Below are positions 1 through 56,097 of a stretch of DNA of 56,097 bases, piece by piece. The stretch comes from an uncultured Syntrophales bacterium (lineage in GTDB: Bacteria > Desulfobacterota > Syntrophia > Syntrophales > JADFWA01). The DNA is taken from NCBI GenBank assembly GCA_964650385.1, contig CAZYTP010000006.1, positions 1 through 56,097 of the forward strand, in the 5' to 3' direction. The position numbers and the translations under genes are program-made. How positions within the stretch are numbered: the first letter of the stretch is position 1; every line of letters starts with the position of its first letter. A model generated the notes under the pieces. That model was not told the origin of the DNA, did no database searches, and worked only from the letters and a program-made list of their open reading frames with translations.

Positions 1-2
1 CT

Positions 3-755
3 ACTGATGCTCCCTGTTCGGCTTTGTCAGTGATTTATTCAGATGAAGGCGTTTTTGAACGATACTTAGTGTTACCTACAAACCCTGATTGTGTTCTGGT
101 GGATACTGCAATCATAGCAAAAGCTCCTATCCGCTTTTTAGTTTCCGGAATGGGAGATGCTTTGGCTACCTTCTGGGAAGCAGACACCTGTGCCAAGAGC
201 TGCAAGCCTAATGCCCTTACCGGAGAAGCTCCCCCCACCCTGGCTGCAGTTGCCATAGCGCGGCTTTGTTATGATACCCTTCTGGAACATGGTTATTTCG
301 CGAAGTTGGCGGTAGAGAAGAAGGTCGTGACACCATCGGTTGAAGCGGTTGTGGAAGCCAATACGCTACTCAGTGGTTTGGGTTTTGAAAGTGGTGGCCT
401 TGCTGCATCCCATGCAGTTCATAATGGGTTTACGGCTCTGGAGGCATCCCACGGTAAACTGCATGGTGAAAAAGTCGCTTTTGGCGCGCTTACTCAGTTA
501 GTATTAGAGGGGCGGCCATCAGAAGACATTTACGATGTGCTGGATTTCTGTCTTAAGGTGGGTTTGCCGGTTTGTTTGGAAGATATAGGTCTTACAAACC
601 CGACACGCGAAGAAATAAGGCTGGTCGCTGAAGCAACGACGGCTGAGGGTGAAACCATCCATGCAACCTGGTTTCCCGTAACAGCAGGAATGGTAGAGGA
701 TGCCATTTGGGCGGCAGATGCCTTAGGATCTGAGTATAAGGAGGATATGAGCTAA
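3..755 (+). CDS. gldA: Glycerol dehydrogenase (Fe/Zn-ADH family III), 5'-truncated by the window edge
   Basis: Frame is open from position 3 ([12 protein letters not shown]). Motifs [36 protein letters not shown] and HGEKVAFG are typical of GldA/DhaD. Confidence 0.92.
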
Positions 756-904
756 TATAGGTTTCTTCCAGTTTCATAAGTGTCGGCATGTTGTGTGAAT
801 TCTGGTTTCAAGTTATCGGCCGGGTACCCCGGTTGATTCCATGGATCGGCTATGTTGCCTGATTTATTTAAAAAAACAGCTAATGCTAATGAATAAGAAA
901 ATAT

Positions 905-937
905 GATATCGGGGGGCAGCGATGCCCCCCCGATATC
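905..937 (+). promoter_or_regulatory. GC-rich hairpin with GCGA (GNRA) loop upstream of pduA; terminator or mRNA-stabilising stem
   Basis: gatatcggggggca-gcga-tgcccccccgatatc, one bulged C. Confidence 0.5.
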
Positions 938-976
938 GATTTCAGTTTTGAATTTAATACACAGGAGGAATAAATA

Positions 977-1264
977 ATGACTAAAGAGGCTTTAGGAATG
1001 ATTGAAACCAGAGGATTAGTCGCCAACATCGAAGCGTCGGACGCAATGGTAAAGGCGGCTAATGTAGTGTTAATTGGACAGAAACAAATCGGTGCTGGTC
1101 TTGTGACGGCCCTGGTCCGCGGGGATGTTGGGGCAGTCAAAGCAGCCACGGATGCGGGTTCGGCTGCGGCTGAAAAGGTCGGTGAAGTAATCTCCGTGCA
1201 CGTGATTCCAAGACCGCATGAAGATGTGGAAAAGCTTCTGCCAAAAACACCCAAAAGTGAATAG
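977..1264 (+). CDS. pduA: BMC-H hexameric shell protein, PduA/EutM-like
   Basis: [12 protein letters not shown]...MVKAANV...[20 protein letters not shown]...VHVIPRPH; strong AGGAGG RBS. Confidence 0.93.
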
Positions 1265-1325
1265 AAGTTGATAAGCATTATGAACACACTTATTGGACAT
1301 AACTTAGGATAGGAGGAAATGTCCT

Positions 1326-2135
1326 ATGGAAGAACAATTAATCAATAAAGTTATGAAAGAAGTAATGAAGCGTGTGAGTTCCGGCTCTCCTGCCGAGACG
1401 AAACCTGCAGAAGCAAAAAAGGACAATTCTAATATGCTCGCAGATCTGGTGCAGATAACCGAGTTCGTTGGGGTCAGCATGGGGGATACCCAGGGGATTG
1501 TTATCGCAAACCTGGATCCCGTCATTCATAAGCTTTTCGGGTTTGATGAAAAGTACCGTGCCATTGGCGTTATTGGCGGTCGTATTGGTGCTGGTCCTCA
1601 ACTCATGGCGGCGGATGAGGCTGTCAAGGCGACTAATACCGAAGTCATACTCATTGAAATGCCCAGAGATTGCAAAGGTGGCGCAGGCCACGGTAATTTG
1701 ATTATATTTGGTGCTGAGGATGTTTCGGATGCACGCCGTGCAGTGGAAGTTACAATTGATACGTTGCCCAAGTATTTTGGGGATGTGTATGCAAATGATC
1801 AAGGATATACTGAAAATCAATACACCGCCCGGGCAAGCAAATGTTTGAAAAAGGCGGTAGGTGCACATGAAGGTAGGGCTTTCGGTTTGATTCTTGGCGC
1901 TCCCGCGGTCATTGGTATGCTCATGATTGATACGGCAGTCAAGGCTGCAAATGTTGAAGTTCTGGGGTATGCCTCACCTGCGCATGGAACGTCCCTGACC
2001 AACGAGGTATTTATCATGGTTTCCGGTGATTCGGGTGCCGTTCGCCAAGCCGTGATCGCCGGCAGGGAAGTTGGAAATAAGCTTCTGAGCGCATGGGGTG
2101 AAAAACCCAAGTCGCTAGGTACTCCATACATATAG
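1326..2135 (+). CDS. pduB: BMC-T shell protein PduB with N-terminal amphipathic extension
   Basis: TEFVGVSMGDTQGIVIAN, GAGPQLMAADEAVKATN, GAGHG, ENQYTARAS, SPAHGTSLTNE; lies between pduA and pduC. Confidence 0.93.
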   Translation: MEEQLINKVMKEVMKRVSSGSPAETKPAEAKKDNSNMLADLVQITEFVGVSMGDTQGIVIANLDPVIHKLFGFDEKYRAIGVIGGRIGAGPQLMAADEAVKATNTEVILIEMPRDCKGGAGHGNLIIFGAEDVSDARRAVEVTIDTLPKYFGDVYANDQGYTENQYTARASKCLKKAVGAHEGRAFGLILGAPAVIGMLMIDTAVKAANVEVLGYASPAHGTSLTNEVFIMVSGDSGAVRQAVIAGREVGNKLLSAWGEKPKSLGTPYI

Positions 2136-2152
2136 TTGGGGGGTGAAAGAAG

Positions 2153-3820
2153 ATGGTGAGAAGGCAAAAACGCTTCGAAGTACTGGAAAAACGTGCCGTT
2201 AATCAGGACGGCTTTATTAAAGAGTGGATCGATGTGGGTCTGGTTGCCATGGACAGTCCCAATGATCCAGAACCATCAATTAAAATAACAAATGGCAAGG
2301 TCATCGAAATGGACGGTAAATCCCGTGAAGATTTCGACATGATCGATACATGGATTGCGGATCATACCATTGATGCCGAAGTGGCTGAAGAAGCAATGGC
2401 CTTGGATTCACTGGATATTGCACGCATGTTGGTAGATATTAATGTACCGCGAGAAAAAATCGTGCGATTGGCTGTCGGCATGACGCCAGCCAAATATGTG
2501 GATATTCTTAAAAGGATGAATGTAGTCGAACTGATGATGGCCATGCAAAAATTACGTCCCAGACGCACTCCATCCAACCAAGCCCATGTAACTAATGTCA
2601 AAGACACTCCTGCTCTTCTGGCTGCTGATGCGGCAGAAGCTGCCTATCGGGGATTCAGCGAGCTTGAGACCACCGTTGGCGTAGTACGTTACGCACCAAT
2701 GAATGCCCTTTCTATTTTAGTGGGTTCACAAACAGGTCGGCCAGGGGTCCTCACCCAGTGTGCGGTGGAAGAATCTTTAGAACTTACCATGGGAATGCGT
2801 GGGCTTACGGCCTATGCTGAAACGGTTTCCGTTTATGGAACCGAACAGGTCTTTATTGACGGGGATGACACTCCATGGTCCAAGGCGTTTCTGGCCTCTG
2901 CTTACGCATCACGAGGGCTTAAGATGAGATTTACTTCCGGTACCGGATCTGAGGTACAAATGGGGTACGCTGAAGGAAAATCAATGCTGTATCTGGAAAC
3001 CCGGTGTGTGATGATTACAAAGGGTGCTGGTGTACAGGGCCTGCAGAATGGCTCCATCAGTGTCGTCGGCGTACCGGGAGCAGTGCCGGCAGGAGTTCGT
3101 ACCATGCTGGCGGAAAATATTGCCACGGTTCTTAATGATATGGAAGTTGCATCGGGCAATGATCAGACCTTCACACATTCTCCAATTCGCAATACTGCAC
3201 GCATGCTCATGCAGTTTCTCCCCGGTACCGATTTGATTTTCTCGGGCTATAGCGCAGTGCCAAACTATGACAATATGTTTGCAGGATCCACCCATGACTC
3301 TGACGATTATGACGACATGCTCGTCTTACAGCGGGACCTTCAGGTTGACATGTCCTTACGCCCGGTAACAGAAGAAGATGTCATCGCTATCCGTAACAAG
3401 GGTGCCATGGCACTACAGGCGGTTTTTGATGAGCTGAGACTTCCACTCATCACAGATGATGAGATTGATGCCGCAACTTATGCTCATGGTAGCAAAGATA
3501 TGCCCGACCGTAATGTTCCCGAAGATCTTAGGTCTATAGACGAACTTATGAAACGCGAAATCACTGGCCTGGATGTTGTTCTCGCCTTAGCAAAACATGG
3601 GTTCAATGATGTTGCCCAGAGTGTTCTCAATATGCTCAAGGGAAAGGTAAGCGGAGATTACCTGCAAACATCGGCCATCTTTGATGAAAATTTCAATGTG
3701 GTGGCTGCTATCAATGACCTGAACGATTATGAAGGTCCTGGTACGGGTTACCGCCTGGAAGGTGAAAGATGGGAACTCTTAAAAGATATTCGTGCAGCTA
3801 TTAGCCCTGAGGATGTATAG
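2153..3820 (+). CDS. pduC: AdoCbl-dependent diol/glycerol dehydratase, large subunit
   Basis: 555 aa; QAHVTN, ETTVG, AETVSVYGT, DGDDTPWSK, GLQNGS, NDQTF and SGYSAVPNYDNMFAG conserved. Confidence 0.97.
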   Translation: MVRRQKRFEVLEKRAVNQDGFIKEWIDVGLVAMDSPNDPEPSIKITNGKVIEMDGKSREDFDMIDTWIADHTIDAEVAEEAMALDSLDIARMLVDINVPREKIVRLAVGMTPAKYVDILKRMNVVELMMAMQKLRPRRTPSNQAHVTNVKDTPALLAADAAEAAYRGFSELETTVGVVRYAPMNALSILVGSQTGRPGVLTQCAVEESLELTMGMRGLTAYAETVSVYGTEQVFIDGDDTPWSKAFLASAYASRGLKMRFTSGTGSEVQMGYAEGKSMLYLETRCVMITKGAGVQGLQNGSISVVGVPGAVPAGVRTMLAENIATVLNDMEVASGNDQTFTHSPIRNTARMLMQFLPGTDLIFSGYSAVPNYDNMFAGSTHDSDDYDDMLVLQRDLQVDMSLRPVTEEDVIAIRNKGAMALQAVFDELRLPLITDDEIDAATYAHGSKDMPDRNVPEDLRSIDELMKREITGLDVVLALAKHGFNDVAQSVLNMLKGKVSGDYLQTSAIFDENFNVVAAINDLNDYEGPGTGYRLEGERWELLKDIRAAISPEDV

Positions 3821-3847
3821 GGCTGTTCAGGGGAGGAAATTTGAAAA

Positions 3848-4495
3848 ATGAATATTTCTGAAGACATGGTTAAAGAAATCATCATCGAGGTTTTGCAGCA
3901 AATGAAAGGAGAGGGAGAACCGGCAACGACCCAGGTAAAAGAGCAAGCCCGCGCGCTTCAGTTCCAGGAGATTGGGGAGGCAAAACCCGGAACTAATGTA
4001 AATGAGGTGGTTATTGGCATACCACCGGCATTTGGAACGGCCATGACCCAAACCATTATCAACATCCCGCATCGAGATGTATTAAGCGAAGTGATGGCAG
4101 GTATTGAAGAGGAAGGCCTCAAAGCCCGGATAGTAAAGGTCAATAGAACCGCAGATGTTGCATTTATTGCTCACGAGGCCGCCAAATTGAGCGGGTCAGG
4201 GATTGGTATTGGTATCATTTCAAGGGGAACCACCGTCATCCACCAGCGGGATTTGGCTCCGCTTCAAAACTTAGAGTTATTTTCACAATCACCGCTGGTA
4301 GAAAGGGAAACCTTTCGTGCCATTGGTCGTAACGCAGCCCAATATGCCAAGGGATTAAGCCCGTCACCGGTTCCTGTGCGCAACGATCCCATGGCCAGAC
4401 CTAAATATCAAGGTCTGGCGGCATTGCTCCACAACAAAGAAGTTCAATATGTGAAACCTGATATGCCGAGCATGGATATGACTGTTCGGCTTTAG
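3848..4495 (+). CDS. pduD: Diol dehydratase medium subunit with N-terminal encapsulation peptide
   Basis: [51 protein letters not shown]; N-terminal [16 protein letters not shown]. Confidence 0.95.
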
Positions 4496-4590
4496 TTGGA
4501 TCTATGATAGCTGCAAGAACACTATTTTAAGTCCTTATAATCTAAGAACAATAAAATATCAAAGAACCATTATCCAAGGAGGCAGAAAAC

Positions 4591-5121
4591 ATGGCTCAAT
4601 CAAAAGAATTGAATATTTCTCCCGACTTGATTGCTGAGGCGGTAAAACGGGCTATGGACAAACTTGGCCAAGAGCGTGAAAAGGGAGCTATAAAAAATGA
4701 TCCGACAGGTACACTTGACGCTAAGAAGGACTACCCACTCGCCGCCAGACGTCCCGACCTGGTTAAATCGGAAACTGGATTATCCCTTGATGAGATTACG
4801 TTGGATAAAGTTATAGATGGCAAAATCAGCTTTAATGACATCAAGGTTCGGCCGCAGACGCTGGAGTATCAAGCACAGATTGCTGAAAATATCCATCGGC
4901 CGCATATTGCAGCAAATCTGCGCCGGGCTGCGGAAATGACGCGAATTCCCGATGAACGCATTTTGGAAATGTATGATGCGTTACGCCCATACCGGTGCAC
5001 AAAGCAGGAACTACTCGATATAGCTAATGAACTTGAATCGAAATTTCAAGCGAAGATCTGTGCAGATTTGGTTCGTGAAGCTGCCGAAGTCTATGAAAAA
5101 CGCGGTCGTTTAAAACGTTAA
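4591..5121 (+). CDS. pduE: Diol dehydratase small subunit
   Basis: DYPLA, TLEYQAQIAE, NLRRAAEMTRIPDERILEMYDALRPYR, VREAAEVYEKR. Confidence 0.95.
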   Translation: MAQSKELNISPDLIAEAVKRAMDKLGQEREKGAIKNDPTGTLDAKKDYPLAARRPDLVKSETGLSLDEITLDKVIDGKISFNDIKVRPQTLEYQAQIAENIHRPHIAANLRRAAEMTRIPDERILEMYDALRPYRCTKQELLDIANELESKFQAKICADLVREAAEVYEKRGRLKR

Positions 5122-5134
5122 GGGTTACGTATAT

Positions 5135-6958
5135 ATGAGATACATTGCCGGTGTCGATGTTGGCAATAATACTACGGAGGTTGCCATAGCTAAGGTCTCA
5201 TTAGAGGGTGATATAGATTTCCTTGCCAGTGCTATGGTGAAAACCACGGGTATAAAGGGGACACTCAGGAATGTGCAGGGGATTATTGATGCCCTGGATA
5301 TCGCCATAGAACCGCTGGAAATACAACGCAAAGATATTAGTCTGGTTCTTCTCAATAAAGCAACTCCGGTTATCGGCGATGTTGCCATGGAAACAATTAC
5401 AGAAACTGTCATAACGGAATCAGCTATGATCGGTCATAACCCATCCACGCCTGCAGGAATGGGATTAGGGCTCGGGACCACCATCTCATTGGAAGATTTA
5501 AAGTCTGTTTCTCCTGATGAACGGTGGATTGTGGTTATTGACGGTTCCATTGAATTCCGGGAAGCAGCCGCACGTTTGAATGAAGCAACTTCTATGAATT
5601 TACAGATTGAAGGTGCAATAGTCAGGAAGGATGAGGCGGTATTGATCTATAACCGGTTACACCACCCTATCCCAATTGTTGATGAAGTATTACACATTGA
5701 ACGCGTTCCCATGGGAATGCCGGCAGCGATAGAGGTGGCAACAATAGGAAAAACTATTGAAAAACTATCCAATCCCTATGATATCGCCACTCTATTCAAT
5801 TTGGGACCGGAGGAAACAAAAAACATTGTTCCCATTGCCCGGGCGCTCACGGGAACCAGAAGTGCCGTAGTTATCAAGACACCACAAGGAGACATTCAAG
5901 AACGAAGGATCCCGGCGGGGAAAATCACACTCATTGGCCGACAAAAGGCAGAGGTGCCCGTTGAGGAAGGGGCCGAGGCCATAATGGACGAAATTGCCAA
6001 AGTGCACCCTTTAATAGAAATTCAGGCTGAACCCGGAACCAATGTCGGGGGAATGTTCGAAACGGTTCGTACGGTAATGGCCGATCTCACGGACCAACCG
6101 GTGACCGCGATCCGGGTGCAGGACATTCTCGCAGTGGACACTCTAGTTCCACAGAGAGTACTGGGTAGCCTTGCAGGAGAGTATTCTATGGGTAACGCAG
6201 TGGGGTTGGCTGCCATGGTAGAAACTCACAAACTGCCAATGCAGCGGCTGGCCCAGAAACTGGAAAATGAAATTATGGTTCACACTATTGTTGCCGGTGT
6301 TGAGGCCGAGATGGCCATCCGTGGTGCCATGACTACTCCAGGCACACAGCCCCCTCTTGCTATACTGGATCTGGGAGGCGGTTCCACCGACGCCTCAATC
6401 ATTAATGAAAATGGAGAAATTCAAAGTGTACATCTTGCCGGGGCCGGGGACATGGTAAGACTTCTTATTGATAAGGAACTAGGGCTTGAAAACTTGGAGC
6501 TCGCCGAAGATATCAAATTTTATCCTCTAGCCAAAGTTGAAACGCTTTACCATATGCGAAATGAAGACGGCTCGGTCCGGTTTTTCCACGAGCACCTTGA
6601 TCCGAGCCTGTTTGGGCGGGTGGTAGTGGTTACTGAAAACGGTCCAATGCCGGTGGAAACCCGCGAATCTGTGGCAAGAATTGCTGAAATTCGACAAAGG
6701 TCAAAGAAAAAAGTTTTCGTGCAAAACGCCCTTCGTGCGTTAGAAAGAGTTGCACCGGCTAACAATATCCGACTTATCAGCTTTGTAGTTCTGGTGGGAG
6801 GTTCAGCACTGGATTTTGAAATCCCCCGGATGATTTCTGATGCACTGGATGAGTATGGGGTGGTCACTGGCAGAGCCAATATCCGTGGCGTTGAAGGACC
6901 GAGAAACGCCGTTGCCACGGGTCTTGTTCTTGCTCATGTGGGAGAAGAAAAAGGATAA
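5135..6958 (+). CDS. pduG: Diol dehydratase reactivase, alpha subunit
   Basis: AGVDVGNNTTEV, TTGIKGT, ETITETVITESAMIGHNPSTP, LDLGGGSTDAS, EGPRNAVATGL. Confidence 0.95.
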   Translation: MRYIAGVDVGNNTTEVAIAKVSLEGDIDFLASAMVKTTGIKGTLRNVQGIIDALDIAIEPLEIQRKDISLVLLNKATPVIGDVAMETITETVITESAMIGHNPSTPAGMGLGLGTTISLEDLKSVSPDERWIVVIDGSIEFREAAARLNEATSMNLQIEGAIVRKDEAVLIYNRLHHPIPIVDEVLHIERVPMGMPAAIEVATIGKTIEKLSNPYDIATLFNLGPEETKNIVPIARALTGTRSAVVIKTPQGDIQERRIPAGKITLIGRQKAEVPVEEGAEAIMDEIAKVHPLIEIQAEPGTNVGGMFETVRTVMADLTDQPVTAIRVQDILAVDTLVPQRVLGSLAGEYSMGNAVGLAAMVETHKLPMQRLAQKLENEIMVHTIVAGVEAEMAIRGAMTTPGTQPPLAILDLGGGSTDASIINENGEIQSVHLAGAGDMVRLLIDKELGLENLELAEDIKFYPLAKVETLYHMRNEDGSVRFFHEHLDPSLFGRVVVVTENGPMPVETRESVARIAEIRQRSKKKVFVQNALRALERVAPANNIRLISFVVLVGGSALDFEIPRMISDALDEYGVVTGRANIRGVEGPRNAVATGLVLAHVGEEKG

Positions 6959-6962
6959 TCCG

Positions 6963-7478
6963 ATGGTGGATGAAAAATTTCATATAGATAGTGTGGAACC
7001 GACTGTACAAATCTTCGCAACCAAGCCTGTCCCCGAAAAGGAAATTGGACATATTCTTTGGGGATTAGAAGAGGAAGGAATCCCTGCCAAAGTTCAAGAA
7101 GTACGAAACGATTCGGCAGTAATCATTGCCAAACAGGCTGCTGATAGCTCACATCTCAATGTAGGAATCGGCGTTGATGGAAGTGGGCGCGAGGTTATTT
7201 TACATCATAGAGACCTGCCGAGTGAGAAACCTTTGTTTTCACTCTCGGCTGAGGAATTTCAATCAACACAGTTGCGTCGTCTGGGGGCCAATGCAGCTCG
7301 TTTAGTTAAGGGAGATCCACTTATTTTTCAGGATAACACTGTATATCATGTTGATCTTGAACGAGCGGCTCAACTTCAGCAGGATCAACCAGGAAATTTA
7401 ATCCAGCTACCCCCGGATCAATTAGAGAAATTGATTTCCATGGTGGTGACGGAAACTCTAAATAACATAAGATTATAG
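6963..7478 (+). CDS. pduH: Diol dehydratase reactivase, beta subunit, with C-terminal extension
   Basis: ILWGLEEEGIP, AADSSHLNVGIG, RLGANAARLVKG. ATG at 6963 follows an AAGGA RBS; the ORF-track start at 6840 overlaps pduG. Confidence 0.88.
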   Translation: MVDEKFHIDSVEPTVQIFATKPVPEKEIGHILWGLEEEGIPAKVQEVRNDSAVIIAKQAADSSHLNVGIGVDGSGREVILHHRDLPSEKPLFSLSAEEFQSTQLRRLGANAARLVKGDPLIFQDNTVYHVDLERAAQLQQDQPGNLIQLPPDQLEKLISMVVTETLNNIRL

Positions 7479-7487
7479 GGGAAGCCT

Positions 7488-7946
7488 ATGAAAAAACTAA
7501 GCTTGGGATTGATAGAAACATGGGGATATACGCCTGCCATAGAGGCTGCAGATGCCGGCACAAAAGCAGCTAATGTTAATTTTCTTGGCTATGAAATTAC
7601 GAGAGTAGCCCTGGTTACAGTAAAATTTGTCGGTGACGTGGCTGCAGTTCAAGCAGCGGTTTCTGCTGGTGAGCAGGCGGCAAAGAAGGTTGGAAAAGTG
7701 GTGTCCGTCCATGTAATTCCCAGACCGGATCCTCAACTCCGTATCGAACCATTGGATCAACCACCTTCTGATGAAAACAAATTATATATTCCTCCTAAGA
7801 AAGAAGAAGTTGAAGCACAACCGGAGCCACGACTTCCCAAGAAAAAAGAAATTAAAGCAAAACCGGAGTTACCACCGCCTCTTAAAGGTAAAGAGAAGAA
7901 GAGCAAGAGAGCAAAACCAATAAAGAAGAGTAAGAAAACAAAGTAG
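7488..7946 (+). CDS. BMC-H shell protein with Pro/Lys-rich C-terminal tail (PduK-like)
   Basis: SLGLIETWG...AIEAADAGTKAANV...GDVAAVQAAV...VHVIPRP followed by a ~65-aa low-complexity basic tail. Confidence 0.85.
   Translation: MKKLSLGLIETWGYTPAIEAADAGTKAANVNFLGYEITRVALVTVKFVGDVAAVQAAVSAGEQAAKKVGKVVSVHVIPRPDPQLRIEPLDQPPSDENKLYIPPKKEEVEAQPEPRLPKKKEIKAKPELPPPLKGKEKKSKRAKPIKKSKKTK
7791..7874 (+). repeat. Degenerate 42-bp tandem duplication in the shell-protein tail
   Basis: cctcctaagaaagaagaagttgaagcacaaccggag at 7791 vs cttcccaagaaaaaagaaattaaagcaaaaccggag at 7833 (PPKKEEVEAQPE / LPKKKEIKAKPE). Confidence 0.75.
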
Positions 7947-8040
7947 AAAAGCAATTAGTAATTAGAATAAAGCTTGAGGTAATTTATATCTCAATGAACA
8001 GGAGTGTAGAGATAGGCTTAACCTTGTAAAGGAGTGTGAA

Positions 8041-8658
8041 ATGGCAGAGCTTCGTGCATATGTATATTTGGATCGTATTCAACCCCAATTTACCGCATAT
8101 ATGAGCGCTAACGCCAGAGGCTATATTCCTATTCCGGGCATGGCCGCAATACTTGTAGAAATATCTCCAGGAGTGCTTATCAATAGAGTAATCGATGCGT
8201 CCGTGAAAGCAGCCAACATTAGACCGGGACTCATGGTGGTTGAAAGGCACTTTGGTGTGTTGGAATTTCATTCTGAAGCACAGGCTGATGTTAAACATGC
8301 CGGCGCTGCAGTACTCAAGGTTTTGGGGATGATAATTGAAGATCGTATCAAGCCAAAGATTTTGAGTTCTCAGATCATACACAAGGTTAATGCATATCAT
8401 GCACAAATGGTAAATGTCTCCCGGCTGGCCTCCATGTTACTTCCGGATCAAGATCTTTACATTTTGGAAGTTCAGCCTGCTGCCTATATTTCACTGGCAG
8501 CCAATGAAGCGGAGAAAAATTCGCCGATTACCCTTGTAGATTGTAGGACTTATGGTGCGGTGGGTCGATTGTCCCTTGGGGGTAAACAGGGGGATATTGA
8601 ACGAGCCGCAAGTGCGGCGGAAGTGGCAATTAAAAAGATCACCGGTAAAGAATCGTAA
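8041..8658 (+). CDS. BMC-T(dp) double-stacking gated trimer, CcmP/CsoS1D-like
   Basis: ELRAYVYLDRIQPQ, VEISPG, VERHFGVLEFHS, EVQPAAY, ANEAEK and GAVGRL match the CcmP-type permuted tandem BMC pattern. Confidence 0.85.
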   Translation: MAELRAYVYLDRIQPQFTAYMSANARGYIPIPGMAAILVEISPGVLINRVIDASVKAANIRPGLMVVERHFGVLEFHSEAQADVKHAGAAVLKVLGMIIEDRIKPKILSSQIIHKVNAYHAQMVNVSRLASMLLPDQDLYILEVQPAAYISLAANEAEKNSPITLVDCRTYGAVGRLSLGGKQGDIERAASAAEVAIKKITGKES

Positions 8659-8663
8659 TTTAA

Positions 8664-9530
8664 ATGAAGATAAGCGAATCGGCAAATCAACATATAGCAG
8701 CTTTTGAAGCCGCCTTGAAATTAAATGGCAATGGTTATTCCGATCAACCTCTGTTTGCTGGAGTGGATCTCGGGACTGCCTATATAGTAACGGCGGTTGT
8801 GGACAGTGAGGGAATACCTGTGGCCGGGGTACTTACTCGCAGTCAATCCAGCATCCGGGACGGGTTGGTCTTGGATTATGTCGGCGCCATTACACTCCTG
8901 CGCAAACAGGTGGAACTGCTTCACGGTGCCGGGTTCCCGATTAAAGTTGCGTCGGCTGCTTTTCCGCCCGGGACGATCGGACGAAACAACCATGCATTTG
9001 CAAATGTTTTGCAGAGTGTTGGATTGGAGGTATCCGGATTAATTGATGAACCCTCTGCGGCTTCTCTGGTCTTAGAGATCGCTGAAGGGGCTGTGGTGGA
9101 CATTGGTGGAGGAACCACAGGCATTTCTGTCATAAAAAATGGCCAGGTTGTTTACACCGCTGATGAACCCACTGGTGGTATCCATCTGGATCTTGTCCTT
9201 GCGGGTCATTATCGGATTGATACGCAAGAAGCGGAAAGCATTAAAACAGATTCCACCCGCCAACCTGAGATTTTTCCTCTGGTGCGACCTGTTTTCCAGA
9301 AAATGGCAAGTATTGTGCGACGGCACCTGCAAGAACATCCTGTTAAAACCCTCTATCTGGTTGGGGGAACAAGTTCTTTCCCCGGTATCGAGGACGTGAT
9401 GGAAAACGAAACCGGATTGGATGTTGTCAAACCTTATAACCCGTTACTCGTAACTCCCCTGGGTATTGCCTTAAGCTGTGTGAAAGAAAACTTAAGAAAA
9501 CAACCTGCCATGGGTCAAGAAAGATTATGA
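8664..9530 (+). CDS. eutJ: EutJ-family actin/Hsp70-fold ATPase
   Basis: GVDLGTAYIV, RDGLVLDY, PPGT, DEPSAA, VDIGGGTTG, ADEPTGG, LVGGT, VTPLGIA. Confidence 0.92.
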   Translation: MKISESANQHIAAFEAALKLNGNGYSDQPLFAGVDLGTAYIVTAVVDSEGIPVAGVLTRSQSSIRDGLVLDYVGAITLLRKQVELLHGAGFPIKVASAAFPPGTIGRNNHAFANVLQSVGLEVSGLIDEPSAASLVLEIAEGAVVDIGGGTTGISVIKNGQVVYTADEPTGGIHLDLVLAGHYRIDTQEAESIKTDSTRQPEIFPLVRPVFQKMASIVRRHLQEHPVKTLYLVGGTSSFPGIEDVMENETGLDVVKPYNPLLVTPLGIALSCVKENLRKQPAMGQERL

Positions 9531-10345
9531 AGGAAGAACAGATTCAGCATATCATTACAGAGGTCATTCGCAGGTTAGCAGTTCGCCTGGGCGCTGACGG
9601 TAGCCGTGGTACTTTAATCGCGGTATTTACCGGAGCAACCGTTGCTTTTATAGAAGCTATCCAACAGGTTCGTTCCCTTATCCTGGATGGCTACCAGGTA
9701 CAATTGGTTTTTTCGCAGGCAGCCGAAAATCTTTATGGCCAGGTTGCGAGAGACCAGCTGGATGGATTCCCTTATATCACTATGGTGGAGACAAAAAGGT
9801 GGCTCACCGCACTAAGGGAGTCCAAGGCCGTTGTTGTCCCCCTTTTGAGTATGAATACGGTTTCAAAGGTGTCTATGCTCATTGCAGATAATTTACCAAC
9901 CAATCTTATCCTGCATAGTCTCTTTATGGGAAAAGCGGTCTTTGCCGCACGAAATGGTGCAGATCCCGATGGAGATCACTGGCAAAAAAAAAATGGTGCT
10001 CACACGCAAAGCCCGGCGATTCGGGAGGCTCTTTTGAAAAGATTGCAAGTGGTTGATAATTATGGTTGCCATCTGACCGACATCCGGGAGCTAAGAAGAG
10101 CAGTGAATGCTTTCCTGACAGATACGAATACAAAGGATTCAACCGTAGAACTGTCCGACAATGCCATTCGGGTAGCCCACTCAACGCTTAACCATTCGGG
10201 AAAAATACTGACGGCAGCTGATGTTCGTCACGCCCATCGCCTGGGGGCGGATCTGACCCTGTTTTCTTCAACTTTAATTACGCCATTGGCACGTGATCTG
10301 GCTATGCAATATGATGTGGTTCTTTTAAAAAAGAACGGAAAATGA
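9527..10345 (+). CDS. BMC-associated flavoprotein (HFCD/CoaC-like fold) with N-terminal encapsulation peptide
   Basis: VFTGA, LVFSQAA, PLLSMNTVSKVSMLIADNL, C-terminal LITPLARD; N-terminal EEQIQHIITEVIRRL; eutJ-flavoprotein-eutN synteny. Confidence 0.75.
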   Translation: MKEEQIQHIITEVIRRLAVRLGADGSRGTLIAVFTGATVAFIEAIQQVRSLILDGYQVQLVFSQAAENLYGQVARDQLDGFPYITMVETKRWLTALRESKAVVVPLLSMNTVSKVSMLIADNLPTNLILHSLFMGKAVFAARNGADPDGDHWQKKNGAHTQSPAIREALLKRLQVVDNYGCHLTDIRELRRAVNAFLTDTNTKDSTVELSDNAIRVAHSTLNHSGKILTAADVRHAHRLGADLTLFSSTLITPLARDLAMQYDVVLLKKNGK

Positions 10346-10370
10346 GGTCCAATAAAGAGGAGAATTTGTT

Positions 10371-10649
10371 ATGTTAGTTGCGCAAGTCATAGGGACTGTG
10401 GTTGCCACTCGCAAACATGAACATCTGGTAGGCAGTAAGATCCAGGTGGTTCAACCCCTTGAATGCCGTGGTAGAAAACCAAAAGGTGATCCTTTTGTGG
10501 CCGTGGATGCCGTTGGAGCAGGTGCAGGCGAACATGTTCTCGTGGTCAGGGGAAGTGGCGCCCGGCTGGCAGTCGATAATGATCAATGCCCGATAGATGC
10601 CACCATTATCGGCATCATCGATCAAATCGATATTGAAGAGGGAATCTAA
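10371..10649 (+). CDS. pduN: BMC-P pentameric vertex protein (PduN/EutN/CcmL)
   Basis: VIGTVVATRK, VAVDAVGAGAGEHVLVVRGSGAR, PIDATIIGIID. Confidence 0.93.
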   Translation: MLVAQVIGTVVATRKHEHLVGSKIQVVQPLECRGRKPKGDPFVAVDAVGAGAGEHVLVVRGSGARLAVDNDQCPIDATIIGIIDQIDIEEGI

Positions 10650-10695
10650 CTTTTTGGGCAAACGATTCGCTTAAGATCACAGGGCCGAGATCAAA

Positions 10696-11286
10696 ATGGA
10701 AAGTCCGTCTAAAAAAATTTATACCGGCATAGGCGATAAAGGTGAAACTCGTCTTTTGAGTGGAGAAATGGTCGGAAAGGATGATTCCCGTGTCAGAACC
10801 TATGGGGGTCTGGATGAGTTCCAGTCTCACCTCGGATTGGCCCGAAGCCTGATACGGGAGGAATCAGTGCGAAACGTACTCGTCACCATTCAAGAAGACA
10901 TTTTTGTGGCAAGCTCTGAGTTAGCCTCAACGCCCGATGCTCTGAATCGATTGAAGCGGCGCCTGGGCAATGAAGATATCAGCAGGTTGGAGAGGCGGAT
11001 TGATGAGTTTACTGCATTGTATGGCATACCCCGTCATTTCGTTATGCCGGGGAAATCTCCAGATAGTGCGGCCCTGCATGTTGCACGAGCGGTCTGCAGG
11101 CGCTGTGAGCGGTTGATTGTTATGTTAAATAAAACAACGGGTGGGCATGATGAATTAGCGGTTTATTTCAACCGGCTCAGTGACCTATTGTTTGTACTGG
11201 CATGGGCTCTGGAGATCAATTCTGTTGTAAAAGATGTTGTGAGCGATTTGATTGAGGGTGAAGCGAGAAAAGGAAATCACCCATGA
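10696..11286 (+). CDS. pduO: PduO-type ATP:cob(I)alamin adenosyltransferase (N-terminal domain only)
   Basis: KIYTGIGDKGET, YGGLDE, LHVARAVCRRCER, YFNRLSDLLFVLA. Confidence 0.9.
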   Translation: MESPSKKIYTGIGDKGETRLLSGEMVGKDDSRVRTYGGLDEFQSHLGLARSLIREESVRNVLVTIQEDIFVASSELASTPDALNRLKRRLGNEDISRLERRIDEFTALYGIPRHFVMPGKSPDSAALHVARAVCRRCERLIVMLNKTTGGHDELAVYFNRLSDLLFVLAWALEINSVVKDVVSDLIEGEARKGNHP

Positions 11287-11867
11287 AAATCACTTATCCA
11301 GTGGCGCGTATTTTGGGTACCATCGCTGAAAGTAAGGCATCAGATTTGGCTGTACCTATGGCTATCGCTTTAATGGACGGGGAAGGCGGACTATTATTCT
11401 TTGGTCGTATGGATGGCACCTTACCGGCCAGTACGGAGATTGCCATTTCCAAGGCATATACAGCTGCGGTATTACGCATGGCCACTCATGAGTTGGGAAA
11501 ACTCGCCCAACCTGGAGGCGAACTTTACGGGATTCAACACACCCATGACGGCAAGATCGTGCTGTTTGGAGGAGGTCTTCCTTTGCAGTTGAATGGACAA
11601 GTCGTGGGTGCCATTGGCATCAGTGGGGGTAGTGTAAATGAAGATGTTCAGGTAGCTGAGTACGTCGTCAATGCCTTGGAGGAAATGGAATACTGGGCAA
11701 AACGTATCAAGGTGTTTTTGCCATCACAGCCATTGGATAATATCCGGATTTCCCAACTGGAAAACAGATTAAAGGAGGTATTTGAACAAATGAATTGTGC
11801 TCTTCCTGCCGGTGCCCCCTCCTTTCTGGCCGGTGCGATACTCATGGCTTCAAGTGAGGAATATTGA
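11283..11867 (+). CDS. GlcG/HbpS-like heme-binding protein (PduO C-terminal domain-like) with C-terminal extension
   Basis: RMDGT, IAISKAYTA, QPGGELYGI, FGGGLPL, GAIGISGGSVNEDVQVA; ATGA overlap with pduO. Confidence 0.85.
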   Translation: MKITYPVARILGTIAESKASDLAVPMAIALMDGEGGLLFFGRMDGTLPASTEIAISKAYTAAVLRMATHELGKLAQPGGELYGIQHTHDGKIVLFGGGLPLQLNGQVVGAIGISGGSVNEDVQVAEYVVNALEEMEYWAKRIKVFLPSQPLDNIRISQLENRLKEVFEQMNCALPAGAPSFLAGAILMASSEEY

Positions 11868-12013
11868 CCCTGTTACATAATTCAGGCTAAGAACAAGAAA
11901 GCAATTTTATGCCGTGGGAGAGCTTTGAAAAAAGTTTATAATACATTGTTTTTTGATCAATCAAAGATGTCTTCGGCCTAGATAAGCAAAGTCGATAGGA
12001 AGGAGGAATATAT

Positions 12014-13450
12014 ATGGGAGTCAAACAACAAATAATCGAGGATGTGGTCAGAGTTGTGCTTGAGGATTTATCAAGGGGGGAAAAGCTCCATATTGCAGAT
12101 CCTGTATTATCCAATGATACAGTTGATAGACCTAAGGATTTTAAAGGAATCTATGAAACTGTGGACGAGGCGGTGGAAAACGCCGTGGAAGCGCAAAAAA
12201 AACTGATAGCAATGTCTCTTGAGCGCCGATGTGAAATCATTGAGTCTATTCGAAAGACCATCCTGGATAACAATGAAATGCTTTCCGCATTGGCTATACG
12301 GGAAACAAAGATCGGTCGTTATGAAGATAAGATCCGGGAAAATATTCTCTGTGCCACGAGGACTCCGGGTGTCGAAGACATCCAACCCATCGCAAAAACA
12401 GGCGATCATGGCCTAATGTTGCTTGAGTACGCACCTGTAGGTGTTATCGGTGCACTTACTCCCATTTCAAATCCGACTGGAACGTTTATCCACAACGGCA
12501 TCAGTATGATAGCGGCAGGTAATGCAGTGGTATTCAATCCACATCCCAGTGCCCGGGAAACCAGTACAAAGACGATAGAAATCATACATCAGGCTATTGT
12601 CGATGCCGGAGGACCGCCAAGTCTTATTTCGGCAGTCCGTGAGCCAACCTTAGATACAGCGAGACAGGTTATCGATCATCCGAAGATTGACATGCTGGTG
12701 GCAACAGGTGGCCGTCCCGTAGTGAAAGTAGTCCTTTCTTCCGGCAAAAAGGCTATTGGAGCCGGGGCCGGAAATCCACCGGTACTGGTTGATGAAACGG
12801 CACACATCAGGAAGGCTGCCGAATGCATAATCAATGGAGCAAGTATAAATAATAATATCTTTTGTACCTGTGAAAAAGAAGTTATCGTCGTAGATGAAGT
12901 AGCCAACTCATTAATCAAGTTTATGCAGGAAACTAAAAAAGCCTACCTGCTCAATCGTGAAGAAGCTGAAAATGTCACCAATCTAGTTGTTTCTCCGGAA
13001 GGAAAGATCAATGGCTCATATATTGGTAAAAACGTGCAGGAGATTTTGCAGGCGGTCGGCATCGATGTAGGTGAAGAATATAGACTGGCCATTTTTGAGG
13101 CACCGAAAGACCATCCGCTTGTTTGGTTAGAACAAATGATGCCAATCATGCCTATTGTCCGTGTCAAGGACTTTCGGGAAGGAATGAATTTTGCGGTCGA
13201 GGTCGAGCAGGGCAACAGGCATACTGCTTTAATGCATTCTACTAACGTCGATAATATGACCGCATTCGCCCGGGCGGTGCAAACCACTATATTTGTCAAG
13301 AATGGTCCTTCCTATTCGGGCATTGGCCTCGGTGGTGAAGGCCATACATCCTTTACCATTGCTGGCCCAACAGGAGAAGGGTTAACATCAGCCAAGTCAT
13401 TCACCCGGCAGCGGCGCTGCACGCTGGTAGAATCTTTCCGGATTATATAG
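12014..13450 (+). CDS. pduP: CoA-acylating aldehyde dehydrogenase (PduP/EutE)
   Basis: TPGVED, PVGVIGALTPISNP, ATGG, GAGAGNPP, catalytic Cys in NNIFCTCEKE, EQMMP, GPTGEG; N-terminal encapsulation helix. Confidence 0.93.
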   Translation: MGVKQQIIEDVVRVVLEDLSRGEKLHIADPVLSNDTVDRPKDFKGIYETVDEAVENAVEAQKKLIAMSLERRCEIIESIRKTILDNNEMLSALAIRETKIGRYEDKIRENILCATRTPGVEDIQPIAKTGDHGLMLLEYAPVGVIGALTPISNPTGTFIHNGISMIAAGNAVVFNPHPSARETSTKTIEIIHQAIVDAGGPPSLISAVREPTLDTARQVIDHPKIDMLVATGGRPVVKVVLSSGKKAIGAGAGNPPVLVDETAHIRKAAECIINGASINNNIFCTCEKEVIVVDEVANSLIKFMQETKKAYLLNREEAENVTNLVVSPEGKINGSYIGKNVQEILQAVGIDVGEEYRLAIFEAPKDHPLVWLEQMMPIMPIVRVKDFREGMNFAVEVEQGNRHTALMHSTNVDNMTAFARAVQTTIFVKNGPSYSGIGLGGEGHTSFTIAGPTGEGLTSAKSFTRQRRCTLVESFRII

Positions 13451-13578
13451 ATGTTGGCAATTTTCTAAATTTTATAACAGCTAAAAAGTAAGGCTAAGGA
13501 AATAAGGAACTTTCTATAAAAAGAATTTAATGTAACCTAAATCAAGTAGTTGCAGAATGTAAAAAAAGGAGAGCAAAA

Positions 13579-13986
13579 ATGAGTAGTCATCTTGATTTAG
13601 CATTAGAGATAATTGCAGCTGCCCGGGAAAAAGCTGAGGAAATCAATGTTCCCATGGTCATTGCCGTAGTGGATGCCGGCGGAAACCTGGTGGCCCAGCA
13701 GCGTATGGATGGTGCCCTGTTGGTCAGTATCGATATCTCACTTAACAAGGCTTACACGGCGGTAGCTGTTCAAATACCTACCCATGAATTGGCAATTGTT
13801 TCTCAACCCGGCCAGCCTCTTTTTGGCATACACAATGCGGATGGGGGCCGTATAACAATTTTTGGAGGCGGGTTTCCTTTGGAACACAATGGTGAAATCG
13901 TTGGAGCCATTGGTGTCAGTGGTGGAAGCGTCGAAGAAGATATTCAGTGTGCAAAATCCGGTCTTGAACGATTTAAAGATTTGTAA
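13579..13986 (+). CDS. Second GlcG/HbpS-like heme-binding protein (OrfY-like)
   Basis: PMVIAVVDAGGNL, RMDGALLVSIDISLNKAYTA, FGGGFPL, GAIGVSGGSVEEDI. Confidence 0.88.
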   Translation: MSSHLDLALEIIAAAREKAEEINVPMVIAVVDAGGNLVAQQRMDGALLVSIDISLNKAYTAVAVQIPTHELAIVSQPGQPLFGIHNADGGRITIFGGGFPLEHNGEIVGAIGVSGGSVEEDIQCAKSGLERFKDL

Positions 13987-13998
13987 TAGGACTGATCC

Positions 13999-14295
13999 AT
14001 GAAAATCGAACTGATAAAAGCTCCGACTGAAGCCTTTTTGGAGATGGTACTGATTAACGTTCGCTTTCCGGATAGGGAACGGTTGGAGAACATTCACTGG
14101 GGAGCAGTCGGTCTTGTTCAGGCAAAGCTTATCAACTTGTACTGGGCTGCTGATTTAGCCGAAAAGGCAAGCAAGGTCAAGACTGCACTTGTTTTTGGCA
14201 GCTGTCCCCAGCATATCCAGATGCTTGCCATTTTTGGAAAGCAAGCAGAGGTAGAGGCTGCCCTGGATAAGATTCAAGCAGCTTATCGTAAATGA
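13999..14295 (+). CDS. GrpU-like BMC-H shell protein with Fe-S ligand motif
   Basis: IKAPT, GAVGLVQ, AADLAEKA, GSCPQH (GXCPQ motif), AIFG..AEVEAAL. Confidence 0.8.
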   Translation: MKIELIKAPTEAFLEMVLINVRFPDRERLENIHWGAVGLVQAKLINLYWAADLAEKASKVKTALVFGSCPQHIQMLAIFGKQAEVEAALDKIQAAYRK

Positions 14296-14333
14296 TACGA
14301 ATTCGCGATACATGGCTATAGGATAAACGCTTC

Positions 14334-15650
14334 ATGAATCTGGCCGAAAAAATATACGATGCCGGTGTGGTTGGGGCTGGCGGAGCCGGGTTTCCGACCC
14401 ATATTAAGGCGAAATCGCAAGTTGAATACTTTTTAGCCAATGGCGCCGAATGCGAGCCCCTAGTGCATAAAGACTATGAACTGATGGTCGGACATGCGGC
14501 AGAGATTGTTCGCGGCGTGGAATTGTTGATGGCAGCGACTAAAGCTAAACACGGTTATTTTTGCATCAAATCCAAAAATGAAGGAGCGATTGAAGCCATT
14601 GAAAAATGTATTGTCGGGGACAATCAGAAAATATTCGGGTTAGGTGATTTTTACCCGTCCGGCGATGAATTCGAGGTGGTGCATTCGGTAACAGGGAGGT
14701 TGCTTCCGGCTGGCGGCATTCCGATCGATATCGGCTGCTTAGTGTCAAATGTGGAGACCTGCTATAATATTGCCCGGGCCGAAAATGATAAACCGGTCAC
14801 TGAAAAGTTTGTCAGTATCAACGGAGCAGTCAATAACCCCTGCGCTTTTTTTGCGCCGATCGGGATTACTTTAGACGGGCTTATCGAACATGCCGGCGGA
14901 ACGACCGTCGACGATTATTCCATCATCATCAGCGGTCTGATGATGGGCGCGCTAGCTTTGGATGGCAACGATGTGGTCACAAAGACTACTGCCGGGGTGA
15001 TCATTCTACCAAAAAATCATTATCTCATTGGTATGAAGGAAAAATCCGAGCATCAACGGCTTAAGATCGGCAGATCGGCCTGTGATCAGTGCCGTTATTG
15101 CACTGAGCTTTGTCCTCGATATTTGTTGGGCTACGATGTCCAGCCGCACCAGGTCATGCGTTCACTCGGCTTTACCAAAACCGGGGCCAGCGTCTGGAAT
15201 CAATCGGCGGCGTTATGCAGCGGCTGCGGGTTGTGCACTCTTTATGCCTGCCCGGAGAATTTATTCCCAAAAGAGGTTTGCGACCGGGCCAAAATCGATA
15301 TGCAAAAAGAAAAGATTCGTTATGTCCAGACCAAACCGGTCAAAAAACATCCGCTTAAAGAGGCACGACGCGTCCCGCTGCAGCAACTGATCAAACGGTT
15401 ACATTTAAAACAATTTGATGTCCCGACACCCTATATCTCCGAAAAACCGCATCCTCGACTGGTCAAGGTTTTATTAAAGCAGCATATTGGCGAACCGGCC
15501 AGGCCTATTGTGGAAGAGGGTCTGCCTGTTAGCGCGGGACAGGTGATCGGCAAGCCGGCAGCGGGTAAGTTAGGGGCAAAAATCCATGCCTCAATTTCGG
15601 GTGTGGTATCTAAAATTACTGCCGATTATATCCAAATCGAAAAAAGGTAG
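14334..15650 (+). CDS. pduS: PduS cobalamin reductase (RnfC-like FMN/[4Fe-4S] protein)
   Basis: GVVGAGGAGFPTHIK, NGAECEP, YPSGDE, CDQCRYCTELCP, CSGCGLCTLYACP, QHIG, IHASISG. Confidence 0.92.
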   Translation: MNLAEKIYDAGVVGAGGAGFPTHIKAKSQVEYFLANGAECEPLVHKDYELMVGHAAEIVRGVELLMAATKAKHGYFCIKSKNEGAIEAIEKCIVGDNQKIFGLGDFYPSGDEFEVVHSVTGRLLPAGGIPIDIGCLVSNVETCYNIARAENDKPVTEKFVSINGAVNNPCAFFAPIGITLDGLIEHAGGTTVDDYSIIISGLMMGALALDGNDVVTKTTAGVIILPKNHYLIGMKEKSEHQRLKIGRSACDQCRYCTELCPRYLLGYDVQPHQVMRSLGFTKTGASVWNQSAALCSGCGLCTLYACPENLFPKEVCDRAKIDMQKEKIRYVQTKPVKKHPLKEARRVPLQQLIKRLHLKQFDVPTPYISEKPHPRLVKVLLKQHIGEPARPIVEEGLPVSAGQVIGKPAAGKLGAKIHASISGVVSKITADYIQIEKR

Positions 15651-15664
15651 GGGCGGGAGACAAG

Positions 15665-16219
15665 ATGGAAAAAAGGGTAGCTATCGGTTTGTTAGAATTG
15701 AGCAGCGTTGCCTCCGGGATACAGGCGACGGATATTATGCTCAAAGCCGCCGGGGTCGAGTTGATGTTGGCAAGAACGATCTGTTCCGGTAAATACATGG
15801 TCTTAGTCACCGGGGAGGTTGGTGCTGTCAAGTCATCGGTTCAGGCTGCGGAAAGCGAAATCAATCACTCGCTGATTGATTCTTTTATCATCCCCAACGT
15901 TCATCCGTTAGTTTTCAAGGCTATGGCGGGTCATAGTCAGGTGGAGACAATGGATGCGCTGGGTATCGTCGAATCATTTTCAGTGGCTTCGTTAATCGAG
16001 GGGGCTGATGCGGCCGTCAAAATGGCCAACGTTCAGCTTATGGAAATCAGGCTGGCCATGGCTTTAGGCGGCAAGGCATTCTTCACCGTCACCGGTGATG
16101 TGGCAGCAGTGCGCAGCGCTGTGGATGCTGCTGTTCGAATAATCTCTAACAAAGGATTGCTGGTCAACGATGTCGTCATCCCCAAACCCAGACCGGAGTT
16201 GATGTCGGAGATGGTTTAG
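15665..16219 (+). CDS. pduT: BMC-T shell protein PduT with pore Cys
   Basis: AIGLLELSSVASG, MLKAA, RTICSGKY (Fe-S Cys), IPNVHP, ALGIVE, IRLAMALGGK. Confidence 0.92.
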   Translation: MEKRVAIGLLELSSVASGIQATDIMLKAAGVELMLARTICSGKYMVLVTGEVGAVKSSVQAAESEINHSLIDSFIIPNVHPLVFKAMAGHSQVETMDALGIVESFSVASLIEGADAAVKMANVQLMEIRLAMALGGKAFFTVTGDVAAVRSAVDAAVRIISNKGLLVNDVVIPKPRPELMSEMV

Positions 16220-16268
16220 TGACTAATGCTTCCGCCGCAGCCTGTTGCCACGAGCTTTAGTGGTGTGT

Positions 16269-16321
16269 AAAAAACCTGGTTCGCCCTCAAAACCCAGCAT
16301 TTTTCAGTTTTTCAAAGGTCT
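16269..16321 (-). mobile_element. Partial MITE (family A, left end)
   Basis: Reverse complement agacctttgaaaaactgaaaaatgctgggttttgagggcgaaccagg matches the ends at 21895 and 42329. Confidence 0.75.
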
Positions 16322-18627
16322 TTCCTTATTGTTATCGTTCCTTCAGGGGTATCCATAAGAATGATGCCCAACTCTTCCAATTCTTTTCTTATCCGGTCGG
16401 ATTCTTTCCAGTTCCCGGCCATCCTAAACTCTTCCCTTTTTTTCAAAAGCCTTTTGACATCATCACTTACTGTTTCTTCATCAAATTCCATGATTCCCAA
16501 TACTGAATCTATTCCTTGCATTACCTGAAGGATTTTATCCTGCCCTTTTTTGTCCAGTTGACCTCTGGCCAGTGGGAGATTGACCTTCTTGACAAATTCA
16601 AAAATGGAGGCAAGGGCACCGGAGATATTAAAATCATCATCCATCGCCTCGGTAAATCCCTGCTTCACATCATAGATAAACTGATCAACATCCTGATAGC
16701 CTTCTCCGGGTGTAAAGCAAATGAGTCTCTGGATAAAATTATTTAGGTTCTTAACAGTATTTCTTGCCGTATCAAGTGCTCCAAAGAAAAAATTGAGCGG
16801 CTTTCTGTAATGGGAACTGAGCAGAAAATATCTGACATCTTCTCCCTTATATCCTTTTTTCTTTATGTCTTCCATGGCAAAAAAATTATTGAGAGAGCGG
16901 GACATCTTTTTCCCTTCCATCATTACAAGATCGGTGTTGACCCAGTAATTTGCCGGACGTTTTCCTGTGGCTGCTTTCCCTATAGCCATAACATTTTCAC
17001 AGTGGGGAAAGACAATATCGGAACCACTTGCGTGAATATCAAAGGTTTCTGCCATATGCTCCCGGGAAATTGCCGCGCACATAAGATGCCAGCTCGGCCT
17101 GACATTTCCCCACCGGGTTTTGAAATATACTCCCTTTTTTAACTCGGCAAGCGTCGATCTCTTGAGGAGGGCAAAATCTATGGGGCTGTCTTTCTCATAG
17201 TAGTCAATATCTACTGTTTTTCCATGCCTGACCTTTTCCAGGTCAATGTTGGACAGGCTACCGTAATCATCAAGTTTCGATATGTCGAAATAAACAGATT
17301 TCAGCTTCTCGTAGGCATATCCCCTTTCCACCAGTTTCTCAGCAAGATCAAGCATAATATTAACATTTTTACTTGCCCTCGGATAATCGTTCTTACTTTT
17401 AATATTAAGCCAGGCTATATCCTTGAGAAACATTGCGGCATATGACTCTGTAAATTCCCCCAGATCCATATTGAGCCGTTCAGCCCCCTTTATGGACCTG
17501 TCGGCTAAATCAATAATGTTCGTGACATGTTTGACCTTATAACCTTTGAATTCCAGGTACCTTCTGATGACATCTGAAACAACAAAGCGACGGTAACTTC
17601 CGATATGCGGCACTTCGTGAACAGTCGGACCGCAGGAATACATAAGGATTTCTTCGGAATTTATCGGCTGGAAAAATTCCTTCTCCCTGGTTAGCGTATT
17701 GTACAGACGGAGTGATGTTTTTTCTTTATCCGTAAAAAGTTCCGTAGAGAGATACCTCTCTCCACTATCGGGAAAAATCACCACGATAATTCCATCTTTC
17801 ATTTCCTTTGCCTTCTCCAGGGCCACATGCATCGCGGCTCCCGAACTCATTCCGGCGAGAATTCCCTCTTCCCGGGTAAGTCTTCTGGCCATCTCAAAGG
17901 CATCCTCGTCGAGAATGTTTACTTTTTCATGCAGGCGGTTTTTATCAAAAATCCCCGGCTGATAGGACTCTTTCATATTCTTAAGTCCCTGTATTTTATG
18001 CCGTAAATAAGGTTCTACCCCTATTATTTTTATATCCTTGTTATATTCCCTGAGTCTTCGTGCAATTCCCATGACGGTACCGGAGGTTCCTATTGCGGCA
18101 ACCACCATGGTTACTTGTCCTTCCGTCTGCCTCCATATTTCTTCTGCAGTACCGAAATAATGAGCCAGCACATTATCTTCGTTATTAAACTGATCCGTGC
18201 AAAAATATTTTTCCGGATTCTCACGCATCAATTTATAGGACTCCTCTATAGCGCCATCTGTACCAAGATTCGCTGGAGTGAGATGTAATTCTGCACCCAT
18301 CGCCTTTAATATTTTTTTTCTCTCCTCGCTGGCAGATTCCGGCATCGTCAGAAATAGCCCATATCCCTTGGTTGCAGCTACAAGGGCAAGACCGATGCCG
18401 GTATTTCCACTGGTAGCCTCCAAAATTACCTTGTTTTTGGTCAGCTCTCCTCTCTCTTCAGCCTTCTCAATCATGTAAAGGGCAGTTCTGTCCTTTATCG
18501 ATCCCCCCGGATTAGAGCTTTCCATTTTTGCAAAAATTTTTACATTTTTGTTGGGATTCAATTTTCGGATTTCCACAAGAGGAGTATCCCCTATCATATC
18601 CAAGATATTTCTATAGTTATCTCGCAT
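16312..18627 (-). CDS. cysS: Fusion of PLP-dependent cysteine synthase (CysM/CysK-like, ~aa 1-300) and cysteinyl-tRNA synthetase (~aa 305-771)
   Basis: N-terminal IGDTPLV, NPGGSIKDR, EATSGNTG, GTSGT, FPDSGERYLS. C-terminal LYNTLTR, CGPTV, HIGS, RPSWHLMC, FPHCEN, KMSRS, HYRKP, DDDFN. Confidence 0.9.
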   Translation of the reverse strand: MRDNYRNILDMIGDTPLVEIRKLNPNKNVKIFAKMESSNPGGSIKDRTALYMIEKAEERGELTKNKVILEATSGNTGIGLALVAATKGYGLFLTMPESASEERKKILKAMGAELHLTPANLGTDGAIEESYKLMRENPEKYFCTDQFNNEDNVLAHYFGTAEEIWRQTEGQVTMVVAAIGTSGTVMGIARRLREYNKDIKIIGVEPYLRHKIQGLKNMKESYQPGIFDKNRLHEKVNILDEDAFEMARRLTREEGILAGMSSGAAMHVALEKAKEMKDGIIVVIFPDSGERYLSTELFTDKEKTSLRLYNTLTREKEFFQPINSEEILMYSCGPTVHEVPHIGSYRRFVVSDVIRRYLEFKGYKVKHVTNIIDLADRSIKGAERLNMDLGEFTESYAAMFLKDIAWLNIKSKNDYPRASKNVNIMLDLAEKLVERGYAYEKLKSVYFDISKLDDYGSLSNIDLEKVRHGKTVDIDYYEKDSPIDFALLKRSTLAELKKGVYFKTRWGNVRPSWHLMCAAISREHMAETFDIHASGSDIVFPHCENVMAIGKAATGKRPANYWVNTDLVMMEGKKMSRSLNNFFAMEDIKKKGYKGEDVRYFLLSSHYRKPLNFFFGALDTARNTVKNLNNFIQRLICFTPGEGYQDVDQFIYDVKQGFTEAMDDDFNISGALASIFEFVKKVNLPLARGQLDKKGQDKILQVMQGIDSVLGIMEFDEETVSDDVKRLLKKREEFRMAGNWKESDRIRKELEELGIILMDTPEGTITIRKDL

Positions 18628-18641
18628 TAAGTTTCACCTAC

Positions 18642-18668
18642 AAAAAAAGGGCCAATCTTTCGACCCCT
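18642..18668 (-). terminator. Intrinsic terminator-like hairpin plus U7 immediately upstream of the cys fusion RBS
   Basis: Minus strand aggggtcga-aaga-ttggccc-ttttttt, ending 14 nt before the ATG. Confidence 0.55.
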
Positions 18669-18735
18669 GAATCTAAAAACTCTTAACTTTCTACTGTAAC
18701 GGGTTCTTAAAATGAGGGTCAGATTTAGAAAACTG

Positions 18736-18820
18736 ACCGGGAGCGCACCCGTAAGGGACGCAATATAAAACAAACATATGCCTTACCGGGAAGCCCTGCC
18801 CTGTGGGCAGGGAGCTTCAC
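18736..18820 (-). repeat. Palindromic dispersed repeat / MITE family B (short copy)
   Basis: Reverse complement gtgaagctccctgcccacagggcagggcttcccggtaaggcatatgtttgttttatattgcg...gggtgcgctcccggt matches 47390-47498. Confidence 0.8.
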
Positions 18821-18887
18821 ATTTCTTCAACTTATAAGTAAAGTTACTTTCATGTAAAATATCAAATATCAAGATCTGCCCCCTTTC

Positions 18888-19304
18888 TTAACTGTCGAAT
18901 TTAGGTATGGGAATCTTTATAAACTTGACTCCCTCTTCTTTCAGTGTTTCTTCTTCAGTTTTAGTCGTAGTCCCTTTTATATTTCTTGTATCCTCTTCGC
19001 CTCTATGTATTTTCAGGGCTACCTTGGCAAACTTATCCCCAACATCATCAAAGTTTTTGTCGAGATATTCATGAAATAGCTGAAGTGCTTTTATCGGAGA
19101 AATATCTTTTAAACTTTTTTCTTTAGATTCCCCAAGGTCCTTCCCCATTACAATTACAGACGAGAGAAGCATTTCCACTTCAGAACTTCCACATATGGGA
19201 CAGGTGATCAACTTCTGAGTCTTCTGATCTTCAAAAGCCGTCCTGTCATTAAACCACCCCTCGAACTTGTGGTCTTTTTCACATTTAAGGTCATAAATTA
19301 TCAC
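18888..19304 (-). CDS. DUF1178 family zinc-ribbon protein
   Basis: IIYDLKCEKDHKFEGWF, LITCPICGS, FDDVGDKFA, IKGTTT..E...LKEEGV. Confidence 0.85.
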   Translation of the reverse strand: MIIYDLKCEKDHKFEGWFNDRTAFEDQKTQKLITCPICGSSEVEMLLSSVIVMGKDLGESKEKSLKDISPIKALQLFHEYLDKNFDDVGDKFAKVALKIHRGEEDTRNIKGTTTKTEEETLKEEGVKFIKIPIPKFDS

Positions 19305-19411
19305 TGGACTTTTCCCCTTAACGCAACCCGGGATTTTCCATCAGCCACCTACTGCAAAATCCTGGCTCAAATTTTTTTCTCACTTTACCACTGCTTTAAA
19401 TCAAAAACAAC

Positions 19412-19628
19412 AACTGAAGCTCCCCGTAACTTGTTACGGGGGGTCTCCGACTGTTTAGTAAGTTAGAATTTGCTTTCTGGTAGAAAGCAAATTCGTTAAC
19501 GCATTTATCCCCTTTAGTGGGACTTATCCCGTTTGTCGGGGTAAGGAAATTTTTTATTCGCTCGCTAACCCCGCCGCAAGCAGCGGGGAACGAAGTAATT
19601 CGAAGAATAATGTGCTCACTGTTCAGTT
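19412..19628. mobile_element. MITE-like multi-hairpin element, related to family B at its left end
   Basis: 7-bp terminal IR aactgaa/ttcagtt; starts tgaagctcccc; hairpins ccccgtaac-tt-gttacgggg, gaatttgctttct-ggt-agaaagcaaattc and ccccgccgcaagcagcgggg. Confidence 0.55.
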
Positions 19629-19647
19629 CAGACACGGCAAAAAATTG

Positions 19648-19676
19648 TGGACTTTTGTCAAGAGATTATATATATT
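19648..19676 (+). promoter_or_regulatory. Putative sigma70 promoter for tRNA-Pro
   Basis: TGGACT-17 nt-TATATT, 13 nt upstream of the tRNA. Confidence 0.45.
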
Positions 19677-19689
19677 GTCCAATCTTAAT

Positions 19690-19766
19690 CGGGATGTGGC
19701 CCAGCCTGGTAGGGCACTGCGTTCGGGACGCAGGAGTCGCGAGTTCGAATCTCGCCATCCCGACCA
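19690..19766 (+). tRNA. tRNA-Pro(CGG)
   Basis: CGGGATG/CATCCCG acceptor stem, anticodon arm ctgcg-ttCGGga-cgcag, TTCGAAT T-loop, encoded ACCA end; 77 nt. Confidence 0.97.
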
Positions 19767-19774
19767 TTCTTTAT

Positions 19775-20983
19775 TCAGCCAACTACCGAAGCCATCTCGA
19801 AAATAGGAAGATACATAGCAATTATCATCCCCCCGACAACTCCACCAAGGAAAACCATCATAAATGGTTCGAGTAATGCCGTCATTGCGTCAACCGCGGC
19901 ATCTACCTCATCATCATAGAAATCTGCAATTTTTAGAAGCATCGTGTCAAGTGCCCCGGTAGCTTCACCCACCGCTATCATCTGAACCACCATGGAAGGA
20001 AATATGTCAGTTTCTCTTAACGGTTCGGCGATTGTCTTGCCTTCACTTATACTTTTTTTTGTTTCTATTAAAGCGTTTTCTATTATCTTGTTTCCAGCCG
20101 TTCTACTCACGATATCAAGTCCTTCAAGGATCGGGACACCACTGCTCATCATAGTAGCAAGTGTCCTGGTAAATTTTGACACAGCAACCTTTTTCAATAA
20201 TGGACCGAAAACTGGTGCCTTCAGTATCATACGATCTACTACAAGCCTTCCTTGTGCGGTGCGGTAATATCTCCTGAAGGCAAATACCAAGACAACCAAG
20301 ACACCTATCATATGCAGGATATAATGCTGCATAAATTCGCTCGCATTAATAAGGAATTGAGTGGGGCTAGGCAAGGCACCCCCCATACTCGTAAACATTT
20401 CCTGAAATACAGGAATCACTTTAAGAAGAAGTAACGTAATAACTCCAAACGAAATCACAAGAACACTGGCGGGGTAGGTCATCGCCCCCTTAACCTTACT
20501 TTTTAACTTCATTGCCTTTTCCATATAGGCCGAAAGACGAGAAAGGACTATATCAAGGATTCCTCCGGCTTCCCCTGCGGCAGTCAGGTTTACAAAGAGA
20601 TCATCAAATACCTTGGGGTATTTTCTCAGTGCATCGGTAAGTGTCGCGCCACCTTCTATATCTGTTTTTATCGATATTATAATTTTAGCGAAGGTCTTGT
20701 TCGGCTCCTGAGAGCCGAGTATTTCTAAACACTGAATAAGAGGAAGGCCGGCATCGATCATCGTAGAAAATTGGCGACAAAATACTACAACATCCTTTTC
20801 TTTAACTTTAGGCTGAAAAAAAGGAATACTTTCAAGCAAATCCTTAGGCTTTTTCTTTATACGGCCGGGCCTGAAACCCTGTCGGCGAAGCTGTGCCCTG
20901 ACAGCAGACTCATCAGCAGCTTCTGATTCGCCTTTTTTCAACTCCCCTTTTTTTGTACGCGCTTCCCATAAATATATCGGCAT
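19775..20983 (-). CDS. pilC: Type IV pilus platform protein PilC (T2SS F family)
   Basis: RQFSTMIDAGLPL, AGEAGGILD, KVKGAMTYP, QMIAVGEATGALD, LLEP; ATG at 20983 after GAGGT. Confidence 0.95.
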   Translation of the reverse strand: MPIYLWEARTKKGELKKGESEAADESAVRAQLRRQGFRPGRIKKKPKDLLESIPFFQPKVKEKDVVVFCRQFSTMIDAGLPLIQCLEILGSQEPNKTFAKIIISIKTDIEGGATLTDALRKYPKVFDDLFVNLTAAGEAGGILDIVLSRLSAYMEKAMKLKSKVKGAMTYPASVLVISFGVITLLLLKVIPVFQEMFTSMGGALPSPTQFLINASEFMQHYILHMIGVLVVLVFAFRRYYRTAQGRLVVDRMILKAPVFGPLLKKVAVSKFTRTLATMMSSGVPILEGLDIVSRTAGNKIIENALIETKKSISEGKTIAEPLRETDIFPSMVVQMIAVGEATGALDTMLLKIADFYDDEVDAAVDAMTALLEPFMMVFLGGVVGGMIIAMYLPIFEMASVVG

Positions 20984-21000
20984 GCTCAAACCTCAAATTT

Positions 21001-21123
21001 AAGTGTCTAAAGTTTAAAGTGCCTAAAGTGAACTAAAGTTAATGTACACGCCTTCGGCGCGGTCAAATTCGAAACAAGCTGCGCTGAAAGCGCATTTTTT
21101 AACTTTAGGCATTTTAGTCACTT
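21001..21123. repeat. Inverted arrays of short (c/t)taaagt repeats around small hairpins (REP/MITE-like)
   Basis: aagtgtctaaagtttaaagtgcctaaagtgaactaaagtt ... aactttaggcattttagtcactt; internal gcc-ttcg-gc and gcgct-gaa-agcgc. Confidence 0.6.
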
Positions 21124-21861
21124 CTTTCTTATAAACCTCTTATGAGCCATTTCATTGAGTATAATCCCTGCCGCAACTGATACATTAAGGGAATCAACTT
21201 TCCCGAAAACTGGTACCGAGACAAAAAAATCACATTTTCCCCTGACAAGTGGCCTGATTCCTTTCTCTTCGCTTCCCATAACAAGGGCAATATGACCATC
21301 ATAATCAAAAGAATAAATGTCCCGGCCAAGTTTTGCATCGGCACCATATATCCAGAATCCTTTTTCCTTCAGCCAATCAATAGTATTCGATATATTTACA
21401 ACCTTGGTAATCGGAATATGATGAGCAGCCCCTGCGGATACCTTCATGACGGTCGGAGTAACTGATGCTGCGCGATTTTCTGGAATAACGATGCCATTAA
21501 CACCACAACAATGAGCTGTTCTTGTCAGAGAACCAAAGTTATGGGGATCGGTAATACCGTCAAGAATAAGAATCAAACTTCCTTTTAATGACTCACAACA
21601 ATTATTAATAATCTTATCTATGCTGGCGTAAGAATATTCTTCAGACAAACAGACAATGCCCTGGTGAAAACTTCCCAAGGCAAGTCTTTCTAAATATTTC
21701 TTATCTTTAAACTCTATTTCTATCTCATTCTGTTCCGCCAGTTTTAAGATATTCCGAACATTTTTTCCACTTCTGCCACTGGCTACCACTATCTTTTTTA
21801 TCTTACCGCTATCACTTAGAAGAGCCTCCATAACGGGCTTAACACCATAGATAACCTGCAT
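21118..21861 (-). CDS. rlmB: 23S rRNA Gm2251 methyltransferase RlmB (TrmH/SpoU family)
   Basis: HQGIV, LDGITDPHNFGSLTRTA, KVSAGA, MGSEEKGIR, SLNVSVAAG. Confidence 0.9.
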   Translation of the reverse strand: MQVIYGVKPVMEALLSDSGKIKKIVVASGRSGKNVRNILKLAEQNEIEIEFKDKKYLERLALGSFHQGIVCLSEEYSYASIDKIINNCCESLKGSLILILDGITDPHNFGSLTRTAHCCGVNGIVIPENRAASVTPTVMKVSAGAAHHIPITKVVNISNTIDWLKEKGFWIYGADAKLGRDIYSFDYDGHIALVMGSEEKGIRPLVRGKCDFFVSVPVFGKVDSLNVSVAAGIILNEMAHKRFIRKK

Positions 21862-21894
21862 GACATAGTTCTCCAACCCGGAAGACAGGGTACT

Positions 21895-22092
21895 AGATCT
21901 TTGAAAAACTGAAAAATATGGTTTTGAGAAGGCGAATCAAGATTTTTTCGCTAACCATTCTTGATCGAAGCGTAGCGCCCGCAAATCCAATGTCTGAGCG
22001 CGAAGCGCAAGTTTTGGATTTGCAGCGAAGCGAGACATAGAATAGTCGAAAAAATGTTCTGAGCATTGAAAAACCATTTTTTCAAAGCTTTC
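21895..22092. mobile_element. Full-length MITE family A (~198 bp, long imperfect fold-back)
   Basis: Ends agatctttgaaaaa ... tttttcaaagctttc; nested IRs atggtttt/aaaaccat, tttttcg/cgaaaaa and gcaaatccaa/ttggatttgc. Confidence 0.75.
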
Positions 22093-22098
22093 GGTAGA

Positions 22099-22866
22099 TC
22101 ACTTGTTCTGACCCCTGATTTGTTCAAGCCCCTCGGAAATCTCTTTACAGATTTCGTCAGCCGCACTTACAGGATCGTCTGACATTAGTATCGGTCTCCC
22201 AACGACAATAAAATCGGCCCCCCTTCTTATGGCTTCTCCGGGAGTTAATATTCTCTTCTGATCATCCCCCGCTACCTTCATACTTCCCCTGATACCGGGC
22301 GTCACTATTATGAAATCTTCTCCGCACATCTTTCTTATAGAAACTACATCACGGGCAGACGCTACAACCCCGGGGACACCAGCATCGAGGGCAATTCTTG
22401 CCAGATTTGGAACAATCTTTTCTGCCGTCTCGTTGAACCCTAACATTTCAAGATCGTCATCGTTCAGACTGGTTAAAACGGTTACAGCAAGGATACATGG
22501 CATGGAAGTACCGGACTTCTCTGCCATTTTTTCAACTGCAATGACCGTTTCCTCCATCATCTTTTTTCCACCGAGTGCATGCATGTTAAACATGGAAACA
22601 CCCAGTTTAACCGCTGCCTCGGCAGCTCTGGCAACGGTGTTGGGAATGTCATGAAACTTCAGATCGAGGAAAACCTTTCCTCCCATCTCCTGTATCTTTA
22701 AAACAAGTTCCGGACCGAAGCGGGTGTAGGACTCCTTGCCGACCTTAAATATTCCCACATGATCTTTAAGGAGTTCAACCCACTCCAATGCCCTGTTAAT
22801 ATCCTCTCCAATATCAAGAGCGAATATTAACCTTTCCTTCGCATTATTGTTCAATTTGTTTTTCAT
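22099..22866 (-). CDS. pyrF: Orotidine-5'-phosphate decarboxylase
   Basis: [46 protein letters not shown]. Confidence 0.97.
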
Positions 22867-23098
22867 CTGCGAGCGGTTTTACTTCTATTTTCTTCCTGTC
22901 AATAAATTCAGGGTGCGCGTATTTGACCCTTCCAGCAGCAATTTCCCTGAGGGCACTCACTATTTCCCTATTGCCCCTAGTGTCACAAAGAGGCTTAGAA
23001 CCTTTAAGCAACTGTTTTGCCCTTTTGGCTGCCAGTAGTACGAGGGCAAATCTGTTTTTTGTTTTTTGCAATGCATCTTCAACGGTAATTCTTGCCAT
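22844..23098 (-). CDS. rpoZ: RNA polymerase omega subunit
   Basis: [26 protein letters not shown]...ALREIA; GGAGG RBS. Confidence 0.95.
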
Positions 23099-23203
23099 AT
23101 ATTTACTACCTCCAATAAATTTAAAGTTTAGTTCATTCTTAATCAATAATTACAGAGATTCTGTCATGTTGGTAAACTGCTTCGATGTTGAAACAATAAG
23201 GGT

Positions 23204-23866
23204 TTAAGTAGGTCCCTCCATAAACCCTTTTATTTTTTCTGTCAATCGTTCCCTTCTGCTCTTTTCCGCCACATATATTGACCTTAAATTATCAATGGCA
23301 GAATTTAGACTGTCATTAATAACAATATAATCATACCAGACAATTTCTTTTATTTCATCCATTGCTTTTTTCAAACGGGTACTCATTATATCATCTTTTT
23401 CAGACCCTCTCTTTTCCAACCTTTCCTTCAAGACATCAATTGAAGGGGGAAGAACGAACACGAAGATACCCCCGGGGTAATTTTCCTTCAATTCCATTGC
23501 ACCTCGTGGATCGACATCCAATATGAGATCATACCCCTTTTCTAAAAAATCTTTCATTGTTTTTCCGGATGTCCCGTACAGATACCCGTAGTTTTCGGCC
23601 CACTCGGCAAATTCCCCTTCTGCTATCCGCTTCTTGAACTCAAAATCGGAAATAAAGTAATAATCTTTGCCATCCTCTTCCTTAGGGCGAGGAGGTCTGG
23701 TGGTGTAAGATACTGAAAACCGCATATTCGGCAATATTTTCAAAACTTCTTTGCAGATTGAAGTCTTACCGGCACCGGAAGGAGCAGAAACTACAATAAA
23801 TAATCCTTGTTCATTGCTGTTCGTTGCAATATTTTTCTTCGAATTAATGCAGTTCCTTTTTTGCAT
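23204..23866 (-). CDS. gmk: Guanylate kinase
   Basis: SAPSGAGKTS, SYTTRPPR, DGKDYYF, YGT, FVLPPS. Confidence 0.96.
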   Translation of the reverse strand: MQKRNCINSKKNIATNSNEQGLFIVVSAPSGAGKTSICKEVLKILPNMRFSVSYTTRPPRPKEEDGKDYYFISDFEFKKRIAEGEFAEWAENYGYLYGTSGKTMKDFLEKGYDLILDVDPRGAMELKENYPGGIFVFVLPPSIDVLKERLEKRGSEKDDIMSTRLKKAMDEIKEIVWYDYIVINDSLNSAIDNLRSIYVAEKSRRERLTEKIKGFMEGPT

Positions 23867-23887
23867 CTTCAAAATCCCTCTCGGATT

Positions 23888-23992
23888 TTAGGGGTTTTTA
23901 CTTAATGCCCATGCTTTTCCAATTTCATAGCTTTTGTCACGAACTTTTTCGCATAAGTCTTTATGTTTTATCTTCTTTGCAAGCTTATTCAT
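23888..23992 (-). CDS. Putative 34-aa small protein MNKLAKKIKHKDLCEKVRDKSYEIGKAWALSKNP
   Basis: ATG-started sORF filling the yicC-gmk gap, in operon orientation, after a purine-rich stretch. Confidence 0.35.
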   Translation of the reverse strand: MNKLAKKIKHKDLCEKVRDKSYEIGKAWALSKNP

Positions 23993-24042
23993 CCCTTTTT
24001 TCTTCTTAATTTTACTGATCCCCTACCCCTGAGCACCTGTTT

Positions 24043-24930
24043 TCATTCAATATTATGTGCCTGTTCTCTTAATTTGGAAATTTCGTTTTTGATTTCTATT
24101 ACATTATAAGATATTTCTGCATCAGAGCTCTTGGATCCTATGGTATTTACTTCTCTGTTCATCTCCTGGAGCAGAAAATCTGTTTTTCTTCCCACAGCCC
24201 CACTACTCTCCAGCATTTCATAGAATTGACCGATATGACTTTCAAAACGCACAATTTCCTCAGTAATGTCACTCTTTTCAGCCATTATTGCAACCTCTTG
24301 ACACAACCTTGTCTCGTCAATTTCTATACCATCTGTTAATTCCTTCACCCTATCTGAAAGTCTCTTTTTATACTCGAGTAGAACCATGGGTATCCTTAAT
24401 TTTATAGAACTGACACTTTTCTTGACAGTGTCAAGCCGTAACAGAAAATCTCTGTAGATGACTTCCCCTTCCTTCTCTCTCATTTCAATGAGGGCTTCAA
24501 TAGAATGATCAAGGGTTTTTTCAAGTTCTTCCCAGGCGGCCTCCATCTCCATTTCGATTTCTGAAGGAACAATGGCACCCTTAAGCCCGGCAATCATATT
24601 CAAAGGTATTTCTCCTTTAAGTCCGAGTTCTTCTTGCAAATCAATTAATAAAGAATGGTAATTACGAATGAGAGGAAGATTCAGCTCGAACTTCCCTTCA
24701 TCTTCCAGGTTCGAACCGCTGGAATTTAGCTGAACACTTACCTCGATCCTTCCCCTGAATAATTTTTCACTTATCTTCTTTTTGATCTCCGCCTCCAGCG
24801 GAAAAAGCATACCCGGAAGACGAGACAATATCTCCATATTACGATGGTTGAGAGACCTTATCTCAACAACCAGTTTTTTACCTTCCAGAGTGGATTCCGC
24901 CCTGCCGTAGCCAGTCATACTTTTTATCAT
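24043..24930 (-). CDS. yicC: YicC/YloC family endoribonuclease
   Basis: MIKSMTGYG, SLNHR, RGRIE, SDITEEIVR, GRKTDFLLQEMNREVNTIGSK, REQAHNIE. Confidence 0.95.
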   Translation of the reverse strand: MIKSMTGYGRAESTLEGKKLVVEIRSLNHRNMEILSRLPGMLFPLEAEIKKKISEKLFRGRIEVSVQLNSSGSNLEDEGKFELNLPLIRNYHSLLIDLQEELGLKGEIPLNMIAGLKGAIVPSEIEMEMEAAWEELEKTLDHSIEALIEMREKEGEVIYRDFLLRLDTVKKSVSSIKLRIPMVLLEYKKRLSDRVKELTDGIEIDETRLCQEVAIMAEKSDITEEIVRFESHIGQFYEMLESSGAVGRKTDFLLQEMNREVNTIGSKSSDAEISYNVIEIKNEISKLREQAHNIE

Positions 24931-24952
24931 TTAAAAAATTTCTCCTGTTAGT

Positions 24953-25483
24953 TCATCTTTCCAGTTTCAATTGAACAAGATATTTTTTCCTTATCCTGTT
25001 GAACATTTCCGTGACGTTTTTTGCAGCGTAATCGGGATATGTCCATTCGAGCGGCTGAAAGGTTTTATTCCTGTAAATCAACGTCAAATCGGCATATATG
25101 CCGTTCCCCAGATAGGGGCGGTGCGTGTAATTCTTCCCTGTTACGAGTATTAAATTATGCTTGGACATATAGCCCGGATCTATATTTGTTCTCCTTTTAT
25201 CGTTGCTCGAATATTTCTCTTCAAGACTGTTGGTAAAAATCTTGATTCCCGGCAGGGATTCAGGTCTTACCAGATTTTCAAACGAAACGAATCTCCTGAC
25301 CAGGGATTGCCCCATCTCCCTCGTATAATAGTCGGTATAGTCAAAAGGTATAAACTCACTTATAAAGTCAGTTCTTCCATATTTTTCCGACAGCTCTCCC
25401 AGTATCTCCCCCAGCAGATCTCTGTCTGCAGAAAATATGCTCGATATCAGCTTTGCCGGCTCCGGACTCTTAAGCTTGCTCAT
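24953..25483 (-). CDS. DUF4416 family protein
   Basis: FDYTDYYTREMG, RRTNIDPGY, TGKNYTHRPYLGNGIYADLTL, WTYPDY. Confidence 0.85.
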   Translation of the reverse strand: MSKLKSPEPAKLISSIFSADRDLLGEILGELSEKYGRTDFISEFIPFDYTDYYTREMGQSLVRRFVSFENLVRPESLPGIKIFTNSLEEKYSSNDKRRTNIDPGYMSKHNLILVTGKNYTHRPYLGNGIYADLTLIYRNKTFQPLEWTYPDYAAKNVTEMFNRIRKKYLVQLKLER

Positions 25484-26466
25484 AACATTTTTCTGAGTTC
25501 TTCCTGCGAAACAGCAGCAGTCCCCACCTTACCCACCACAATCCCGGCAGCATAATTCGCGAGCACTGCGGCTTCTTTAAATGTTGCCCCGGCAGCCATA
25601 CAGAGGGCAAAGACACCTATTACCGTATCTCCTGCACCGGTCACATCAAAGACCTCCCTGGCAACAGTTGAAATATGAGTAATGCTTCCTCCATCTTCAA
25701 AAAGGCTCATCCCCTCCTCACCTTTTGTGATAAGAACGGCTTTGAAACCAAACCTTTCGAGAAGAGATTCTCCGCTTTTAATAAGATCATCCTCGCAGGC
25801 AATTTCCATACCGAGAGCACGACCGGCCTCATGATGATTGGGCGTTATTACATCAAACCCCTGGTAGAGGGAAAAATCATTCTGCTTCGGATCAATACAA
25901 ACGATAATATCCCTTCCGGCTGTCACCTCCCGGATTCCTTGCAGCAGTCTTTCCGAGATGATCCCTTTGCTGTAATCTGAAATAACAACCGCACCCAAGT
26001 CATCCCTTATACTTTCAATATATTCTAACATCTTTTCAATGCTGCTCAAACTTACAGAATCCTTGTTTTCCCTGTCAAATCTTACCACCTGCTGGCTCTG
26101 TGCTATAATTCTTGTTTTTACAGTGGTGGGACGGCTCTGTTCCACCATGACACCCGTCGTATCAATATTCATCTCTTCGAAATTGCGTATCAATAAATCC
26201 CCCATATCATCGGAGCCTATAATGCCTGTTACGTTGACCTTCCCTCCCACGGAAAATATATTATTCATAACATTGGCCGAACCACCAAGGAGAAAATTTT
26301 CCGAGGTAACCTCAACGACGGGAACTGGTGCCTCAGGAGATATACGGGAAACCCTTCCCCAAATAAACTGGTCAACCATTAAATCTCCCACCACAAGAAC
26401 CTTTGATCTGGAAAATTTATCAATTATTTCAAGCAATCTTTTTTTACTCACAAGTTTCTTTACCAT
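25480..26466 (-). CDS. rfaE1: D-glycero-beta-D-manno-heptose-7-phosphate kinase (RfaE domain I / HldA)
   Basis: VGDLMVD, RISPEAPVPV, GGSANV, ISDYSKG, TPNHHEA, DVTGAGDT, AGIVVGKVGT. Confidence 0.93.
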   Translation of the reverse strand: MVKKLVSKKRLLEIIDKFSRSKVLVVGDLMVDQFIWGRVSRISPEAPVPVVEVTSENFLLGGSANVMNNIFSVGGKVNVTGIIGSDDMGDLLIRNFEEMNIDTTGVMVEQSRPTTVKTRIIAQSQQVVRFDRENKDSVSLSSIEKMLEYIESIRDDLGAVVISDYSKGIISERLLQGIREVTAGRDIIVCIDPKQNDFSLYQGFDVITPNHHEAGRALGMEIACEDDLIKSGESLLERFGFKAVLITKGEEGMSLFEDGGSITHISTVAREVFDVTGAGDTVIGVFALCMAAGATFKEAAVLANYAAGIVVGKVGTAAVSQEELRKML

Positions 26467-27440
26467 TTATTCTCGAACCTCTTACTGTGCCACTTCCATG
26501 CTGTTTCAATAATTACACTCAGATCAGCAAACGCCGGTTTCCACCCCAATTCCTTTATTATTTTTTCGGAACTGGCCACCAACCGGGCGGGATCTCCTTC
26601 TCTTCTATCACCTTCTACAACAGAAACTTTCGCTCCGGTAACCCTGTTAACCGCTCCTATAACTTCTTTCACCGAAAAACCCTCTCCGTTTCCGAGGTTA
26701 TAGATGGCTTCTGTTGAACTGTCTTTTAATTGCCTCAGGGCGAGTATATGAGCTTCCGCCAGGTCATTTACATGTATATAGTCCCTGACACATGTCCCGT
26801 CTGATGTATCATAATCAGTCCCGAAAATCGTTATATTATTTTTTCTTCCCAGGACCGCATCAAGGATAAGAGGTATCAAATGAGTCTCGGGAGAGTGGTC
26901 TTCACCGATTATGCCTTCGGGATCAGCTCCCGCAGCATTGAAGTATCGCAGTGAAACAAAGCCAAGACCATAGGTTGAATAATACTTTTTTAAAATATTT
27001 TCAAAAATAAGCTTTGTGTTCCCGTACACGTTCGTCGGAACAGTCGGATGATCTTCTTCAATCGGCACTCTTATCGGTTCTCCGTACACCGCCGCACTGG
27101 AAGAAAAAACGATTTTTTTGACCCCGGCATCCAACATCGCCCCAAGAAGATTTATGCCGTTGGCAACATTATTTCTATAATAACTGTGTGGATCAATTTC
27201 GGATTCACCAACAAGACTATACGCTGCAAAATGGATTACCGCTTTTATATCATAATTTTTAAAGGTCTTTATTAACAGATCCTTGTCCGACAGGTCTCCC
27301 CTGATAAACTTGCCGGATAAAATCATATCACTATGCCCCCTGGAAAGGTTGTCGTATATTATTGTATCATAACCCCTTTCTCCGAGAAGCTTGACCACAT
27401 GGGAACCAATATAGCCCGCTCCACCTGTAATTAATATTAT
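26460..27440 (-). CDS. galE: UDP-glucose 4-epimerase; apparent non-canonical ATA start
   Basis: (M)[13 protein letters not shown] lies upstream of the ORF-track start; [33 protein letters not shown]. Confidence 0.9.
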
Positions 27441-28375
27441 ACCTTTTCCCCCTTGAAATATTCCAGGACCAGTTTCAAACCTTCCTCAAGCTGTATTTTC
27501 GGTTCCCATCCGAGTAATCTCTTCGCCCTGGCAATGTCAGGCCTTCTTACTTTCGGATCATCTTCCGGAAGATCGCTGAAGACAATCTTACTTTTTGATT
27601 TGCATGTATCGATCAGCTTCCTTGCAAATTCCAGTATTGTTATTTCACCAGGATTGCCGATATTGACCGGATTAACATAATCAGAATAAAGAAGTCTGTA
27701 AATTCCCTCAACCAGATCGTCAACGTAGCAGAAACTGCGGGTCTGACTGCCGTCACCGAAGACGGTCATATCTTCTCCCTTTAGTGCCTGCACCATGAAC
27801 GTGGGAAGTGCTCGTCCATCATCCACCCTCATCCTTGAACCATAAGTATTAAATATTCTTACAATTCTAGTATCCATGCCATGGTACCTGTGATAAGCCA
27901 TTGTCAGCGCTTCTGCAAACCTTTTTGCCTCATCGTATACCCCGCGCGGGCCAACAGGATTGACATTCCCCCAGTAATCCTCCGATTGTGGATGCTCCAA
28001 CGGATCTCCGTAGCACTCCGAGGTAGAAGCAAGGAGAAATCTGGCTCTTTTTTCCTTGGCTAAGCCCAATGTCTTGTGAGTACCGAGAGACCCTACTTTA
28101 AGGGTCTGAATGGGAAGCTTAAGATAGTCTATCGGGCTCGCAGGAGATGCAAAATGGAGGATATTATCAACCTTTCCCTCCACATAGATAAAATTGGTTA
28201 CATCATGTTTTATAAAGGTAAATTTATCATTTCCAAAGAGGTGAGCGATGTTGTCTATATTCCCCGTCAGGAGGTTATCCATACAAATCACATAATGTCC
28301 CTTTGAAATAAAATAATCGCAAAGATGGCTTCCGAGGAAACCTGCTCCTCCTGTAATCAAGGTTCTTTCCAACAT
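27437..28375 (-). CDS. UDP-glucuronate decarboxylase (UXS-like SDR)
   Basis: [64 protein letters not shown]. Confidence 0.92.
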
Positions 28376-28434
28376 ATTACCCCCCCCGTCGTCAAGTTTA
28401 TGAAGTTGGCAACAGCCACTTCTTACAATGCCAA

Positions 28435-28463
28435 AAACTATTATCATGTGTGAATTTTGTCAA
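28435..28463 (-). promoter_or_regulatory. Putative sigma70 promoter of the leftward operon
   Basis: Minus strand TTGACA-17 nt-TAGTTT. Confidence 0.5.
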
Positions 28464-28599
28464 TCGTTTTCTCAACCTTTTCAGTGGAATAATGAGATGT
28501 TACAGGTAATTAACTTGTGGGTATTGTTCCTGACATTTCAAGGATTTTTTTCAGCAAGATTATAGGAGCTTCAAGATCTGGAGATTACAGAAAAAAAGT

Positions 28600-28627
28600 T
28601 TGCCTTTATATTTGTTTTATGTATAAT
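28600..28627 (+). promoter_or_regulatory. Putative sigma70 promoter of the ATPase operon
   Basis: TTGCCT-16 nt-TATAAT. Confidence 0.45.
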
Positions 28628-28798
28628 TTAAAGAAGTTGTCTTATTTATAAGCATAACGATACGAGTTCTGAGCAGATATATTTTTCACTTCTTCTCCGA
28701 TATTTATGAATTCAGTGTAGTACCACCTCAACGAGAGTTATAATAGTATTTAATTTTTAATTAAACCTTTTTCTTGAAAACTATTTGAGCTTTTTAAA

Positions 28799-30802
28799 AT
28801 GATGCCAATCTTTATAAACACTCCTGAAGAAATGGTGAAGGTGAGAGTAATAACCCTCAAGGATTCGTCCGAAAAGGCTCTCAGACACTTACAGGAAATC
28901 GGACTCCTTCACATAGAAGAATCAAAGGAATTGGAACCGGCCGATAAAGCAGCTATCGAAAGGGATAAGAATCGTGTGGAAACGGCGCTCTCCTCTATTC
29001 ACGATATTTTAAACTACCTGACAGAAGAAATAGCAGTTCTTTTACCTGAAGATATTAAACCTCATTCTCTCGATGAAATCACAGACCAGACGGACAAAGT
29101 TCATAATAGATTTTCTAAACTCACCCGAAAAACCGCCCATTTAAAAGAGGAAATTGCGAATTTTGAAGAGCTTGATAAATATCTGGGTCCCCTGGCACGC
29201 CACACAAATGTGTCTTTGAAGGATTTGCAATATTCCGGGACATATTTATTTACTAACGTCCTGGCCTTTTCCGAGGATGCTTATAAGGTATTTAGTGAGA
29301 GAGCCGGTCAGTATTTGTTCCAGCATATTGCCGTTCCAGTGGAAGGTGAGGTGGCAGTTTATTTAGTAGCCGGAACTGAAAATCGAAAAACGATAGAAAC
29401 GCTCATTAAAAACATCGGTGCAGTAACTCTGAAGATACCGGACATGGAATTATCCCTGAGGGAGTTCATAAAAGAAATTGATGAAGCAATTCGCAGCCGG
29501 AAAAAGGATCGTGATGAATTTGAAAAAGAACTCCAGAAAATGATCAAAGAGAATTTAGACCAGATTGTCTTATTCAGGGAAGTACTCGTTGCGGAAAACG
29601 AGAGGTTGTCTGTTCTTGAGCAGGCATGGAAGGCTCGGTACGTTACCTTTATCGAGGGCTGGGTGCCGCTAAGCAATGTTGATAGAGTAACTGCCGGCCT
29701 GAAAGAAACATCAGATTATGCATTTGTTGATACGAAGAAACCCGATCCTGCGGATACGCCTCCAACAAAGCTCCAAAATCCCCCAGGAATTCGACCATTC
29801 CAGGTTATTGTAAACCTTTTTAGTCTGCCCAAATATGACGATTGGGATCCCACGCCGATTGTGGCTTATTTCTTTGCCCTCTTCTTTGGCTTGATGCTCA
29901 ATGATGTCGTATATGCCGTCGGCCTCATTTTGCTGGCCAGATTTTTACTTTACAAACTCGTTGATGATCCAACCTCTGAGGAATTTTATCTGTTCCGAAA
30001 CGTTTTATACATTAGCGGCAGTGCGAGTTTCATATTCGGATCACTTTCCGGTACCTATCTTGGTGATTTCCTGAAGATGTTTTTCAACGTCGAGCTGCAA
30101 AACATCGCTCTGGTGTCGCACGTGCAAAAACACCTTTCAGATCCCATTTCATTTATTATCCTTTCACTCATAATAGGGCTTGTTCATGTAAATTCGGCTC
30201 ACATGCTCTCTCTGATCAGAGGAGTAAAGGGAAAAAACAGGGGATTAATACTGAGTAAGATCGGGCTTTTTATTTTAGAAATTTTCGGTATTCCCTATAT
30301 CTTTAATGCCCTGCTGCATGTAAAACTTATCCCGCTGAGTGCCGGAGCATATTCTGCCCTTATTTATCCCCTGTCCTTCGGTCTGACCTTAATTGTCATA
30401 GCCAGCTTCATGCAGATGGGCGGCCTGGGCGGAATTTTCTGGATTTTTGAACTGACTGGTATTATGGGAGATATCATGTCATACTCAAGACTGGCAGGAG
30501 TGGGTCTTGCTACATTTTACCTTGCCTCATCTTTTAATCTCCTTTCAGATTGGTTCTCTTCCATTATGGCAAATCTGATCCCGGGCATTGTCGGGCATAT
30601 CCTTGCTTTTCTTGTAGCAGTAGTAATACTTGTCATCTTCCATGTTTTTAATTTGCTTCTCAGCAGCCTGGCTGCTTTCATACATTCACTGAGACTATGC
30701 TTCGTAGAATTCTTACTGAAATTCTATGAAGGGGGAGGGGAAAAATATGCCCCGTTTCATCTGAGACTCCGGAAACACGTGTTGGTAGGTACAAAATCTT
30801 AA
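28799..30802 (+). CDS. atpI: A/V-type ATPase subunit I (a)
   Basis: EGWVP, PPTKLQN, PKYDDWDPT, FFGLMLND, SYSRL (essential Arg), IHSLRLCFVEF..KFYEGGG. Confidence 0.93.
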   Translation: MMPIFINTPEEMVKVRVITLKDSSEKALRHLQEIGLLHIEESKELEPADKAAIERDKNRVETALSSIHDILNYLTEEIAVLLPEDIKPHSLDEITDQTDKVHNRFSKLTRKTAHLKEEIANFEELDKYLGPLARHTNVSLKDLQYSGTYLFTNVLAFSEDAYKVFSERAGQYLFQHIAVPVEGEVAVYLVAGTENRKTIETLIKNIGAVTLKIPDMELSLREFIKEIDEAIRSRKKDRDEFEKELQKMIKENLDQIVLFREVLVAENERLSVLEQAWKARYVTFIEGWVPLSNVDRVTAGLKETSDYAFVDTKKPDPADTPPTKLQNPPGIRPFQVIVNLFSLPKYDDWDPTPIVAYFFALFFGLMLNDVVYAVGLILLARFLLYKLVDDPTSEEFYLFRNVLYISGSASFIFGSLSGTYLGDFLKMFFNVELQNIALVSHVQKHLSDPISFIILSLIIGLVHVNSAHMLSLIRGVKGKNRGLILSKIGLFILEIFGIPYIFNALLHVKLIPLSAGAYSALIYPLSFGLTLIVIASFMQMGGLGGIFWIFELTGIMGDIMSYSRLAGVGLATFYLASSFNLLSDWFSSIMANLIPGIVGHILAFLVAVVILVIFHVFNLLLSSLAAFIHSLRLCFVEFLLKFYEGGGEKYAPFHLRLRKHVLVGTKS

Positions 30803-30816
30803 AGTGAGGTGGAAAA

Positions 30817-31284
30817 ATGAATGAGTTACAAGCATTAGCTACACTTGGAGGTGCAATTGCATTAGCAGGAGGTCTGACAGGATCGGCAATAGGAATTGCC
30901 ACAGCCGCATCTGCCGGGGTAGCAACATTATCTGAAGAACCCGGTCAGTTGAGAAATGTCATAGTACTGGCATCTCTACCGATGACACAAAGCTTTTATG
31001 GATTGATTATTCTCATTATTATTCTCACTGTGGTTATTCCAAACCTGCCCGCAACCGGTGGCGCCGGAATTGCGGTGCTCGCCATCGGCGTTATCGGAGC
31101 ATTTGCTGAAGCCTTCTCAGGGGTATTCCAGGGATCTGTCTGCGCTGCAGGGATAGCTCTCCTGCCGAAGACAAAAGGACAAATATTAACTGCATCGATG
31201 ATGTTGGCCGTGTTTGTAGAACTTATTGGTGTTCTGGGATTGGTGTTCACCATCATGGCGCTGAGCATACTAAAGCTAATGTAG
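30817..31284 (+). CDS. atpK: A/V-type ATPase subunit K (c), 4-TM, single carboxylate
   Basis: GSAIGI, LPMTQSFYG, FSGVFQG, VFVELIGVLG. Confidence 0.92.
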   Translation: MNELQALATLGGAIALAGGLTGSAIGIATAASAGVATLSEEPGQLRNVIVLASLPMTQSFYGLIILIIILTVVIPNLPATGGAGIAVLAIGVIGAFAEAFSGVFQGSVCAAGIALLPKTKGQILTASMMLAVFVELIGVLGLVFTIMALSILKLM

Positions 31285-31305
31285 CGGGATGCAGGAGTAA
31301 ACATT

Positions 31306-31902
31306 ATGGAAACTGACAAAATAAGGAAAGCTATTCTTGACAAGGCAAAAGAAGATGCCGACAAAATTATAAGCGACGCTGAGATTAAGGCGAAAGAATC
31401 AATTGAAAAAGCTGAAGGGCAAAAGGAGCAACAGTGCGAGGATGAAAAGAAAAAAATCATATCGGAAGCCCGTCGAGAGGCGTCCAGGATCCTGGCCCAG
31501 GCTTCTCTTAAGTCCCGGCAGGAAATATTGAAGGAAAAGGATGCTGTTATCAATAAAATCATAAAAATGGTAAAGGACGAATTATTACAGGAAGAACAGG
31601 GTAGTGAAATATTTATTCATCTTATTGAAGAAGCGATTGATGCCTTAAAAAGTGAAGATAAAATAAGACTTCTTGTCTCTCATAAAGACCTTGACATTGT
31701 CCGGAAAGTTATTGAGGAGAACAGCAGTTTAAAAGAAAAAATAGCTGAACTTGCAGGTATTGATTGTATCGGCGGAATTATGATTGAGACTATCAACGGT
31801 ATGGTCAGTATCGATAACACTTTCGATACCAGGCTTGAGATGCTAATGCCCAAAATTTTGCCGGAAATCGGCAAAAACCTCTTTGGAGTTAATGAAAATT
31901 GA
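31306..31902 (+). CDS. atpE: A/V-type ATPase subunit E
   Basis: Coiled-coil N-terminus; IGGIMI...IDNTFDTRL. Confidence 0.88.
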   Translation: METDKIRKAILDKAKEDADKIISDAEIKAKESIEKAEGQKEQQCEDEKKKIISEARREASRILAQASLKSRQEILKEKDAVINKIIKMVKDELLQEEQGSEIFIHLIEEAIDALKSEDKIRLLVSHKDLDIVRKVIEENSSLKEKIAELAGIDCIGGIMIETINGMVSIDNTFDTRLEMLMPKILPEIGKNLFGVNEN

Positions 31903-32939
31903 ATTTGGTGAGCACCAGTTATGCATTTACATCGGCCTACCTGAAGGGCAAGGAATCAAAATGCATGTCCGTCGGCCATATCGACAGCATGTTCCAAAAG
32001 ACGACCATTCAGGACGCACTCGAAGTTATCATAAATACCGACATTGGTGATTATCTACACACAAAACCAATTGAAACCTTTGATGACTCCGATGAATACC
32101 TGTGGAAATATCTTGGTGAATGTCTGCAAGATATTAAAAGGTTTAAAATTCCTTATGACATCGCCCGTCTATCCGATGTATATATGAAAAAATACGATGT
32201 CCTGAACATAAAAATCGCCCTGAGGCAGATTTTAATGGAAAAAACCTCTCCCCTGGTACCGTTGGGTACCATTCATGATAAGGGATGTATAAAAGAATTA
32301 TCAGGCACAAAAAGTATCAGTGAAATAGTTGTCGTTCTTGGAAAATGCGGCCTGAACGATTATGCCTCAGCTATAAAGGACACTAAAGAGAAAGACAGGG
32401 CATCTGTGCTTCAGGCGGAAATCGCCATGAATAGAAATTACTACGGCAGTATGTTAGATGCGATGAAGAAAATGAACGACGGGTATATACTTGCCAAAGC
32501 CATGGGGATAATAATTGATCTCGTAAATCTTCAGATGGTTTTTCGATTCGCCACAGGAAAGATCGAATTTGTAGCTGATGACTATGTCATTGAGGGAGGA
32601 CACACGCTTTCAGGCGATACCATTAAAAAGTTGCTTCTGTTGAAAATACCCGAAACAATATCCAGATTGGAGAATACTGAATACCACCTGATGGCCCAAG
32701 AGGTTCACAAAAACTATGAAAATGAAAAAGTCGTTACGGTTGTAGACGAGGTCATAGAAAAGCATAAGCTTACATTGTTAAGAGAATTGCTGTCACCGAG
32801 GATATTGTCTACTTCTAACATGCTCTGGTATTTAATTTTAAAGGAGCTGGAAATGCGTAATTTAAGGATTATCCTGAAGGCATTGACAGCCGGCATACCG
32901 TCATCAGACATTAGAAATTATCTGGTAATTGCATCATGA
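31899..32939 (+). CDS. atpC: A/V-type ATPase subunit C (d)
   Basis: YAFTSAYLKG, YDVLNIKIALR, IDLVNL, YLILKELEMRNLRII; TTG start overlapping the atpE stop. Confidence 0.85.
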   Translation: MNLVSTSYAFTSAYLKGKESKCMSVGHIDSMFQKTTIQDALEVIINTDIGDYLHTKPIETFDDSDEYLWKYLGECLQDIKRFKIPYDIARLSDVYMKKYDVLNIKIALRQILMEKTSPLVPLGTIHDKGCIKELSGTKSISEIVVVLGKCGLNDYASAIKDTKEKDRASVLQAEIAMNRNYYGSMLDAMKKMNDGYILAKAMGIIIDLVNLQMVFRFATGKIEFVADDYVIEGGHTLSGDTIKKLLLLKIPETISRLENTEYHLMAQEVHKNYENEKVVTVVDEVIEKHKLTLLRELLSPRILSTSNMLWYLILKELEMRNLRIILKALTAGIPSSDIRNYLVIAS

Positions 32940-33289
32940 TGTCACTGCAAAATTTAGATATTGCCGTTGTGGGAAATGAAGATCAGGTCGCGCTTATGCG
33001 GCTCGCCGGCGTTGAAAAGTATCAGGTAATAGAAGATGATCCGCAGATTCGTGAAAAGGTGCGAGAGGCGTTACAGGAATTTATTGACGATACCTCGACC
33101 GGAATAATTATAATACCGGACGACTGGAAAAGTTATGTAGATGATATCCTGAAATACGTCGGCGAAAGTAAGAAGATAACCCCTATTATAATTGAAATTC
33201 CTTCAAAATTTACAACAGAAAAAGAAGATGTGAGAGAATTTTATAAATCTTATGCTAAAAAGCTATTAGGATTTTCCATAGAAATCTAA
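32936..33289 (+). CDS. atpF: A/V-type ATPase subunit F
   Basis: IAVVGNED..ALMRLAGV, GIIII, PIIIEIP, LLGFSI. Confidence 0.88.
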   Translation: MMSLQNLDIAVVGNEDQVALMRLAGVEKYQVIEDDPQIREKVREALQEFIDDTSTGIIIIPDDWKSYVDDILKYVGESKKITPIIIEIPSKFTTEKEDVREFYKSYAKKLLGFSIEI

Positions 33290-33349
33290 AAAGCGATTTG
33301 TCCGGTTTATCTGATTAATCGGACAAACCAAACAAGAAAGGCATGACCA

Positions 33350-35101
33350 ATGGGTAAAATCTGGAGAGTCTCAGGACCCGTCGTAATCGCGGAAGACATG
33401 CGAGGATCCAAGGTATACGAAGTTGTTGATGTGGGCGAGGCAAGGCTAACCGGAGAAATAATCGGACTTGAACAGGATAAGGCGGTTATCCAGGTCTATG
33501 AGGATACCGTTGGGCTTCGCGTCGGAGAACCGGTAGAAGGAACCGGGGAGATATTGATGGTGGAGCTCGGCCCGGGTCTCGTCGGGAGCATCTTTGACGG
33601 TGTTCAAAGATCTCTTGTTACGATGATGGAAGATATCGGTGATTTCCTTGAAAGAGGGGCACGCACATTCCCCCTTGACCGGGACAAAAAATGGCATTTT
33701 ACACCTTCAGTAAAGGCCGGCGATCAGGTCGAAGAAGGTGATATTATCGGTACAGTTCCCGAAACGGGGCTCGTAGAACACAGAATAATGATACCGATAG
33801 GTATTAAGGGCAAACTGCTGGAGATATCTGAAGGCGACTACACGATAGAAGAGCCGGTTGCAGTTGTAGAATATGACGGAGAAAGAAAAAATATTACACT
33901 TATGCAACGATGGCCGGCAAGGAAGCCACGGCTCTACAAGCAAAGGTTGGATCCCGAGAATCTGCTCGTCACAGGAACCCGAATTATAGATTACATTTTT
34001 CCCCTTGCATTAGGGGGCAAGGCAGCTATACCGGGGGGCTTCGGTACCGGTAAAACAGTAACCCTTCAACAGATGGCAAGATGGGCTCAAACACAGTTAA
34101 ATATCTATGTAGGTTGCGGTGAACGGGGAAACGAAATGGCGGACGTCCTCCATAGCTTCAAACAACTGAAAGACCCTAACACTGGAAAATTATTGCAGGA
34201 GAAAGAAATTTTCATTGCTAATACATCCAATATGCCTGTTGTGGCAAGGGAAATAAGCATTTTCATAGGTATTACCTTAGCTGAATATTACAGAGACATG
34301 GGGTACGATATTCTCCTCGTTGCAGATTCAACTTCGCGGTGGGCTGAGGCAATGAGAGAAATTGGGGCAAGACTCGAAGAAACACCCGGTGAAGAAGGAT
34401 TCCCCACATACCTGGGTTCAAGACTTGCGTCATTTTATGAAAGATCGGGCAGGGTCGAATGCAAGGGAAGTCCTTCAAGGAATGGTTCGATTACTGTAAT
34501 CGGGGCAGTAAGTCCTCCGGGGGCTGACTTCAGCGAGCCGGTTACCCAAAGTACCCTGAGGATCGTTGAAGCACTCTATTCCCTGGATGTCGCTCTGGCA
34601 AATAAGCGACATTTTCCCACGATAAGCTGGCTTACCAGCTACAGTCTCTATGCTGATGCAACCAGCAGTTGGTGGAGCTCTATCAGCACTGACTGGTCAG
34701 AAACAAGGGACATGGCACTCAAAATACTTCAGAAAGAGGCAGAACTGGAAGAGATCGTGCGGCTTGTTGGCCCGGAGTCTTTACCTGAAGATGATAAGTT
34801 GGTTCTTCTTGCCGCAAGGATGATAAGGGAAGATTTTCTTATGCAGAATGCCTACCATCCGGTTGACACTTATACGACCCCCCAAAGGGCTCATATGATG
34901 CTGAGTACGATTATGAAGTTTTACGAATTAGCCCGGGAAATGTCTGCATCGGGTACGTTAGTGAGCGATATCGCCTCGTCAAAAACACTGCAGAGAATAT
35001 CCCGGATGAAGGATGTCCCGAATGAGGATTTTGATGACTATGTGAAAAACATATTGTCTGAAATAGAAGAAACTACGAAGGTTGAAGAAGGAATGATATG
35101 A
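33350..35101 (+). CDS. atpA: A/V-type ATPase catalytic subunit A (no intein)
   Basis: GGFGTGKT (Walker A), GCGERGNE, ANTSNMPVVARE, ADSTSRWAEA, YERSG, VSPPGADFSEPV. Confidence 0.97.
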   Translation: MGKIWRVSGPVVIAEDMRGSKVYEVVDVGEARLTGEIIGLEQDKAVIQVYEDTVGLRVGEPVEGTGEILMVELGPGLVGSIFDGVQRSLVTMMEDIGDFLERGARTFPLDRDKKWHFTPSVKAGDQVEEGDIIGTVPETGLVEHRIMIPIGIKGKLLEISEGDYTIEEPVAVVEYDGERKNITLMQRWPARKPRLYKQRLDPENLLVTGTRIIDYIFPLALGGKAAIPGGFGTGKTVTLQQMARWAQTQLNIYVGCGERGNEMADVLHSFKQLKDPNTGKLLQEKEIFIANTSNMPVVAREISIFIGITLAEYYRDMGYDILLVADSTSRWAEAMREIGARLEETPGEEGFPTYLGSRLASFYERSGRVECKGSPSRNGSITVIGAVSPPGADFSEPVTQSTLRIVEALYSLDVALANKRHFPTISWLTSYSLYADATSSWWSSISTDWSETRDMALKILQKEAELEEIVRLVGPESLPEDDKLVLLAARMIREDFLMQNAYHPVDTYTTPQRAHMMLSTIMKFYELAREMSASGTLVSDIASSKTLQRISRMKDVPNEDFDDYVKNILSEIEETTKVEEGMI

Positions 35102-36501
35102 TGGAATCCCTCCAACTGTTTACACGGGAGACAAAAGCGATCAGTACTGCAAGAAGGTCACTCCTCGTCATTGAGAGTATCCCCGGTATCAGATTCAATG
35201 AGATTGTCGATGTTCAATTAGGTACCGGTGAAATGAGAAGTGGGCAGGTCATCGAGGTAGGCAAGAAGATGACAGTAGTCCAGGTATTTGGCGGCGTCAG
35301 CGAGGTTGACCTCTTAAGAAGCAAAGTAAGATACAAGGGTGAAACCCTGAAACTGCCCGTCTCTGCCGACATACTGGGCAGGTTGTTCGATGGAAGCGGG
35401 AGTCCCATTGATGGTGGTCCTCTTATTGTACCAGAGGACTACATTGATATTAACGGAGTACCTATAAACCCGGCATCCCGGCAGCCGCCTGAAGAATTCA
35501 TCGAAACAGGTATTTCCGCTATTGACGGTCTTAACGTTCTTGTCAGGGGCCAGAAATTGCCGATCTTCAGCGGATCGGGCTTGCCTCACAATAAGATCGC
35601 AGCTCAGATAATAAGGCAGGCTTCCTTAAAAGGAAAAGAAGGGGATTTTGCAATTGTTTTCGCAGCAATAGGAGTAAGTTATGACGATGCCGCCTATTTT
35701 ATTTCGAATCTCGAAGAGACCGGCGCGCTCAGCAGATCGGTTGGATTCATCAATACGGCATCTTCTCCGGTAATCGAACGATTATCGACCCCCCGTTTTG
35801 CCTTAACTGCAGCCGAATATCTTGCATGGGAACATGACCTGCATGTGCTGGTTATACTCACCGATATCACGAATTATTGTGACGCGCTTCGCGAGCTTGC
35901 TGCTATGAGAGGGGAAATACCGAGCAGAAGGGGCTATCCGGGATATATGTACACAGATCTTTCCTCCATGTATGAACGGGCCGGTAGAATCACCGGGAGA
36001 AAAGGGTCGGTAACGATCTTGCCCATTTTGACCATGCCCGACGATGACATTACCCATCCCATACCTGACCTTACAGGATACATTACTGAAGGGCAGATCG
36101 TCCTTTCCAGGGCTCTTGAGAGAAAGAGAATATATCCGCCGATCGATATATTTTTGTCCCTGTCACGAATGATGCGAGAGGGGATAGGGGAGGGAAAAAC
36201 GAGAGAAGACCATAATAATGTATTTATGCAGGCATATGCAGTTTATGCAGAGGGGAACTATCTAAGGGAAATCTCAACTGTTATCGGAGCTGAATCCTTG
36301 AGCGACAGGGATAAAATTTACCTTGCCGCTGCTGATAGATTCGAGGAGGAATATATTTCCCAGAGTGAAAATGAAAGAAGAACAGTTGAGGAAACGCTGG
36401 AGAGGGCATGGAAAATTTTTTCGATGATTCCCGTTGAAGATCTGAAATTGATAAGCGAAGAGTTCATCGGAAAATACCTGCCCGAAACATCACAACCTTG
36501 A
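35098..36501 (+). CDS. atpB: A/V-type ATPase subunit B
   Basis: TGISAIDG, RGQKLPIFSGSGLPHN, TAAEYLA, RRGYPGYMYTDL, HPIPDLTGYITEGQI. Confidence 0.97.
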   Translation: MMESLQLFTRETKAISTARRSLLVIESIPGIRFNEIVDVQLGTGEMRSGQVIEVGKKMTVVQVFGGVSEVDLLRSKVRYKGETLKLPVSADILGRLFDGSGSPIDGGPLIVPEDYIDINGVPINPASRQPPEEFIETGISAIDGLNVLVRGQKLPIFSGSGLPHNKIAAQIIRQASLKGKEGDFAIVFAAIGVSYDDAAYFISNLEETGALSRSVGFINTASSPVIERLSTPRFALTAAEYLAWEHDLHVLVILTDITNYCDALRELAAMRGEIPSRRGYPGYMYTDLSSMYERAGRITGRKGSVTILPILTMPDDDITHPIPDLTGYITEGQIVLSRALERKRIYPPIDIFLSLSRMMREGIGEGKTREDHNNVFMQAYAVYAEGNYLREISTVIGAESLSDRDKIYLAAADRFEEEYISQSENERRTVEETLERAWKIFSMIPVEDLKLISEEFIGKYLPETSQP

Positions 36502-36613
36502 TGCCACACCCCGACGTTAGAATAAATAGACCGTCTGCCGAATTTGCCCCTGTATTGTTTGACCGTGCAGCAAATTAGGCGGGCAGAAAACTTCACCTTA
36601 CTTAAGGTACGCT

Positions 36614-37264
36614 ATGGCTAAAAAAGTACAGATTACAAGGCCGACCAAGATTGAACTTGCCCGTCTCAAACACCGGTTCAAGTTGGCTACAAGAATCCAA
36701 AAGATTATCAAGGACAGGCTCTCAATATTAATCATGGAACTGCTTCAAACAGTAAGAGAATGCGCATCTGTTAAAGACAGACTCCTCGTAGAATTCTCAG
36801 AAGCTTATAAAGCATTGTCCTTAACTGCCGGGTATCACGGATACACATCTCTAAAAAAGGACCTCCTTTTAACTGAAATGGCCCTGAAGGTTAACGCCGG
36901 ATCAAGAAATGTCGCCGGGGTCAGAATGCCATTTTTAGAAATTGAGAAAGCGGATGCAATGAAAGCAGAGACGAAGAATATGGCAGATACTTCCTCATTT
37001 CTGGATCACAGCACCGAACTTTCCCAAAAATGCCTGAAGACCATCATTGAACTGGCCGAACTTCAAAAATCCATGGAGCTTTTAGGGATGGAGATCAACA
37101 AGGTAAAAAGAATAAACAATGCCCTCGAGCATGTCGTAGTCCCGGGCCTTGATATGACCATAAAGTATTTAACCATGAAATTTGAAGAAAGAGACAGGGA
37201 AGAGGCTGCTCGTCTCAAACGTGTAAAGTTACTTATCGAACAGAGAGAAGCCTATGCCTACTGA
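36614..37264 (+). CDS. atpD: A/V-type ATPase subunit D
   Basis: PTKIEL, NVAGVRMP, KRINNALEHVVVP, EERDREE..RLK. Confidence 0.92.
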   Translation: MAKKVQITRPTKIELARLKHRFKLATRIQKIIKDRLSILIMELLQTVRECASVKDRLLVEFSEAYKALSLTAGYHGYTSLKKDLLLTEMALKVNAGSRNVAGVRMPFLEIEKADAMKAETKNMADTSSFLDHSTELSQKCLKTIIELAELQKSMELLGMEINKVKRINNALEHVVVPGLDMTIKYLTMKFEERDREEAARLKRVKLLIEQREAYAY

Positions 37265-37688
37265 TCAATCTCCCGATGGATTCGTTGCGGGATACCTGAA
37301 AAACGAATTCAAAGCTTTAAATGCACAGATCCCGCGTAAACGGAAATCGCTCACCGAACTCCTGAAGGAAGAACACCCCCACGTGGCATGTAATGACGGG
37401 AGCGCACATTTTTTTAAGAAAAAGGAACTTGAGTATCTTTCGCAAATGCTATACGAGAATGAACAAACTTCTCTATTACTTCCAATAATTATAGAAATTA
37501 TTTCGGATCAAGGCTGGGTGACCGTAAGGTCAAAAGGGGAAGCAGAAGCAAAGATATTTTCGAAGATTCTTGACATGAATGTGGTCTGCAAAGATGGTTT
37601 AATAACAATATTTAGACCTCAGTTAACGATTGTTAGAAAGGTGTTAAAAACAACTACACAGTATGTCTTTCTTTTTAAAAATCCCTGA
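37254..37688 (+). CDS. DUF61/UPF0216 family protein (mostly archaeal)
   Basis: LNAQIPRKRKSLTELLKEEHPHV..NDGSAHFFKKKELEYL, LPIIIE, TTTQYVF; follows atpD. Confidence 0.75.
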   Translation: MPTDQSPDGFVAGYLKNEFKALNAQIPRKRKSLTELLKEEHPHVACNDGSAHFFKKKELEYLSQMLYENEQTSLLLPIIIEIISDQGWVTVRSKGEAEAKIFSKILDMNVVCKDGLITIFRPQLTIVRKVLKTTTQYVFLFKNP

Positions 37689-37741
37689 GGATTTCTGCTG
37701 AAAAGATGAAATAAAAAAATCAATGGCCGGAGGATTTTCTT

Positions 37742-38053
37742 ATGCCCGAAGAAATGCAAACTACGATAAGAGAGATTGAAAGCGAAGCTGAGAAGCTCCT
37801 TGATGAAGCCAGGGTTAAAGCCAGACAAGTGCTGGAAGATGCCAAAAAAAAGGCCGGCAAAATACAGTCTTCAGAGTTTCCTATGGATGAAATCACAGCG
37901 GAACGGGATAAAATAATTAACTCAGCTAAAGAAGAAGCAGATAAACAGATTGAGGATTCAAAGAAGAAGGCTCTACAGATTAAGGCAGATGCACAAGCGA
38001 AAACCGGTGAAACTGTAAATATGGTAGTGGATTACCTCAAGGGTAATCATTAA
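37742..38053 (+). CDS. Probable A/V-type ATPase subunit H/G (stator)
   Basis: 103-aa Glu/Lys/Ala coiled coil (IREIESEAEKLLDEARVKA); the only stator subunit otherwise missing from the operon. Confidence 0.65.
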   Translation: MPEEMQTTIREIESEAEKLLDEARVKARQVLEDAKKKAGKIQSSEFPMDEITAERDKIINSAKEEADKQIEDSKKKALQIKADAQAKTGETVNMVVDYLKGNH

Positions 38054-38084
38054 TAAGAAAGAAGACCTGGCAATAAAAGGAATT

Positions 38085-39041
38085 ATGACCAAGAAAGCGA
38101 CAGGAGATCAGTTTTACGATCTTGCCGATGAATACATGAGAGAAAAGCGCTATGAAGATGCTGCTGTCCTCTATGAAAAATTGGTGGATATGAATCCCGG
38201 TGAAAATTCCCTTATCATGTCTCTGGCCTGGGCATACAGAGAAAGCAGGAGATTGGAAGATGCCGTTGGATGTCTCGAGACACTTTTTGAAAAAGAACTG
38301 AGAGGGAAGGTTTTTATCGGGTTTGCATTTGACGAACTGGTTAGAATGTTCGTGCATGAAGGAAAACATGACAAACTTGTCGATGTCTGTGAGAAGGCAG
38401 TTGCTGCCCAGCCAGAGGATGTTAATCTGCTCTCTACTCTCGGCAATGCATATTTGAGGGCTGATCACGCATATAAGGCCGTTGAGGTCTTCAAAAAGGT
38501 CATTCGTATGGAACCCGATTCTCCCGCATTTTTCATTAACTTCGGGAATGTCCTTGTTGCCGCTGGAGACCTCGACGGCGCTGAGAACGCTTACAATAAG
38601 GCTGTTGCCATCGACCCCCCGGAGGCTCCTCTTTTTTATAACAGGCTCGGGAATGTCTATTACAAGGCAGGGCAGTATGAAAGGGCTGAAAAGGCTTACA
38701 GAAAATCCCTGAAACATAGGTCTGACAGTTCACTTTGTTACTGCGATCTCGGTGATGTACTGGTTAAGCAGGGGAAATTTGAGGAGGCGAACACTGCTTA
38801 CGAAAATGCCATCAGAATAAATCCTGAATCAGCAGCTATTTTCTATAACAGGTTCGGAAACACACTGGCAACGGAGATGCATCATCGTCAGGCAATAGAT
38901 ATTTTCGAAAAGGCAATCATCGCAGATCCACAAAACCCATTCTATTATCTACGACTTGCTGAATCCTGCACGACCGAGGGTTTTACTGAAGCAGCTGAAA
39001 AAGCCCTGCAAAAGGCTGGATTACTAAAAGAGACACCCTGA
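38085..39041 (+). CDS. Tetratricopeptide repeat protein
   Basis: Repeated LGNAY/FGNVL/LGNVY/LGDVL ... A...YxKAxxxxP units. Confidence 0.9.
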   Translation: MTKKATGDQFYDLADEYMREKRYEDAAVLYEKLVDMNPGENSLIMSLAWAYRESRRLEDAVGCLETLFEKELRGKVFIGFAFDELVRMFVHEGKHDKLVDVCEKAVAAQPEDVNLLSTLGNAYLRADHAYKAVEVFKKVIRMEPDSPAFFINFGNVLVAAGDLDGAENAYNKAVAIDPPEAPLFYNRLGNVYYKAGQYERAEKAYRKSLKHRSDSSLCYCDLGDVLVKQGKFEEANTAYENAIRINPESAAIFYNRFGNTLATEMHHRQAIDIFEKAIIADPQNPFYYLRLAESCTTEGFTEAAEKALQKAGLLKETP

Positions 39042-39051
39042 TTTTCAGTAA

Positions 39052-39567
39052 TCAAATCCGTCCTGTTTTCTTCATCGTTTCTTTAAAAACGTGATAAAAG
39101 GCTTCATTGTCGGCCACGCCCCGTTTTATAATCGTTTTGAAATCACCTAAGTTTTCCACGTTAACAATAGTGTTGACGCTTTTGTTAAACGCGGCCATGT
39201 TATCCATGGTTCTGAATCTATTACTTACCAGTGCCACAAAAATGTTCCTTCTGATGCCCATCGGAAGGCGCTCAAGATATTTGAGTACATTATTGGCATC
39301 AGGCTCGTCTGTATCAAAATTTTCATTCAGCACAACCATATCATATACATGAAACCTCATTGCCTTGAGCGCGTCTCGTGCAGATACGGTGTCCGTGACT
39401 TGATAGCCCATCTCTTTTAAAATAGATGTCATTTCTGCTTTTATTGAAGGGTCAGATTCGCAGATCAGGGCAGTTTCTGCACCTTCCTCAACGAAGTCAA
39501 ATGGCCGGTCTGAAGGATCGTATGCGTCTGATGCTACCTCATCAACAAGTGTTTTGTTTTCCTCCAT
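39052..39567 (-). CDS. CheY-like pseudo-receiver protein downstream of pilT/pilU
   Basis: TALICESD...GYQV...ALKAMRFHVYDMVVLNENF (Asn at the phospho-Asp position), RRNIFVALVS. Confidence 0.65.
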   Translation of the reverse strand: MEENKTLVDEVASDAYDPSDRPFDFVEEGAETALICESDPSIKAEMTSILKEMGYQVTDTVSARDALKAMRFHVYDMVVLNENFDTDEPDANNVLKYLERLPMGIRRNIFVALVSNRFRTMDNMAAFNKSVNTIVNVENLGDFKTIIKRGVADNEAFYHVFKETMKKTGRI

Positions 39568-39590
39568 GATGTTTTCCTTTTCTTCCTTTA

Positions 39591-39770
39591 GAGTCTGTCA
39601 TGCAGTAAGTATTATATTTATACATCTCATCTTCAGGCCATCTTTAGCCGCTTCTCAATCGCAAAATCCTCGAAATAACCCTGCTATTCCTGTGGTTTTA
39701 CTCAATCGTATCGACTAAACCTGACCCAAATTTGAGCGCCTAATTACAACACTTGCTACATGACAGACTC
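39591..39770. mobile_element. MITE family C, 180 bp, 20-bp TIR, TTA target-site duplication
   Basis: gagtctgtcatgcagtaagt ... acttgctacatgacagactc (18/20 match); TTA at 39588-39590 and 39771-39773. Confidence 0.85.
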
Positions 39771-40946
39771 TTACTGTTTTTTTCCAGAGTTTCCGTAGTC
39801 CATGTCTACTTCAAGTTTATCTATGTCAGTTGTTGTCTCTCCTTTGGCACTCTTTATAGCATCAATGCCACGGCCGACAATACTCTTGTTGGAGGCATAG
39901 GCCTTTGCGGTTTCTTCGGTGATGAGTCCCTTTTCGTATAATTCAACAATATAATCGTCAAAGGTCACCATGCCAAAGGGTTTGCCCGCCTGGATTATTT
40001 CATAGAAGGTTTTCCCTTCCGATTCACCGTGGAGGATCGTGTCCTTAACTCTCAGGTTAGTCCCCATAACTTCAAAAGCAGCAACCCGCCCTCCCCCTTC
40101 CTTGGGGAGGAGTCTCTGGCAGACGATCCATCGTATTGTGTCAGTTAAACGTATGCGAATCTGGTTTTCTTCTTCAGAATTGAACATACCTATTATTCGG
40201 TTGATGGTCTGACCAGCGTCTACTGTGTGAAGAGTGCTCATTACGAGATGCCCGGTCTCTGCGGCACTCAGTGCAATCTCGATCGTTTCCCTGTCACGCA
40301 TTTCACCAACCAGAACTATCTTTGGCGCCTGCCTGAGAGCGGCACGCAGACCGGTAGCAAAACCGTCAAAGTCTGTACCCAGTTCTCTCTGGTTAAATGT
40401 GGCTTTCTTCTGCTGGTGCTGATATTCAACAGGGTCTTCCAAGGTTACAACATGAACAGATTTTTTTTCGTTTATATCATTTAACATTGCAGCAAGTGAT
40501 GTCGATTTCCCGCTACCGGTTGCACCGGTTACCAAAACAATCCCGTTTTTCTCCTCTGCTATCTTGTAAAAGACCTCGGGAAGATTTAGCTCCTCGCAAG
40601 TAGGAATCTTGGTCTCAAGTTTTCGCAGTACGACTGAGTAATTTCCCCGCTGAGAGAATATGTTGACCCTAAAACGGGCCTTGCCGGGAAGTTCATAAGA
40701 AGAATCGCAGGACCCTTCAGCGAAAAGTGTCTCTGTCATACGACGATCCTGATTTATAAGATTCATAGCAAGGATCTCGGTTTGGAAGGGAGAAAGTTCA
40801 GTAATAGGAGGATCCATACTAACACTGGTTAGCTCGCCGGAACTTTCCACCTGTAATGGCTTGCCCACGGTAATATTCAGGTCAGAGACATTCTGATGTG
40901 AATCAAGCATCCTTGCCAAGATATAATCTATTTCCTGTTTTCTCAT
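39771..40946 (-). CDS. pilU: PilT/PilU family retraction ATPase (second paralog)
   Basis: RFRVNIF, TGATGSGKSTSLA, TLEDPVE, NQRE, ALRQAP, GEMRD, AAETGHLV.STLHT. Confidence 0.88.
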   Translation of the reverse strand: MRKQEIDYILARMLDSHQNVSDLNITVGKPLQVESSGELTSVSMDPPITELSPFQTEILAMNLINQDRRMTETLFAEGSCDSSYELPGKARFRVNIFSQRGNYSVVLRKLETKIPTCEELNLPEVFYKIAEEKNGIVLVTGATGSGKSTSLAAMLNDINEKKSVHVVTLEDPVEYQHQQKKATFNQRELGTDFDGFATGLRAALRQAPKIVLVGEMRDRETIEIALSAAETGHLVMSTLHTVDAGQTINRIIGMFNSEEENQIRIRLTDTIRWIVCQRLLPKEGGGRVAAFEVMGTNLRVKDTILHGESEGKTFYEIIQAGKPFGMVTFDDYIVELYEKGLITEETAKAYASNKSIVGRGIDAIKSAKGETTTDIDKLEVDMDYGNSGKKQ

Positions 40947-40972
40947 ATTACTTCCCTCCGACAATAGAATAT

Positions 40973-42055
40973 TTATACCTCTGTAAAATCTGTTGGGGGA
41001 TGTTTTAAAAGAGGGCTGAACTTGGCCTTGTCGTTACACTTATTGTATGCATCGTTAACGCTTACCCAACCCCGATTGACAAGTTCCATAATCGAGTCAT
41101 CCAATAACTGCATTCCAAACTTCTTCCCGGTCTGTATCATTGATGGAATCTGAAAAGTCTTCCCTTCCCGGATCAGGTTACGAACTGCCGGATTAGCAAT
41201 CAATATTTCAAGAGCAGCACAGCGCCCCTCTTTATCAATGCGCTTAAACAGGGTTTGTGATAATACCGCCCGGAGGCCATCGGCCAGTGTGGATTGGATT
41301 TGTGCCTGCTCGTTCGCAGGAAAAACCTCGATAACCCGATCAACTGTCTTGGCCGCACTCGATGTATGAAGGGTCCCGAAGACAAGATGACCGGTTGATG
41401 CGGCTTCTATTGCAAGTGATATTGTTTCAAGGTCCCGCATCTCTCCCACCAGAATAATGTCAGGATCTTCCCGCAAAGCACCTCGAAGTGCTGCAGCAAA
41501 ACTTTTAGTATGGAGACCAACCTCCCGGTGGTTTACTATACAACCCTGGCTCTCATGAACAAATTCGATAGGATCCTCAACGGTGATAATATGATCCTTA
41601 CGGGTACGGTTTGCTTCATCAATTATGGCTGCAAGGGTCGTCGATTTACCGCTTCCCGTTGGTCCGGTTACCAGAACGAGTCCCCGGGGCAGAGATGCCA
41701 GCTTGGCAACAATAAGTGGAAGTCCCAATTGTTCAATGGTTAATATCTTACTGGGGATTTCTCTGAAAACTGCTGCAACACCATTCTGCTGCTGGAAAAA
41801 ATTAGCCCGGTACCTGGCAAGCCCCGGGATTTCATATGCAAAGTCCATATCCCCCGTTTCTTCGAACTGCTTGATTTTATGTTCAGGCGCTATCTCATAA
41901 AGCATGCCTTTCAGATCATCATTCTCAAGTACATTATACTTTACTCGTTCCATCTCGCCTCTTATCCTTATAATCGGCTGCTGTCCGGCAACGAGATGAA
42001 GGTCTGATGCGCCCTGTTCGTGCATTAAATTAAAAAAAGCGTCTATTTTTGCCAT
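40973..42055 (-). CDS. pilT: Twitching motility retraction ATPase PilT
   Basis: GASDLH, TGPTGSGKSTTLAA, EDPIE, ALREDPD, TGHLVFGTLHT, AVRNLIRE, GMQ. Confidence 0.95.
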   Translation of the reverse strand: MAKIDAFFNLMHEQGASDLHLVAGQQPIIRIRGEMERVKYNVLENDDLKGMLYEIAPEHKIKQFEETGDMDFAYEIPGLARYRANFFQQQNGVAAVFREIPSKILTIEQLGLPLIVAKLASLPRGLVLVTGPTGSGKSTTLAAIIDEANRTRKDHIITVEDPIEFVHESQGCIVNHREVGLHTKSFAAALRGALREDPDIILVGEMRDLETISLAIEAASTGHLVFGTLHTSSAAKTVDRVIEVFPANEQAQIQSTLADGLRAVLSQTLFKRIDKEGRCAALEILIANPAVRNLIREGKTFQIPSMIQTGKKFGMQLLDDSIMELVNRGWVSVNDAYNKCNDKAKFSPLLKHPPTDFTEV

Positions 42056-42140
42056 AGTATTACCCCTTCAATTATAAGTGATAATAACTCTATTCAAAGC
42101 AACTGTTCAGCACTTCAATGCCCGCTATACTATAAAATTC

Positions 42141-42169
42141 TTGACACAAATGCAATAAGCAAATAGAAT
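42141..42169 (+). promoter_or_regulatory. Sigma70 promoter for tRNA-Ala
   Basis: TTGACA-17 nt-TAGAAT, 25 nt upstream of the tRNA. Confidence 0.7.
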
Positions 42170-42194
42170 ACTTCCGCTATCAGATAAACGGGTT

Positions 42195-42270
42195 GGGGAT
42201 GTAGCTCAGTTGGGAGAGCGCGGCGTTCGCAATGCCGAGGTCAGGGGTTCGACCCCCCTCATCTCCACCA
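42195..42270 (+). tRNA. tRNA-Ala(CGC)
   Basis: GGGGATG/CATCTCC acceptor stem with G3:U70, anticodon loop ttCGCaa, TTCGACC T-loop, ACCA end; 76 nt. Confidence 0.97.
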
Positions 42271-42328
42271 GAAGATACTTACCGAAACCATGCAAAACGA
42301 TACAAGTTTCGGCATCGATATGAAGGTT

Positions 42329-42370
42329 AGACCTTTGAAAAACTGAAAAATATGGTTTTTCAAAGCTTTC
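42329..42370. mobile_element. Internally deleted MITE family A (both ends fused, 42 bp)
   Basis: agacctttgaaaaactgaaaaatatggtttttcaaagctttc = left 30 nt plus right end of the 21895-22092 element. Confidence 0.8.
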
Positions 42371-42391
42371 AAGATATGAAAGGAGAGTAAA

Positions 42392-42784
42392 ATGGATATT
42401 GTCGTAGGATTCGATGGGTCAAGTCCGGCGATGAAGGCATTGAGTCTGGCCAGGACACATGCGAAAGCCTTTGACGCTAAAATTCACCTGGTTACTTCCC
42501 TGAAAGGGGGTCCAGGGGAGAGTCAGGGAGATATAGATAAGGCCAAAAGTGCCCTGGAATCTGCGAAAAAGCTTGTTGAAGACGATGGAATTTCCTGTGA
42601 GGAGCACCTGTTGATTCGTGGCATGGATCCCGGGGAAGATCTCGTTGAATTTGCCGAAGAAAAGGGAGCCAATGCAATATTTATTGGAGTTTTAAGAACA
42701 TCCAAAGTAGCAAAACTACTTTTAGGTTCTAATGCACAGTATGTAATATTACAAGCTACATGCCCGGTTATTACGGTCAAGTAG
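42392..42784 (+). CDS. Universal stress protein (UspA family)
   Basis: IVVGFDGS...A, PGEDLVEFA, LLLGSNAQYVILQATCPVITVK. Confidence 0.92.
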   Translation: MDIVVGFDGSSPAMKALSLARTHAKAFDAKIHLVTSLKGGPGESQGDIDKAKSALESAKKLVEDDGISCEEHLLIRGMDPGEDLVEFAEEKGANAIFIGVLRTSKVAKLLLGSNAQYVILQATCPVITVK

Positions 42785-43328
42785 GTACACTAACGACTTA
42801 AAGGAATACAGCGAGACTCACTCTTTTTTGTGCAACCTTAGTCATTGGGAAGATGTCGGGGCCGGAGTTATCAGATATTGAGCAATTCCAGCCCTGAGTA
42901 TTCATAACCCTAACACCATACAAGGTCTGATCATAATCTTTATTCTGTTTATTATGGAGCTTTTCGAATGTTACTGTTTTGAAGTGACGCAGGGTTAGAT
43001 GATCGTGTAATATATCAACACGTCTTTCCAATATTTTGTGAGGGCATAGACCATCAGCTTTATCTTGTTGACCTTGTTCGAATCGACTTCCCCAACTCAG
43101 GTTTCAGAGAACACTTCTCTCTAATAGCCTTTTTCTCCTTCTCATCAAACCTGTTTTGGCGCTCGCATCAAAGCTGATCTTTTTTCTTGTTTATCAGCTT
43201 GATACTATGGAAATGATCAAAAACAATTGTCACTTGACAAACATTAGATCTTTGTTAAAAACAGCCAATAGATGTTCAGACCGTAAGTAAAACATAAAAC
43301 AGAGGTTCCTATAAGAAGGGTAATATAG

Positions 43329-45284
43329 ATGGCTCCAGATAGTAATATAGATATAAGTAAAGAGTATCGACCGGATCTCTTGTCTCTCAGGTCCCAGCTA
43401 TACCATAAGAGAATAGAAAAGTTTGCCAAGTTATGTCCGCGGAAGTTTGTAAGTGAAGATAAAATATTCAGCCATATTAATCGAGGTAATCGAATATTTA
43501 TCGGTACCGGCTGTGGAAAACCCCAATACCTTGTTAATGCCCTCACAGATTATGTGGAATCCCATCCAAAAGCCTTTTTCGATGCTGAAGTTCTCCATGT
43601 ATGGTCGCTCGGTGTTTCTCCATATATGGCTGAAAAATTCAAGCGGAATTTTCGGCATAATTTTTTCTTCGTTTCTGACCTTACCAGGGAACCTGTCAAT
43701 AAAGGGATGTCCGATTATACGCCGATATTTCTGTCTCAAATTCCGGACTTGATACTCAGCGGAGCGCTGCCGATTGATATTGCCTTGATCCAAACATCTT
43801 ACCTGGATAATCATGGTTATATGAGTCTCGGTGTCAGTGTTGATATTGTTAAGGCGGCGACGGAAAAAGCTTCAATAGTGGTAGCTCAGATTAATCCTAA
43901 TATGCCCCGGGTACATGGTGATGGTTTTATACACATAAATGATGTTGACTTTATTGTTGTTCATGATGAACCTCTTCTCAAATACGAAGTGGAAGATACC
44001 GATATTGAGGCGACGAAACAGATTGGCAAGCATGTATCACGACTGATTAAGGACGGAGATACAATTCAAGTGGGGTATGGAACCATTCCTAATGCAATCT
44101 TGTCTAACCTTGATAGAAAAAGACATCTTGGTGTTCATACGGAACTTCTTAGTCAGGGTATAGTGGATTTGATGGAAAAAGGGGTTATAGATAATTCAAA
44201 AAAGAGTATTAATCGTGGAAAGACAATCGCGACATTCTGTATGGGGGGGACAGAAACTTACGAATATTTACATGACAATCCCATGATCGAGCTTAGAACA
44301 ATCGACTACACAAACGATCCCTTGATTATAGCTCAGCATGACAATATGGTGGCCATCAATACAGCCCTGGAGATAGATTTTACCGGCCAGGCAAGTGCGG
44401 AATCCCTGGGAAAGGTCTTCTATAGTGGGATAGGGGGACAGGCTGATTTCATGAGGGGCGCGGTGATGGCACGAAATGGGCGGACAATACTCGCCATTCA
44501 ATCAACTGCACAAAATGGGGAAATTTCAAGGATATCACCTTTTCTTAAAGAGGGGGCGGGGGTAACTCTCAACAGAGGTGACATTCATTATGTCGTGACT
44601 GAATACGGGATAGCATATCTGCACGGGAAAAACATAAGAGAAAGGGCAATGGAATTGATCGCCATAGCTCATCCGAAATTCAGATCCTCGCTGATAAAGG
44701 AAGCAAAGGAAGCAAACATTATTTTTAAAGATCAGGCGTTTATCCCTGGAAAGAGGGGGGAATATCCAGAAAGTCTGGAAACGTATAAGACGACAAAAAC
44801 GGGATTTGATATCTTTTTAAGACCGGTAAAGATCAGTGATGAACCCCTGTTAAAAGATTTCTTCTATGCCCTGTCAGATAGAAGTCTCTACAGAAGGTTT
44901 ATTTCGAGACGGAAAGATATGCCGCACGAACTCCTTCAGGATTTTGTGGTCATTGATTATACGAAGGATATGGTGATTCTTGCTGTCTCAAAAGAGGAAG
45001 AGAGAGAGAGAATTCTGGGAGTTGGTCAGTATGGAATAGATGAAGCAACGCATACCGCTGAAGTGGCATTGGTGGTAAGAGATGATTGTCAGAACAGGGG
45101 GATAGCAACAGAGATACTTTCCTATCTTACATTTCTGGCAAAGAAACAGGGACTTCACGGTTTTATGGCAGACGTACTGGTGGAAAATAACATAATGCGA
45201 CATGTCTTTGAAAAAATGGACTTTGCGATTGAAAGAAGAATCAGTGCCGGTGTTTACGAGCTCAGGCTCAATTTTATAGAGTAG
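43329..45284 (+). CDS. Acetyl-CoA hydrolase/CoA-transferase fused to a C-terminal GNAT domain
   Basis: DYTPIFLS, SLGVSVD, NPNMPR, GVHTE (catalytic Glu), SGIGGQADF, VVTEYG; GNAT part SLYRRF, AEVALVVRDDCQNRGIA. Confidence 0.9.
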   Translation: MAPDSNIDISKEYRPDLLSLRSQLYHKRIEKFAKLCPRKFVSEDKIFSHINRGNRIFIGTGCGKPQYLVNALTDYVESHPKAFFDAEVLHVWSLGVSPYMAEKFKRNFRHNFFFVSDLTREPVNKGMSDYTPIFLSQIPDLILSGALPIDIALIQTSYLDNHGYMSLGVSVDIVKAATEKASIVVAQINPNMPRVHGDGFIHINDVDFIVVHDEPLLKYEVEDTDIEATKQIGKHVSRLIKDGDTIQVGYGTIPNAILSNLDRKRHLGVHTELLSQGIVDLMEKGVIDNSKKSINRGKTIATFCMGGTETYEYLHDNPMIELRTIDYTNDPLIIAQHDNMVAINTALEIDFTGQASAESLGKVFYSGIGGQADFMRGAVMARNGRTILAIQSTAQNGEISRISPFLKEGAGVTLNRGDIHYVVTEYGIAYLHGKNIRERAMELIAIAHPKFRSSLIKEAKEANIIFKDQAFIPGKRGEYPESLETYKTTKTGFDIFLRPVKISDEPLLKDFFYALSDRSLYRRFISRRKDMPHELLQDFVVIDYTKDMVILAVSKEEERERILGVGQYGIDEATHTAEVALVVRDDCQNRGIATEILSYLTFLAKKQGLHGFMADVLVENNIMRHVFEKMDFAIERRISAGVYELRLNFIE

Positions 45285-45437
45285 TACGATATGATAGACG
45301 AAGCACCCCGTCCCCAGGGGGTAGCCGCGTGGAGCTCTTTCGGCCAATTGTTACGATATAAAAATATAAAAATTAATCCACTGGCAGTGGATACAATAAT
45401 AATACTAATTATAAATGATTAGAGAGGTGACATACAA

Positions 45438-46469
45438 ATGGATAAGTTGGTTGTAGCATCAACACGCAGAAACTCCGGAAAAACCAGTATCACTGTCGGA
45501 TTAGCTAAAACGCTGGGGAAAAATTTTGCATACTTAAAACCTTTTGGTGACAGGCTGTATTATCGAAAAAAACGGCTTTGGGATCATGATTCTTCCTTAA
45601 TGACGCATATCTTCGGTTTGAAAGAAAATCCCGAAGATATGAGCATAGGTTTTGAGCACTCCAGGATCAGGTATATGTATGATGAGGAAACGATAAAGCA
45701 AAAACTTTCTGAAATGATTTCCGAAGTGCAAAGTGGCAAGGATTTGCTGTTTATCGAAGGTGCGGAAAGTTTAAGGTATGGTGCATCTGTATATCTTGAT
45801 CCTATTTCCATGGCAAAATATACAAATGCTAAACTGCTTATCGTCGTTAGTGGAGATGAAAGGACCGTTATGGACGACCTTTCTTTTTTGAAAAAGTATG
45901 TGGACATGACGGATGTAGATTTCAGGGGGGTAATTATAAACAAGGTTAAGGATATTGATTATTTCAAAGACACATATCTTAACAGCCTTCACGAGATGGA
46001 GATTAATATAATAGGGATTATTCCTCATAGGCATCAGCTTGCATACTTCTCAGTAAATACCCTTATCGATCGTCTGTTTACCAAGGTTGTTGCCGGCGAA
46101 GAGGGATTGGATAATATTGTAAGAAATATCTTTGCAGGGGCTATGAGTGCCGATGCTGCGCTGCAAGATCCTCTTTTTCAAAAAGAGGACAAAGTTGTTA
46201 TTACCAGTGGCTACCGGACTGACATGGTCATTACAGCTATGGAAAGCAGTACTGCATGTATCGTTTTTACAAACAATATTCTGCCTGCTACAAGTGTAAT
46301 CTCAAAGGCCAATGAATTAAATATTCCGCTCCTGCTTGTATCCGAAGATATGTATCAAATAGCAAAACAGATAGAAAGAATAGAACCTGTATTAACAAAA
46401 GATGACACCGAAAAAATAGATTTGGTGGAACAACTGGTTAAGAATTATGTAGACATAGAAAAAATGTGA
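45438..46469 (+). CDS. Phosphotransacetylase N-terminal-like protein (AAA_26/BioD-like P-loop plus DRTGG), no PTA catalytic domain
   Basis: STRRNSGKT, YLKPFG, FIEGA, GVIINKV, AGAMS, ITSGYRTD. Confidence 0.8.
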   Translation: MDKLVVASTRRNSGKTSITVGLAKTLGKNFAYLKPFGDRLYYRKKRLWDHDSSLMTHIFGLKENPEDMSIGFEHSRIRYMYDEETIKQKLSEMISEVQSGKDLLFIEGAESLRYGASVYLDPISMAKYTNAKLLIVVSGDERTVMDDLSFLKKYVDMTDVDFRGVIINKVKDIDYFKDTYLNSLHEMEINIIGIIPHRHQLAYFSVNTLIDRLFTKVVAGEEGLDNIVRNIFAGAMSADAALQDPLFQKEDKVVITSGYRTDMVITAMESSTACIVFTNNILPATSVISKANELNIPLLLVSEDMYQIAKQIERIEPVLTKDDTEKIDLVEQLVKNYVDIEKM

Positions 46470-46512
46470 TTTCATAAAGTATAGAAAATATTTTATAAAT
46501 AATCTGCTTTCC

Positions 46513-46590
46513 AGACCTTATTTATAAGGAAACCGAAGTCCTCTATAACTTCAGTTTCCTTAATGATTTCACTTATAAGAATAGGGGTCT
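46513..46590. repeat. Palindromic intergenic element
   Basis: agaccttatt...aataggggtct ends; internal aaggaaaccgaagt/acttcagtttcctt. Confidence 0.5.
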
Positions 46591-46620
46591 AATTAGAACT
46601 AACAATATGTAAAGATAGCT

Positions 46621-47415
46621 ATGACGACCCTTAAACCCACCAGACAACAACTTACATCATGGTCAAAACTGAATATGGCAAAGTATCGTCATGAGGGGGG
46701 ACTTTTTCTGGGAGAGGGCATCAAGGTTGTGCAGGAATTGTTGAAAAGCACATACGATACGACGGCGTTGCTCACACTGGAAGAAAAGAAGAAACATCTG
46801 GAGTCCTTTTTATCAACGCTGCCGGGTCATATTAAGATTTATACCCTGAAAAAAAGTGAATGGAAAAGATTGAGTCAGGACAGCGAATCGGAAGGAATTA
46901 TGGCACTTGTCAAGATGCCTCATTCCGAAAATTTTCCCCCGGCTCTGGAGAAGGGGGACAATCATCTTTTACTGCTTTATGAAGTAAACAATCCAAATAA
47001 TCTTGGTGCCGTTATGCGTACGGCCCACTGGTTTGGCATCAAAACCATCATTCTTAGCACCAATTCGGCAGATTTTACCAATCCAAAAGTCGTTCGAAGT
47101 TCCATGGGAAGTCTGTTTCATCTGACAATTATCCCCGAAGTAGATTTCGATAAGGTCTTGCCGGAATTAAAAAAACATTATTTTTTAGTTGGCAGTACCG
47201 CACAAAACGGAGTTACACCACACAGCTGTACATATAAAACGGCACTTCTGCTTGGCAGTGAAAGTCACGGGCTGCCGGAAAAATTGACAAGTTTAGCTGC
47301 TGAGCAATGGTATATTCCCGGTACCGGTGGTGCGGAATCACTCAGCCTTGCACATGCGGCAGCAATTATGATGTATAAAATGACAGAGAGTGAAGCTCTC
47401 CCCTCACAGGGCTGA
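46621..47415 (+). CDS. TrmH/SpoU family RNA methyltransferase
   Basis: FLGEG, NPNNLGAVMRTA, NPKVVRSSMGS, LGSESHGL, ESLSLA. Confidence 0.9.
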   Translation: MTTLKPTRQQLTSWSKLNMAKYRHEGGLFLGEGIKVVQELLKSTYDTTALLTLEEKKKHLESFLSTLPGHIKIYTLKKSEWKRLSQDSESEGIMALVKMPHSENFPPALEKGDNHLLLLYEVNNPNNLGAVMRTAHWFGIKTIILSTNSADFTNPKVVRSSMGSLFHLTIIPEVDFDKVLPELKKHYFLVGSTAQNGVTPHSCTYKTALLLGSESHGLPEKLTSLAAEQWYIPGTGGAESLSLAHAAAIMMYKMTESEALPSQG

Positions 47416-47498
47416 GCTTCCCGGTAAGGAAATATGTTTGTTTTATATTGCGCCCCTTACCCCGCCTACAAGGCGGGGCTTGCGGGTGCGCTCCCGGT
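47390..47498 (+). repeat. Palindromic dispersed repeat / MITE family B (long copy)
   Basis: Matches the reverse complement of 18736-18820, with an extra hairpin ccccgcct-aca-aggcgggg. Confidence 0.8.
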
Positions 47499-47527
47499 GG
47501 AACGTAATTCCAGCGAGGTGACCCGTG

Positions 47528-47851
47528 ATGGAAGAATATATCCAGATCACTATGACTACTGAAAAAAAGAAGGATGCCGAAAGTATAGCCGGTGTCCTGG
47601 TTGAGAAGAGACTGGCCGGATGCGTCCAGATAATTGGACCCATAACGAGTACCTATCACTGGAAAGGCAATATAGAAACATCCGAAGAGTGGCTATGTCT
47701 TATCAAGAGCAGGAAAGATCTATATGTGGAACTTGAAAAAGAAATCAAAGAAATGCATCCGTATGAGACACCGGAAATTATAGCTACACCTGTTGTTGGC
47801 GGCAGTAAAGACTATCTTAAATGGCTCAGTGATGAACTTAAAAAGGAATAG
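47528..47851 (+). CDS. cutA: Divalent-cation tolerance protein CutA
   Basis: LVEKRLAGCVQI, STYHWKG, HPYETPEII, YLKWL. Confidence 0.93.
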   Translation: MEEYIQITMTTEKKKDAESIAGVLVEKRLAGCVQIIGPITSTYHWKGNIETSEEWLCLIKSRKDLYVELEKEIKEMHPYETPEIIATPVVGGSKDYLKWLSDELKKE

Positions 47852-47909
47852 ATGTTTTTAGGGATCGTTAAACAACCTTTTAACAAACTATCAAATTCAG
47901 GAGGCAAAC

Positions 47910-48392
47910 ATGCAGGTTTTAGTAATGTACCATTCAAGAACAGGGAATACTGAAAAAATGGCTAAAGAAATAGCAAAAGGTGTACAGGGAGTTGAGGGTG
48001 TAAAATGTGTGTTGAAGCCGGTATCTGAAGTTACAGAAGACGATTTTTTATCTTCTGATGGTATTATCGCCGGCTCACCTGTATACTTCGGGGTGATGGC
48101 CGCTGAGATGAAAGAGGTTTTTGATAAGTTTGTCGGCACCCGAAACAAAATGGAAAACAAGGTAGGCGCCGCTTTCGCGACCTGTTTTGACCCGTCGGGG
48201 GGTAAAGAAACAACGCTGATCTCCATCATACAGGTCATGCTGATATATGGAATGATCGTTGTCGGAGATCCTCTGGACGCAACCGGCCACTACGGTGTAT
48301 CGTGTACCGGAGCACCGGATGAACAAACTGCTTTGAATGCCGCAAAACAGGGTAAAAGAGTTGCGCTGCTGGTAAAAAAATTAAGAGGCTAA
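47910..48392 (+). CDS. Flavodoxin / WrbA-like NAD(P)H-dependent oxidoreductase
   Basis: YHSRTGNTEKMA, GSPVYFG, KVGAAFAT, GGKETT, HYG. Confidence 0.88.
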   Translation: MQVLVMYHSRTGNTEKMAKEIAKGVQGVEGVKCVLKPVSEVTEDDFLSSDGIIAGSPVYFGVMAAEMKEVFDKFVGTRNKMENKVGAAFATCFDPSGGKETTLISIIQVMLIYGMIVVGDPLDATGHYGVSCTGAPDEQTALNAAKQGKRVALLVKKLRG

Positions 48393-48394
48393 AA

Positions 48395-49036
48395 ATGAAG
48401 ATTACACTTATCTATGACAACTATGTTTTCAAAAAAGGGTTGAAAGCGGATTTTGGATTTGCCTGCCTGGTAGAAGCGGGGAACACCACTCCAATTCTTT
48501 TTGACACAGGGGCAAAGGGCACTTTACTGCTATCGAACATGAGAAAGCTTTCTATCGATCCGAGTTCAATCGAGGAAGTTTTCATATCCCATAATCACTG
48601 GGACCATATCGGCGGACTTCCTCAATTACTCGAAGTGAATAAAAATATTAAAGTATATGTTCCCGCATCATGTCCCCCTCCTCCCGGCGTTAAAGAGGTA
48701 ATAAGCGTAAGTGGTCCGATTCAAATTAATGAAAAGGTTTTTTCCACCGGTGAGCTCAATGAGGGGGAACAATCGATGGCAATCAAAACAGAAACCGGAG
48801 TCGTCGTGATCGCAGGATGTTCTCATCCGGGTGTGGAAACCATACTTGAGTCTGCTTCACAATTCGGGAAAGTCTGCGCACTCATCGGTGGTCTGCACGG
48901 ATTTGATGATTTTGACATTCTCATGGATCTGGATCTGGTCTGTCCCACACATTGCACAAAACATATAAAAGAGATAAAGTCCTTATATCCGGAAAAATGT
49001 ATAGACGGCGGAGTCGGAAAGATAATTTCGATTTGA
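48395..49036 (+). CDS. MBL-fold metallo-hydrolase
   Basis: LFDTG, SHNHWDHIGG, GCSHPG, GGLH, PTHCT. Confidence 0.9.
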   Translation: MKITLIYDNYVFKKGLKADFGFACLVEAGNTTPILFDTGAKGTLLLSNMRKLSIDPSSIEEVFISHNHWDHIGGLPQLLEVNKNIKVYVPASCPPPPGVKEVISVSGPIQINEKVFSTGELNEGEQSMAIKTETGVVVIAGCSHPGVETILESASQFGKVCALIGGLHGFDDFDILMDLDLVCPTHCTKHIKEIKSLYPEKCIDGGVGKIISI

Positions 49037-49057
49037 TTTTATTAGAAGGTATTGAAG

Positions 49058-49095
49058 AAATCCCCCTTTACTAAAGGGGGATAAAGGGGGATTTT
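49058..49095. repeat. REP-like ccccctttactaaaggggg element
   Basis: aaatccccctttactaaagggggataaagggggatttt. Confidence 0.55.
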
Positions 49096-49097
49096 AA

Positions 49098-50672
49098 ATG
49101 AAGGTAAGCAAAGTAACCGAGATGAGGTCTCTGGACCGCTACGCCATAGAGAAACTCGCTATACCGCAAGAGATATTAATGGAAAATGCCGGGTTGTCTT
49201 CATATTTTGTTATACTGAATGAGTTTGGCATAAGAGATAAGAAGTTTGTGATTATCTGCAGTATAGGCAACAACGGTGGAGATGGTCTTGTTGTCGCAAG
49301 AAAAATCCTCTCAAATGGTGGAGATGCAAAAGTCTTTATTCTCGGTGACGTGAACAAATTTAAAGGTGCGGCGAAGATAAACTTTGACACAATATCAAAA
49401 CTCCCGATAGAAATCCGACACATTGAATCTATCGAATCGATAAAAAGCGATGTCCTGCATTGCGATGTGATCGTTGATGCAATTTTTGGAACGGGATTGT
49501 CAAGGAATGTAGAAGGTCTTTACAAAGATGTTATATTGTTGATCAACGAAAGCGGGGGGAAAGTTTTCAGTATCGATATTCCCTCCGGTATCAATGGCGA
49601 TACAGGGGAGATTATGGGTGCCGCAGTCAAGGCAGACTATACCATTACTTTCGGCCTTCCCAAGATAGGGAATATGCTTTTCCCGGGCTATGAATATTGC
49701 GGAAAGTTATATGTCACACATATATCCTTTCCTCCCTCCCTTTACAATAAAGACACAATAAAGGTAGCAATCAACGATTATATTAAACTTCCGCCAAAAG
49801 ACAAAAAAGCCCACAAAGGGGATTTTGGTGAGACACTTTTTATAGCAGGCGCTTCAAGTTACTTCGGAGCCCCCTATTTTTCCGCCCTGTCATTCCTGAA
49901 GGCAGGCGGAGGGTATTCCCGCCTTGCAGCCCCCGTTTCAGTGACACCGTTTATTGCCAATAAGGGAAGCGAGATAGTTTTTGTCCCGCAGAAAGAAACG
50001 ACCTCGGGAAGTATAGCACTGGAAAACAAAAACGCACTACTCGAGCTTTCCGAAACAATGGACATGGTGGTAATCGGCCCCGGCTTATCGTTAAATGAAG
50101 AGACGCAGCAGTTGACACGAGAGCTCACAGCGAAAATCAAAAAACCGCTCCTCATCGATGGGGATGGTATCACCGCCATTTCAAAAGACTTAGGTATAAT
50201 AAAAAAGAGGAAGTGGCCTACAATACTGACACCTCACCTGGGCGAGATGTCGAGAATTACAAAAATGAGCGTAACTGATCTTGACAAAAATAAAATAGAT
50301 GTCCTGCAGAGTACCTCAAAGGAGCTGAACGCAATCATCGTGTTGAAGGGAGCCCACTCGCTTATCGGTTATCCCGATGAGAAGGTTTACATCAACATGA
50401 GCGGAAACCCCGGCATGGCTTCGGCAGGATCGGGGGATGTCCTTACGGGAACGATCGCCGCGATGTTCGGCCTCGGGCTTACAATTGAAGACGCGGTAAG
50501 AAAAGGTGTATTCATCCATGGGTTCGCCGGCGATCTCGCAGCCGAAGATATAGGAGAAGACGGAATAACGGCACAGGACATACTCGATTATCTGCCCCTC
50601 GCCGTGAAGATTGACAGGGAAGGCCTCGACGAGACCCTGGAATACGCTTACGAAGGCTTATATATTATATAG
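49098..50672 (+). CDS. nnr: Bifunctional NAD(P)HX epimerase / ADP-dependent dehydratase
   Basis: LMENAG, GNNGGDG, DAIFGTG, DIPSG, HKGDFG, GPGL, DGDG, TPHLGE, LKG, AGSGDVLTG. Confidence 0.95.
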   Translation: MKVSKVTEMRSLDRYAIEKLAIPQEILMENAGLSSYFVILNEFGIRDKKFVIICSIGNNGGDGLVVARKILSNGGDAKVFILGDVNKFKGAAKINFDTISKLPIEIRHIESIESIKSDVLHCDVIVDAIFGTGLSRNVEGLYKDVILLINESGGKVFSIDIPSGINGDTGEIMGAAVKADYTITFGLPKIGNMLFPGYEYCGKLYVTHISFPPSLYNKDTIKVAINDYIKLPPKDKKAHKGDFGETLFIAGASSYFGAPYFSALSFLKAGGGYSRLAAPVSVTPFIANKGSEIVFVPQKETTSGSIALENKNALLELSETMDMVVIGPGLSLNEETQQLTRELTAKIKKPLLIDGDGITAISKDLGIIKKRKWPTILTPHLGEMSRITKMSVTDLDKNKIDVLQSTSKELNAIIVLKGAHSLIGYPDEKVYINMSGNPGMASAGSGDVLTGTIAAMFGLGLTIEDAVRKGVFIHGFAGDLAAEDIGEDGITAQDILDYLPLAVKIDREGLDETLEYAYEGLYII

Positions 50673-50681
50673 GAGAAAAAA

Positions 50682-51695
50682 ATGAAGGCATGGATTCTTG
50701 AAAAACAGGCAAAGATTGATGAAAAACCACTGAAACTGGCGGAAGTTCCGACACCTCATGCAAACGACGGAAAAATAAGGATTAAAGTCCTGGTATGTGG
50801 CGTGTGCAGGACGGATATCCATATCGCAGAAGGGGACCTCCCTTTAAGAAAATCGCCTCTGATTTTAGGACATGAAGTTGTGGGTATCGTTGACGAAATT
50901 GGCAAAAACGTAACAAAATTCAAAATAGGCGACAAGGCAGGCGTATGCTGGTTAAACAGCACCTGTGGAAAATGTAAATTCTGTCTTTCCGACAGGGAAA
51001 ACTATTGTCCCGATATCAAGTCTACGGGATGGGATGAGGACGGCGGTTTTGCAGAATACATAACGATTTCAGAAGATACCGCATTGCTTTTAAATGATTC
51101 TAAATTAGAACCCGCCGACATCGCCCCTCTTATGTGCCCGGGCATAGCAGGCTACGCGGCGTTCAAGTTGACGGAAGCCCCGAAGGGCAGCAGAATGGGC
51201 CTTTACGGATTCGGCCCGACAGCCTTTTGCGTCCTTAAGGTAGCAAAATCGATGGGCATAGAGGTATACGTGGCTACCAGGTCTCCGAAAAATATCGAAG
51301 ATGCATTAAACGCGGGGGCAGACTGGGCCGCGGACACATCAAAAGAAAAGATACCCTGCAAACTGGATTCGGCAATTGTCTTTCCCCCGGCAGGGAATCT
51401 GGTTGAACCTGCCCTCTCTCAGGTTGATAAGGGAGGAATTGTGGTTCTGGCGCCTGTAAGTTCATCTCCTATTGTTATTGAAAATTACAGCGAAAATCTG
51501 TGGGGACGCACCTTAGAGACCCTTTATAACGTAAAAAAAACTGAGGCTGATGAATTCCTCGAAATCGCGGACAGGCTTGAGATGAAACCGGAAAGAGGGG
51601 TCTTCCCCTTTGAAGATTTGCAGGACGTCCTCATCGCGGTCAGACACGGAAAAATGAAGGTGGCCAACTCTGTCATAGAAATTGCCACCGCTTAA
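50682..51695 (+). CDS. Zinc-dependent alcohol dehydrogenase (MDR family)
   Basis: CGVCRTDIH, GHE, CGKCKFC...ENYC, MCPG, GLYGFG. Confidence 0.9.
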   Translation: MKAWILEKQAKIDEKPLKLAEVPTPHANDGKIRIKVLVCGVCRTDIHIAEGDLPLRKSPLILGHEVVGIVDEIGKNVTKFKIGDKAGVCWLNSTCGKCKFCLSDRENYCPDIKSTGWDEDGGFAEYITISEDTALLLNDSKLEPADIAPLMCPGIAGYAAFKLTEAPKGSRMGLYGFGPTAFCVLKVAKSMGIEVYVATRSPKNIEDALNAGADWAADTSKEKIPCKLDSAIVFPPAGNLVEPALSQVDKGGIVVLAPVSSSPIVIENYSENLWGRTLETLYNVKKTEADEFLEIADRLEMKPERGVFPFEDLQDVLIAVRHGKMKVANSVIEIATA

Positions 51696-51727
51696 TTAAA
51701 GACATTCGTGTAATAGAAAGTAATTGT

Positions 51728-52582
51728 ATGGCTTCGAAACTGCGCATCGTATTTCTTATAATATTGGCAATCATTTTTTCTGTTCCATGTGCGTTATCCC
51801 AGGATTGTCACCCGGGTATCCAGCAAATTAAGGAACGGGGAAAGCTCATCGTCGCCATGGTGAATGAAGATTACCCACCTTTCTTTATGGTTAACAAAAA
51901 GGGTGAGCTTTACGGCCTGGACGTCAAACTGGGAACAAACATAGCAAACAAACTTGGTGTAGAGGTCGAGTTTATCAGAAAAGCGAAAACCTTCGATGAA
52001 GTGATTACAATGGTTGTCCGTAAAGAGGCCGACGTGGCGATCTCCAAGCTCAGCAAGACCCTGAAACGTTCGGAAAAAATTCTTTTTACTGACCCTTACA
52101 TTATTCTGAGACAAGGACTCCTCGTTGACCGTCTCAAGTTAGCCCGGATACAAGATGACGAAGACCCCATCGAATTTATCACGCATCTGAGAGGCGATAT
52201 CGGGGTTATCGCTTCTACTTCCTACGTGGAATTTGCACAACACATATTTCCAAAGGCTACCATTAAAGAATTTGACACCTGGGAAGATGTCATAGCAGCG
52301 CTCGAGAAGGGCGATATTCTGGCTGCTTTTCGTGACGAACTGGAAATTAAGAAGATTATTCGCGCGAAGCCCCACATCAGCCTGGATGTTCAAACCGTTA
52401 TTTTTAAAGATACGAAGGACTCGATTGCCATGGCCGTATCCCGAGATAATACTCTTTTTTTGTACTGGTTGAATGAATACCTGGAACTGATGAATTTCAA
52501 TCTGGATGCCGACAAACTCCTGAACCAATATCCGGAAATAGATAAAACGACCAAAGCCAATGTCAAAAGAAAAAAACCTTAA
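51728..52582 (+). CDS. Periplasmic amino-acid-type solute-binding protein (family 3)
   Basis: Signal peptide; IKERGKLIVAM, YPPF, GLDV, IANKLGV, DVAISKLSKT.KR, FTDPY. Confidence 0.88.
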   Translation: MASKLRIVFLIILAIIFSVPCALSQDCHPGIQQIKERGKLIVAMVNEDYPPFFMVNKKGELYGLDVKLGTNIANKLGVEVEFIRKAKTFDEVITMVVRKEADVAISKLSKTLKRSEKILFTDPYIILRQGLLVDRLKLARIQDDEDPIEFITHLRGDIGVIASTSYVEFAQHIFPKATIKEFDTWEDVIAALEKGDILAAFRDELEIKKIIRAKPHISLDVQTVIFKDTKDSIAMAVSRDNTLFLYWLNEYLELMNFNLDADKLLNQYPEIDKTTKANVKRKKP

Positions 52583-53891
52583 CCGACTGCTCTCATGGAA
52601 TCTGCTTCTTAATCCCTGGGTCGTTATCGTTTCAATGATCCTGGGTATGTATATCGGTGCCGGTTACAAGAGACTTGCCGTAAATCTCGCTCCTTTCGGA
52701 AACATGTATGTCTCGTTGCTGAAAATGTGTGTCTTGCCCATTCTTGTTTCAGCGGTTTCGTACAGCCTTGGGGGATTGTTAAGATCCCATAGAGCACAAA
52801 AATACTTGAAACGGATGCTCATAGTATTTTCGCTCACACTTGTAATCACCTGCGCTCTTGGCCTTGCCTCCGGCGTCGTGGGCAGACCCGGAGTAGGAAT
52901 CAATGAGGATATTCTGGGAGAGATCATTAACGATTCTCCTCTGACGCCCGATCTGGAAATCTTTTTTTACCAGCCCAACGACCCATCCGAACAGCTACCG
53001 GAGTTGCTGAAATTCTTTGCGAGCGTCGTTCCGGCTAATATTTTCTATTCTCTCACGAATGACAGAAATCTACAGGTTCTCCTTTTTGCCATAATCCTCG
53101 GGTGTGCCATCGGTTTGGTACATGCTAAAGCTTCCGATGACTTACTTATCCTGCTGGACGCCATATTCAAGGTTTTCTCAAAAATCATTCGATGGATCAT
53201 ATATGCACTTCCGTTTGGCCTGTTCTGCCTTATGGCCGATCTTATTTCACGAATCGGAACAGACATTCTGTTTTCTATGATAAAATTTATCGTTGTATTC
53301 CACATCTGCGCTATACTCGTACTCATTATAAATACCGTCATCATCTGGAAGCAATCAGGATCATCCTTCACGCATGTACTGTCCGCCCTGAAAGAACCGG
53401 TCATTATTGCTTTTGGAACTCGTAACGGTTTTGCTACGCTCCCGTCCGCGATGGATGCAATGCGCGAAAAACTCAACTTCGACCAGACGTCGACGAATCT
53501 GCTGGTACCGCTGGGTCTCACCATTTGTCGTTACGGAAACGTTCTCTATTTTGCGGTCGCTATCATATTTATTGCCCAATTATATAGCGCTTCCTTGGGA
53601 CTGTCAGGAATTATGGTGGCCCTTATCTGTACTATTTTAGCAGGTATGGCAACATCCGGAGCCACCGGCATTGTCATACTCTCCATGATGGCCATTGTGC
53701 TTGACCCCCTTAACCTGCCCCTGGAGGCAGTGCTCATCCTCTTCATAGCAATCGACCCCATCGTTGAGCCCATGCGCACTGTGATCACGGTTCACTCAAG
53801 TTGTTCAGCGGCTGCACTGATTGCAGACCGGCCGGAAGTGCCGGGAGGTGTGACTCCTGAGGAGGGCGAGGGAACAAATAAAGATGAGTGA
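52560..53891 (+). CDS. Divergent dicarboxylate/amino acid:cation symporter (DAACS family)
   Basis: LLKMCVLP, VPANIF, LQVLLFAIILG, PFGLF, AFGTR..FATLP, PLGLTI, IDPIVEPMRT; multiple TM segments. Confidence 0.88.
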   Translation: MSKEKNLNRLLSWNLLLNPWVVIVSMILGMYIGAGYKRLAVNLAPFGNMYVSLLKMCVLPILVSAVSYSLGGLLRSHRAQKYLKRMLIVFSLTLVITCALGLASGVVGRPGVGINEDILGEIINDSPLTPDLEIFFYQPNDPSEQLPELLKFFASVVPANIFYSLTNDRNLQVLLFAIILGCAIGLVHAKASDDLLILLDAIFKVFSKIIRWIIYALPFGLFCLMADLISRIGTDILFSMIKFIVVFHICAILVLIINTVIIWKQSGSSFTHVLSALKEPVIIAFGTRNGFATLPSAMDAMREKLNFDQTSTNLLVPLGLTICRYGNVLYFAVAIIFIAQLYSASLGLSGIMVALICTILAGMATSGATGIVILSMMAIVLDPLNLPLEAVLILFIAIDPIVEPMRTVITVHSSCSAAALIADRPEVPGGVTPEEGEGTNKDE

Positions 53892-53945
53892 AAGGTTTGA
53901 GAGTGACAAAATTAACATTTCTGCAATCAGAAAGGAGGCACCATA

Positions 53946-55160
53946 ATGACAGGGAGCAGCAGGCAGTTTAGCAGGAGCGGTATAATCATCGCATTGGTGT
54001 TGGTTTGCTGCATGTGGGCAGCATGTAAAAATTCAAATTCGACTTCCAAACCTGATGTACAGCTCGCCATGGAGCAGGTTGTGTCGCAGTATATGATGAA
54101 AAATAACATCCCGGGAGCAATCGTCGGTGTCTGGGTGCCGGGAGAGAAGACCTGGACCCATACGCAAGGTACCGCCGATTTGACAACCGGACGCAAAATA
54201 AAGCCGGAAGATAAGATTCGAATCGCCAGTATCACCAAGACATTTACCGCCACTGTCATATTGCAGTTGGTCGATGAGGGGGCACTGAACTTGGAAGACA
54301 CACTGGACAAATGGGTACCTGAAATACCGCGAGGATCTGAAATATCATATTCGGAAAAGATTACCATCCGCCATCTCTGTAACCACACAGCTGGTATCTA
54401 CAGCTTTACCGAAAATAAGGAGGTTCACGACATACTTATCACAGATCCTCTCAAGAAGTGGACACTCGAAGAAGTAATGAAGTATACGCTCGAGCTTGAT
54501 ATTAAAGGCAATAAAGTTCCATGCTATTTTGAACCTGGAGATACATATGAAAACGGAAATCCGAAAATCCACTACTCTGATACAGCATATGAACTGCTCG
54601 GAATGATTATTGAGCAAGTTACCGGCAACAAGATCGGCGATGAGATTCAAAACCGGATTCTCGACAAACTCGAATTGAAAAACACCAGCTTTCCATATGG
54701 ACCGGAGATGACCGGGAACTACAGCCGTGGATACGTGCAGAAGCAGGAAGGGGGAGCACTAGAAGACTTTACAGAAACCGATCCGTCGGCACCGTGGGCG
54801 GGTGGAGCGATGATCTCCAACCTCTACGACCTGAAGGTCTGGGCCAAGGCTTTGGCTGAAGGCTCACTCCTGAGCGAAGCCACCCAGCAACAGCGATTGA
54901 CCTGGGTTGACTGGCCGCAGCTGCCATTAGAAGGTATGAACGGGGCGTATGGATTAGGCATTACCTGCATGGGTAGGCTTGTGGGCCACAGCGGCACCAT
55001 CCTTGGTTATAACAGTGCAATGTTTCACCTGCCTTCAAGAAACGCAACCATTGTTGTCTTGTTGAACAAGGGCAACCCTGGTGCAGGGGACGCTTGCGCC
55101 GTCAATATTTGTTACCTTCTCGCTAAGATACTTTTTAATTGGTTCCCAGAGCATTGCTAA
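53946..55160 (+). CDS. Serine hydrolase (class C beta-lactamase / D-Ala-D-Ala carboxypeptidase-like), probable lipoprotein
   Basis: RIASITKTF (SxxK), HTAG, YSD, AGGAMIS, GHSG; lipobox-like WAAC. Confidence 0.88.
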   Translation: MTGSSRQFSRSGIIIALVLVCCMWAACKNSNSTSKPDVQLAMEQVVSQYMMKNNIPGAIVGVWVPGEKTWTHTQGTADLTTGRKIKPEDKIRIASITKTFTATVILQLVDEGALNLEDTLDKWVPEIPRGSEISYSEKITIRHLCNHTAGIYSFTENKEVHDILITDPLKKWTLEEVMKYTLELDIKGNKVPCYFEPGDTYENGNPKIHYSDTAYELLGMIIEQVTGNKIGDEIQNRILDKLELKNTSFPYGPEMTGNYSRGYVQKQEGGALEDFTETDPSAPWAGGAMISNLYDLKVWAKALAEGSLLSEATQQQRLTWVDWPQLPLEGMNGAYGLGITCMGRLVGHSGTILGYNSAMFHLPSRNATIVVLLNKGNPGAGDACAVNICYLLAKILFNWFPEHC

Positions 55161-55239
55161 ATAGGGGAAGAGCAAGGGGAAGAGCAAATGGTTGCATCCC
55201 TGTGAAATTGGGGACGGGCTCAATTCTTGAATAAAAAAT

Positions 55240-55268
55240 TGGCGGAAGTGCATGGGAATCGAACCCAT
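55240..55268 (-). other. 3' fragment of tRNA-Sec (selC); att-like remnant
   Basis: Minus strand ATGGG-TTCGATT-CCCAT-GCACTTCC-G-CCA: 5-bp T-arm, 8-nt acceptor strand, G73 and CCA; no matching 5' half upstream. Confidence 0.75.
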
Positions 55269-55425
55269 CGTTGTGCCCGTACACACTGTAATCATGGTAC
55301 ACTCAAGCTATTTGCAGCTTCACTGATTGCAGATCGCCCACAAGTGCCGTGAAGACTGACATGGAAGGCCCCGACGAGGCCGTCAAACACGCCTGCGAAG
55401 GCATTCATTCGTGTAATATAAAAAA

Positions 55426-55469
55426 ATTGAGTGCTTATACCACGCAAATGTGTGGCATAAGCACTCAAT
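55426..55469. repeat. Long inverted repeat / hairpin
   Basis: attgagtgcttat-a-ccacgc-aaat-gtgtgg-c-ataagcactcaat. Confidence 0.65.
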
Positions 55470-55575
55470 ATAACAAAGCTGTATGCAGTTTTTGATTTGA
55501 AAATTTTGATTAAGATATGATTGAGTTGTTTAAACTCTTTGAGTTGACGGTATTTATCAAGGACATAGCAAATAT

Positions 55576-56019
55576 ATGAACTTTGAGAAAGAAGCGCAAA
55601 ACATAAATACTACTTCAAATATTATTGAAATTAGAGCACATCACCTTTTATGTTTACAGGGCTTCCAGGGACATGGATATGACGAGGCCTTTGCACAAAA
55701 CATGAGTGAGATAGTTAGGTACATAGATTTAAATCCCGATCTGGAGATAGAGATAGTCACGAAATGTGACGTTATCTGTGCTTGTTGTCCTAACAATGTA
55801 AAGGGAATCTGTAAAAACCTGGGTTCCGCTCAAAGTATTAGAGAAATGGACCTGTATGTCTTGAGAAAGTTGGGTCTGAAAAGGGGAACAAAAATCAGAG
55901 CCAAAGGCATTTTTACTTTTGTAAATACAAAGTTAAGCAACTCTTTAGATATTGAGAACTTATGTGGAGTCTGTGAGTGGAGGGAAAAATGTCTCTGGCC
56001 GACTCTGCAAGACAGATAG
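55576..56019 (+). CDS. DUF1284 family Cys/His-rich protein
   Basis: RAHHLLCLQGFQGHGY..F..NM, CDVICACCP, CGVCEW..KC. Confidence 0.85.
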   Translation: MNFEKEAQNINTTSNIIEIRAHHLLCLQGFQGHGYDEAFAQNMSEIVRYIDLNPDLEIEIVTKCDVICACCPNNVKGICKNLGSAQSIREMDLYVLRKLGLKRGTKIRAKGIFTFVNTKLSNSLDIENLCGVCEWREKCLWPTLQDR

Positions 56020-56097
56020 CACCCATTAAAAGGCATTTAGTCAAGAGAAAAAACTATCCCGTGGCAAGGAAAAATGATTTATCCTCGCAAAATGTGA

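Follow-up and report, generated by a model that had tools for sequence, protein, structure and literature searches.

A cysteine synthase fused to a remodelled cysteinyl-tRNA synthetase in an uncultured Syntrophales bacterium: a putative tRNA-Cys-docking module

Introduction

Why should a bacterium that already has a canonical cysteinyl-tRNA synthetase (CysRS) carry a second, altered copy joined to its cysteine synthase? The question is raised by a gene in the genome of an uncultured Syntrophales bacterium (assembly GCA_964650385.1, contig CAZYTP010000006.1, positions 1 to 56,097). This stretch of 56,097 nucleotides is referred to here as the window. A first-pass annotation of its letters had proposed three interpretations of the fusion: newly made cysteine is channelled onto tRNA; a serine-type precursor is charged on the tRNA and sulfhydrylated in cis, as in the SepRS/SepCysS route; or the protein has a regulatory or persulfide role. 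Here these interpretations are weighed against domain profiles, conservation counts, selection estimates, structural comparisons and a survey of 401 genomes of the phylum.

Architecture of the fusion

A single open frame at 16312..18627 on the minus strand encodes 771 amino acids. The first-pass description of an intact PLP domain joined to a CysRS is borne out by the frame and by the domain profiles. Pfam places PALP at residues 9-287 (E 4.9e-71), tRNA-synt_1e at 319-621 (E 1.2e-84), DALR_2 at 658-713 and CysS_C at 721-762 (E 4.9e-7). The protein passes the NCBIfam cut-offs for cysS (TIGR00435, 398.8 bits against 340, and 400.6 bits in the genome-wide search) and for cysKM (TIGR01136, 368.5 against 344.15). 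It scores below those for the CysM equivalog (TIGR01138, 358.9 against 394.2), the CysK equivalog (TIGR01139, 326.8 against 350.95) and MshC (TIGR03447, 174.5 against 485.1). The features of the locus are as follows.

16312..18627, minus strand: whole fusion frame, 771 aa and stop (ORF call, domain profiles, full-length relatives in 160 of 401 genomes)
17767..18603, minus strand: CysM-type PLP cysteine synthase half, residues 9-287 (PALP, cysKM profile, motifs in 120 of 120 close homologues, CysM 2jc3/2bhs as best solved relatives)
17674..17730, minus strand: poorly conserved linker, about residues 300-318 (0 of 18 columns at 90% conservation; pLDDT falls to 69-80)
16765..17673, minus strand: CysRS-like catalytic domain (Rossmann and CP), residues 319-621 (tRNA-synt_1e, alignment to 1li5 and 8qhp, Foldseek match to 1u0b_B)
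17512..17514, minus strand: codon of I372, equivalent to E. coli T68 (alignment and conservation counts)
17116..17160, minus strand: CP segment specific to the fusion family, residues 490-504 (conserved in at least 90% of 61 fusions)
16990..17004, minus strand: H542-C543-E544-N545-V546, equivalent to E. coli H234-H235-E236-N237-E238 (alignment; zinc-ligand identity as given in the available part of PMC7563103)
16894..16908, minus strand: KMSRS 574-578, the class I KMSKS motif with its second Lys changed to Arg (alignment and conservation)
16489..16656, minus strand: DALR_2 helical domain, residues 658-713 (Pfam)
16342..16467, minus strand: C-terminal CysRS anticodon-binding domain, residues 721-762 (CysS_C and conserved residues)
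18647..18668, minus strand: terminator-like hairpin with a T run (consensus scan only)

The structure model of the fusion has a pLDDT of 90.4 and a pTM of 0.75, a value that by itself does not establish an interface between the halves. In this predicted model the CysRS half superposes on chain 1u0b_B, taken from the complex of E. coli CysRS with tRNA, over 479 columns with a TM of 0.86 (Foldseek). Contigs from four lake-water RNA libraries, which can contain DNA, map to short stretches of each half at a depth of 2-5, and none of them spans the junction at 17656-17746; such coverage is too thin to speak for transcription or for one continuous transcript. The terminator-like hairpin stops about 20 nt 5' of the start codon, and the 260-nt leader of the gene matches no Rfam family at gathering score, giving chance-level matches only.

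Spread and origin of the fusion

Full-length fusions, in frames of about 760-800 aa, are present in 160 of the 401 sampled genomes, which rules out a faulty assembly at the junction. The CysRS tree excludes this as well: 60 of 61 fusion CysRS halves group in a single clade (support 0.992), which also takes in 7 unfused or fragmentary entries. The tree was interpreted with canonical cysS as its root; the midpoint root fell within the long-branched fusion group. By this topology the fusion CysRS halves share a single origin. The homologue in Syntrophus aciditrophicus is 70% identical to the protein of the window. Gene neighbourhoods reveal no conserved partner among 369 clustered ORFs from 52 loci, the best cluster reaching 7 of 52 loci, mostly of the same order.

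The fusion is a widespread and apparently unstudied design. A literature search did not find a paper on the family, and the available portions of Mukai 2017 and of a 2022 review do not mention a CysK/M-CysRS fusion. Sources label these proteins merely “cysteine--tRNA ligase” or “cysteine synthase”, and such plain names conceal the second function. In lineages with dead active sites, “ligase” is probably wrong.

The cysteine synthase half and the supply of cysteine

All motifs of the PLP half are intact: SIKDR with the PLP lysine K45, TSGNTG (72-77), GTSGT (180-184) and MSSG (260-263). K45, TSGNTG, GTSGT and MSSG are kept in 120 of 120 close homologues (the sequences of at least 68% identity), and the PLP motifs are intact in all fusions. 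The loop GLKN (214-217) is invariant in 55 fusions.

Within the genome, the fusion is the sole cysKM match above cut-off, the next PALP match being a threonine-dehydratase-like ORF, and each of the 5 genomes of the genus has one cysKM match. Searches of the genome for cysE and sepRS, which the first-pass annotation had called for, found neither. The best serine acetyltransferase match reaches 32 bits, and the best SepRS and SepCysS matches (22.8 and 37.9 bits) lie far under their cut-offs. A transsulfuration enzyme was not found in the genome either (best Cys_Met_Meta_PP match 37.7 bits). Judged by these profile searches, the PLP half of the fusion is the only recognisable cysteine route in this genome. 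As the search yielded no serine acetyltransferase, O-phosphoserine may serve as the donor of this half.

The best solved relatives of this half are Salmonella CysM (2jc3) and E. coli CysM (2bhs/2v03), at about 255 bits and a TM of 0.95. Every PLP motif of these enzymes is present in the fusion. However, their loop reads GIRRWPTEYLPGIFN (CysM is O-acetylserine sulfhydrylase B) and that of the fusion GLKNMKESYQPGIFD, and the fusion adds a 466-aa C-terminal module and scores under the CysM equivalog cut-off. The fusion loop instead resembles ALRNMDEGFVPELYD of M. tuberculosis CysM, an O-phosphoserine sulfhydrylase (3dwg, 3dki), in a comparison made via the intermediate sequence P0226. The basic K216 of the fusion occupies the position of R220 in that enzyme, a residue that we take to have a role in phosphoserine binding. 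Overall, M. tuberculosis CysM is less similar to the PLP half than E. coli CysM is and does not figure among the 60 best solved matches, and, unlike in M. tuberculosis, CysO or Mec-type neighbours are not conserved at fusion loci.

Across the survey, CysE above cut-off occurs in 3 of 160 fusion carriers against 83 of 241 non-carriers, in a hand cross-tabulation of related genomes that are not independent. A lower-scoring cysE-like gene is found in about 76 of the 160 carriers (also a hand cross-tabulation), and the fusion design is therefore not bound to the loss of serine acetyltransferase. A rule tying the fusion to cysE loss was rejected on these numbers and on the kinship among the genomes.

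An accessory copy of CysRS

The second, canonical cysS that the first-pass annotation had suggested looking for lies on another contig of the same genome (C3:26198-27664, 564.8 bits). At least two cysS matches occur in 150 of the 160 fusion-bearing genomes (hand cross-tabulation). Among the remaining 10 carriers, a canonical copy is present in five (whole in two, split or degraded in three); three others are assemblies that are 62-79% complete, and two are fragmented assemblies, 95-97% complete, in which only the fusion is seen. The fusion alone is seen only in three fragmented assemblies (G078, G304 and G501). A role as sole CysRS was considered for weak-scoring candidates and dropped: their canonical genes were truncated at contig ends or interrupted by frame breaks. 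The housekeeping Cys-tRNA-forming enzyme is thus encoded elsewhere, here as in nearly all carriers, and by this gene content the CysRS half is an accessory paralog, not the housekeeping enzyme. The genome has one tRNA-Cys (GCA), with U73.

The accessory copy has the full-length class I fold of canonical CysRS, including the anticodon domain (CysS; 1li5/1li7/1u0b, 8qhp; TIGR00435), and matches 1li5 at 285 bits and 8qhp at 322 bits. It differs from canonical CysRS by being joined to a cysteine synthase, by being a second copy, by forming its own clade and by having its own CP segment. Other diverged CysRS copies with non-housekeeping roles are described in the accessible part of PMC9437257, namely MshC and the CysRS* of Desulfobacterales, but neither is joined to a cysteine synthase. 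According to the same partial source, CysRS*, which charges SelC*, has no anticodon-binding domain; the fusion does.

A zinc pocket with three ligands

Residue equivalences come from an alignment of the fusion to E. coli CysRS (1li5). The class I signatures are present in variant form: HIGS (341-344) aligns with HIGH (37-40), and KMSRS (574-578) with KMSKS (266-270), K269 becoming R577. Kept residues are C332 (C28), W513 (W205), C517 (C209) and H542 (H234). Changed ones are I372 (T68), R377 (K73), M516 (E208), C543 (H235) and V546 (E238). T68 and W205 presumably have roles in the amino-acid pocket. This alignment confirms the motif changes first read from the letters (HIGS, NIIDLADRSI, FPHCENV and KMSRS), and, with the residue counts, the retention of the zinc Cys pair, His234 and the C-terminal anticodon pattern. 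The remaining reported change, WHLMC, is indeed present, but is restricted to the nearest relatives: only 6 of the 120 close homologues have M, and WHLEC is the norm in the clade.

The same 120 close homologues have I or V at 372 (117), C543 (119), V546 (112, with T in 5 and I in 3) and R577 (115). They also keep H341 and G343 (120 each), K574 (119), C332 (119), C517 (120) and H542 (120). By comparison, the 96 CysRS representatives that stand alone and fall outside the fusion clade have T68 in 95 cases, H235 in 94 and E238 in 96. With such counts, the residue changes in the close homologues are not due to chance. The conservation of the substitutions, which the first-pass annotation had proposed to follow across fusion homologues, holds within the order but does not extend to the whole fusion family.

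Altogether, five residues of the pocket region that are invariant in canonical CysRS are replaced in the clade: T68 by I/V, M212 by I, H235 by C, E238 by V/I/L and H256 by N. The replacement residues are themselves fixed there; the protein of the window has Ile, Ile, Cys, Val and Asn. The part of PMC7563103 available to us lists C28, C209, H234 and E238 as the protein zinc ligands of CysRS, and the fusion keeps three of these, the fourth being Val546. Loss of Glu238, T68, M212, H235 and H256 could have abolished cysteine activation or changed the substrate. The CysRS half is under strong constraint nevertheless: its dN/dS is 0.10-0.18, where the PLP half has 0.04-0.12 and the canonical cysS genes of these genomes have 0.09-0.15. 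In its Rossmann parts dN/dS is as low as in canonical cysS. Purifying selection on the CysRS half matches that on canonical cysS.

A changed specificity would make sense of this combination. The pocket would then activate another sulfur or selenium amino acid supplied by the CysM half (cysteine persulfide, S-sulfocysteine or selenocysteine) and pass it to tRNA-Cys or some other acceptor. The five clade-fixed replacements, the retained ATP motifs, the Cys/Cys/His zinc core and the strong purifying selection are all in keeping with such a switch. So is the use of persulfide and thiosulfate donors by cysteine synthases, reported in the accessible portion of PMC13188885. But E238, H235 and T68 have also been lost independently in several sister lineages without ATP motifs, which looks more like relaxation than design, and the substrate is not deducible from the sequence. 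Moreover, the available text of PMC7563103 reports four lysines for the PLP-dependent persulfide activity of CysRS, and the fusion has arginine at two of these positions (K73 to R377, K269 to R577). We consider a changed specificity unlikely. More doubtful still is its narrower form, in which the Syntrophus-type, Glu-less zinc pocket would have become part of an enzyme that both makes and loads a modified cysteine, for instance cysteine persulfide built with a sulfane-sulfur donor.

Decay and retention across the family

Across the fusion family, HIGH, KMSKS and the zinc ligands are lost as a mosaic. The ATP motifs persist in this order, unlike in many sister clades, and relatives whose synthetase half is fully dead retain the same fusion architecture. 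A protein of Desulfovibrio ferrophilus (P0126) is one of the dead-site relatives. The anticodon domain behaves differently from the catalytic motifs. Besides DALR_2 and CysS_C, the fusion has six conserved residues (R731, R735, D744, R747, G754 and D759) that 59-61 of the 61 fusions keep, as do 11-12 of the 12 dead-site forms and 81-95 of the 96 canonical CysRS. In the CP segment 490-504, where canonical CysRS is mostly gapped, R490, L493, L496, K497, G499 and T504 are conserved in dead-site fusions too. Catalysis has been lost repeatedly among the sister clades, which shows that aminoacylation is not what maintains the CysRS module; it could already be dispensable in this lineage too.

One might then regard the CysRS half as a duplicate in decay that serves no function itself. 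Canonical cysS is present in nearly all carriers and catalytic motifs decay in many lineages, as a relic would have it. However, the full-length module is kept in 160 of 401 genomes at the low dN/dS given above, and the anticodon-domain residues and the family-specific CP segment are conserved even where the site is dead. This makes a redundant relic hardly credible.

It is easier to see the module as a pure pseudo-synthetase sensor, here as well as in the sister clades. A non-catalytic CysRS half would bind cysteine, uncharged tRNA-Cys or both, and tune the synthase allosterically, as HisZ does for HisG. The mosaic loss of HIGH, KMSKS and zinc ligands in sister clades with retention of the anticodon residues points this way, as do the loss of one zinc ligand and four other canonical-invariant residues in this protein and the canonical cysS found alongside in nearly all carriers. 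CysE, the usual feedback point of cysteine synthesis, was not found in the genome. There is also a precedent: the available sections of PMC9437257 present HisZ as a regulatory subunit and HisRS paralog that does not adenylate and mediates inhibition by histidine. As with HisZ and HisG, a synthetase paralog is attached to a biosynthetic enzyme of the matching amino acid, here covalently in one ORF, and the catalytic motifs of the synthetase half are lost in many fusion relatives. Unlike HisZ, the fusion keeps its anticodon domain, its ATP motifs are retained in this protein and order, and its regulation is only predicted. For the dead-site relatives, the HisRS-like domain of GCN2 offers an analogy, though only that: it is a degenerate synthetase module that binds uncharged tRNA and controls the attached enzyme, but GCN2 is eukaryotic, its module is attached to a kinase and it binds many tRNAs. 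What speaks against a pure sensor in this lineage is that the ATP signature motifs are nearly invariant in the order, though shed quickly in sister clades once dispensable, and that the Rossmann parts are as constrained as those of canonical cysS. We therefore hold it to be a serious but rather unlikely account of the protein in the window.

tRNA-dependent synthesis of cysteine

In the precursor route of the first-pass annotation, the CysRS half would charge Ser, O-acetylserine or O-phosphoserine on tRNA-Cys and the PLP half would convert it to Cys-tRNA. With cysE not found, the fusion as sole cysteine synthase of the genome and the tRNA-Cys anticodon domain kept, such a route deserves attention. 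Nevertheless, the thiol-recognising zinc core and W205 are kept, and relatives without a usable synthetase site have the same fusion. In all members the PLP half keeps the TSGNTG loop, which presumably binds the carboxylate of a free amino acid. About half of the carriers have a cysE-like gene. The SepRS-SepCysS system likewise links cysteine synthesis with tRNA-Cys through a PLP enzyme, but neither of its two enzymes was found in the genome, and the PLP fold of SepCysS differs from that of the fusion. SepRS is related to PheRS, not to CysRS, according to the accessible part of PMC8762117. The SepRS/SepCysS-like proposal is thus left without support: the zinc core is kept, dead-site relatives have the same architecture and the pathway is not found. 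We consider tRNA-dependent synthesis very improbable.

A model for the fusion

The reading we favour, with chances that we put at about even, is that the CysRS half serves as an accessory module for docking tRNA-Cys, through which cysteine synthesis is coupled to that tRNA. In this lineage the module still looks ATP-competent and would load cysteine, sense it, or do both. The N-terminal half would be the cell's cysteine synthase, a CysM-type PLP beta-replacement enzyme. The job of the CysRS half that is conserved throughout the family would be the docking of tRNA-Cys by the retained anticodon-binding domain, and this docking would link cysteine synthesis to tRNA-Cys. Because its HIGH-like and KMSKS-like motifs are under selection, the module of the Syntrophales-type lineage still appears capable of ATP binding and adenylate formation. 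Its zinc pocket seems to have been rebuilt to three ligands, Cys, Cys and His. The kept ATP motifs and the rebuilt pocket together lead us to propose that the module captures cysteine from the adjoining half and then loads it onto tRNA-Cys, senses it along with tRNA-Cys, or both. In sister lineages without an ATP site, a docking or sensing role alone would remain, resembling HisZ or GCN2.

The three original interpretations thus fare unequally. The SepRS/SepCysS-like option is not borne out. New cysteine may be channelled onto tRNA, as suggested by the ATP motifs, three of the four zinc ligands and the anticodon domain, all under purifying selection. The regulatory role gains the most, to judge by the family-wide pattern in which catalytic motifs are lost repeatedly and anticodon-domain residues are kept.

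The fusion family forms a natural series from intact to dead synthetase sites, useful for studying how aminoacyl-tRNA synthetase paralogs are repurposed. If docking steers or drains the attached synthase, this would be a direct bacterial coupling of the synthesis of an amino acid to its tRNA. Its counterparts would be HisZ and GCN2, with the difference that cysteine is concerned and that a single polypeptide carries both parts. The regulation of toxic cysteine in anaerobes that do not have serine acetyltransferase, the usual control point, would be accounted for as well.

Fusion Gene and Remodelled Pocket

The cysteine synthase-CysRS fusion is read from one uninterrupted frame, in which a CysM-type PLP half precedes the synthetase half.

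Fusion gene and its Pfam domains
16312..18627, minus strand: fusion ORF, single open frame, 771 aa
residues 9-287: PALP domain
residues 319-621: tRNA-synt_1e domain
residues 658-713: DALR_2 domain
residues 721-762: CysS_C anticodon domain

Against the NCBIfam cut-offs, the C-terminal part exceeds the cysS equivalog (398.8 bits vs. 340) and the N-terminal part exceeds the cysKM subfamily (368.5 vs. 344.15) while staying below the CysM and CysK equivalogs. An AlphaFold model of the whole protein (55-sequence input) reaches a pLDDT of 90.4 and a pTM of 0.75, and in a structure search no solved structure covers both halves (best query-normalised TM 0.53). Residue numbering was set by aligning the synthetase half to E. 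coli CysRS (1li5), and this alignment establishes as real every motif change listed in the first-pass annotation. Newberry et al. 2002 are said to have treated the roles of CysRS T68 and W205. CysRS has four zinc ligands, C28, C209, H234, and E238, according to PMC7563103.

The changes are compared below in 120 full-length close homologues (68-91% identity, with Syntrophales MAGs, Syntrophus aciditrophicus, and S. gentianae as the named ones) and in 96 representatives of standalone CysRS that fall outside the fusion clade, a set from which the representative P0125 was left out as an N-terminally truncated fusion from that clade. All PLP motifs are kept in 120/120 close homologues.

Residue correspondence and conservation (fusion = 1li5; close homologues; standalone CysRS)
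C332 = C28; C in 119/120
HIGS 341-344 = HIGH 37-40; H341 and G343 each in 120/120
I372 = T68; I/V in 117/120; T in 95/96
R377 = K73
W513 = W205
C517 = C209; C in 120/120
H542 = H234; H in 120/120
C543 = H235; C in 119/120; H in 94/96
V546 = E238; V in 112/120 (T 5, I 3); E in 96/96
KMSRS 574-578 = KMSKS 266-270; R577 in 115/120; K269 is K in 92/96

A junction created by misassembly, which the first-pass annotation had allowed for, is excluded by full-length fusions in 160 of 401 sampled phylum genomes (99/255 genera; protein search); their identity is 45-70%, and their frames run to about 760-800 aa. In the literature searched, with subscription journals outside its coverage, we found no description of such a fusion. 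The available parts of Mukai 2017 (PMC5424206) and of a 2022 review (PMC8762117) do not mention it; those of an aaRS-paralog review (PMC9437257) name no CysRS paralogs beyond CysRS* and MshC, and the only mention of cysteine synthase in those of Aravind 2010 (PMC2922099) is as a neighbour of MetRS paralogs.

A Second, Canonical CysRS

The source genome (97% complete, 173 contigs) holds the second, canonical cysS that had been asked after, at C3:26198-27664 (564.8 bits), with HIGH, NFTD, GWHIEC, FPHHENE, and KMSKS, and it has one tRNA-Cys (GCA) with U73 and A37. Most of the 151 sampled order genomes likewise have one cysS match of about 560 bits (frame of about 500 aa) and one of about 400 bits (frame of about 770 aa). 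At a threshold of E 1e-60 or better, at least two cysS matches occur in 150 of the 160 fusion carriers (hand cross-tabulation). Among the remaining ten, three are 62-79% complete assemblies; in G192 and G229 the canonical match alone passes, decay having put the synthetase half below the threshold, as also in G460 and G191 (126 and 141 bits); in G191 and G220 the canonical gene is split by a frame break or contig ends. The fusion alone is seen in G304 and G501 (95-97% complete; 210 and 710 contigs) and, in the order sample, in G078 (87% complete). Since these genomes are incomplete or fragmented, no solid case of the fusion as sole CysRS was found among the 160 phylum carriers and the 151-genome order sample.

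In the 100%-complete G191 the canonical cysS lies in two frames (C2:129281-130649; model positions 1-251 and 277-464), probably through a sequencing error or an insertion; the fusion there has a dead synthetase half, so a genuine break would be surprising in what is the sole functional cysS. Three cysS-family matches occur in G174, G214, G249, G281, G311, G340, G369 (family f48), and others, where the third copy might be of the CysRS* type described for Desulfobacterales. G058, from the window's own genus, has a third copy too (592.8 bits, short contig), which may be contamination.

PLP Half and Cysteine Synthesis

The fusion is the only cysKM match above cut-off in the genome, the next PALP match (81 bits) being a threonine-dehydratase-like ORF, and no Cys_Met_Meta_PP enzyme was found there (best match 37.7 bits). 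A single cysKM match is also seen in all five genomes of the genus and, with a fusion-typical score, in 58 of 151 order genomes (hand count); the remaining order genomes carry an extra standalone CysK of about 450 bits. The PLP half thus appears to be the sole cysteine synthase of the cell. Its best solved relatives are the CysM structures 2jc3 and 2bhs (about 255 bits, TM 0.95). Loop GLKN 214-217, invariant in 55 aligned fusions, is closer to its counterpart in M. tuberculosis O-phosphoserine sulfhydrylase (ALRNMDEGFVPELYD) than to GIRRW of E. coli CysM (compared through the intermediate sequence P0226); R220 of the mycobacterial enzyme has a role in phosphoserine binding. Neither cysE (best match 32 bits) nor sepRS, both of which the first-pass annotation had proposed to look for, was found in the genome, nor was SepCysS. 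Because of the loop likeness and the missing serine acetyltransferase, O-phosphoserine is a weak lead as donor of the PLP half. A SepRS/SepCysS-like route, with a precursor charged and then sulfhydrylated on tRNA, is highly improbable.

Matches to the cysE family in the 401 phylum genomes form two classes, true CysE (about 230-264 bits, 86/401 genomes) and 320-340-aa frames of about 165-175 bits. Above-cut-off CysE is found in 3/160 fusion carriers vs. 83/241 non-carriers (hand count; the genomes are related and so not independent).

Decay of the Synthetase Half Across the Phylum

Fusion loci were taken from throughout the phylum (52 loci, 50 distinct fusions) and aligned with representatives from an exhaustive profile search. 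Every aligned fusion has an intact PLP half (58-79% identity to the query), and the synthetase half (28-67%) decays as a mosaic. All canonical motifs are kept in nine to eleven fusion sequences; only KMSKS is lost in twelve; HIGH and KMSKS are lost in fourteen that keep the zinc Cys and His; and in twelve nearly everything is lost, zinc ligands included, as in a Desulfovibrio ferrophilus protein named "cysteine synthase" at source. Conservation of the substitutions, which the first-pass annotation had proposed to check, holds in part: they are well kept in the 120 close homologues but not throughout the fusion family. Judging from these sequences, aminoacylation cannot be what keeps the module family-wide. 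For the anticodon-domain residues R731, R735, D744, R747, G754, and D759, conservation is 59-61/61 in fusions, 11-12/12 in dead-site forms, and 81-95/96 in canonical CysRS. The CP domain is the most densely conserved part of the synthetase half, and has a family-specific segment (R490, L493, L496, K497, G499, T504) that is mostly gap in canonical enzymes.

A FastTree tree built from the synthetase halves of 61 fusions plus 100 standalone representatives places 60 of the 61 fusions in one clade (support 0.992), which includes seven unfused or fragmentary entries. The Nanoarchaeota fusion lies outside this bacterial clade and thus appears to be an independent fusion event. This protein (P0123, 768 aa, source name Nanoarchaeota MAG) has a fully canonical pocket and may be the working CysRS of its organism. 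At four loci, L056 (G316:C12), L047, L063, and L074, the fusion frame is much longer at the N-terminus (929-1403 aa), perhaps because stop-to-stop reading misplaces the start codon, or because genuine additional N-terminal domains are present.

Surroundings of the Locus

No conserved neighbour gene was found around the fetched fusion loci, and no Rfam element upstream of the fusion in the leader.

Features around the fusion gene
1-16219, plus strand: complete-looking B12-dependent diol dehydratase microcompartment locus, ending 92 nt from the fusion stop
18628-18887, minus strand: leader
18647-18668, minus strand: terminator-like hairpin with T run
18888-19304: DUF1178 gene
19690-19766, plus strand: tRNA-Pro (CGG)
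from 28799, plus strand: V-type ATPase subunit I gene
42195-42270, plus strand: tRNA-Ala (CGC)

The hairpin ends about 20 nt before the fusion ATG, leaving no promoter room; transcription from the DUF1178 gene could read through or be attenuated there, or the match may be due to chance. Downstream, the Pdu-type microcompartment locus converges on the fusion gene from the opposite strand; it includes BMC shell genes and a tandem-BMC protein, large, medium, and small dehydratase subunits with a reactivase, a PduO-type adenosyltransferase, two HbpS-like proteins, an aldehyde dehydrogenase, and an RnfC/PduS-like flavoprotein.

The Window's Lineage and a Model for the Synthetase Half

In the clade of order rank to which the window belongs, C28, HxG, W205, C209, H234, and KMSRS are retained. 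Five sites that are invariant in canonical CysRS have changed there relative to both the canonical enzymes and the intact fusions: T68 to I/V, M212 to I, H235 to C, E238 to V/I/L, and H256 to N. A changed substrate of the synthetase half is an unlikely reading of this pocket. Within genus and family, dN/dS (Nei-Gojobori) is 0.04-0.12 for the PLP half, 0.10-0.18 for the synthetase half, and 0.09-0.15 for canonical cysS of the same genomes; purifying selection on the synthetase half is thus as strong as on the housekeeping gene. That this half is a relic is the least probable reading of all.

Since the ATP motifs kept here are shed by sister clades, adenylate chemistry probably survives in the window's lineage, with a predicted three-ligand zinc site. 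A pure sensor, like the HisRS paralog HisZ that regulates HisG, is possible though doubtful. Across the family, anticodon-domain residues persist while catalytic motifs do not, and for this reason the common function is predicted to be tRNA-Cys docking coupled to cysteine synthesis. The composite model, to which we give an even chance, is that the synthetase half would dock tRNA-Cys and still probably load or sense cysteine.
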